The notes under the pieces were generated by a model that ran no database searches, was not told where the DNA came from, and worked only from the letters and a program-made list of their open reading frames with translations. A DNA stretch of 55,162 bases, counting the filler, from Thelocarpon superellum (taxonomy: Eukaryota), in NCBI GenBank assembly GCA_026025795.1. It is 2 parts of 2 records of this genome, joined end to end, with 100 filler letters (N's around TTAATTAATTAA, not from the genome) between each part and the next. Parts side by side here need not be neighbours in the genome. Positions count along the whole stretch, not along the records: positions 1 to 27,553 come from JAPEUG010000243.1; 1 more part is not named here. One strand, given 5' to 3'. Below, piece by piece: positions 1 to 55,162 of the stretch. How positions within the stretch are numbered: position 1 is the stretch's first letter; every line of letters starts with the position of its first letter. Made by a program: the position numbers and the translations under genes.

Positions 1-221
1 CGGCCACGGCCACGGCCACGTGCGATGACGGAAGCTGTCATCGAACAAAGGTCGGAACTCTCCGAGAGCATAGGGGAGATGTGTACATAAAGATGGGGAG
101 GTTTCGTCTGGTCTTTCCGACACCTGCCCCACTTCCCATTGACACGATTCTCCATTTGTCATTCAATTGAACTTCAAAAGAGAATAGGTCAAGCAGGCTT
201 CTTGTAGGGATACTCACGTCC

Positions 222-1521
222 ATGAGCTCGAGCTATCAAGCCATCAAGCAAGGGGGACCCCTCGAGGTCACTGTCGGCCCCAAACACGCTCCCGAGAAGG
301 ATGAGATACTGGTGAAGAACAAAGCCATCGCACTGAACCCAGCCGACTACAAGCAGCTGTGAGGATCTTTACCTTGCATTCGCGGGACATGGCTGACAAG
401 TGGGTATCAGTCAATCTGGATTCAGGGTCGCGAAATGGCCGGCGACCTTTGGCTTCGACGCAGCCGGGATAGTCGAAGCCGTTGGACCGGAAGTGACCAG
501 GTTCAACGTCGGAGATGAAGTGCTGTCGAAATTCAGCTCGGGCGACGACCGAACCGGGGCTTTTCAGGTGCGTTCTCCCCGTGACGATGGATGAGGAGAC
601 GCAACATGAGGCTAGGCTGATGCGGTGCCATTGCCGTGTGGTAGGAATTCCCCATCGCACAAAGCATCACGACGGCGCGGAAGCCTACCGCGTTGAGCTT
701 CGAGGATGCCTCTTCCCTGCCGTGAGTCGTCTGCGTTCACGACACGTTCATCCTTGACGGTCTCGCTAACGTCTCAATCAACAGCGTCACGTACCTCACA
801 GCAGCCTCGGCCATCTACGGCGAGCTGCAGATTCCTCTGCCCAAGCTCGAGGGAGGTCGGAAGGCAGGGTACACGCCACGGACCGTTCTTGTAGGCGGCC
901 TCGGCCTCCCCGCCCTCGCACCCATCACCACTAACACGCGTGATGAAATCAAAGGTACGCCGGGGGAGTTCAGGGGTCGGTGCGTCCACGATCCAGCTGC
1001 TGCGCTACGCCCTGCCAGAGGCCACGATCCTCGCGACTTCCTCTCCGCCGCACCACGCCCACCTGCTCCGTCTCGGTGCCAGCCAGGCCTTCGACTACCA
1101 CTCGGCGACGCTCGTGAGCGACATTCTCAGCGCCACGCGCACGGCCACCCACAGCCACGGCGGGGTTGACGCGATCGTCGACGCGGTCAATGCCGTGCTT
1201 CTCAACCCGGCCCTCTTTGACACTTTCGCGCCGGGCCCCGGACCTCCCCATTTCGCAGAGGTCGGGACGGGCCGGACCGTCAAGCCGGAAGACGTGCCCG
1301 CGGGAGTCGTCCAGCATCTCCCTTTCAGTGAAAAGGTCGTCTCTGATCCGGATGGGGGAAAGAGCCTTTTCAGCCTGCTTGAGACCTTGCTGCAGCAGGG
1401 AAAGTGGGCCGTCCCCGTCCCTGTGGAACGGGGAGGGACTGGCTTTGAGGCTGTGGGAACGGGCTTGCACCATCTCCAGACGAAGGGCGTGTCAGGGAAG
1501 AAGCTAGTCGTTACTTTGTAG
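222..1521 (+). CDS. MDR-superfamily enoyl-reductase-like / quinone oxidoreductase (GroES-like + Rossmann), about 5 exons
   Basis: ATG at 222 gives MSSSYQAIKQGGPLEV...EILVKNKAIALNPADYKQ. Later exons give GFDAAGIVEAVGPEVTRFNVGDEV, SFEDASSLP, GSSGVGASTIQL, LGASQAFDYH and GVSGKKLVVTL*. GT-AG introns at about 359-410, 568-643, 722-784 and 891-954. Confidence 0.85.
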
Positions 1522-1607
1522 GATGGACTAGTCTAGCCTCTCTGGAAAAGGAGATATGAACTTGATATCATGATATAGGTGATACGTGGAACTAGGAGAG
1601 AGATGAT

Positions 1608-4600
1608 CTAAAGAAACGCCAGCAATCGCCTTTTCAGCCCAGTCATCAACCTCTCCACGTCGGTCAGGTCAAAGTTCGATGTCGACGCGAACATGCCGAC
1701 GTAGAGTCCCCCTTGCTCTTTCTCCTTTTCTCTCTCCCTCCCTTGTTTCTCCTCTCCTCCGACGTCACCTTCTCCTTGGCCAGGCCCATCGGTATGCCGC
1801 ACACTAGGTCGAGTAATCCGCGCTTCGACGTCCAGCTTCGGAAGCGCGTAGACGTGTTGTAGCTCCCGATGCTCTGCAGTTGAATCGGATAAAGGGCGAG
1901 GACGAGGATACTCAACCACGCCCTTCCAATCCTTCCCGTACCGCTCTTCTTGCACTTGACGGATTTCAATTTCTCCCTCCGCCTCTTGTTCTACCACTTT
2001 CGCTCGTTCTTCATCTCCAACGCCACCGGCGGCCAAAGACACAGCACCTAGAAAATTGACACACACGTCCATCTTCACACTTCCAAGCGCACCATACAGC
2101 TCGTTCAGCCCTGCACAGGCATTTGGCGGAATCGCTGTGATTAGCTGCATGTCCTCGTGGATGCGAGATGCTAGGGCCAGATTTGACTGAGACGAGGTAC
2201 GGCGGATCCGTAGTGGTACCACGTTGAATGTCGGGCCGGAGACGGTCAGGGCTTGCGTTGGTGTGAGGGCGCGGTTCGAGATGTAGGTTCCTAGTATTAT
2301 GTCCGCCTCCTTATCCTTCTGGCTGTTGGATGCAGAGGTCATAGAAGAAGAGGAGGTAGCGGTGGTGGTGGTGGGGGGAGAAACAGCAGAGAGAAACCCG
2401 GCGTAGACCTGTGAAAAGGCGGCCAGGAAGATCGATTGAAAGCCGAGTCCATGAACCCGGGCCACTTTTTCCAGATCTGTGACGGTCGACGTGTTTAGTA
2501 GGGGGGCGCGGAAGATTTCTGCTTTTCTCATTTCTTTCTTTTCCTCCTCCTCTTCCTCTCCTCCCCCAATTTCCCTCCCTTCATCTTGGCTTCGTGACTT
2601 TGCTGATGTAGATTCAGCTAGATACCGTGTCCAGAAGTCTCTCCATTGTGTGTTGCCCGACTGCGAGGTAACGTAGGCTATGAAATCAGCCATGTCACAA
2701 GTCTTCACTTCCGCGACGCTCTGAGGATTGTTGTAGGCGTGTTGCAGAGAGTTGATGAGTAATGGAAGACTGATCGCATCGTATAAGGCATGGTGGATCT
2801 TGAGCCGGAGCGTCGTCGTGTCGTTCTCACCGTCCAGTGCGGACAGCAGTACGGGAAAGTCTCCATCAAAGGGAGAAATCTCCTCTCCGGCATCTGACCA
2901 CAAGACTCCCCGGTGATTCTCCTTCATAATGACCTGCAGGTAAGGATGTCGTCCGTCATCGCGCATCACAAATGTCGTCCGTAGGATTGCAAGGTCCTGC
3001 TTGGTCTTCGCCCAGGCACGCTCGAGTCTATCACGACCCAAACGCCGCTCGACCCGATAGGTGAAGGTCGGGTAATACAGTGCGCCCCTGGCTTGCTGCC
3101 AGAGCGCTAGCATATAAGACTGCCCTGCGGTCGTCGGCATCACTTGTTCTACCTCATCGGACGAGATCCCGGCTGATCTCAAGGCGGACGGGACATGGAC
3201 GTCCTTAAGTGCTTTCTTCAATATAGCTGCCGTAGGGATGGCGATGGCCGAAAGTCCTTCCCCCTCTCCGTCTCTCTTTGAAGCAACAAGTGCCGCCATC
3301 TTTCTAATACTCGATGCGCTCATGATCTCGCTGCTGGCGAGGTTGATAGATCGCTTCTTGAGCAGCGACGAGATTTTGATCGTGCTGATAGAATCTAAGC
3401 CGAGATGGAAGATCGTGTCGTCTTTCCGAATGTCGCCGGGAGGGATCTTGCCAACGATTGAGAGGACGTCACGGATGTTGATCTCTGTATCGGAAAGCGT
3501 GGTGTCTTCTCCGCCGATGCCTGGTCGAGAGCGCTCCATGTCCTTTGGCAGGCTGGTACCAAGTTGAATCCAGGGAAGACGGCAGATTGAAGCCTCACCC
3601 TGGTGGAATTCGACGCATGCCCTGTCCGGGCGCCTGATCAACTCGTCGAGAACAGTGTCGATTTGACTCAGTAAATTTGCCAATTCCTTATCAATGAACA
3701 CGGAATTTCGGCACGCTACCGTCCATACTACCTTATCCTCCTTGATCTCCATCTCCATATTCACAGGATACTGAAACGGTCAGCGTGTTCGTTTGAGAAA
3801 GGCGAGGGACTTACAACTGTGCTCGCCACACCCACAGTAGAAGCCTGGTACAATGCTGGTGACGGATTCGGAGTCAGATCTGGTTTCTTCTGATATATGA
3901 ACAAGGAATCAAAGAGGTCTTGCTCCCTCAAAGTGAACCTCCCCAGTTGTTGAGCTCGCCGGAGGGAGACATGTTGATATCGGGAGACATTCACACTGTT
4001 GTCTTGCATGTACTGCAACATCTCTTTCCGCGTACCGTGGAGAATGGACCGGACGGCGACAGTGTTCATCATGGGAAAGGCAACGTCATTTGCTTCCTCT
4101 GACTCGCGACCAGAGAGAACGGCGCCAAAGACGACGTCGAGCTTTTTCAAGTGATGCGCGAGCACTAGTGCCCAGCATGTCTGTCCGAGCGTTTGAATTG
4201 TGATGTGACTGGATCGGCAGTATTCTCGGACCGTCGACGGAGAAGAGGACGACCGAAGAAAGCTCCGACGATCGGAATGATGAACGACATTGTCCCGACG
4301 CGGGAACGACGATGGCGCAACCCCGTCCAGGTTCTCTTTCCAAAAGGTCTCCGCATCAGGACCAGATGAGTCGAGGATCTGGTTCAAGAATGGCCGGTAC
4401 GATGGTCGCTTCACCACCTTTCCCATGTATGCCTGGTGGACGTCGTGATGGAGTAGGGCGAGCGAGTACCCATCATATAACGCATGAGACAAGTGAAGAT
4501 GAAGAGAGTCTTCCCGTTGAATATCGCTCGGGTACTTCACGAATCGCAGAGCGATGGGTGATCTGGCGAGGATATCCCGGGAAAATTCGTCGTCGGTGGC

Positions 4601-7600
4601 CTTTGGCTTGTCTTGTGTGACAGAGCCCTCGGATAAGTCGACCGCCTTCCAGTCAATTTCTCCCATACGGCGCACTACCTGCGCATACGTCGACTTGATA
4701 TCGGGGTCGTCAATTGGAACGAATGAAGTTCGCCAGATTGGGGTGTTGGAGATGACGGTGGTCCACGCGTTATGAAGACGCTTCACGTCAACGCCGGGAG
4801 CGAGTTTCAGCATAACTTGATTGCCGTATAGAACACCATTCGAGCGCGTCAGCTGCGCCGTCATGGCTTCTTGCAATGGCGTTGCCGGGAGGACACAATC
4901 AACTGAGCTCAGGTCAAAATGTATGCTCGAAAGGTATCGGCGTATCTCTTGTTCTTGAGCGTCAAGCACCTCTTCGCCTTCGGGTTTGTTGATAGGATGT
5001 TCACCGCGAAAAAGACGTCCGGCCATGTTGAGAATGCTTCCGGACTGCATGATGTCGCTGACAGAAAGCGCAATGCCGAAGCGGTGTAACCTCGAGGACA
5101 GCTTGATAGCGTCGATGCTGTCTAGACCAAGCTCAAAGATGGAACTCTGCTCGGTGATGGCCGATTCATCACTTCCGGTGAGTGTTGCAATCTCGCTCCG
5201 TATTTGACTGGCTGTGGGGGACCACTCATATTCTTGAGCCATGCCCCCACCGAGCGCAGAGGTCTTTCTAGTCATGGGCATCTCGATGGATCTAGGCCGA
5301 TGAGCAAACTGTACCATCTCCATCGAAGCGGATACCAGGGCGCAAGGATCACTTGTCATCGCGTCGAGAGCTTGCTCCGTTTTCCCAAGCAGTGTGTCTG
5401 ATCTCGCTCTGTGAGAGATTGTTCCGTCTGTGACAACAGTCAAGGTCAAGCAATCATCCGATCGAGATCGTGCCTCAAATGCGAGGAGGAACTGTGACGG
5501 TTAGCTAGGAAGGCGAATCCGCCCCAAGGACTTACATCGGGAAGTAATGCCTCATCGTGGAGTGAGTTGACCTCCTCTAGCTCAGTCGACATGGTTTGAC
5601 TCTCTTTCTGGAAGCTGAAGATAATGTCAAAGAGTGGATTGCCTGCGGATCGATTGCACCATTTCATGATGTCTCGAAGTGGAGTATGCTGGAAGGGTAA
5701 GATAGACGTGTTGAGATCGTGGCATTGGCGAACCAGATCAGCCCATGTATCCGTCGGATCAAGGTGAATCACGAAAGGAACGGTGTTGAATAGGGGACCG
5801 ATGGTTTCGTCGATGCCCTCAATGTCCAGAGATCGACCGGATACCAACGTCCCGATGATGACCGGACTAGGTAGAATCGAGCGAAGTACGGCGATCCAAC
5901 ATGCTTGGATGATGGCCTGGTGCGTCGTCCCGAGCCGTCTTCGCAATTTCTCCATCCCCGTCGCCGTGACATGTCGGGTCACTGGTGGGACCGAGCATTC
6001 CGAGATCTCTCGCGTTGGGAGCGGATGATATTCTGCGCCTGCCAGAAGCTTGGTCCAGAACACAGACGCTCCTTCAACCCGGCGAAGGGGACCCCGTACG
6101 AGCACCTCCTGAAAGGAAGGACCATAAGAAATCCCCGACGCTTTCTTGTACTCCTTCATGACGCGATCCAACATGAGGTCGTGGCTCCAGAAATCGTAGA
6201 GAGCATGATGATGGAAGATGCCGAGCTGGACCTCTAAACGCTGACGGAAGATGACTAGCTGGAACGGGGTCGTGATCATGGCTTGGTTTTGCTTGTGCCA
6301 CGTCTTGAACTCCAAGGCCTTTGCGGACGACGAGTCTCCGTCCTCCTGCAGGTGGATTTCCTTCCACAGGAGCGGGGCATTTTTGATAACCGCTTGAGCA
6401 TGACCATCCGCCGTCGACACGAAACGAGTCCTGAGGATATGCGCTTTTTCCGCTACCGTTGCCCACGCGTCGCGAAATCGTGCAAGGTCCATGTCCTCCG
6501 CGAGGCGATAACAGAATGCGGAGAAATAGAACGGTCGACCGCTCGCAGTTGACCGCGCAATCATCGCTTCTTGTAGCGCGGTGCAGGGGGCGATACCTTC
6601 GATGACATCGACGGGTAGGTGCAATGCTCTCGACACGGAAAAGGCATGTTGGTGCGCGAACGCGGCCATTCGCTGGCGGACGTCCACGTCGGCGGCTTCA
6701 GTAGGAGCGCGAAGGAGGTCTGTTCCTCCCCCGCGACACAGCACATCGACCAACCGCCCTACAGTGTTATGTTCCAAGACGACCGACGTCTGTGCCGTGG
6801 AGAATCCAGCCTCTCTCAGGGCCCGAGCAAATGAGATGACCGTGATGGAATCCAGCCCAAGGGTGAAGATGCTCGATTCCAATTGCACGTCCTCTGCCCC
6901 CACCCGGGCCATCTTTGCCAAGATCTCCACGACTCTTTTCTGCGGATCAGACAACGGGCCTCGATCGCGGACTAGACTCTGTTGGAGATCTCGGAGTTGT
7001 TCGATTGGGATCCTGCTGAAGAGCTCTCGCAGTTCGCGTGCATCTGCTTTGTTATTTGCGGAAAGAGGAATGGCGGTAAGGGGAACAAAAAAGGTCGGAA
7101 TCATGTACGCAGGCAGTCGATGCCGACAAGCATCGCGAGCGAGGCGAATCACGGTGCCGCCGTGGCGATCATATTGTGCTTGGCCACGGCTCGCACCGTT
7201 TTTCGTGGGACGGGTGACGAAGAAGGCAATCAAATGCTCTCGCCGCGAAGCCGAGTGCTGCGCCAAAAGGGTGACGACTTCGGATACCTCCTTCACACCA
7301 GCTCGAATGACTTGGTTGATCTCGTGGACCTCGAGGCGCTGGCCTCGGAGCTTTACTTGGTCATCCACCCTGCCAAGGTACTCGAAGGAGCCATCGTATA
7401 GCACGCGAACCATGTCACCGGTCCGATAGACCCTCTCCTGGAACTCGTCAAGGTACGGAAAGCGTTCCTGAGTGAGCTCGGGTCGATTCAAGTACCCTCG
7501 ACCGACGAGCTTCCCCGACACGCAGAGCTCACCAATGCCGCCACGCGGGATGAGCATGGCGGTCCCGGGGCGGAAGACGTAGGAACCAACGTTATCGTAT

Positions 7601-10600
7601 TGTGGGCCAATATTGGCGGGATTCCCATCGCGCGGAACACGTCGATTCATCGTACAACCGATGGTGACTTCGGTGGGGCCGTAGCCGTTGAAGATGCATA
7701 ACTTCGGCCCCCATTGGTCGAGGACGTCTTGATTCAGGCGCTCTCCGCCCGTGATAAAGGCACCATCTATCAACGCGGGCGCGTCTTCGGGAGAGATGAG
7801 CTTGGCGAGGCTCGGGGTAAGGTCAACGTGCGTGACCTCCAGCCGACGAATGGCCCGAGCAATGTCCTCAAAGATGAGATCTCGAGGGGCGGACGTAACG
7901 CAGATGCCCACGCTCCAGCTCCAGTATTGTTCCATGACGCTGACGTCGAAATGAAAGGACGCAAATTGTAGGAAGCGTGAATTGGGTTGCCATCGTCCCG
8001 CCAACAGCCGTTGGAAAGCCAGCGTGAATTGTACGGCATTGTCGTGGGTGATTTCGCAGCCCTTGGGCGTCCCGGTAGTGCCTAGCCCATGTTCCATCAG
8101 CGAGAGCTATGCGGTCAAGAAATGCCTTACCTGACGTGTACAAGCAATAGCATGTGTCGTCTGGTGTTGCTGGGCGCTCCAGCTTCACGGGCGCCTGAGG
8201 AAATCTCGACAGCGCCTCCAGGTCGTCGAGGGCATAGATCGAAGCGGTGGTGTGTCCCCGTAGCTCGGTGGCACGTCTCGACATGGTCAACACAAGGTGC
8301 GCCCCTGAGTCTTGAATCACGAATGCTTTCCGCGCGGCAGGCGCGTCGGGGTCCAACGCCACAAAGGCACAGCCCGCCTTCAAGATGCCGAGGATGGCAA
8401 AAGACGCTTGCGGGCACTTGTCGAAACAGATGCCAATGAAGCCTCCTGGCCGCGCCCCGAGAGTCACCAGCAGGTGGGCGACTCGATTTCCGAAGCGGTT
8501 CAGCTCGCGGTAGGTCCACTGGGACCGAGTGAGATGATCGTCGGATAGGTCAGTCGTCCACTCCAGAGCGACTCGATCAGGCATGGCACGGGCATGCTCC
8601 TCGACAAATCCATGTAATACCGACACCTCCGAGGCAATTTCCGCATCGACTGCCGGCGTGGCGGATAATATTGACGCTTCCAGATGAGACGTATCCGTAC
8701 AGTCCTGGTGTGGGCGTAAGACGGTGTCAATCAAGACGCCGTCGAGCTGTTTCAGTAAGATCTCCGCCTGTTGCGCTGACAGCACATCCTCGCGGAAAGT
8801 TATCCGAAGATCGAGATCATCCTCATCGGTCGGCTCGAGCTCGATCGAAATGGGAAACTGGATCGGTTAGGAGAGCTACACTGGTCATGGAGGTGGCGTC
8901 GTACCTCTGCCGTGGCCACTTCTTCGATGATTGTCCAGGGTCGAGCTTGGTCTTCTACGAAGGTGGGCAGCTTTTGAAAGGCAAAGACGGTGTCGAACAA
9001 TGCGTGACCAACATGACCTGTCAATCGCTGGATGGTCGACGAGGGAGTGTGTTGGTGTTCGAGCAGGCCGTGGCTCAGATGCATGATCCTGCGGACCAGC
9101 GAGATATTGTCGCCATGAAGCGAGCACACCATCGGCACCGTGCTGATGCATGGAAAGGCGACGGTGGCCGTGAGGTGTGATGCCAATCGGCCCGAGAGAA
9201 TCAGGCCAAATGTGACGTTGTCATCACCGAGATAGGCGGCAAGGATGCGGGCCCAGGCGGCCTGCCCGGCGGCCTGCAATGCAATCCCGTTGGTCTGGCA
9301 TGCTTTTGCGAGCTGCGCCAAGGACCACGTAGACCTCATCGAGCGCACCACGACCTTCTGGCTCTCTACTCGGGTCGAGGTGATCGTGGGAAACTTGCTG
9401 ATGTGCATCGTCTCGCCTAGCTTGCGCCAGAAGTGGTCTCGGCCGGGTGGCGCTGCTTGGGAGGAATGCAAGATCGAGGCCATGGCAGGTTCCACGGACT
9501 CAGTAGGTGCAAGTGGATGAGCATGGTACGCCCTGGCAAGATCGGCAAGGAAGCATTGGAGTGAGATGGCATCGTAGAGCGCGTGGAGCACCGAGACCTG
9601 CACTAGGCATGTCTCTCTATCCTCAATGACAGACCATCGCCACGCGGGCGCATGAAGACGCGAGACCATTTCAGCTGACCACCGATGACGGAGGTCTTGA
9701 GTCGCGACCAGGGGGTGGGATGGCACAGGATCATCGACATGTGGCACGCCCCCCTCCTCCGCGCGGTAGGTGATCATGACAAATGGGTGATGGGGATCGC
9801 CCGTCTCGCAAAAGCCGGTGCGCAGCATGTCATGGTTCTTCGTCACGAGATCCCAGGCCGTCCGAAGACGACGACGGTCAAGACGGGGCCATCGCAGCAG
9901 ATAGTGATTAAGATACATGGACCCCTGGGACTGGACGAAGCGGGCAACGATGCCCGCCACGAGAGGGGTACATGGCCGGACTGCTTCCACGAGTGATGGA
10001 TCAATCGAGGCTGCCTTGCATACGAGCGCCCGAAATTCCTTGTCAAAGGATGCAAAAGCAAAGCTCGGCGTGTCGGAGGTCGAGCTAGGCAGATTAGTGC
10101 GGAGATGCTCTGCTAGAGCAGCGGGCGAGGGGTGCTGTTGGACCGTCAGAGCGCACACGGCCGATCAGGAGCCACATCCGTACCTCTAGCACATCGCTGA
10201 CTGTCACTGCCACCTCCTGTTCCCGAAGTTGCGTAGCAATTTGGGCGGCAGCCAGACTGTCAATGCCCAACTGGAAGATGGTGACGGTGCGCGAGATGTT
10301 CTGGATCGGATATCCCGACAGGCTGGAGAGAATCTCTCGAATTATGGACTCCGTTTCCGTCCAGGTCTCGACGTCTTTTGACGGCAAATGTTGCTCGCCT
10401 CCTGCTTCTCGGTATGAATGTTCCAGCGATCGTCGGTCGATTTTGCCGGAGGATGATCGCGGAAAGTCATCCAGTAGTACAACATCCCCGGGTCGCATGA
10501 AGCTCGGCAGCCAGCGACGACAAGCATCCATGACGCTGGTCACCCGGGAAGTGGCGTCCGTCCGGAGAGCAAATACGACGAGAATTCCGTCGATGACCAC

Positions 10601-12499
10601 CGCGGTCGGACTGTGGACGTCAGGAGACTGATCGACGGCATATTCCACTTCGGACAGCTCTACCCGCTGGCCACGTAGCTTCACTTGGCCGGACGTGATC
10701 CGTCCGAGGAATTGCAGGGTACCGTCGGGTAAAAGGCGTGCCTTATCCCCAGTTCGGTATACTCTTCCATGCTCGCTCGAGAAGGCAAAGGCGGCCTTTG
10801 TCTTTGCCGGGTGGTTGAGGTAGCCATGAGCGAGCTGATGACCCCCGACAGCTAATTCTCCGACGTGACCCACTGGTAGTGGCCTGACGTGGGCCGGGTC
10901 ATCGGCCGCAATCACCAAGGCCGAGACGGTCTCGAGTGGCTTGCCAATGTTGGCTGGCTTTGCGTCTCGTGAGCAAGGGCTGACCAACGTGCAATGAATT
11001 GCGGCCTCGGTCGGTCCGTACATGGCGTGCAGGATGTTGGGAGTATCGTTGGAGCCACCGAACTCCTGCACGACCGAGCTCGTCAACAACTCGCCGATGG
11101 TCAGGAGCAGTCGGAGACCGGGCACCTGCTTCCTCGTACGCAAGAGGGCCCCGGCAACGGTGGGAGTCAGCTCGGCCGCATCGATCTCCATGTCGTGCAT
11201 GACCGAAGGCAGCCGCGTGAGTAGGCCATCGCGATGGCATCCGACCAAGGTGGCACCACGAAAGAGAGGAAAGAAGATCTCGAAGATGGAGACGTCGAAG
11301 GAAGGCGCGGCAAACTGCAAGAATCGATGAAACGGAGGAAGATGCTGTTCATGAGCCAGGATGGACTGGGTCACGGCGGCGTGAGACACGGCGACGGCCT
11401 TGGGCAGGCCGGTCGAGCCGGAGGTGTACATGACATAAGCCAGGTCGTCGGGCGTCGGCGTGTAGCCGTGGATCTCCTCCGCGTTCGCGTCACGGTCATT
11501 AGGGCAATCTGTGACTAGCACGGACGGGCCATGCTCCCACGTTACTCGGCTTTCTAATGACACTTCCGTGATCACCAATCTAGCCGCGACGTCTTGCGCC
11601 ACATGCTTGAGGCGTTGTTCGGGTGCATCTAGATCGACCGGGCAAAAGGCCGCACCGGCCTTGAGCACGGCGAGCAGGGCGACATACAATTCGGGCCGCT
11701 GGGACATGAGAATCGGGATGATGCGCTGCCTGGATCCGAGGACGTCGTCGTCTGTGACGAGCATCCCCCTGATCCTGGCCGCCAACGCGTCGGATCGGTC
11801 ATGTAGCCTCTCGTACGAGTAATGCTCTTTCGTACCATCGCCGTGCAAGAATTCGATGGCATCGGCGTGCTGGGTCGAGGTCTTTCGTACCAGATGATGC
11901 AGCAGCCGGGCGCCTGGCATCACCGCCGGCGCTGGATTGAGCACGGCCAACATGAGTCCGTCCACCGCTCGCCATGGCATGGGCTGCGTCGACGGACCAT
12001 GGAGCCAGTTCACCAAGGAAGCCAGCTGCTTGCCAATCTGCGGGAGATGTTCGGGCGGAAGCCAGTCCGAGGCATGGAGCGTGACGCGGTCTGATGCGGG
12101 ATCAACGAGCAGGGCAAGAGCGGGCGGCGGGCTGGCACGGTCGAGCTACGAAACCACCTCAGCACATGATCAAGGCGGGCCTCTGAGGTCACGTCACACC
12201 TCTCCAGTCTCGATGCTCGTCCGGGCCGCACGACGTGAGAGCTTCTCGTCTACGTCCACGGTGGCACGCGCCGCCCGCGAGACATCGAATCGGATGGCCT
12301 GATGGTCCACCAGGAAGACGGGCTGTTCTTCACCCGCGTAGCCACGTAGCAGATGAGCCCAAGCACATATCCACAGGCTCAGTGGAGCAGGTGTCAATTG
12401 GAGGGAAAGCGACGCGGTGTCCCCAGCCGGAAGTACTGGTCGACGGTGGGAGCGAAGGTCGGGAAAAGGTGTGTAGCCATGAGCCCGTTCTGCCGACAT
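1608..12499 (-). CDS. sidC: Ferrichrome/ferricrocin-type siderophore NRPS (SidC/NPS2 family), domain order A-T-C-A-T-C-T-C-T-C, about 3500 aa, 7 exons
   Basis: A1 has YVMYTSGSTGLPKAV, FDVSIFEIF, YGPTEAAI and YRTGD. A2 has YCLYTSG|TTGTPKGC, FDVSVMEQYWSW and YGPTEVTIG. Four T motifs (FQLGIDSL, FTLGLDSI, FELGLDSI, FHLGLDSI) and four C motifs (LHALYDA, HHALYDF, SHALYDG, HHALYDA). Six GT-AG introns join the ORF-track pieces in frame. The C-terminal A-T-C-T-C-T-C is typical of ferrichrome synthetases. Confidence 0.9.
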
Positions 12500-13012
12500 T
12501 TCTCAGCGAGTTGATCGGACGAGACAAGGCCGGCAAGGTTCATCTCGAGAGATGACAAAGACTCATGTCGCAACGCTGGAGGCTTTCACGTGCCGAGAAG
12601 AGGGCAGCGTGTACAAGGGCAATATGTACAGCGTGGCCGCGGCCGGAGTCTGTGTTCGATCGGGGTGGCCTAACGACGAGGACAATCTGGAGCGTGCGGG
12701 AAATTTCGTCATCGACCTTCGCTTCCCGCTTCCCGCCGGCTGCCGTAGCCGCGCCCCGTCCCGCGCCCTGTCCCGCGCCCCACGATTCAAGTGCAACGCG
12801 GCCGCCAGGTCTACAGCCCCACCCCCACCAAATGCGCCAGCGATTCTTCAATAGCAATAGATGAATGCATTGCAATCATATACTTTTCGATGTCATATCA
12901 TTTCACACGTGGCAGGCTATGTCGCCGATGGCCGATGGCCGACGGCAGAGTTCATCTCCTGGTTCAACAGGCCGATGGAGTTCTGCTGGCCTCGGCGATA
13001 AACCCGCCCCGC

Positions 13013-14811
13013 TCAGAGGCCCGCCTGCTTCACCACGGCGGCGACCTTGTGCGCCAAATCATCGGCCTCGGACCTCGTGGCCGCCTCGGCATAGACGCGC
13101 ACGGCGTCCTCGGTACCGCTGGCGCGGGCGAAGGAGCGACCGTGCTTGTACTTGCCCACCAGCGCGTCAATCTGTTGCTGCACCCCGGCGGGCGACTCCA
13201 AGCGCCGCTCGGCGTCGACCGCTTTGAATTGACTCCGGTCCGGCACCTCGACGCGCACAAGCCGGTTGGGGAGGTCGGTGTAGGTATTGTCCCACTCCTG
13301 TGGGCCCCAGCTCTTGTGCGCCAGGATGACCTCGACCAGCAGGAGGTCCGAGAGCGAGTCGCCCACCGTTTGGTTGATCAGGTCCGACAGCGCGCGCAGG
13401 CTCTCCACCGCCGCGTGCTGCGCCGGTGACTGCGGCTCGTGCGTCGCGAGCGCGCGCAGGGCCGCGCGAGAGAAGACGACGGTGCCGTGCCCGTTGGCTT
13501 CAAAGTAGACGCCGATGTCGAATTGGGTGGCGGCGTGGTGCAGATACTTGACCCCCGTCGGGGTGCAGACGACCGGCAGGCGGAGCGATTGCGTGACGTA
13601 GGCCGTGCTCGAGCCGTTGGCATACGCCGTCTGCACCACGCCGACCTTCAACTCGGACGCCAGCCCGGCCGACTTGGCCAGCTCACCGATGAACGAGGCC
13701 ACCAGCGTCGCAATCTTGTCCCCGTCCAGCAGGTGGAAGACGCTGTCAGCGTCGAGGAAGTAGAAGACGATCCGGTCGGCGTCCCCGTCCAGCGAGGCAC
13801 AACGCGCCGACGGGCCGGCCTGGGACGAGGGCGGCGAGCGTTGTTGTGTCTTGACGTAGTCGGCGCCGCACTGCGTCTCCTGGTCAATCGCCGGGGCATC
13901 AGCGGCCGGGCACCGAGCTTACCTGGTGATTCAGCCGCTCGGGGTGGAGCACGTCGTCGTTGACCACCTTGATCTCCACCCCCCCGTCGGCCCGCGGCGG
14001 CAGATACTTGATCAGCTCCCGGAGCTTTCCGCCACCCACTCCGTTGGCGCAGTCCACGGTGATCGCCCCGTTCGTCTTGCGACCCTTCATGACCTTGGCA
14101 AACGCGGCGCTGAGCTTCTCGTAGTACCCGACCTCGCTGGGCGTGCCGTACGCCTGGGGTGTGCCTTGCGTGTTGATGCATCGGACAAGATAATGCAGCT
14201 GGGGCGTGGTGAGCAGTCGGAAATCCGTGCACTCGGCCGTCGTGGCGGTCAGGGCGTCGGTCAGCGCCTCTACGAGGGCCGGGCCCGATGCGCGCGTGTC
14301 TCGGGCAAAGATGACACGCGCCGGGGTGTCTGACTTGATCTTGAGCGCCTCTTCCAGCTTCGTGTAGGCCTCCAGCAGGCTTTCGTCCGTCGGCGCATTG
14401 GCTAGTTGCGTCGCATGGCCCTCCCACGACGCCTCGAGCATCTCGCCCATGGGGTCCACCAGCTTGACCCCATTGTCTTCGGGCGGATTATGACTTGCCG
14501 TGATCATGACCCCGATCGTCTGTCCGTTCATCTTTCGTGATCGCAGACTCGCAAGCAGACCAACGCGAAAGACGACCGAGTCCAGAAGATTACTACGCCC
14601 GTGTCAGACCCATGCATCGGCCCCCGGCTTGAGCTCCTGCACATACGCTTTCATGCGAAACTGGGGTGCACGGTCATCAGCATCGTCTTTTCCGTCGGCG
14701 CCGAGCGGCCGGGACTCTCGCACCTACCCCAGCAGTTCCATATTGAAAGGTACGGTCCGCGGGCTTCGGATGCTTGCGTGAGGCAACGAGCACGCGCTCC
14801 GGAGACGACAT
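13013..14811 (-). CDS. AGM1: Phosphoacetylglucosamine mutase
   Basis: N-terminus MSSPERVLVASRKHPKPADRTFQYGTAG, catalytic GVMITASHNP, metal loop SLDGDADR, GVYFEANGHG and RASGTE. Several GT-AG introns. Confidence 0.95.
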
Positions 14812-15030
14812 GATGACCGTGAGGCAGGGGCCGTGAATTGAAGGCACGATCACGGTGGTAGGTCCGGTCGAGTCCAGGCGCAAGCTTCCGGGCGGTGGTG
14901 TGACGGGGGCCGGAAGAGGGGAAATGAAGAGGGAGGGGCAGCTGGTGTATTGCCCCCGCCAGCCCCATTTCCCCATCCATCCCAAGAATGACGATCTTGG
15001 AGGCTGAGTCATCAGTGACGTAAATGGCGG

Positions 15031-15215
15031 TGTGGTGGATCTGGGGGATCACGTGCACTTTTACCTAATTATTTACTAGTCAGTGGTGCTTACTGAGACA
15101 GAACCCTATGCTATAAAAGGGTTGTCTCACAGATAGCTGAATTCACCATCTTCACCCTCCACTGTGATTGGTCCAATTTGCTGAATCCAAGAGGGAACCC
15201 TGCACCTGATCTTCA
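15031..15215 (+). repeat. 5' LTR (185 bp)
   Basis: TGTGGTGGATCTGGGGG...GATCTTCA. Differs from the 3' LTR at 5 positions, all CpG>TpG/CpA. Confidence 0.95.
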
Positions 15216-15232
15216 TGGTGACCTTGGCAGGG
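15216..15232 (+). other. Primer-binding site (TGGTGACCTTGGCAGGG); repeated at 18442-18458
   Basis: Begins with TGG immediately after the LTR's terminal CA, complementary to a tRNA 3'-CCA. The TGGTGACC start resembles tRNA-Trp-type PBSs; tRNA identity is inferred only. Confidence 0.7.
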
Positions 15233-15541
15233 CCCTCACCATTGTCATAAGGATCCAGTGAGTGGGGCTGATCAGGGGAGTGGAGATCCTCCCAACAGGG
15301 TGGGAGTGAGGATCTGACCAGCAAACAGAACAGCTGCAAACAGGCCAGTATCGACAGGCAGAGAGGGCCAGATAGACAAACAGAGAGATTCGAACCTATC
15401 AGCCTATTGATGAGACTGTCGAGTCTCCAGAAAACACCTTGACCTGAATGATTGACAACAGCCCCAGCAGAACTGACACTGAAGGAGTGAGACCAGAGTG
15501 TGACATACACTCGCTGGTTAGGGAAGTGGCGAATTCGACGA

Positions 15542-18249
15542 ATGGTTCTTTCCACCAGCAACAACAACTCCCTAGAGCACAGCAAGAGGTCTAACACTCT
15601 CCCCTCTCGCCACCATGCTTGTCTCTCTCTCTCTCCTACCTGTGTTACCAGCTTGGAGGTAGGAGACCTAGCTAAAGGGTTTGAATCTTTCTCCCTCTCT
15701 GTGGAGGAAAACGAGCACCCAGAGGACAGAACAACAGTCTGCTGCCAGCCTGCTCCCCAGCCAACCCATACATCAACCCTGGCCTCACACTCCCCTAGCC
15801 CAATCAGCAAAGAATCAGCAGGTCCATTGGACCTTTCCCCACAATCCAGTGTGTCGACATCACCCCCTCGACTACCACATACCCAGCTGTTGGCAGCAAC
15901 CCAGTGCACCACCAGCGACATGCAGTTCAAACCATTTCTCAGGCTGCGAAACAGGAAGGAGGACCTGGACAAGTATCTAGAGGACATCGAGTTCGCCTAT
16001 GAAACCTCTCATCAGGGACACACCCCCAAGAATGCCCCAGACATAACCAAGCACCACAACAATACCAGCTGCATCCTCTTTCGCCAGAACTTAAAGGGGG
16101 CTGCTGCTGATTGGTACATTGACCTGAGCAAGGAGGTCAAAAGCAATTAGGTGGATCTGAAGGAGGCTTTTCTGAAGGCCTATAAGGTGGAGAGCAACAA
16201 GGCGGTGGACAAGTACATGCTGCTTCAACAAGTTGCCAACCTCGCCCAAGGGAAGGACAAGTCTATCATCCAATACCTGAGGTGGGCTGAAGAGCTCTAC
16301 CAACAGCTCCCCGATGACACCATTGGCTTCAACATGGTCAAAGGGATGAAGGACCTGCACCAGTGTGAGAGAGTGACTTTTGAATGCACTAAGGAACAAG
16401 ACTACATGTTTGAAAAGGTCTGACGCGTGGTAACAGCAGCGTACCAGACCCTTGCACAGAACAGACCATTTGACTATGGGTTGGTGGGAGAACCTCAACC
16501 AACAGCAGGGGTCAGCGAGAGTGACTGGAATCAACAGATTCTGCCATCCATCCTGCAGGGACTGCAGAACCTCAGCATGCAGAACAAGGCCATATTGGGT
16601 CATTTCCAAGGGGCCAGTTGGCCAGCACCCATGCCAGATCAAGGATGTTTGCTGAACCCCATGGGATGAGCCAATGTCACCTGTTTCACCTGCAATCAGA
16701 AGGGGCATTACAGCAACGAGTGCCTACAGGGAAATCAGCAGCCTCGATACCAAGGGCGATCAGCATCGCAGCCTCCTATGGTGGCTGCTTAGGCTGCCCT
16801 ACAAGGCAGGCAAGCGGCAATGTACACAGAGGCCAAAGCCATCGAAGAGGAGGAAGACCAGTTCAAGGACGACTATCATCCCGCAGCCTGCGTCCTCCCA
16901 ATGACAATGGCCATGGCAGCAGCCCAACCCAAGGGGAAGACTTGCGCTGGAGGACTAGTGACAAGGGGACCTATGCGCATCCAGAAGGATGGCACCACTG
17001 CCCAGACTCAGGCGAGACAAGCAGCCCAATTGTGCCAGTCCCAGCTATCAGTGGCATACTGGCTGGAAGAAAATCCTCACCCAGGACAGGAGGGAGAGGG
17101 GCCAATGGGTGAAGGGCAGGTGGAGGACATGGACAAAGGGGAGGACTTGATCAACACTCTTCGCCCCAAGGTAGTGGAAGGTGGAGTCAAAGGTGAGGAC
17201 TTTGAGGGCCCTCTCCCCAAGAAGAAGATCATCAAGGGGAAAGTGAAGGAGCTGGTGGCACCCTGCTGACTGAAGGCGCCTGACCCAATCCGAGCAGTCC
17301 AAGGGGAAGCCTGGTTCGACCTGTGGCAAATCATGGGGATGGAGGTGACACTCCCATTGGGCCAATTACTCAACGAGTCAACCTATCTCTGTTGTGAAAT
17401 GGCATGGGGGATGCAGACCTCAACCCCTCGCTACTGAGTCAAGAAGGCACCCAAGCCAGTCCCCGAAATAGTGGTGGGAGCCGCAATTCCAGCCTGTTAC
17501 CCAAGTCGGCCATTCCCCCCAGAAGTGACAACCCAGGCATTGTGAGATGATGGAGAGTCGAGGCTGCTGTTCATCACCTCCTGGGTGAATCAGGTGGAGA
17601 TTCCAAGGACCCTGATCGACAGAGGGTCGCTGGTCAAGCTGGTCAGTCAGCGAGTGATGAATCGCCTTCTGAGGGTGAAAGTCCATACAGATGGGCACAT
17701 CAACATCAGCTTGGCAGACGACAAGAATGCCACCTTGACCTGATACACTTGGATCCTAGTAAACGTGGAGGGGGTGGAGGCGGTTGTGAAGGCCTATGTC
17801 CTCCCAGTGACAGCATACAACCTATTACTGGGAATCTGATGGCAGCGCCAAGTACAGATGCAGATCGACCATGGCTGCAGAGCAGTGACATTGGCAGGAA
17901 CTGACAGACAGACCTGGCAGGTGATGTCAAAGCTGGCTCTGTCTGATATCACTGGGCAGCTTCCAGTGGTGGAGATGGAAACAGAGGACGAAGACGCAGA
18001 CACTGAAGATCTTCTCCAGGCCATCATTGACGACAATGAAGATGAGGAAAAAGGGCAGCGCTGGTGAGTGGCCAGGGCTACCATCAGTGCTCAGTCGACC
18101 CTGGACAATCGAGTCAACACACCCCAGACCAGGGAGTGAAGTCACCTCCACTGCTCGACATGTCCAGATTGGTCCAAGATGACGCCATGGCCGAACTGGC
18201 GATTCTCCAGGACCTAGACAAAGAAGAAGTATATCGCTACACCCACACA
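15542..18249 (+). pseudogene. gag-protease copy 1 plus the first ~200 bp of the pol frame (truncated duplicate)
   Basis: Gag-like EDLDKYLEDIEFAY...LKGAAADWY, CCHC knuckle CFTCNQKGHYSNEC (16682-16723) and degenerate protease LIDRGSLV. Many in-frame stops. Offset 3226 bp from copy 2. Confidence 0.9.
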
Positions 18250-18258
18250 CGCAGTCGC

Positions 18259-18441
18259 TGGTGGATCTGGGGGATCACATGCACTTTTACCTAATTATTT
18301 ACTAGTCAGTGGTGCTTACCAAGACAGAACCCTATGCTATAAAAGGGTTGTCTCGCAGATAGCTGAATTCACCATCTTCACCCTCCACTGTGATTGGTCC
18401 AATTTGCTGAATCCAAGAGGGAACCCTGCACCTGATCTTCA
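18259..18441 (+). repeat. Internal third LTR lacking the first TG (183 bp)
   Basis: Matches LTR positions 3-185, is preceded by a 9-nt non-homologous filler (CGCAGTCGC) and is followed by the PBS. Confidence 0.95.
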
Positions 18442-18767
18442 TGGTGACCTTGGCAGGGCCCTCACCATCATCATAAGGATCCAGCGAGTGGGGCTGATCA
18501 GGGGAGTGGAGATCCTCCCAATGGGGCAGGAGTGAGGATCTGACCAGCAAACGGAACAGCTGCAAACAGGCTAGTATCGATGGGCAGAGAGGGCCAGATA
18601 GACGAACAGAGAGATTCGAACCTATCAGCCTATCGATGAGACTGTCGAGTCTCTAGAAAACACCTCGACCTGAACAATTGACAACAGCCCCAGCAGAACT
18701 GACACTGAAGGAGTGAGACTGGAGTGTGATGTACGCTTGCTGGTTAGGGAAGTGGCGAATTCGACGA

Positions 18768-21293
18768 ATGGTTCTTTCCACCAGCAACAACAACTCCCTA
18801 GAGCACAGCAAGAGGTCTAACACTCTCCCCTCTTGCCACTGTGCTTGTCTCTCTCTCTCTCCCACCTGTGTTACCAGCTCGGAGGTAGGAGACCTAGCCA
18901 AAGGGTTTGAATCTTTCTCCCTCTCTGTGGAGGAAAACAAGCACCCAGAGGACAGAACAACAGTCTGCTGCCAGCCCACTCCCCAGCCAACCCATACATC
19001 AACCCTGGCCTCACACTCCCCTGGCCTGATCAGTGAAGAATCGGTGGGTCCATTGGACCTTTCCCCATGATCCAGTGTGTCGACATCACCCCCTTGACTA
19101 CCATGTACCTGGCTGTTGGCAGCAACCCAGTGCACCACCAGCGACATGCAGTTCAAACCATTTCTTGGGCTGCGAAATGGGAAGGAGGACCTGGACGAGT
19201 ATCTAGAGGACATTGAGTTTGCCTATGAAACCTCTCATTGGGGACATGCCCCCAAGAATGCCCTAGACGTAACCGAGCACCACAACAATACCAGCTGCAT
19301 CCTCTTTTGCCAGAACTTAAAGGGGGCTGCTGCTGATTGGTATGTTGACCTGAGCAAGGAGGTCAAAAGCAATTGGGTGGATCTGAAGGAGGCTTTTCTA
19401 AAGGCCTATAAGGTGGAGAGCAACAAGGTGGTGGACAAGTATGTGCTGCTTCAACAAGTTGCCAACCTCGCCCAAGGGAAGGACAAGTCTATTATCCAAT
19501 ACCTGAGGCAGGCTGAAGAGCTCTACTGATGGCTCCCTGATGACACCATTGGCTTCAATGTGGTCAAAGGGATGAAGGACCTGCACCAGTGTGAGAGAGT
19601 GACTTTCGAATGTGCTAAGGAACAAGACTATGTGTTCGAAAAGGTCTGACGTGTGGTAACGGCAGTGTACCAGACCCTTGCACAGAATGGACCATTTGAC
19701 TATGGGTTGGTGGGAGAACCTCAACTGATGGTGGGGGTCAGCGAGAGTGACTGGAATCAACAGATTCTGCCATCCATCCTGCAGGGACTGCGGAACCTCG
19801 GCATGCAGAACGAGGCCATATTGGGTCATTTCCAAGGGGCCAGTCGGCTAGCACCCATGCTAGATCGAGGACGTTTGCTGAACCCTGTGGGACAAGCCAA
19901 TGTCACCTATTTCACCTGCAATCAGAAGGGGCATTACAGCAACGAGTGCTCACAGGGAAATCAGCAGCCTTGATACCAAGGGCGATCAGCATTGCAGCCT
20001 CCTATGGTGGCTGCTTGGGCTGCCCTACAAGGCAGGCAAGCGGCAATGTACGCAGAGGCTGAAGCCATTGAAGAGGAGGAAGACCAGTTTGAGGACGACT
20101 ATCATCCCACAGCCTGCGTCCTCCTAATGACAATGGCCATGGCAGCAGCCCAACCCAAGGGGAAGACTTGTGCTGGAGGACTAGTGACAAGGGGACCTAT
20201 GCGCATCCAGAAGGATGGCACCACTGCCTAGACTCAGGCGAGACGAGTGGCCCAATTGTGCTAGTCCCAGCTATTGGCGGCATACTGGCTGGAAGAAAAT
20301 CCTCACCCAGGACAGGAGGGAGAGGGGCCAATGGGTGAAGGGCAGGTGGAGGACATGGACAAAGGGGAGGACTTGATCAACACTCTTCGCCCTGAGGTAG
20401 TGGAAGGCGGAGTCGAAGGTGAGGACTTCGAGGGCCCTCTCCCCAAGAAGAAGATCATCAAGGGGAAAGTGAAGGAGCTGGTGGCACCCTGCTGACTGAA
20501 GGCGCCTGACCCAATCTGAGTGGTCCAAGGGGAAGCCTGGTTCGACCTGTGGCAAATCATGGGGATGGAGGTGACACTCCTGTTGGGCCAATTACTCAAC
20601 AAGTCAACCTATCTCTGTTGTGAAATGGCATGGGGGATGCAGACCTCAACCCCTCGCTACTGAGTCAAGAAGGCACCCAAGCTGGTCCCTGAAATAGTGG
20701 TGGGAGCTGCAATTCCAGCCTGTTACCTGAGTCGGCCATTCCCCCCAGAAGTGACGACCTAGGCATTGCGAGATGATGGAGAGTCGAGGCTGCTGTTCAT
20801 CACCTCCTGGGTGAATCAGGTGGAGATTCTGAGGACCCTGATTGATGGAGGGTCGCTGGTCGAGCTGGTCAGTCAGTGAGTGATGAATCGCCTTCTGAGG
20901 GTGAAAGTCCATACAGATGGGCACATCAACATCAGCTTGGCAGATGACAAGAATGCCACCTTGACCTGATACACTTGGATCCTAGTAAACGTGGAGGGGG
21001 TGGAGGTGGTTGTGAAGGCCTATGTCCTCCCAGTGACAGCATACAACCTATTACTGGGAATCCGATGGCAGCGCTGAGTACAGATGCAGATCGACCATGG
21101 CTGCAGAGCAGTGACATTGGCAGGAACTGACAGACAGACCTGGCAGGTGATGTTAAAGCTGGCTCTGTCCGATATCACTGGGCAGCTTCCAGTGGTGGAG
21201 ATGGAAATGGAGGACAAAGACGCAGACACTGAAGATCTTCTCCAGGCCATCATCGACGACAATGAAGATGAGGAAAAAGGGCAGCGCTGGTGA
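18768..21293 (+). pseudogene. gag-protease copy 2
   Basis: ORF pieces at 19116, 19653, 19992, 20274 and 21084 share one frame. Aspartic protease motif LIDGGSLVELVS at about 20838. Interrupted by TGA/TAG stops. Confidence 0.9.
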
Positions 21294-24200
21294 GTGGCCA
21301 GGGCTACCATCAGTGCTCAGTCGACCCTGGACGATCGAGTCAACGTGCCCTGGACTAGGGAGTGAAGTCACCTCCACTGCTCGACATGTCCAGATTGGTC
21401 CAAGATGATGCCATGGCCGAACTGGTGATTCTCTGGGACCTAGACAAAGAAGAAGTATATCGCTACACCTACGCAGCAGCAGCCTTAGCTCAGAATCCAG
21501 CTAGCCACCAACCCTTCTCAATGTAGAAGAAAGGGTCATTTCCAACCATCTGCTGGCTGGTGTCATGACCTCTTAGTGGCGAGATCAGCCAAACAATCCA
21601 GGAATGGATCAGTGCATCAGGTGTCACAATTGGTCCCCTAGCAGCTACCCCAGCAGAGCAGGAACGAGCAGGTCGACTGGTGTATACCTACTGAGACCTC
21701 TTTGTGATGTTGGTGAGAGGGATGCAACCCACTGACCTAATCGAGCATTTGATCGACTTGAAGGAGGGGGTGCGACTGGTGATAGGATGAGTTCCCTGGT
21801 ACACCCCCAGAGAACAAGAGTTTGCCAACACCATCTTTCCTGAGATGGAGGAAGCTGGTATCCTGGTTAGGATGAGTAGTGAGTGGGGAGCCAGGACCAA
21901 GTTCCCTCTAAAGAAGAAGGGAAGTGACCAGATGCGAGTGGTCCACAACTTCATCCTGCTCAATGCTTGTACTGTCAAGTCGGAGTACCCCATGCACAGA
22001 CTTGAAGAGGTGCTAGACATCCTCATCAAGCCGAAGTTCACCTGCTACTCGAGCACTGATGTGTTGAACAGATATTGGGCCATCCCCATGAAGGAGGGGG
22101 ATGAGTACAAGGCTGGGATAGTCACACCCCATGGGCAATATTGCTATCGACGGATGGGGCAGGGATTGAAGGGAGCACCCCATACCTACACCCAGTTCAC
22201 TGATCTCGTGTTTGGTCCAATCCCAAGGTCCGACACCTCCCCACAAATGGCCACCATCATTGGGGATCATGGGTCAGCTGTGATGGCACCCTTCATGGAC
22301 GACCACGCCATGGCGGTGACCTCTTTTGACGCTATGTACCATTTCCTTGCTGAGAGCTACTTGCCCAGAGCTGTGTTTGGGCCAGTCTACCTCAACCTGA
22401 GCAAAACCGAGCTCTTCATGGCAGAACTGGAGCTCATCGGCTTCACAGGAGGCCCAGAGGGCCTGCGCCCATCTGTCAAGCACTGGTCCAAGGTCCTGGA
22501 CTGGCCTACTCCTACGAATCGAGGGGAACTAGATGGATTCCTCTGGCTCACCCCTTTCCTCTAGATGTTCATCCTGGGTTGAGCTGACCATGTGATGGCA
22601 CTGAAGGAGGCCTATCTACAAGAGGTGCCTGCTGACCCAGTCCCACCCTGACCAGCCCTGGACATAGAGGACTGTGATTTAGACCCAACCAAACGAGTTC
22701 GGCCCTCTCGACTGAAGAAGGAAACAATACAGCAGAAGTGGGCTGAGACAGGAGAGTGGAAATGGGGGCCCTGGCAAGAGAAGTTGTTTAATCACATCAA
22801 ACAGTCAATCTCAGACAACGCGATGGCTGGAGCTGACCACAACCTCCAATTTCACCTCACTGGAGATGTGAGCAAGTGAGCTGTGGGAGGAGTGCTCTTC
22901 CAACTCCACAGGGAACCAGCAGGTACAGAACTGACAATGTCCAACTTCAAGGTGGTACAGATCATCATGTTCATGTCATACCGCCTATCTGATGCCAAGA
23001 CCTGCTACCCGAATATGGAAAGGGAGTGTTTAAGCATCGTGAGGTGCTTGGCAGAAGTGAGGTGGTTGGTAGTGGGGAACCGATATCTGGTAATGGTCTA
23101 TTCAGACCATAGTGCCCTAACATCTATCTTGACAAAAGGAACTGATGGGCATGGAAGGATAGCGATGTGGCAAAATCGGTTGGGGGAATACAACTTCATT
23201 GTCAAGCACTGACCAGCGAAGGACAACATGATTGGTATTGCAGACAGATTGAGCCGATTACCAGTGGCTCTCTCAATGACCTATCAGCCAGACAATGACA
23301 CCCCTCTGGCAATGCCAGCCCTCGAAATCGAACAGCGACAACCATCGAGCAGAAGGGCGCCAGCCCAACCCACCCAACCAGCAAACCTGCGACAAATCGT
23401 CCAATATCCCCATCTAGAGGACCTGTGGGCCAAGTACTGGCAAAGCAAGCGGTTCCACCACATTATCACATTCCTGCGATTTGGCAGGGAAGCACTTGGG
23501 GATCTTCCTAGGCCAGAGCTACAAGCTGTGATGAGACAAGCCCCTTCCTATTCAATTACAGCGAAGCCTGGCCTCCTCCTCTACCAAGAGGAAAATGGGT
23601 CAGAGGCACTGTGCCTGGTGGGCCACGAAATCGAGCGGATCCTCGAATATGCCCATGACAGACACAGCCACTACAGTGAGTCAATCATGCTGGATAGGCT
23701 GATAGGGGAAGGGTATTGGCCCACTTGCACAAGGGATGTCAAGGTGTGGTGCCGAACCTGCTATGTGTGCTAGGTGAAAGGGCTGAAGCAGTGGAAGGGG
23801 CAGCTGAGGCACATACAAGAGTTCGAACCCATGTGGATGATGGGGATCGACTTCCTCAGACCCATCAACCTGCCCTGCTCTCAGACTGGGAACTGATATG
23901 TCCTAATAGCTGTGGATTACTTCACCTGATTTACATGGGCCAACACATACAACGCCTGCACCATGGTGGCCATGGCAGATCTTCTCCACAACCACATCTC
24001 GCCAGCATTTGGGTGGCCCCAGGCCATCTACAGCGACAACAGTTCACACTTCACAGGAGTGGCAATCAATCAACTGCTTGAGGCTCACAGAATCAGCCAT
24101 TTCACAGCTCTGGTTACCCACCTGTCATCAGTGGGGCTGATCAAGAGAAATGTGCAGCTGGTGATGTCACAACTCAGGAGGGTTGCAATAGACTCTGGCT

Positions 24201-24892
24201 CTGCACAACCCCCCTGGTTGATCTACCTCCCTGAGATCACAGTGGCCATTAACACGCAACTCATGAGGATCCACAGATACAGCCTGGCGCAGTTGCTCTT
24301 GGGATATAACCCTTCTCTGGTACATATACAGGAAAGGACCATTCCCCCAACTGACGACAAGTGGGAAGCGCAACCCAACCACATTTACGCCATGCATACC
24401 CAGATGCGAAAAGAGAACCGCCAACTGGCGACTGAATCCCTGACTGCCCACCAAGCTCGCATCGAAACAGGCCATCCAATCCAGCAGGGGACCCTGACAG
24501 AAGGAGACTTGGTGCTGATCAGAGACACTGTGCTCGACAACCAGAGAGGCCGCAAACTGGATCCGAAATGGCAAGGGCCCAGGCTGTTAACGCAGTTGAC
24601 CAAAGGGGGGCTGAGCGGAGATGTGCGCCCACTCTACAGGGATGGGAAGACCAGGCGATACCACGTGGATGATATGAAGGTGTACCATTCCAGATCCTGA
24701 GGAGCCTTGATGCCTTCTGTCACAGAGATTGAACCACTCGACGAAGGGGTCAGAGTAGATCTGACCAGCCAAAGTCTCACAGCTCTGGCTACAGGTCACA
24801 GTCCAGGGAGGCCGACTGTGACCACGATGAGAGGAGCAATGAAGTGGGCAGGGGTGCCAGGACAAAGAGCGGTCTTCCTCGCAGTTGATTAG
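21272..24892 (+). pseudogene. pol (reverse transcriptase - RNase H - integrase), -1 frame relative to gag-PR
   Basis: RT: MRVVHNFILLN, STDVLNRYWAI, RMGQGLKGAP, PFMDDH. RNase H: GDVSK*AVGGVLFQ, YPNMERECLSIV, YSDHSAL. Integrase: HDRHSH...CRTCYVC, GIDF, YSDNSSHF, and the GPY/F motif PKWQGP. Multiple stops. Confidence 0.92.
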
Positions 24893-25324
24893 GATCAACT
24901 GAGAGGGCTCGATGGTGGCGAAGAGTGGGGAAAGCGGGTGAATATATCGCCACCACTCACCTACGCGTCCCTATCTCGCCCCCCCCCCATCCCTGCAGCC
25001 AAAACTCGACCTCCATCCTACCTCCTCATCACCTACTCGCGATCGCAACGACTCGCTCCAGAGGACCATTTCAACGACCTTTGGCACTGCCAGCGGCTGG
25101 GGGACATCGCTCATCATCCTCTACTATCCCTGTTTTCTCACACTGTTGCACTCGCAAGTCTAGCTGAACTATTGGCTCATTAGCTTCGACCCCCTCACTT
25201 CAGTTCCTAGGGAAGAAGTCCTACGAGCTCCACTCCCTTCAGCGAGTCCGCCCCCCCCCCCGAGCCCTCATCAGAGACCGTCCTCTCACAAACCCCTCAC
25301 TTCTGATTGGCGCATCTGCGAAGA

Positions 25325-26767
25325 ATGGCCTAATCATCGACAGGAGCCAACTACTTCCACCTCCTCGAAGTGACTGATAGGTCAAGTCTCAACCAGATCT
25401 GTGCAGTGTGGAGGCGCCAGTCGAGACACACCCACCCTGATCACTTCCCAGCTGAGCAACAAGAGAGCCAGACGGTGAGACAGCAGGAAATCAACACAGC
25501 TCGAGACACCCTGATCAGCAACCTGCTACACATGGACTACATGCACACCAACCTACTCTCACTCAAGGAGTATTTCGCACTTGGGCCAGTGGAGAATCTC
25601 TGTGTGGTCCTGCCCCTCAACCCAGCTGAGGAAGGATCCCGCCCCACATCTCCAAATGGGCCATTTGGAGCGACTGAGGCAGGACCGCCCACCATGGAAA
25701 ATGTGTTCTGGAACGTCACCCTGGAGAAGGGGATCCTGATGGGAGAACTGCGAAGCGATCCACATCCCCGGCGTGTGGTGCTCAGGGTGTTCAATGAGAA
25801 TGGAGCAATAATGAGGTGTGTCTCCCCATTCAACTCTGCTGGGAACCTGATCAACGTGAGGGCCAACACCTTATACCGCACCTACTGGGGAGCCTCGGTG
25901 AAGCGACCTGACGTCGCCTACTACAAGGGATGGGGCAATGCAGTGACTACTGAGAAGGGCGAGGGAGTCAAGGTTTTTGAAGCAATGAGAGAGTGGGGAT
26001 GGACGGAAGGGTGGGGATACCAGGATTACCACCACATGCGCTGGTGCCACCATGCCCACACCAATACCGACAAGTCCCGCTGCTGGAAAGCCTCAGACAC
26101 CTACGACAATTTGAAGCTATTCAAGAAGACTAGGGTGAGTAGTGAACTAGTCAAGGGTGTCATGGATGGATCATTCCAGGGAATCAAGTCGGCCTACGAA
26201 GGAGTCTTGGAGGCGACGACAGAGACAGCAAGCTCAACGAACGACACCACAGCTTGGAAGAAAGGGAACGCGTACTTTGTCAACCTGCAATGATTGGTCG
26301 ATACTGCTAACATCCTTCTGGTGGAGCATCACGAAAAGGTGCCTGATTGGAAGGTGGAGGAAACACCCATGGGGGTGTCCCAATCCGACCATCCGGCAGC
26401 CAGTCACCCAGAAGCTGATCACCCAGCAGCGGGGCCCGACCCGCAGCACCCACATCCAGACAAAGGAGTGGGGCAATTGGCGGAAGCGCAAGCAGGGCAG
26501 ATGGCAGAGCAACCAACAGGTGAGGAGGGAGAGGAACTCGAGACCCCTGCTGTTGCTCTAGTACTTCAGCTAGAATACCATCCAGTCGAAGAAGAGATAG
26601 GGCCCATGGATTCGGTGATAATATCGGCCCCACTGACCCAATCGGAGGAGCCATCGACCCCGCCAAACCCGCTGGAAACCTCCACAGAGACTCCCGGATT
26701 CATTCTGATCTCAGACTCGCTGGACTATGCGCCACCATCGCTGTTCTCCACCTTCGATATCGAATAA
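25325..26767 (+). pseudogene. Accessory ORF3 of the retroelement: N-terminal DnaJ/J-domain (HPD), unassigned middle domain and acidic/Pro-rich tail; 480 aa if two stops are reverted
   Basis: The frame from ATG 25325 reads MA*SSTGANYFHLLEVTDRSSLNQICAVWRRQSRHTHPDHFPAEQQESQTVRQQEINTARDTL. ORFs 25370-26293 and 26294-26767 are in the same frame, separated by one TGA. Confidence 0.75.
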
Positions 26768-26850
26768 ACCCGACGAAAGGAACCACCTGCTCCATCTCAC
26801 CACTCAGTGCGACAGGTTTCTGCTAATCCGCCGAGGGCGGCGGATTTTTC

Positions 26851-26864
26851 GGGTGGGGGGGCGT
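26851..26864 (+). other. Polypurine tract
   Basis: GGGTGGGGGGGCGT lies directly before the 3' LTR and follows a T-tract. Confidence 0.8.
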
Positions 26865-27049
26865 TGTGGTGGATCTGGGGGATCACGTGCACTTTTACCT
26901 AATTATTTACTAGTCAGTGGTGCTTACCGAGACGGAACCCTATGCTATAAAAGGGTCGTCTCGCAGATAGCTGAATTCACCATCTTCACCCTCCACTGTG
27001 ATTGGTCCAATTTGCTGAATCCAAGAGGGAACCCTGCACCCGATCTTCA
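26865..27049 (+). repeat. 3' LTR (185 bp), least mutated copy; TATAAAA at 26946-26952
   Basis: TG...CA termini, followed by TSD GCGG. Retains every CpG that is mutated in the other two LTRs. Confidence 0.95.
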
Positions 27050-27230
27050 GCGGGCAGCCAATCATCAGCAGGGATGCGACCACCACCGCCGCGCACGAGG
27101 GTCCAAAGACCAGAATGAGCCCAAGAGAGCTGCAGGTCTAGTCGACGATCGTCGATCAAACGGCCGGTGGCGTTCGTAGGTGCCAAGAGCCAAGCACAGG
27201 AGGCACAGCCATTCTCTGCTTCCCGCAACC

Positions 27231-27553
27231 ATGTTTACTGGCATCGTCGAGACCATTGGGGGCAAGTGGTGACTCTTTCTTTACAGTCGGGTCTCAGAAG
27301 GAGATGCAACTGACGAATAGCGCAGTGGTGCTGGATCTGGTGGAAAAAGACGAGTCGGTCACCGGCGGTGGCGGCACCTCGTTGACCATTGCCGAGGCGA
27401 GCGACGTGCTCGGCGACGCCCATCTAGGGGATAGCATCAGCATCAACGGCACCTGCCTGACCATCACCGAATTGACGGCCGCGACCTTCAAGGTGGGTGT
27501 GGCGCCGGAGACGCTGCGCCGCACCAACTTGGGCTCGCTGGCCGTCTCGTCGC
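27231..27553 (+). CDS. RIB5: Riboflavin synthase (5' part, truncated at contig end)
   Basis: Diagnostic N-terminus MFTGIVETIG, an intron, then ...LGDSISINGTCLTITE...FKVGVAPETLRRTNLGSL. Confidence 0.93.
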
Positions 27554-27653
27554 NNNNNNNNNNNNNNNNNNNNNNNNNNNNNNNNNNNNNNNNNNNNTTA
27601 ATTAATTAANNNNNNNNNNNNNNNNNNNNNNNNNNNNNNNNNNNNNNNNNNNN
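27554..27653. other. Artificial contig spacer (N44-TTAATTAATTAA-N44)
   Basis: A six-frame stop linker flanked by Ns. The genes on both sides are cut off at it. Confidence 0.95.
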
Positions 27654-28183
27654 CTTCGCCGAACCGCAGGGCCAGGTCGCAGATGGCTTGGGTGCAGCTC
27701 TCGACGCGCAGCGGCTCGTTGTAGTGGAAGGCGTGGTTCTGCGACTCGACCCGGGCGTGTTCGATCATGGAACGTGCGTCAGCTTGGAGGCCCGACATGG
27801 CACATCCGATGTGGCGGTCGATCTCGACGATCTTCTCGACCGACGATGTCTCTAACAACGTTGATGTTACCCGCTTCTCCACTCCCAGGATGACCCCATC
27901 GTTCGTCGCGACCTACATGTCGCCGTTAGACGGTGGGCCAGATTGGGAGAGGCGGAGTGGGACGACGAACTCCGATGGCGGTAGATCCTAATTTGATTGC
28001 CTCGAGGGAATACTCCACTTGGAAGAGACGGCCTTCGGGTGAGAAGGTGCTACATGGCGTTAGATGGGTGGCCTGTCAGCTCCGTGACACAACGTACTTG
28101 ATACCACGGTCTGATTCACGTTAGTCGGGCCTTCTCGTCAGAGTGTTGGGAAAGCTACCATATTCTGATCGTGCAATAAACAT
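27654..28183 (-). CDS. PUP2: 20S proteasome subunit alpha-5 (5' part, truncated at contig end)
   Basis: [38 protein letters not shown]|...[40 protein letters not shown]...CDLALRFGE. Confidence 0.95.
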
Positions 28184-28255
28184 CTTGCGGAGCGGTGGGA
28201 GCTCTCCGAATCAGCCGAGGTCGATGCAAGACCGCGCAGGAATTGATCTTGGTGG

Positions 28256-28325
28256 CGAGGATGAGCTGGGAGTAAAGTCTCCGTGTACGAGGATGAGCTG
28301 GGAGTAAAGTCTCCGTGTACGAGGA
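28256..28325. repeat. 32-bp perfect tandem duplication upstream of PUP2
   Basis: CGAGGATGAGCTGGGAGTAAAGTCTCCGTGTA twice, followed by CGAGGA. Confidence 0.9.
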
Positions 28326-28405
28326 CGAGTAAAGAAAGGATGGTGGTCGTGGCGTTGAAGGTGCGCGTCGAGCTTGAGGTGCACAGTTGGGGGGCTACGA
28401 CACCT

Positions 28406-28429
28406 TGCCTGCCTGCCTGCCTGCCTGCC
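28406..28429. repeat. (TGCC)6 microsatellite
   Basis: Read directly from the sequence. Confidence 0.9.
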
Positions 28430-28681
28430 CACTTCGCCTGCTGGCCACGCTTGAGCTCGATCGTCAAACTCGCACGCTGCGAGACGTCCAGACCTCCTTC
28501 GCCTCACTAACCGTCAGGCATTCCTCTGTAAGCAAGTCGTAACGACTGGCCGCCCAAAGTTTAATCAGCGGCAGGCCTACCGACACCGACACGAACGGCG
28601 AGTGTCACGACGCGTGCGCCCACCAAGGAGCATCCCACTTCTCTACCACAGGATCATGCATTTGATGACCCAGGTCACAAC

Positions 28682-31593
28682 ATGTCCGCCACCAATACCC
28701 GAAGTGGACCCTACACCGATCGGAGAACCAGCGCCTCCAACGATTCGGCCGGTGTGAAGAGTCGTCCCATTTCCAGCCGGACTGGAGATCGAGAAACGCG
28801 GTCAACTCGACCCGGCCATCCTCCCGCCAGCAGCCATGGCCGAAATTCCGCCGCCGCTTCGAGTCGCACGCCAGATCATGGTCCAATTCAGACGGAACGA
28901 AGGACGGAAAAGACCCGCATCACCACCAAGGACACCATCTCCGTGCGCACCCGAAGCCCGGTCAAAGAGGTCGAGAGGACCGAGTCGAGGACCAAAGTGC
29001 GACGTCCCAGCTCCACGGGGCTTCGCAAGGAAAAAGAAAAGGAAAAGGACCCCGTTCAAGGTTCGTGAATGCCACAAGGCCACAAGGCCACAAGGCCACA
29101 AGGCCACACTTGGCTCGAGGCTGACAGGATTGCCATGTAGAACCTTGGAATCCACAGGTCCGACTCATGCCCCACACCTCCGCTCCGCTAGCCACGCGCA
29201 TCTCCGTCCCGGCATTGGCGTCACATGCGCCGCCGTCCTTACAGCCCACGCCCTTGAACCAGCTCTCTCTTGCAGCTCAAGAGGGCGGCATCTTGGACGA
29301 TCTGCTCTTCGTCTTCATGGGGTACGAGGGCCAGTACATTCGTTTCGTCGAGACGTACAGCCCATTGATCGAAAAGGATCGCTTGGCCGGTCCGACATTC
29401 CGCATCGCGCCCGGACTGGATCCCAGCCTGCGGGATCTGACCAGCGCCATGCTCAAGATGGCCACCCATTATGCCGCCATGGAAGCATTCGTCGATGTGC
29501 AGAGCCGCGAGGAATTTGGCGCGGTCAATCACGCCTTGTGCGCCGCCATTCGCCGATTGCTGAAGGACTATTTAGTGCTCCTGGCCCAGCTGGAGCATCA
29601 GTTCTTGACCAATCCCACCTTCACCCTACATGTCCTTCATCTCCACACCCTCCCGACCAGCCACATGCTCTCCCAGCTGTACTCCTTGGCCCACGAGCTC
29701 CTCCGGAAGAACTCGCTGCTCGAGGATGATCTCGAAGATTCGGCCGACGAGCTTGACGACGTCGACAACATCATCGAGGCCCTCAATCAGGGCGGCGAGC
29801 TGGGCCTCGGCAACATTCCCGGCAAGCGGCTCTGCAAAGGCGGCAGTGTGCTAGGTCTCATCACTCGACGATTGGCCTCCATGTCGGGTGATCCAGCCGC
29901 ACGCACCCTCCTCACCAGTCTTCTTCGAGAAGCCAGTACCCCGTACATGTCCATGTTGAACGAGTGGCTTCATCATGGTGGCATTCGCGACCCGCATGCC
30001 GAATTCCTCGTCAAAGAGCAGAAGAGCATCCGACGAGAAAGGCTCGAGGAGGACTATACCGACGAGTACTGGGAGAAGCGCTACACCCTTCGGGAGAGCG
30101 ATGTCCCTCCTCAGCTCGAGGGGGTCAAAGACAAGGTCCTCCTGGCGGGAAAGTACTTGAATGTGGTGCGGGAATGTGGCGGGGTGGACGTGAGCAACGA
30201 AGTCAAAGACGTGCCCAAGACCTTTGACGACGTGCGGTATGCCATCTCACCGCCCCCACTTCTCTTCGTCGGCCTCTGACTGAGTCGAACAGCTTTCTGG
30301 ACAACGTCAACGCGGCCTATGCCCACGCCAACTCCTCGCTCCTCAATCTGCTCCTCACGACCCACGCGCTGCCGGCACGACTGCGGTCGCTCAAGCACTA
30401 CTTCTTCCTCGACCGATCCGACTTCTTCTCCTACTTTCTCGAGCTGGGCACGTCGGAGCTCAAGAAGCCCGCCAAGCACGTCAACGTCAACAAGCTACAA
30501 TCGTTGCTCGATCTGGTCTTACGGCAGCCGGGTAGCGTGGCGGCGCAGGACCCGTTCAAGGAGGACGTCAAAGTGCAGATGAACGAAGTCAGCCTGACCA
30601 AGTGGCTGATGCGTGTCGTGAACGTATCAGGCATCGAGCAGGACTCGTGGCCGGCTGGGGGCATCGACACCTACCAGACGCCCGCCACGCAGCCCACGAC
30701 CAGCGAGGGAGACAAGCACGTGGTCGGCTTCGATGCTCTCGAACTCGACTACTCGGTCCCCTTTCCCCTCTCTCTCGTCATCAGTCGGAAGACGGTGCTT
30801 CGATATCAGCTCCTCTTCCGGTACCTGCTTTCCCTCCGCCACCTCGAGACCTTGCTGGTGGGGAGCTGGAACGAGCACAGCAAGGTCGTCAGCTGGCGCC
30901 ACAAGAGCGGCGACGCGAAGCTCGAGTCGTGGAAACGGCGCGCGTGGACCTTGCGCGCCAGGATGCTGGTCTTCGTGCAGCAGCTCCTCTACTTTTCCAC
31001 CGCCGAAGTCATCGAGCCGAACTGGCAGCGACTGATGGCCAACCTCGACGGCGGCACAAAAGAGGGCGACACCGCCGGCGTCAAGCAAGTCACGCGCACC
31101 GTGGACGAGCTGATGCAAGACCACGTCGATTTCCTCGACACGTGTCTCAAGGAATGCATGCTGACCAACTCCAAACTCTTACGCGTATGTCTCCCCAGTT
31201 GCACCGCCCCTTTCGCGTCAGCCTTCCCATCCTAATCTCTCCTTTCCTCCCTCCTAGCTCCACTCCAAGATAAGCACCACCTGCACCATGTTCGCCGCAC
31301 ACACGGCCTACTTCTCCAAGACGATTCTCTCGGCCGATCGGAGCCTAGCCCACACCACGAACCCACCGACCCCTTACGACCCCACGCGCATCGACAAGCT
31401 GAGCGACATTCTGCACAAGTACGAAGAGAACTTCAGTCGCCACCTGCGCATCCTCCTCGACGCACTGAACTATTACGCTGCCACCGAGACGGTCGTCTTG
31501 CTTGGCTTGTGTGCTAGACTGAGTACCGCGATGGAAGGCGCCGGTGGAAACGACGGGCTGGGAGCTTTTGGTGACAGGGCCGACCTGGGCTAG
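28682..31593 (+). CDS. SPC97: Gamma-tubulin complex component GCP2 (Spc97/Alp4)
   Basis: QEGGILDDLLFVFMGYEGQYI, LNEWLHHGGIRDPHAEF, YTDEYWEKRYTL, LLAGKYLNVVRECG, LDYSVPFPLSLVISRK and FLDTCLKECMLT. Introns at about 29061-29140, 30237-30292 and 31185-31257. Confidence 0.92.
29071..29108. repeat. (GCCACAAG)n minisatellite in GCP2 intron 1
   Basis: About 4.75 copies of an 8-bp unit. Confidence 0.9.
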
Positions 31594-31848
31594 CTGTGAC
31601 AATGAGCTGGGCTATGCAGGGGGCCAGGTCTCGGAGAGGCGTGCTTGGTGGTTTTCCAATTTTCGGCGGCAAGGGATGGCGGCGCACAAGGAGGGGCGAT
31701 TTGGGCTGTTGATGATACCTAGGTTCGCCAAGTCGATTGCGCTTGGTAAAGACGAGCCGGGACAAGATCTGACGCCTCGCTGTTCGCATCTAGCCTTAGG
31801 GAGGAATGATTGAATCAATGAAGAACGCGCGAGTCGACGCTCGTGCGG

Positions 31849-33105
<1,257 letters not shown>

Positions 33106-33438
33106 CTTGGTTGCGGACACACCCAGACAAGACTGTTGGTGTTTCCGCCGTTGAGGATTTGTCGACATTCGCGGCTTAGTCACCACCAATATTACATGTC
33201 TCGAGAGCTTGGGCTTCGTCATTCCTGCGCGGCCGAACCTTTTTGGGGAGAACGACCCCACTTGATGAGAACTCCAGCATTGCTGTACGTTTGATTCCTT
33301 CTGAGCGTATCAGGCCGTCTGCTTGTGCATACCGGTAGTTCCGTATACCAGGGTCTGCCCGCGACTCACAGTCTACAGGAACCCACCTCGAGCCCCACCA
33401 TGGTCTACTAGTCACCCATCTTCGCCCAAGCTGAAGCC

Positions 33439-34128
33439 ATGGACGCCGTCATGACAAACCTCGACGTGAACGAAGGGCACCGAGGCCGCGAGCGAGAGCG
33501 AAAAGCATCGAAAAGCTCCTACCAGGACTCCCCGCCCCGCAAAGCCCCACTTCGAGCATCGGAATCCCGCTCGCCACCTCCAAACCCCCACCACCAACAC
33601 CAGCGGATCCACCACGGCCGCCGTGACTCGTCGCTAGACTCCACACTCCGCGGACGTGTCCGACGACGCTCGCAGCCCCAGAAATCCCAGGATCAGGGAG
33701 CTGACGGCGGAGACGATCTGGACGCTTCTCCCCCCAACCCCGAATCTTACCAGAAGAACCGCGCACAGCACGGACGACGCCGATCACATTCCCCTTCGCG
33801 CTCCCAGACGCCTTCTCGCTCGCCTCGTCGGAGAAGATATCGATCCCGGTCGCGCCCGCGTCATCACGACCGCGTTCGTCCGAGTCGTCGGAGCCCCTAC
33901 GGTGCAGACGACCACGATTTCCGGGATCGTCGGCCCGATGAGGAGCTGATTCTACTCCAGGAGCAGGAGCGAGAGGGGGGGTGGGAGCGGTTCGACGGTG
34001 TGATTGAAGAGGAAGACGCTGAAAGGGACCATGGTGGAGGTCGAGGGTGGAGACCTCCCAGAGGACATGATTCAGATGTCAGTTTCAAGGGTCGCGGTCG
34101 CATGAATTACCGCGAGCGGCGCTTCTGA
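33439..34128 (+). CDS. Hypothetical Arg/Ser-rich protein, 229 aa
   Basis: Clean ATG-to-TGA ORF divergent from KRR1, with RS-rich low complexity and a C-terminal FKGRGRMNYRE. Function not recognised. Confidence 0.65.
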   Translation: MDAVMTNLDVNEGHRGRERERKASKSSYQDSPPRKAPLRASESRSPPPNPHHQHQRIHHGRRDSSLDSTLRGRVRRRSQPQKSQDQGADGGDDLDASPPNPESYQKNRAQHGRRRSHSPSRSQTPSRSPRRRRYRSRSRPRHHDRVRPSRRSPYGADDHDFRDRRPDEELILLQEQEREGGWERFDGVIEEEDAERDHGGGRGWRPPRGHDSDVSFKGRGRMNYRERRF

Positions 34129-35045
34129 GGACTGATTATCACGGGGAGCTCCTGGAATTAGGCGCCTCGAGGACCGTTTATCGTAGAGGCTTTCCGGGCA
34201 TTGGGCGTTTCAAGGACTATTTTCCATGGGAGGGCTCCAGGCATTGCGGGGCACCGTATCAATTCTTCCAATAGTCTGCAGAAGGAACTAGGTTGCTCGA
34301 TCGTAGAACATGTACCGTCTGATGGCTAGGGGTCATCCCTCCTCGTCTTGGCTTTTCCCTTTCCCCGTCGTCAGGACTGTAATCGTATGCATCTGTGCAT
34401 GGCCCTTGATAGGCCCTTGATCAATGTCCCTCTGTCCCGAGACTAGACTGGCCGCTTTCGCTTAGACTCGGTCAGGGTTCGGCTCAAGGCCAGGATAGAG
34501 CGGCACACAAGATAGGAGGGTCCAGCGATGAGTGAACGATCCCCTTGTGGTGGTCAGGGTGGCGTGGTGCGTGGAGCGCCGGAGGACTTTGGAGCGCAAC
34601 CATGCGACGCTCCTCTGTCCGATCCTCATCGACGCTTGAGCTGAAGGCGCATCCTGCAGCTCGCACCCGACTTAAGCGCGAAGTGCAGGAGGGAAGGTTA
34701 TGCAAATGAGCGACGGAATCTGGGAGAACCTGGATTCATCCTGCTGCCAACTTCACACGTCCGTCATGCATCCAGCGGCATCGTGTCGCCTGTCATTTCG
34801 ATTCCGTGGATGCACCTGGAAGGCTGGATGGATGATTCGAAAGGCAGTTTGTGCATGCAATACATGTCACTCACAGGTCGCTTGGCGCTCATAGTCCTCC
34901 CTCTCCATCCCTAGCTGCAGTGATTAGGTGTGCATCTTGCTGGCTCAGACATGAGGACCAGGACACACACGAGTACAAGAAAGCGTGGAGCGCGCGGTGG
35001 ACTCCAGCTGTTTCTCAGGTGTAATCCCTGCTCTCCCTCCTTGCA

Positions 35046-35938
35046 ATGTTGCCCATCGTCCTCCTTACACATCCTCTGCCCATCCTGTCGGTACTGCTGT
35101 GCAGCTGGGTGGGCAGCGTGTGCGGCACAACCGACTACAGTGGGAGACTATGGTCGTGGAAGGTGGAAAAGGCGGACAGCGCCCCGCTGACCGAGGGCCA
35201 GAGCTATCAGTTCGGGGATCACTTCAGCAGCGCGAAATCGCTCTGGCTGTACGGTCAGTGTGCCGGTGTTCTCGCCGGCTCGGCCTCGTCCCTGAATGAG
35301 ATCCAGTCACACCTCAGTCCGAGTTGCTGAAGGATCCTTATCGGCCCCGAGCGATTGGCCTGACGGATGACCAACGACTGAAAGACGTCTTCTCTCAATC
35401 GCGCGGGCAGGCGTCGGCGATCAAAACGGCATGGACCCATTATGCCGTCGACACTTATCTCCGCGCGTCCGAGGGCGTTCTCTACCTCGTGCTGCGGCTC
35501 CCCTACCACACCGCCTATTTCTCCAAGATCTTGGGTCCAAGCGATTCGGTCCTTCAGGAAGGGTACGATCCGTTTGGCCTCACCTCGTCTCGTGCATGCT
35601 CGGCATGAGGCTGCAAGCGCTTGTCCGGCTGACTTGGAACACCTTCAAGCTTCAGCTTCACTGCGCGAGACCCGTGGGTCCGATACTCGCAGAACCAAAA
35701 CCTGACCTATCACGGCGAGTCGATCGACTGGTACAGTGAGTGCACCGCACGTCACATCCGGCAGTGGCAGTCACCCGACGGTCACCTACCTTGGCACATT
35801 TGACACCCGGCAGATTGTCCGACTATCGAACCGCATGGGGAACTCATGTGGAGTACCGCCACGCTGCCAAAGGTCGTTGACCCCGACTGTGTCCAAGTGC
35901 GCTTAGTGAAGCAGAATCCACGGCAGATCCGGGCGTAG
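35046..35938 (+). CDS. Hypothetical secreted protein, 4 exons (about 240 aa)
   Basis: Signal-peptide-like MLPIVLLTHPLPILSVLLCSWVGSVCG. Introns GTCAGT..CAG (about 35254-35306), GTACGA..CAG (35563-35655) and GTGAGT..CAG (about 35736-35813) join in frame to ...IDWYNCPTIEPHGELMW...DPDCVQVRLVK...*. Confidence 0.65.
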
Positions 35939-36639
35939 AAGTGGACGCGCCAGAATCGATACGCGGGAGGCGAACCGAGCCGAGGCAGATGATGGATGCT
36001 TGCAGTATCAGAGCTGAGGCAGTTAGATAGAAAGCACTGATGAATTCTATAGTAGTATTTACACCCGCCGTAAGTGGCGGTTTGTCGACCACTTATAACT
36101 CGGCAAAGGACCCAATAGAACAACTCGCCCATCTCGGACAGGCTGCCCGTCTCTGTGGAGCCGCAGGCAACTGCGATGACGATTCATTGTCACGCGCCGC
36201 TTGGCTGTCCGGTAGGGTACCAGTTGACGCCCCGCCTGCTGCGTTCTCGGAGTCGGACCCGCCTCAAGCTGCAGCTCTGCGGTGTCGTCGGCTGAAGTGA
36301 AAGTGCAAGGTGGCAACGACCAGGTCGCTCGGCAATCTCAATTCTCCCGATACGACATGTGGGAGCGGTCCCAGCCGGTTCATGACCGTATCAATCGCTG
36401 CAAAGACGGCAGGTATATCCCGCGCCGCGACGCTTGTCAGCGGTCCGAATGGAGTAAGGATCCGAAAGACAAAAGTGACACGCCGTGATGGTGGGATTGG
36501 GATTGGTGGCGATCGAATGTCGGCGAATATCGTCGGTCCGGATTCCCATACTCAATGGAAGCATCGAGAAAGCGTCATAGGCACCTCGCCACGCTGCTTG
36601 CAAGTAATGACGTGCGACTCGCGCATGCCTCTCCGCAAC

Positions 36640-37338
36640 CTACATGCGTAGGGTGGTGCCTTCAACCACAGGGCCGTCTTGGAAAAAGCTCGGAGGGGCG
36701 CCTACTTCCTCGGCGTCCCAATCTTCATCGTCGGATGTAAGCCGGCGGTCTGGTGGACGTAACGGTGTCGATTGGGTAGCAGCGGTGCTATTGATCGAGC
36801 TGACGGGTATCTCCGCCTGATTGATGATGATCAACTCGGGAAGGATGGCAACTTCTGCATACACATGCTTGTTTTGATCCTCCACCAGCCCGACGAACAG
36901 AGTTGGAGCCGGGTGCTGCCTGCTGTGGTTCAGGAGGATGCGAAGCAGGGCAGCGTAGTCGCTCCAGGTCATGTTCAAGGACGTCGGTGCTGCTTCTGTA
37001 GATTTAACAATCAGGCTGAGGTGACCAAAGGAAGTCTTGAAATACGGTTGTGGCTTTTCTGTCGCGGCGTGTTCTGACGCCTCACTGATGGCGGCTTCGA
37101 GCGCTTGGCTGAGATTGCCAGCCCCGTAGCGTACCGCGGTCAGCGAGACATTCGGGCTGACTTGAATGGTGCCATGCGCGTACGCAAGGCTGAAACGTTG
37201 CGTCTGACCATCGGGAGAGCTTGACCGTGGGAATGTGTTAGGCAGCGGAGCCAAGGCGATGTCCGCCTCAGCCCTGACCACATCTAATGTGGCCGTGAGG
37301 AGGAGAAGCGAGGTAACAACGATCGAGGACCAGTGCAT
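36640..37338 (-). CDS. Hypothetical secreted protein, 232 aa (possibly the remnant of a longer gene)
   Basis: Signal peptide MHWSSIVVTSLLLLTATLDVVRA followed by a long open frame. No recognisable family. Confidence 0.65.
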   Translation of the reverse strand: MHWSSIVVTSLLLLTATLDVVRAEADIALAPLPNTFPRSSSPDGQTQRFSLAYAHGTIQVSPNVSLTAVRYGAGNLSQALEAAISEASEHAATEKPQPYFKTSFGHLSLIVKSTEAAPTSLNMTWSDYAALLRILLNHSRQHPAPTLFVGLVEDQNKHVYAEVAILPELIIINQAEIPVSSINSTAATQSTPLRPPDRRLTSDDEDWDAEEVGAPPSFFQDGPVVEGTTLRM

Positions 37339-40300
37339 TCTTCACCGTGTCCGCAAGGCAAATGGCGCCCCTCTGTCGATGAGCTCTTGATTCTGGAGCA
37401 CACTCAAAGGGTCTCGACATTCCATGAGCCTCCGCTTCGACGGGATCGATAAGCAGCGCATCGACCTACTTCTGGAAGGCGTTGCGGTCTGAGAGAGAAT
37501 ATCATCAAGAATGGTTAGTGTCCAAAAACGGTGCAGGGGATGGTGAACGAAAGGCATCTGGGAGGATGCCGACCAACCCCGCATATTTTGAGGGTATCTT
37601 TCGTGGCACAGCCACGTTGAAGAGTTACTTCAAAGAGGACTCGCACACTGGTACGGGTAGGGCTAGGTGTCCGGGATGTAACCCTAACCCTGGCGAACAC
37701 AACTGTAACGAGTGCTCCGACTGTATGTTACTCGTACTCGTACCACGGCATATTATGCTAGGTATAGGAGTCAAAGTTGATTCTGTAGTCCTTGGCAAAG
37801 GTCAATGCGCCACCGGCAAGTCGTGGATGATCGCATGCATATGTGATAGCCCTGCGCAAAGGGCATGCTGAAGTATTGGGCGAAGATAGGAACGCAGTTG
37901 CCATGCTCGAGATGCTCGTCAAGTTGACATTGTCCAGGTTGTCGCTAGAGGTCACCACGCCTTACCCGCGTGAGAACCCTCTTTGCCTGCTGTTGGCAGC
38001 TGAACGGAATGACACAATCATGCCTCAGTATGTTTTGGTGGCAGCCCGGTGTAACAGAGCACCAGCCATGTTGCTACATGGGTACACGAGAATTCGAGGT
38101 TTTAGGATGCTCTATTCACTTTCAAGCGAAGAGGGCAGTCTGTGCCGTGGGTCGCCATATCATCCCTCTCCGGGCGCACGCACGTATTTTCGAGTAAAGG
38201 ATGTGGGAGAGGCACGATGGTGTGAAAGTCCTGTGACGGCCAGTATGAAGGATCGTGGTGTAGGAGAAAGGGAATCGCCCAACATTGAGGTATCACGTAC
38301 GGCAGAATTGCATCTCCGAAATGCGCAAAGGTCTATTCGAACTAAGACGGCGTTCCTATAAGCCGACACGAAAATTTGAACAAGACTTAATGCTTGAGCA
38401 CCACAGCCAATCATTAAATCCTTCAAGGTCCAGTGGCCCAGCACCGCGTCGATTGTTTGTGTAGCGGTCACGTGATGACCTGGCCGGATCACGTGCAGAC
38501 TTGGGTCACTATCGTCTTACGGTGCAGCTCCTGCATTTGGGAGATCGTTGACAAGGTATCTATCAGATAATACCAGGATGGAAGGAGAAAGAGGGGGTGT
38601 AGATTCGAGCCTCTTCCAAGCTATCAACCTGACGTTTTACGGCTTATTGCGGAAATTAGCCATGTGGCACGACGAGATGCCTACGCTACCCATGACACTG
38701 GCTGTTGTCCCCTATCTTGATAAGTGAAAACAATTGGCGATGAAAACCAAATCCATGATCGGAGCTTCGTTCTTCCCTCTAGCTTGTCGGTCAAAGATAT
38801 GAAACAAGGAGATGGTCCTCAGCATACGCCAAATAGTAATCGCACCCAGACGCACTTTACCCATTCCAAGGGATAAGTAACCAGAGGCAATCTGGTGATT
38901 CTTGGAATTGCGGCGTCCGAGATCTCGTATCCACGGAAGCTTTAAGACTGTATTGGTTACGACGGTGTATACCGGCACAATTTATTTCTTTCTCCGGGCA
39001 CGAACAAGTCGAGGTCAGCGACCGCATGAGAAGGGTTGGAAGCTCTGGCAGCAGCCGTTAAAATGAATCGCATATAATCGAATTGTCATGGTCTCTCGTC
39101 ATCCCTGCAGCTGCAGCTACCGTAGCTGCAGATGCCGAGCCAGAGAGTGGACAAGCGCCACGAAAGTCTTTGCGCTGAGATGTGGGCGAGACAGCACGGA
39201 CTGCGGGACGGGATGGAAAGTAGCGGCTGCTCACCGCAACTCTGCTCGACGGTCCCTGTAGTGGACGAGCGAATGAGAAGTCGCTCGCGAAGCTGGGATG
39301 GATCGCACGTTTCGTGCCATCGTCCCAGCTCCACGTCCCTGGGACTTCTCGGCCCGAGCCTTTGGCTGGACAGAGAGCCACAATCTGTACTGGACTCGTA
39401 CCCGGCGCTCGCGGATATCAAAATGATGGCACGCCAGCCGGCCACGGCACGCACCGGCTCTTTGTTACTGATTGGATCGCCGTCAGGGATTCGAGCCACG
39501 GCAAGGTGTGGTTTGGCGGGACGAAGACGGCTAAAATAGTGTCTGCTGCCGGCCTCGGACAAACATAGGCGATACGACGTGGCCACATGAGGCGGAGCCG
39601 GCCACGTCGTGTGGTGTACTCGCACGCTGCCCTCGGCGCTCGCCATCCTATCGGAGCGAGCCCGAGCTTGCCCAGGCTTCCGGGACTTCTTCAGACCCGT
39701 GGGCACGGGCGCGCTGCGACCGACCATGGCGCTGGGTAGGGTGGTCCTGCCACCATCGCACGCGAGAGTGACAAGAGACATCGGCCGGGGCGCCGTGCCT
39801 GCGCCGCAAGCAGTGTGACCTCAAGCCCAAGTTGGATGCCGGCAAGGAGCCGGACGTCACCGGAGAAGACTCTTCGAGCCAGGTGACGTCGGCGTGGTGC
39901 TGGAGGTAAAGGCACGCCCTGCCTCACGTCGCGGGTCCGCGTCGCCCAGGCGTAGGCTTTTTCCGCATTGGTGTGGCACGCGGGGAGGGCCATGATCGGC
40001 GCTCGTTAGAACCTTTGTGTGGTGGGACTACTCACCTTGCAGTCGAGTCCCCGTTACCAGGCTTGCAACGCGAACGCAAACGTATAGACTAGGTGACTGG
40101 TGGGAGATATTATCGTGCAAAGACGGTGCACTTCCTGCGCGCTCTCGTCATGTGTATCCGCACGTTGGCACACGACGACACGGCGTGTTTTACTCCAAGT
40201 CCGCTGCCGTCGATCCTTTCCACCTCGTGCGTTGAGCCATCTCTGGTGCGCCCACCCCGACAGGCACCCGTGACAGATTCGTTGCGTGCCCCCAACTCCT

Positions 40301-40427
40301 GAGCGAGGTCCTGCTCGCTGTCGCCGCTACTCTCCTCCGTGTCGAAACACGCTCGCGCCCAACCTATCTTAGCAATCGTGTGCTTCATGGTCCAAGCAAG
40401 TGGAGCAACGCATTGCGATCGGACCAG

Positions 40428-42043
40428 ATGGCTCAGTACTGTTCTCTCCCGTCTCCAAGCCGAGGCCAGGGGTTGACCGCCGCCACCCTGTAGTGAAGCG
40501 GACTCCGACACGTTGTCCATTGACACGAGCTACCTGCGGATGGTCACGATCCGGGACCGACAGTTCCAGCAGTACGCCCTCGACAATCTCATCTGGTTCG
40601 CCCCTGTGGATGAGGCAAGTCAAGCCAGGAGAGAGACCGGACCACACGGACGGGGACTGACGAATCATCACGACCCCAGGAGGAGGCCGAGAGACTGAAC
40701 TTGCAGCATGAAGTCTTCAACCTCGTCTTCGACCACCGCCTGATCTTTCCCCCAATCACCACCCCCCAAAAGATCCTGGGTGAGTCTCGTGAGTGGACGC
40801 GTCGTCCCTTGGGCTGACGCCCACCCAGACTGTGGTTATGGATCGGCTGCTTGGGCCATCGACGTGGCCGAGCAGTTCCCAGATTCCGAGGTGAGCGCTG
40901 GGCGCCTGGTAACCGCGTCGTGATTCTGACGTCGGGCGAACAGATTGTCGGCGTCGACATTTCGCCTCAGCTAAAGCCGGACGAGACACCAGAGAACCTG
41001 TGGCTGCAAGTGAGTCTCCCTACCGTGGATCGTGTCGGCGCGGCGAAGGGCGTCTTGGCGAGGTCTTGCCGCAAGCCCGTCGGCCAAGAACACTGCGCGT
41101 GCGAGATCGTGTTGGAGCTGTCCATCGAGAAGGCGATACCCTCGGCGCGATCGAAGGCAGCCCGCATGGTCCTTGCGGGCTGGTGACTGGCGCACGGCGG
41201 CGATACACGGAGTCCAGGGATGAAGGGTGGCTAACCATCAACCGTGCCGAAGCTGGACGACTTGAACAAACGTTTCACCTTCCCACCCAACTCCTTCGAC
41301 TTGGTCCATTCCCGGCTCGTGGCGAACGGCATCAACCGGGATCGATGGCCACAGTACCTGCGGGATATCAAGAGGTATGGGCCCGAGGAGGCTGGAATTG
41401 TACACTCAATCCCGATGACGGTCAAGCTGAGGTGGATGATAGGGCCCTGAAACCCGGTGGGTGGGTGCAAATGGTAGAGCTCTACTACAATTGTCAATCC
41501 GATAATGGTTCCTTGACGGACGACCACGCCCTGCGCCAGTGGAGTTCCCAGTATCTCTCATCCATGGATGGTCTGAAGGACCTTCGGGCTCCGATGAGGC
41601 TCGCGCAGATGATGAGGGATGCGGGCCTGGTCGATCTCGAGACACGCATGATCCCGTTGCCGCTTTGTGCATGGTCCAATGGTGAGCGCTGATGTTTTCA
41701 TGGCCCATTCAGCTTCTGCCTTGACTCACTCCCATTCGAGCCGGTGGATGTATTCCGTCATTGACCGATGCCAGTGCCACGAGAACGCGAAATCGGACGA
41801 CGTAATAATGAAAACGCATGCCGACTGTTGTACTCCATGGCATTGTATCCCTTCATGGAGCTTCTCGGGATGTCGGAGCAGTCACTGTTGGTTCTGATCG
41901 CTCATGCGCGACGTGAGGCGTCAGATCCGTCGCTGAAGCCGTACTTCCCGTTGTGCGTTCTCACGTCGAATCCCGAAAGGAACGGCCGTGCTGACCACAG
42001 GTATAGGTACGTGTGCATTGCCAGGAAGCCTGGCGGGCGATGA
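40428..42043 (+). CDS. LaeA-like/TAM-domain SAM-dependent methyltransferase, multi-exon (start uncertain)
   Basis: Spliced: FAPVDE|EEAERLNLQHEVFNLVFDHRLIFPP..KIL|DCGYGSAAWAIDVAEQFPDSE|IVGVDIS..PENLWLQ|LDDLN..FDLVHSR..|ALKPGGWVQMVE...YVCIARKP. Confidence 0.88.
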
Positions 42044-43641
42044 TCCTTGGAATGGCTGGACGGAAACCAGGAGGTGGCGCGAGACCGAGGTGCCCGGCCG
42101 ACCAAGGGCTCGAGATTGGCCCGTTCCTTTGCCCTTTGGACGAAGCAGGCATTTCTTTCGCTCCGCTCCTGTACCCTCGTGTAAGTCCTTCAGAGAATAG
42201 TCAGTCATCAACAGTCTCCAGGACGGTCTTGGTCCCTGCCACGGGCACGAAGGAGTAGTAGGTCCTCGTCCTCGAAAGTGCCCAAGATCGGGCGCCATGG
42301 CCGCGTGGGCCTTGACTCGTAGCCACCTCCCAAGCTCGGGCGGACAGGCGTCTGGACGAGTAGAGAGCCTAGCTGACGGCTCCGGCGAATCCGCGGCGGG
42401 CGGTCGGTGCGCGATACGGGCAGACGTCCGGCAGACAAGCACGCAAGGACGACATGACGTCTTGACCTCCTCAGCCAGGTTCAGGGTCAGAGTCACGGGG
42501 GTGATCTATGGGGCTAAGTGGAGAGGATTGAGAGGAGAATGGGCCCCGAATCGGTGCAGGAAGGGTGGAACGGGTGCGTCGGTCCGCTGAGTGGGATTAG
42601 GCGGTGACGAGGGGCACCCCCAAAGGGATGGGGAGCAATGGGCAGCATCACGGTGCATCGGCAGCAACGAGCATGAGAGAGGGCACAGAGAACATGATAT
42701 CGACGGCGATGGAGGTGCGGCGAGGTCGACGGCAATTGAGACGCGGGACGAGCGCGTTGGGCCGTCCAGCAGATCGGGCACCTGGCACCTGGCACCTGGG
42801 CATCGGGACATTATTCCGGGCATTCTGGGCTTGCTGGGTGGTCCGATGGACCTCCACGTCCCAGGGCAACGGTACCGAGCTGGTTGGCTCCAGCCCAGCG
42901 TAGGTGCGTTGGCCGGAAACAGTATAGCAGACGCAGAGCAAAGCACAAGTGGGCCCATCTCGTCACACAAAGGGGGAGGGCGCACGGGTGGACATGGGAA
43001 TGACCTTGAATTGTGCGTCGTCTCGAACGTATCTATCTACCGTCGTTTCGCTGTTGGGGCTGTTTCGTTGATGCACGAATTCCTCCCCGGCCTCAAGCTG
43101 ACGTTCTGCCTTCCACGCTGGGGACACGCTCGATAACGGGCCGACGGCGCGTCGGGCGCGTCTCCCGGGCGGTGGCTGGTGGCTGATGGCCCTGACGGCG
43201 ACGTCCCTGGAGCAGCTTTGACTTTTCGGGGATGCCGGGACGACTGGCACCTCGCATTGCATGTTAGTCACGGGGGCGACTAACTCGTCCATCTGCCCCC
43301 ATCGGCACTGAAGCTGTTCGTTTTCGCTCGGATGGGAGAGCGAGTAGTTGCTCGTAGTCTCTCGCATTTGCTCCGTGCCAGGAACGCTTCCTTCCAGCCT
43401 TCCAGATCTCCAGGGAGTATGAGCACCCGTCGCGCTGTCCACATCAGCGCCAAAGCTCGGAAGCCTCGTATCCGCCGGAGCTTCAATTACCACAACGCTA
43501 ATCCCCGTCCATGCCTCTTGTCCCACACGTCACCTCTATCGACGCACCCGATCGCATCTCGTTAGCTCTGGACGCGATCTCTGGCCCACGCGCCCTTCTT
43601 CGTTGACATCTGCTACGGCCCGTCCAACAATTTCGTCGCGC

Positions 43642-44335
43642 ATGGCGACGCGTCATTTGATGCGCCCGTGGCGGCTGTGCGCATCATGCAGACACTTGAC
43701 TACGAGCAATGAGCCAGGCGCTCCTCCCATACTGCTCAAGCTCCGGTATGTCCGGCCCGGCCCAAGCTACGTGCACAATGCCAGTTCATTGACTGGCTCC
43801 TGTCCCTTCAGATCCGATCTAAAGGCTGCTCTCAAGGCTAAAGACGCTAACCGGTTTGTGGTCCCGTGCCATAGGCCAGCCCCCCCCGCAGCTGTCCTTG
43901 GCAGCGGACGATGCTGATGCCAGACCCAACAGACTCAACGTGCTGCGAGCCCTCCTCGCCGACACCACGAATCTGGCCAAAAGCAACAAGCCTGTCCAGA
44001 CTGATCTTCAAGTCCTCTCTCTCATACGCAAACGTGCCACAGCCGGGAAATCGGCGGCATCGGAGTTCGGCCAAGCCAAGCGGGATGATCTGAAGGCCAA
44101 AGAAGAGGCCCAGGTCCATGTGCTGGAAGAGTACGCAGGCTCCATTGAGACGATTCCCGAGGCAGAGATCCAACTTGCCGTCCAGCGAACCGTCGAAAGC
44201 CTGAAAAGGGATGGCGGAAGACTAGACCTGGGCACCGTGCTGAAGAGAGTGCTTGGGAAAGATGGCCTGCTGGAGGGTCGGCCAGTGGAAACCGGCGAGG
44301 TCGCGCGACTGGTCAAAAGTTCTCTTGCGAGCTGA
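43642..44335 (+). CDS. AIM41: Mitochondrial YqeY/GatB-domain protein
   Basis: Presequence-like N-terminus, then PPILLKLR|SDLKAALKAKDANR|LNVLRALLAD...SAASEFGQAKRDDLKAKEEAQVHVLEEY. Confidence 0.85.
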
Positions 44336-44478
44336 TGGCTAGTTCCAGCGCCTATCAGAGACAATGTATACACTCGGGGCTTCGGCGTCGACAATGAATC
44401 AATCCACTCTTGACCAGAAGCTCGATGCATCCTGGAAGGATCGAGCTGGTGGCGCGGAAAGTCAGCGGCAGGAATCTT

Positions 44479-45558
44479 TCAGCCAAAAGACCCAAAGACC
44501 ACCGCCTGCCCGGAGTGATGGTGCTGCGCCTGCAGGGATTCCTCGACCATGATGAGAAGATGCGTGGTGCGGATCAGCAGCTCTGGCGCCTTTGAGCATA
44601 TTGTGCATGATGAGTTCCCTAGGGCCGATGCTCACCTTCGAGATCTACCGTGTAGCTCACAGCCAGATCCTCACCGTCGCGGATGAGGATGGGTTGAGGC
44701 CTTCGCCATGCGTCCTCTTTCACCCGCACGCGGATACCAGAGCGTTGCTTCTCGTCAATCCATAGAATGGGGCCGGAGGACATCCCCCCTTCAGTTGCGC
44801 CGTTCGTGGCACTTGAATCATCAAGTCCAGGGGCCGTGTCCGCGGCCTGGCTGGCAAGCCAACGGCGCCATATTCGCACCGTCCCTTCACTGACCGTGAT
44901 GAGGCTCCGGAAGATGCCCCCTCGAGGGCCATCACGGACTAGATGTGCGGCAGTACAGAGTTGCGAGAAGGGCTCATCGGCATCCAAGGACACGGAATGA
45001 CTGACGCAGGGCTTGAGCCAATTGGAGGTCGATGATACAGACGTGCTCGGGCCGGTCGACGTACCACCGGGTGGATCGGGCGGACTGCCCGCCGGGTGGG
45101 GCCGATACCGTCGACCAGTTTCTGGCTTCAGGGGCCGGAAATGCGAGTAAGTACCCGCAAGCTTGCCCAGGCGTCCCGTCCTCCGCATGTCCTCGTACAG
45201 ACTGCCTTCGCCCTCGGTCGTCTCGCTCAAGCCGTCCGTCCCGAGGTAGTCACAGTACATTGGTGGTGAGGTCGATTTGGCACTGGGGTGGTAGCATTCG
45301 AGCATCAATCTCTGATCCTCCAGCGATGCGGCCAGGAGCAGCCGATGTTGTAAGATGCGGACGATGACATCGTGGAAGCGCGAGGAGACCGCCGTGACGG
45401 GGAGCAGCGTGCGGGTTGGGAGGCGCCCCAGAATCTGAATGAGTAGCTAAGCGGCGTGAGTAGGGCAACCACATAGAACAAGCGCCTCCGGGGCGAGAAG
45501 CCCGCACCTCGTTGGGGAGAGACTCCAAGGTCAGCCCCGGAGTACTTGCTCGCGACAT
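44479..45558 (-). CDS. F-box domain protein
   Basis: LTLESLPNE|ILGRLPTRTLLPVTAVSSRFHDVI (F-box pattern), then LECYHPS...CDYLGTDGL, and a last exon ELLIRTTHLL...AVVFGSFG*. Confidence 0.8.
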
Positions 45559-46034
45559 CGCGTCTCTCCAACGCCAGGAGTGAATGACATCCTCTAGCTA
45601 AGGGAAACGAGGCGACTAATTTATACGATGATGAGAACACGTGTCGTGCAGCTGTATAATCTCGTAGCCATGGGCGGCTGCAGCGTACGGTGGCCACGGG
45701 TCCTGCGTCGGCCTAGATCAACGGGTCCATTGACCCTGAATCCCTCGTCGGAACGATCGATTTCGTCCGCTTCACTACCAGCAAAACGTGCTAGTAGGGT
45801 GTTCGAGAGGGCCTCTCGTTTTCCTACGTCATGCATTGTCCGTCCCTCATTCTCGGTTACCCCAAGTGAATGGCTACGAGCACAGGTCGAAACGGTGTGC
45901 CACATGGCATGAATGCGTCGGCGGTAACCTAGGTCGATCCTAGCCCTACCCCTCATCCACCGGCTTTCCACGGCTGAACATGACCTTTCCATTCTTTCCT
46001 TTACCTCTTCCCCTCTGACGGCCTTCTGATTTGA

Positions 46035-47460
<1,426 letters not shown>

Positions 47461-47572
47461 AGGGATGTACCTAGCTACTACACGCCGACCAAGAAAGGTT
47501 TTCCGACCCCCCGAGTACATGGTGCAGAAGAGCAAGTGCATGCCGGGTGGCATTGACTCTTGCAGATCGTCA

Positions 47573-48050
47573 CTACGCCGGAACGTAGTAGCTCCAGGCG
47601 GTGAACATCCAGACCAAGGTGAAGCTTGCAACGCAGATGGGGAAGGCGAGGGGCAAGTCCCAGCTGGTGGTGCGAAAGTATCGCCACTCGCTCACAAAGT
47701 GGAAAAAGGCGATGCCGTGAGCCCAGAGCGTCATCTGGTAAATGGTGGGATCGTTGATGTGGTAGGCAGCATAGAAGCGAATGACGCTGGTGAGGAGGGT
47801 CCAGGTGCCGAAGGTACGTGCGCTGAGTGGATTTACGGCCTCGGGCGAGTAGACGCGCCGGGTGTAATGGAGGGTATTGTAGGCCTGGATGCTGTTGCCG
47901 GTGCCGGTGACGGCAACCTGAGGGCGAGGGTCAATTTCCTGTGCGAAGGGTGGGAAGGGGAGGAGAGGAGAAGAACGACAGGCATACCAGGAGCAGCCAG
48001 AGCGGAAGGAAACCATCATGCGGCGGAAGCATCGATCGGAGCGTGTCCAT
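47573..48050 (-). CDS. ERG28: Ergosterol biosynthesis scaffold protein Erg28
   Basis: MDTLRSMLPPHDGFLPLWLLL|VAVTGTGNSIQAY...PLSARTFGTWTLLTSVIRFYAAY...HFVSEW. Confidence 0.92.
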
Positions 48051-48482
48051 GCTGGGCCGTTTCAAAGACAATCAGCCAGTTGAGTCTTCACGAAGCTGGG
48101 AGAGGGTCACGAATACCCTCTACTGTCGTCCTCGTCTCCACCATCAGCAGATTTATAGGACTGTCACCGAGCTTTATCGTTAGCTTGCCTTTCCTGAGTT
48201 TTCCGAGTTCACCCCAAGTTGGCCCCAGCCACCCTCGGAGTGATCGACACTCGAGCGGCTTTCGGTTAGGCCGTCCTCGCACCGCGCACGACGGTGGATC
48301 TCGCCGGACGAGCAAGGGCTGTTTAGCGTATGAAGTACGGGGTCGACTGCGAGCCAACCAGCTCGGCTGCTCACGATGCGTACTCATAACATACCGTAAC
48401 GAACGTTCACCTGTACGCGGCCGTGAAATTCGATCAGTTCGACAAACGGCCCTACTCAATATCATCCTGCCTGCCAGTCATC

Positions 48483-49582
48483 ATGGACCACGCCTCTTCC
48501 ATCTACACGGCTTTCCAAGACTACATTTCGAGTCCCGCGATGATCTCCAATTCCGCCATGCTCGTGCTTGCAAGCATTGGCCTGATTTTTGTGGGGGCCA
48601 AGCTGATGTCCTACGCGAGGCTCCTGCTGAGCATTTTCGTGCTCCCTGGACAGTCGGTCCGTCGGCCCCTTCTGACTGCTGATCGCTGAGATGGTCTGCT
48701 GACGGCTTGTGATAGCTCCGCACCTTTGGGCCCAAGGGGTCATGGGCGGTGGTGACGGGAGCTTCGGACGGCATCGGCAAGGAATTCGCCATTCAGCTGG
48801 CGCAGAAAGGCTTCAATCTGATCCTTATCTCGCGCACGGAAAGCAAACTGCAGACGCTGGCCCACGAGATCGAGGCCAAATACGCGGGCTCGGCGGTCAA
48901 GACCAAGATTCTCGCCATGGACTTTGCCAAGAACCAGGACGACGACTACGCACGATTGAAGGGCATGGTAGAGGGCTTGGACGTGGCCATCCTCATCAAC
49001 AACGTGGGGAAATCCCATGACATGCCGGTGCCCTTTATCCTCACCCCCAAGCAAGAGATGGCAGACATCATCATGATCAATTGCATGGGCACGTTGAAGG
49101 TCACGCAGATCGTGACGCCTGGGATGACGCAACGAAGGCGGGGATTGATTCTCACCATGGGCTCTATGGGGGGTCTCCTGCCCACGCCCTTGCTCGCGAC
49201 CTACTCCGGTAGCAAGGCCTTCCTGCAGCAATGGTCAACGGCGCTTGGGTCGGAACTCAAGCCCCATGGGGTGCAGGTCGAGCTTGTCATCAGCTATCTC
49301 GTGACCTCGGCCATGTCGAAGATCCGGCGACCCAGCGCGCTGGTGCCAAACCCCCGCAACTTTGTGAAAACCGTGCTGGCCAAGATCGGCTGCAGTGGCG
49401 GTGCTCAGGATCTGGCGCATACCTCGACTCCCTACTGGAGCCACGCGCTCGTGCATTGGTTCTTGGCCTCCTTTACTGGACTCTCCGGCAACCTGGTGGT
49501 CGATCGGAACCGCATCATGCACGAAGACATCCGTCGGAAGGCGTTGAAGAAGAAGGAGAGGGATGCCAAGAAAGTCACGTAG
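48483..49582 (+). CDS. IFA38: Very-long-chain 3-oxoacyl-CoA reductase (SDR)
   Basis: [25 protein letters not shown], the YxxxK motif in [23 protein letters not shown] and a C-terminal KK ER-retrieval-like end. Confidence 0.93.
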
Positions 49583-50259
49583 CTCGGCCAGAGCTCGTAT
49601 GGCTGGGGCCTTGACCCAGGGGCGGGCATGGTGGAATAGGCTATAGTAGCGGACCAATGCCACCACCTTCATTTACGACCATCACCAGAACTAAGCATGC
49701 TGAGTAGAGCTCCACCTCACCCTGCGCTCAGTTTTTATTGGCAGTCGCCGTCGTCGAGAAGGAAAAGGTATGACAGCCTGTAAGGGTGTCGATGGTGAAA
49801 TTCGAGCAGCGACCAGATTTCTGTGTCAATCACACCGCGCGTGGGCGCCGTTCCTGGCACTAAACCCATCTGGCTCTAGTGTCGGAAGCTCAGGAAGTAG
49901 CTGGCACAGCAAGCGTGGTTGGCGCGCCGCCCACACGACAAGACGGCGGTGGAGCGAACTGGTATTATTGTACGCCTAGGTCGCTTCGAAAGTTTTGGCT
50001 CGCTGAGCTCTCAATAATAGCTGATGCTGGTAGAAGTGCGTCCGGCGTTGGTGCACGCGCTTTGTTCCGCCGGCTCCAGTGACGACACTGTCATCAGAGG
50101 CACAACCTCTCCATCATCCCACGGGAGGTTGTCGGGATATTCCGGCCCACCTCGCATCAGCGTTGCTTTGCGTGTGCGCTGTTGGATTGCCTCTCGGCTC
50201 GTCCTCAGTGGCCAGCCCATCCTGAGCCGCCTCCATCTCGCGTCATCAGGTCGCCCACG

Positions 50260-53200
50260 ATGTCGATGGCGGTACAGACCCCCCAACGGCCATTGCCCGG
50301 CACCTTTATCCAGACTCCCGCGGCCACGCGGCAGTCTTCTGGGATTGCGCCGCCTCAGTTCCGCCCCACCGCGTCAGCGTCCGTCCATACCACCGCGACC
50401 CCACCAACATCCTTTCCCCCGCAGCCACCCGCCACTACCGCTCCTCTACCGATCGCGGCGCCCGAGGCACTGACGCCGCTGCAGCGTGCGGCGCGAACGA
50501 TCAATGAGACCCTCAATCAGGAGCTGCGATACCCAGAGCTAGATAGCTACGTCGGACGTTCGCGCCCCTTCTTCCCACCAGGACCGTATTTCTGCTGACA
50601 GGACGATAGAGGGCACTTCATCCGACTATGATCTCCCCACCTCGTTGGCCTGGGCTCCCTTTCAAAAGGCCAAGATCTACGACATCCCGGACCGCGTCTT
50701 CGACCAATATAACCAAGCCCAAGTCTCGACCATGATGGGACTGTTCGCCGAACTCCACCATGCCTGGATCACCATCGACAACGCTCTCTACATGTGGGAC
50801 TATACCCTGCCAAATCCCGAGCTGATCGGCTTCGAGGATCAGCCCTACAACATCACCGCCGTGAAGCTGGCCAAGCCACGACCTGGCGTCTTCGTCTCCG
50901 CCATCTCGCACGTGCTGATAGTCGCCACCACGTCCGACCTGAATCTGATCGGTCTAAACTGCGACACCAATGCTGTTGGCAGTACTTCCATCTCCCTCTT
51001 TCAGACGCGCATGTCGCTATCCATCAAAGGCATGGACGTCAGTGCCATCGCTGCGTCGAACGCGACGGGGAGAGTCTTCTTCGCCGGAAACACCGACAAC
51101 GACGTTTATGAGCTTACGTATCAGCAAGAGGAGAAGTGGTTCCAGAACCGATGCGGGAAGATCAACCACACCACTAAGGGCTTTACCGCTCTGGCTCCAA
51201 CCTTCACCTTCGCACCGCGCTCCCCGGAACATCTCGTCCAGATGGTCATCGACGATACTCGCAACTTACTGTACACCCTCTCGTCTACGTCCACCATCCG
51301 CACCTTTCAGATGAAAGCCCCTAATAGCTTGGAGCTAGCTGTCGTCCAGCGACTCTCCGAGACTCTGTCTAATATCGCGCACATGCTTTCATCTACACCG
51401 CTGCTGTCGCCCGGCATGACCATCACGTCCATCAGTCCCATCTCATCCAAAGAGGCCCAGAAGCTCCACTTGATGGCCACCACCTCCACCGGCTGTCGGC
51501 TCTTCTACAGCGCGACGGCCTCATATGGCTACATGTCCAACAATGCTTCCGGCCGCTTGAGCATGCAGGTCCAGCATGTCAAATTTCCGCCACCAGAGGG
51601 TGGCCAGCGGACGGCGCAGCAGACCACCCCGATTTCCTCCGGTAAGCCTGGTCCGTTTCAGGGCACAGCAGTGGACACACAGTCCAGGGCCCTCTTACGT
51701 ACCCGACGCGCCTACCGTTTTGCCCCAGGCTACTTCCTCTGCTGCGTTCCGAAGGATGCTCAAGGCCAAACCGACATCGTATTTGCCTCGTCTCCCGATT
51801 CCGGCCGCATCGCGCGACCCCTCGACTCGTCGCAGATGGTGATGACGCGCTATCAAGAGACGGGCATCTGGCTGCCGGTGGACAGCCACGTGGAGGATGT
51901 GGGCTTGGTCTCGCCGGCCTTTGGCGCCGCACCGTCGCCGCTCGGCTTCGGCAACGAGCTGGCCGTGCAATTCGACCAGCCTGTCGCCGAGGTGGCCATC
52001 CTGACCAACACTGGAATTCACACCATCCGGCGTCGACGATTGGTCGACATCTTTGCCGCGGCCGTGCGACATGGTGGGACGGATGAGGGACTCGAGGCCG
52101 AGGTGCGCAAGTTCATTCGGCTGTATGGGCGAGGCGAGACGTCGGCGACGGCTCTCGCCGTGGCATGTGGGCAAGGCATGGACGTCAACCCCGATTCGCG
52201 CGTGGCCAAAATCACCGATCCGGATGTCTTGGAGTTTGCGCGAAAATCCTTCATCGACTTTGGTGGCAAGCCTATCCTGAACGAGAATTCCGTCGTCGAC
52301 CAAAATGTCCCCGCCATTGACAATGTTCGACCATCGCCGAGACACGAAGGCATCGCACTCTACGTCTCGCGTCTGGTTCGCTCCATCTGGAACTCGCCCG
52401 TCCTTCGCGAATCGCTCACCCCGCTTGGCGGCCTTGCCGTAAGCCCTACCGTCAGCCTCGCCAAGACCAAGGGCGTCCAAGACGACTTGATCAAGTTGCA
52501 AGAGTTCTTGAATGAGAACAAGAATTTCATCGACGGTCTGGCCGGTCCCGAGTCCCTCACTCGCGTGGCGACCAAGCAAGAAGAGATTGCGTTGCAGGCC
52601 GAACATCGTGCCTTGCACTCGCTCACCTTGCTCGTGGCGGACATCATCGAAGGCATCTCCTTTGTCCATGTCCTCTTTGACGAACGCGTCGACGAGATTG
52701 TTCTGTCGTTGCCTGATGCCTCGCGCCTGCAGGTCCGACAGTTGACTTTCGAAGGCCTCTTCGCCACGACGTCGGGCAAAGACCTGGCCAAGGAGCTCGT
52801 CAAAGCCATTGTCAATCGCAACATTGCAAACGGCTCCAACGTCGATACGGTCGCGGAAGCGCTGCGACGTCGCTGTAGCAGTTTCTGTAGTGCGGACGAC
52901 GTCGTCATCTTCAAAGCCCAAGAGCAACTCAAGAAAGCATCCGAAGCCGGGGGAACGTCGGATTTGGGTCGGCGACTGCTCAACGAAAGCCTGCGGCTTT
53001 TCCAGCAGGTGGCGGGTAGCTTGACGATGGAACATCTCAATGCCGCGGTGGAGCAGTACATCGGCATGGAGTACTATGCGGGTGGCATCCAACTGGCCTT
53101 GAGCATGGCCAAGGAAGGCGACCGCGGGAACAAGGCTCTGGCATGGGTCAATGACGGCCGACCGCCGTCGGACCCACGAGAAGCTGCATACAAGAAACGG

Positions 53201-54516
53201 ACCAAGATCTACGAGCTCATCCACCTCACCATTGTCAACGTGGACCAAGCTGCGCGGCAGACCCCGGAGATGGTTGACGGCAACTACACCTTAATGGCCA
53301 AGCGAAAGGCCGAAGCATACGCCGTCATCGACGAGTCGGACGACGAGGTCTTTCAGTATGACCTGTACGACTGGTACCTGGCTCGAGGATGGGACGATCG
53401 ACTGCTTGCCGTGCGCTCATCCTACGCCGCGACCTATCTGCAAGGAAAGGCCAGAGACAACGTGGCACATGCGGATCTGCTGTGGAAGTACTATGCCCAG
53501 GGTGAGCGCTACTTTGAAGCGGCGGGCGTGCAATGGCAGCTGGCCATCAGCGACTTTGATCTATCTTTGGAAAAGCGGATCGAGTATCTTAGCAAGGCCA
53601 AGGCGAACGCTTCTACCCATACGCCGGGTACGGGTCGACAAGCTCGCCAAGTGCTTCTCCATCAGATCTCGGACATGCTGGACATTGCCAACATCCAAGA
53701 CGATCTACTCACTCGGCTCAAGGCGGACAAGCGGATCCCTCCCGATCGCCGGGCTGAAGTGGTCAAGGAAGTGGATGGGAAAGTTCAGGGATTGAGCGAG
53801 GTATGGGCCGCGCTATGCTCCTCGGATGCCACTGACAGGCGATAGCTGTTCAACGGATACGCGGACCAGGCGAGCTACTTTGACATCTGCCTCCTCATCT
53901 ACCAAGCCGCCGATCACCACAACCCGCCCCACATCCGTGCGACGTGGAAGAGTCTGATTGAACAAACGCATCAACAAGCCGTGGAGAAGGGCGAATCCTT
54001 ACCGTACGAGTCCGTCGCCGAGACAATTCGCAGTATGGGAAGTCGACTGAACCTATCCGAGAGCACCTTTCCCATCCGTGAGTGTTCCCGCCCAGAAAGG
54101 GAAAGGCATCCCACTGACCCATTTCCGCGCCAGCGATCTTGCTCCCTCTCCTGGAGGCCTACGCCATCGAGTACCAACGAGCCGTCGGGCCTTCAACATG
54201 GGTCATCGACACGTTTCTCGCGCTGCTCGTGCCTTACGAGGCGCTCCTACCCGTACTCGAAGCCATCTTCTACAACGACGAGCCGCCGTTTACGGGGCGC
54301 AACCGGCGCTACATTGCCGAACACATCTACTACGTATGCGAGAAGTGGTTTGTGGAGGGCATCCGCAGCGGAAGCGGTCGCATCTTAGGCGGCGATGGCA
54401 ACGCGGCGGCCGTGACGAACTTGCTGGCTGTCGTGGGCGAGAGCGACGTCGGCGATGCTCGACGCGCGGCAGACTGGAGGGATTTGAGAGCCAGGATTGA
54501 ATCTTATTTGCGATGA
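50260..54516 (+). CDS. NUP170: Nucleoporin Nup157/170 (Nup155 family)
   Basis: TPQRPLPG, YPELDSY, MGLFAELHHAWITIDNALYMWDY, GFGNELAVQF, SPRHEGIALYVSRL, DLLWKYY and LEKRIEYLSKA. Three introns. Confidence 0.95.
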
Positions 54517-54564
54517 GGGGGAGCGAGGAGGTAGGGGACGACAGAGCCATGAGGGTCATTAGTC

Positions 54565-54607
54565 GTGTGTGTTTGTGTGTGTGTTTGTGTGTGTGTTTGT
54601 GTGTGTG
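54565..54607. repeat. Interrupted (GT)n microsatellite downstream of NUP170
   Basis: GTGTGTGTTT-type repeats read directly. Confidence 0.9.
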
Positions 54608-55162
54608 CCTGTGGAGGTGGTGGTGGTAGGTGCGGGCGATGATATCACGGCATGAGCCAGGCGTTGATGTTTCACCTGTACATGCGAACTACGCGAGCAA
54701 TACAGAACAAATGGTATGGTGAAACAAAGAGGGGAAGGGAGGAGAGGAGAGGAGGAGAGGAAAGGAAAGAGAAGAATATCATACTTGGGACCTTGAGACG
54801 TCTCTCTCTTCCGTACATTTCATGTCATGTCCTGTACTCGAGCTCCATCATCTAAGCGCGATCTTCATTCAGTTAGATCGGACCGCGTCAAGAGGGATGG
54901 AATCGGTGGTCCTTGGTTCATTCGTCTATTCTCAACCATCTCATTCGCAGCTCGTAGTCGGTCAATCATTCAATCAATCAATTCATCCGGTAAGCAAGCA
55001 GACAAGCACGTAAGTAAGCAGTTGAGAAATTAAAAGAACCGCCGCCATCGCAATCGCATGCTACACCAGTAAAAGGGAAGGAAGAAGAGACACCCACAGG
55101 AAGGGGTGGAGGGAAAAGACGGACGTGGAGAGGGGACTGGAGGGAAGCCTCACTAAGAGGCC

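Follow-up and report, generated by a model that had tools for sequence, protein, structure and literature searches.

An inactivated J-domain protein gene in the post-pol region of a Ty3/Gypsy retrotransposon from Thelocarpon superellum

The large and small T antigens of polyomaviruses possess an N-terminal J-domain with an HPD motif, through which they use host Hsp70. Among cellular proteins, auxilin and HscB/Jac1 are class C (type III) J-domain proteins. LTR retrotransposons, by contrast, are to our knowledge dependent on the chaperones of the host and are not known to encode chaperone regulators themselves.

Extra genes are a known feature of LTR elements. In plants, sense aORFs and env-like genes occur in the interval from pol to the 3' LTR (PMC7264820), bdelloid rotifer elements carry captured ORFs (PMC5408684), the Boty elements of Botrytis have an antisense brtn gene (cited in PMC7264820), and an m6A demethylase domain is described in orchid Ty3/Gypsy elements (PMC9289625). 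In the available portions of these papers, none of the extra genes is described as a J-domain protein. None of the words "DnaJ", "chaperone", "J-domain" or "Hsp" appears in the available text of PMC5408684; in that of PMC7264820, "DnaJ" is likewise absent and chaperones appear only as a speculation for env-like proteins.

We describe here an accessory gene, ORF3, in a 55,162-nucleotide window (the whole stretch of DNA analyzed, filler included) from Thelocarpon superellum, assembly GCA_026025795.1. Like the aORFs of other LTR elements, it is an extra gene between pol and the polypurine tract (PPT) that was probably acquired from elsewhere. Like the T antigens, it is encoded by a mobile or viral genome and combines an N-terminal J-domain with unrelated functional domains that follow it. 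It differs from them in that they belong to animal DNA tumour viruses and not to retroelements, while the present gene is dead and its engagement of Hsp70 presumptive. An accessory ORF in an LTR retrotransposon is thus of a known kind, and its J-domain content and the protein family attached to it are new. The preliminary description of this locus knew of no fungal Gypsy family with such a gene, and the open full-text literature, supplementary TE annotations aside, likewise yielded no LTR element with a J-domain.

The Ty3/Gypsy element and the position of ORF3

The element lies on the plus strand and is flanked by identical copies of GCGG (15027..15030 and 27050..27053), a target-site duplication for which the chance of a 4-bp match is about 1 in 256. 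A 5-bp duplication was rejected, as the flanks do not match at that length. Inside the duplication lie a 185-bp 5' LTR of the form TG...CA (15031..15215), delimited by alignment of the three LTR copies of the element, and a 185-bp 3' LTR (26865..27049), delimited by self-BLAST and the same alignment. These two LTRs differ by five substitutions, all of them transitions. The sequence TGGTGACC... directly 3' of the 5' LTR is a putative primer-binding site (PBS), and the G-rich polypurine tract GGGTGGGGGGGCG (26851..26863) ends one base before the 3' LTR.

The interior of the element is arranged in tandem. A first internal unit (15216..18254), which comprises the leader from TGG, gag, and part of the pre-RT region, is a truncated tandem copy of 18444-21479. 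It is followed by a middle LTR copy that lacks its first two bases (18259..18443), recognized by self-comparison and LTR alignment; 15033-18254 and 18259-21479 are 94.2% identical by self-BLAST. In the full-length unit, the gag region (18444..21481) is broken by stops and frame changes, and pol (21482..24892), a single frame for RT, RNase H, and integrase, has 13 premature stops. Ten frame pieces of the element were scanned against Pfam, five of which gave matches. Between 19098 and 24697 on the plus strand, these matches occur in the order Retrotrans_gag (PF03732, 19098-19526, E 2.2e-6), RVT_1, RT_RNaseH, Integrase_H2C2, and a weak rve. The TG...CA repeats with their target duplication, gag followed by RT-RNase H-integrase, and the presence of a PBS and a PPT identify the element as a member of Ty3/Gypsy.

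The Pol protein has 66 relatives at E<=1e-20. Read through its stops, it aligns along almost all of its length, with 40-47% identity, to Pol proteins encoded in public assemblies. The named relatives are from Lasallia pustulata, with 47-63% identity in parts of the alignment, and from Chlorociboria aeruginascens, with 40%. The Ty3/Gypsy elements of these ascomycetes share with the present one a gag-pol organization, the RT-RNaseH-IN order, and the motif G-x-P-G-Q-R-A; their Pol proteins end 0-24 residues after this motif.

The pol frame ends at TAG 24890-24892. Of 46 related Pol proteins, 19 reach 24880-24901 in the alignment and have no more than nine residues left over, and the C-terminal motif G-x-P-G-Q-R-A is common to all 19. 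Because the Pol proteins of the relatives end there with this motif, TAG 24890 is the natural pol stop, and ORF3 is therefore a separate post-pol gene within the transposed unit. The LTRs, the GCGG duplication, and the Pol relatives together uphold the earlier placement of ORF3 within the boundaries of the element, 3' of the pol stop and 5' of the PPT.

A C-rich spacer (24893..25324, plus strand) separates pol from ORF3. It has three stops in the pol/ORF3 frame and C-tracts at 24977-24988 and 25249-25263. Its 96-amino-acid open piece has no Pfam match, and a scan of the spacer for promoters and terminators gave 0 sites with bacterial models, which are irrelevant to a fungus. The spacer and ORF3 are unlike gag-pol in composition, and mutually complementary G/C tracts bracket ORF3, as might be expected if ORF3 had arrived by nested insertion of another selfish or mobile unit that has no connection with the Gypsy life cycle. 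However, there are no terminal repeats, target duplication, or transposase-like ORF around ORF3, and the gene is in sense orientation, precisely in the interval bounded by the pol stop and the PPT. We consider a nested origin very improbable.

ORF3 and its protein family

ORF3 (25325..26767, plus strand) spans 480 codons from its own ATG. Its translation begins M-A-stop-SSTGANYFHLLEVTDRSSLNQICAVWRRQSRHTHPDHF..., and the residues after the early stop read SSTGANYFHLLEVTDRSSLNQICAVWRRQSRHTHPDHFPAEQQESQTVRQQEINTARDTL... The frame contains three stops, namely TAA 25331-25333, TGA 26291-26293, and the terminal TAA 26765-26767, against 14-21 stops in each of the other five frames across the same interval. 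Base shuffling of ORF3 (2000 shuffles) gave a mean of 19.1 stops, with a standard deviation of 4.2 and a minimum of 7. The openness of the frame is therefore not a matter of chance. All 30 family proteins used as tblastn queries matched the region. Retranslation reproduced the coordinates, the motif, and the two internal stops given in the preliminary description. ORF3 is a genuine protein-coding gene, now inactivated, and the present copy is dead.

Relatives with the N-domain have a methionine 3-9 residues ahead of an N-[YHL]-F motif, which matches the ATG at 25325. ORF3 thus has a start of its own, and the branch point and acceptor (CTAAT/CAG) that had been considered as an alternative are not needed. 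The protein has no transmembrane-like segment, its highest Kyte-Doolittle 19-residue mean being 1.06, and no env family was found for it in Pfam. It lacks the signal peptide, transmembrane anchor, and fusion-protein features of an env, and its model is that of a soluble protein of helices and beta structure, in agreement with the earlier judgement that ORF3 is not an env despite its position.

The N-terminal part of ORF3 comprises helices I-IV of a J-domain (25349..25570, plus strand), with the HPD motif at 25433-25441. Pfam DnaJ (PF00226), the profile that the preliminary description proposed as a check, matches residues 6-62 over profile positions 1-55 of 63 at E 1.2e-5, but the score of 25.7 bits falls under the curated cut-off of 27.8. 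The closest relative, P0001, scores 31.1 bits and passes this cut-off, while the other 21 of the 22 relatives scanned show no DnaJ match at E<=0.1. Against PDB sequences, five of the six matches of a 79-residue piece are J-proteins, aligned with HPD opposite HPD; the HPD of ORF3 aligns to those of DNAJC12, DNAJB2, and HCG3. With the family profile as query, DnaJ entries make up 11 of 13 matches.

AlphaFold2 modeling of the ORF3 piece starting at 25334, built on 23 sequences, gives a pLDDT of 92-97 for the first 80 residues. In the numbering of this piece, helices are predicted at 7-10, 19-32, 40-61, and 63-72. They reproduce the four-helix fold of a J-domain with its antiparallel helix II/III hairpin, and H34-P35-D36 is predicted to lie in the loop between helix 19-32 and helix 40-61. 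Foldseek matches to the model are mostly J-domains, with TMt up to 0.85 and an rmsd of 1.2 A; the domain is small, and no match has an E-value <=0.001. Searches of the ESM Atlas with the whole of ORF3 led to DnaJ clusters, as leads below 0.9 only. The J-domain first recognized by eye is borne out by these sequence matches and by the predicted fold, and on this combination of homology and modeling we regard it as established. A chance open frame with a fortuitous HPD could be argued from the Pfam score under the curated cut-off, but it is already refuted by the 21 relatives of ORF3 and the fold match, with the frame statistics also against it, and its probability is negligible.

Five family members have the N-domain, and HPD is kept in two of them, ORF3 and P0001; it is replaced by NPD in P0006, APD in P0008, and NPA in P0025. 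These replacements in three of five members, the far better conservation of the core motifs, and the DnaJ match at E<=0.1 in one of 22 relatives would all suit an element-carried gene whose N-domain is a "J-like" scaffold without Hsp70 signalling. The activity of such a protein would reside in the core or hairpin, for example in binding or oligomerization. Yet ORF3 and its closest relative keep HPD in the right loop, along with arginine residues on helix II, and the deviant members may be decayed copies themselves, so a scaffold of this kind appears improbable. The ORF3 J-domain, when intact, would presumably have engaged Hsp70.

A proline-rich linker (25631..25690, plus strand; residues 100-119 of the 25334 piece) follows the J-domain. 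It is 20% proline and predicted to be disordered, with a pLDDT below 50. The conserved family core (25685..26353, plus strand), about 220 residues corresponding to ORF3 residues 125-345 approximately, consists of a beta-rich part, helices, and a C-terminal helical hairpin with a W-K end. Its motifs are DPxPxRxV, FNxxGAIMRR, and GWGYxxYxHM, after which the hairpin ends in W-K/R; D142, F153, and W227 are invariant in 13 aligned sequences. The core is modeled with a pLDDT of 88.2, compared with 82 for the whole model. No known fold or relative of the core was detected in Pfam, PDB, or BFVD, and in the ESM Atlas it matched unnamed clusters, as leads below 0.9 only. In this respect, and in its location in a retrotransposon, ORF3 differs from class C J-proteins such as auxilin and HscB/Jac1.

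The remainder of ORF3 is an acidic, proline-rich tail (26354..26764, plus strand) with no Pfam match. No relative aligns to it, and the last 135 codons of ORF3 occur in this copy only. Acidic residues (D+E) make up 19.3% of the tail and proline 14.8%, and the core is 8.6% W+Y, as the earlier reading of a Trp/Tyr-rich part followed by an acidic and proline-rich tail had it. Fourteen of 30 family proteins give tblastn alignments that extend past TGA 26291, and nine of these end at 26353-26362, where the family proteins themselves end. As the homology of the relatives continues through the TGA to the family end, this stop is secondary damage. Both internal stops also fit the transition spectrum of the element, in line with the earlier view that they belong to the C>T damage of the element.

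An exhaustive HMMER search against 1.84 billion protein representatives found 21 relatives of ORF3 at E<=1e-3, ten of them at E<=1e-10. The best, P0001, has an E-value of 1.8e-30 and is colinear over residues 6-318. A word-index protein search found nothing at near lengths with ORF3 as query and P0016 only with the family profile. Four of the 20 relatives looked up are named, and all four come from lichen-forming Acarosporaceae: one from Acarospora aff. strigata (MCJ1367491.1) and three from a single Pleopsidium flavum MAG (KAI9875811.1, KAI9874600.1, and KAI9845301.1). ORF3 therefore belongs to a small, undescribed protein family, defined by sequence similarity, whose named members are from lichen-forming fungi. 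The layout of the family, as read from alignments and the predicted structure, is an N-terminal J-domain, a proline-rich linker, and a core of unrecognized fold with a terminal helical hairpin.

Decay, copy number, and the origin of ORF3

The two tandem units of the element differ by 186 substitutions, all transitions and mostly at CpG, and a strictly transition-only, CpG-centred mutation process is thereby documented on repeats of this genome. The ratio of observed to expected CpG is lowest in gag-pol (0.34), followed by ORF3 (0.53) and the whole post-pol segment (0.60); host DNA has 1.0-1.08. Since ORF3 is depleted in CpG relative to the host and its stops fit transitions, it has been hit by the same decay process as the element. 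Its depletion is significantly weaker than that of gag-pol (0.53 versus 0.34, P 4e-4), which fits a later arrival. The density of stops, two in 480 codons of ORF3 versus 13 in 1136 of pol, does not differ significantly (Fisher p 0.26).

The sense strand of ORF3 is A-rich, with an AT skew of 0.215, while 11 of 12 host gene segments lie between -0.07 and 0.10. This A-richness is common to the element, and the spacer is without it. ORF3 also offers a weak hint in its third-position A excess of 0.23: seven host genes show values of 0.04-0.17, and simulated decay brings the figure to 0.17. Codon usage was considered as a sign of long residence, as the RSCU correlation between ORF3 and pol (r 0.74) exceeds that of host genes (0.36-0.43). 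This similarity was discounted because host genes artificially decayed at CpG reach an r of 0.71 with pol.

Copies of the element were sought, at a threshold of at least 80% likeness, in the single public run that contains the stretch and is probably the source of the assembly. The region 21440-26894 is covered by a pair of contigs, both at single depth (95-119), and 22518-26893 is free of variant letters. The LTR, by comparison, has a summed depth of 800-3000, many variant contigs, and different flanks. The genome holds many such LTRs and a single internal region. Neither a second ORF3 nor a parental gene copy was found at 80% likeness or above in the contigs of this run, which show presence better than absence. 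Two other runs from the same study contain next to nothing of the element. Searches of metagenome contigs with P0007 and the family alignment as queries recovered no locus of any ORF3 relative. Nothing was found in viral contigs with the family alignment, ORF3, and the Pol alignment, or in prokaryote-genome contigs with ORF3 and the Pol alignment.

A host J-protein gene could have been captured by this copy or a recent ancestor, perhaps through a template switch to an mRNA packaged alongside, in which case ORF3 would have no role in transposition and the family would be host-encoded. Gene transduction by LTR elements is documented, as described in the available part of PMC7264820. Several features of ORF3 accord with such a one-off event: the gene is complete, with its own ATG and stop codon, and shares its N-terminus with stand-alone relatives, the post-pol segment and ORF3 retain more CpG than gag-pol, and the spacer is free of the A-skew of the element. 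Annotation presents the relatives as free-standing hypothetical proteins, and some of them lie on long contigs of 81 kb and 1.1 Mb. Among the 21 relatives none is fused to pol or exceeds 480 amino acids (one cluster member has 523), and the 22 scanned have no retroelement Pfam domain. ORF3 relatives and the 66 Pol relatives show no match to each other (best E 0.023) and have no contig sizes in common, and the Pol relatives include no Acarospora or Pleopsidium tags. The weaker CpG depletion, the free-standing gene models, and the lack of a Pol match or shared contigs are hints away from an association with repeats.

Other evidence speaks against a single capture. No parental copy came to light at the threshold used, with the reservation already given for contigs of a run. 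The family is also rare and patchy (21 of 1.84 billion), and its several damaged paralogues in one genome and its AT-biased members are unlike a conserved host gene. Two of the three members in the Pleopsidium flavum MAG share 69% identity and show indels and an internal duplication. The FYMINK/GARP ratio, with a median near 0.9 for the family, rises to 2.5-3.0 in three proteins that belong to two clusters, P0020/P0030 and P0021. Contigs shorter than 13 kb account for 18 of the 27 cluster members with a contig size given. Rarity, patchiness, damaged paralogues, short contigs, and AT-biased members hint that the family is repeat-associated. On balance, a one-off capture of a host gene is a real but doubtful possibility.

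The preliminary description went further and proposed a fungal LTR lineage with its own co-chaperone. This part of it is not supported by the present evidence, as there is no second internal copy at 80% likeness or above in the contigs of the run and HPD is limited to two of the five N-domain members. For the present Gypsy element, such a lineage is a hypothesis with roughly even odds.

A candidate Hsp70 adaptor carried by a retroelement

The reading we prefer, with a probability of about 50%, is that the element acquired ORF3 and carried it as a cargo or accessory gene in the post-pol ("env") position, and that the intact protein was a J-domain adaptor for Hsp70. ORF3 would have been expressed from an mRNA that was either subgenomic or made from an internal promoter, with translation beginning at the ORF3 ATG. 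The HPD loop and the basic helix II would engage host cytosolic Hsp70 and stimulate its ATPase, and the core domain would select the client or site. For a gene borne by a retroelement, the client that requires the fewest assumptions would be the element's own Gag, particle, or pre-integration complex. We infer this adaptor mechanism by analogy with viral J-domains and with the dependence of Ty1 on factors of the Hsp70 system; the available part of a Ty1 cofactor screen lists two such components, Sse1 and Zuo1 (PMC3522557). A role in transposition, and ownership of the gene by the element lineage rather than by this one copy, are likewise inferred. ORF3 is a real and unusual accessory gene, with a putative function and a possible ownership by an element lineage.

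A broader proposal, which we advance tentatively and at less than even odds, is that a Ty3/Gypsy lineage of lichen-forming ascomycetes encodes its own Hsp70 co-chaperone. This protein would combine a J-domain with a new client-binding fold and would aid the assembly, uncoating, or import of the particle or pre-integration complex. If true, retrotransposons would have an equivalent of the J-domain of polyomavirus T antigens and of uncoating by auxilin-type proteins, and the damaged homologues dispersed among other lichen genomes would be relics of such elements. This would also be a case of a retroelement directly controlling Hsp70, which is otherwise known from DNA viruses, and the conserved core would provide a handle on which step of the retroelement cycle needs Hsp70. 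Whichever reading holds, the locus reveals a new fungal protein family that joins a J-domain to a confidently predicted core without a detectable structural relative.

Genes and repeats beside the element

The host sequence on either side of the decayed Gypsy element contains several recognizable genes. A large non-ribosomal peptide synthetase occupies positions 1608-12142 on the minus strand, with condensation, AMP-binding, and PP-binding domains spread over five consecutive open pieces, and the gaps separating these pieces may be introns or damage. It is followed by a phosphoacetylglucosamine mutase (13013-13915). About 180 bp downstream of the element (region 27050-27653) lies a gene with a lumazine-binding domain (27298-27552; Pfam PF00677, E 2.1e-15), which is probably riboflavin synthase; the N runs at 27554-27597 and 27610-27653 both break this gene. 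Further along, a perfect 32-bp tandem duplication at 28256-28319 comprises two copies of CGAGGATGAGCTGGGAGTAAAGTCTCCGTGTA.

The Pol C-terminus and the tracts bracketing ORF3

A short C-terminal Pol motif, G-x-P-G-Q-R-A-x-x-L, is conserved across the Gypsy lineage of the element, as seen when window positions 24850-24889 are compared with related Pol proteins (P0031-P0088), in which it lies a few residues upstream of the stop. Within the spacer that separates the pol stop from ORF3, the inactivated J-domain gene, lie two C-tracts (24977-24988 and 25249-25263) whose complementarity to the polypurine tract (26849-26863, G-rich) is 92-93%. Because of this complementarity, a spacer C-tract and the polypurine tract could form a 15-bp GC duplex in RNA, bracketing the whole of ORF3.

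Tandem duplication, CpG decay, and LTR copy number

At the 5' end of the element (15031-21479), the 5' LTR and ~3 kb of internal sequence are present twice in tandem, with the first unit running into base 3 of the next LTR. The two units (15033-18254 and 18259-21479) are 94.2% identical, and all 186 differences between them are transitions, many of them at CG sites that have become CA in one unit but TG in its partner, which points to a CpG-centred mutation process, repeat-directed or methylation-driven. Across 15223-26864, gag-pol has a CpG observed/expected of 0.30-0.34 and the part 3' of pol one of 0.53-0.60, against 1.0-1.08 in 42 kb of flanking host DNA, with TpG and CpA elevated in parallel with the CpG loss.

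In X1, a public sequencing run containing this stretch, the 3' LTR (26906-27049) reaches a summed contig depth of 800-3000, with at most eight variant contigs per site and several distinct sequences flanking it downstream, whereas the depth over the internal region is that of a single copy (95-120). In the T. superellum genome, LTRs of this family that are solo or divergent are thus numerous, but there is just one internal region.
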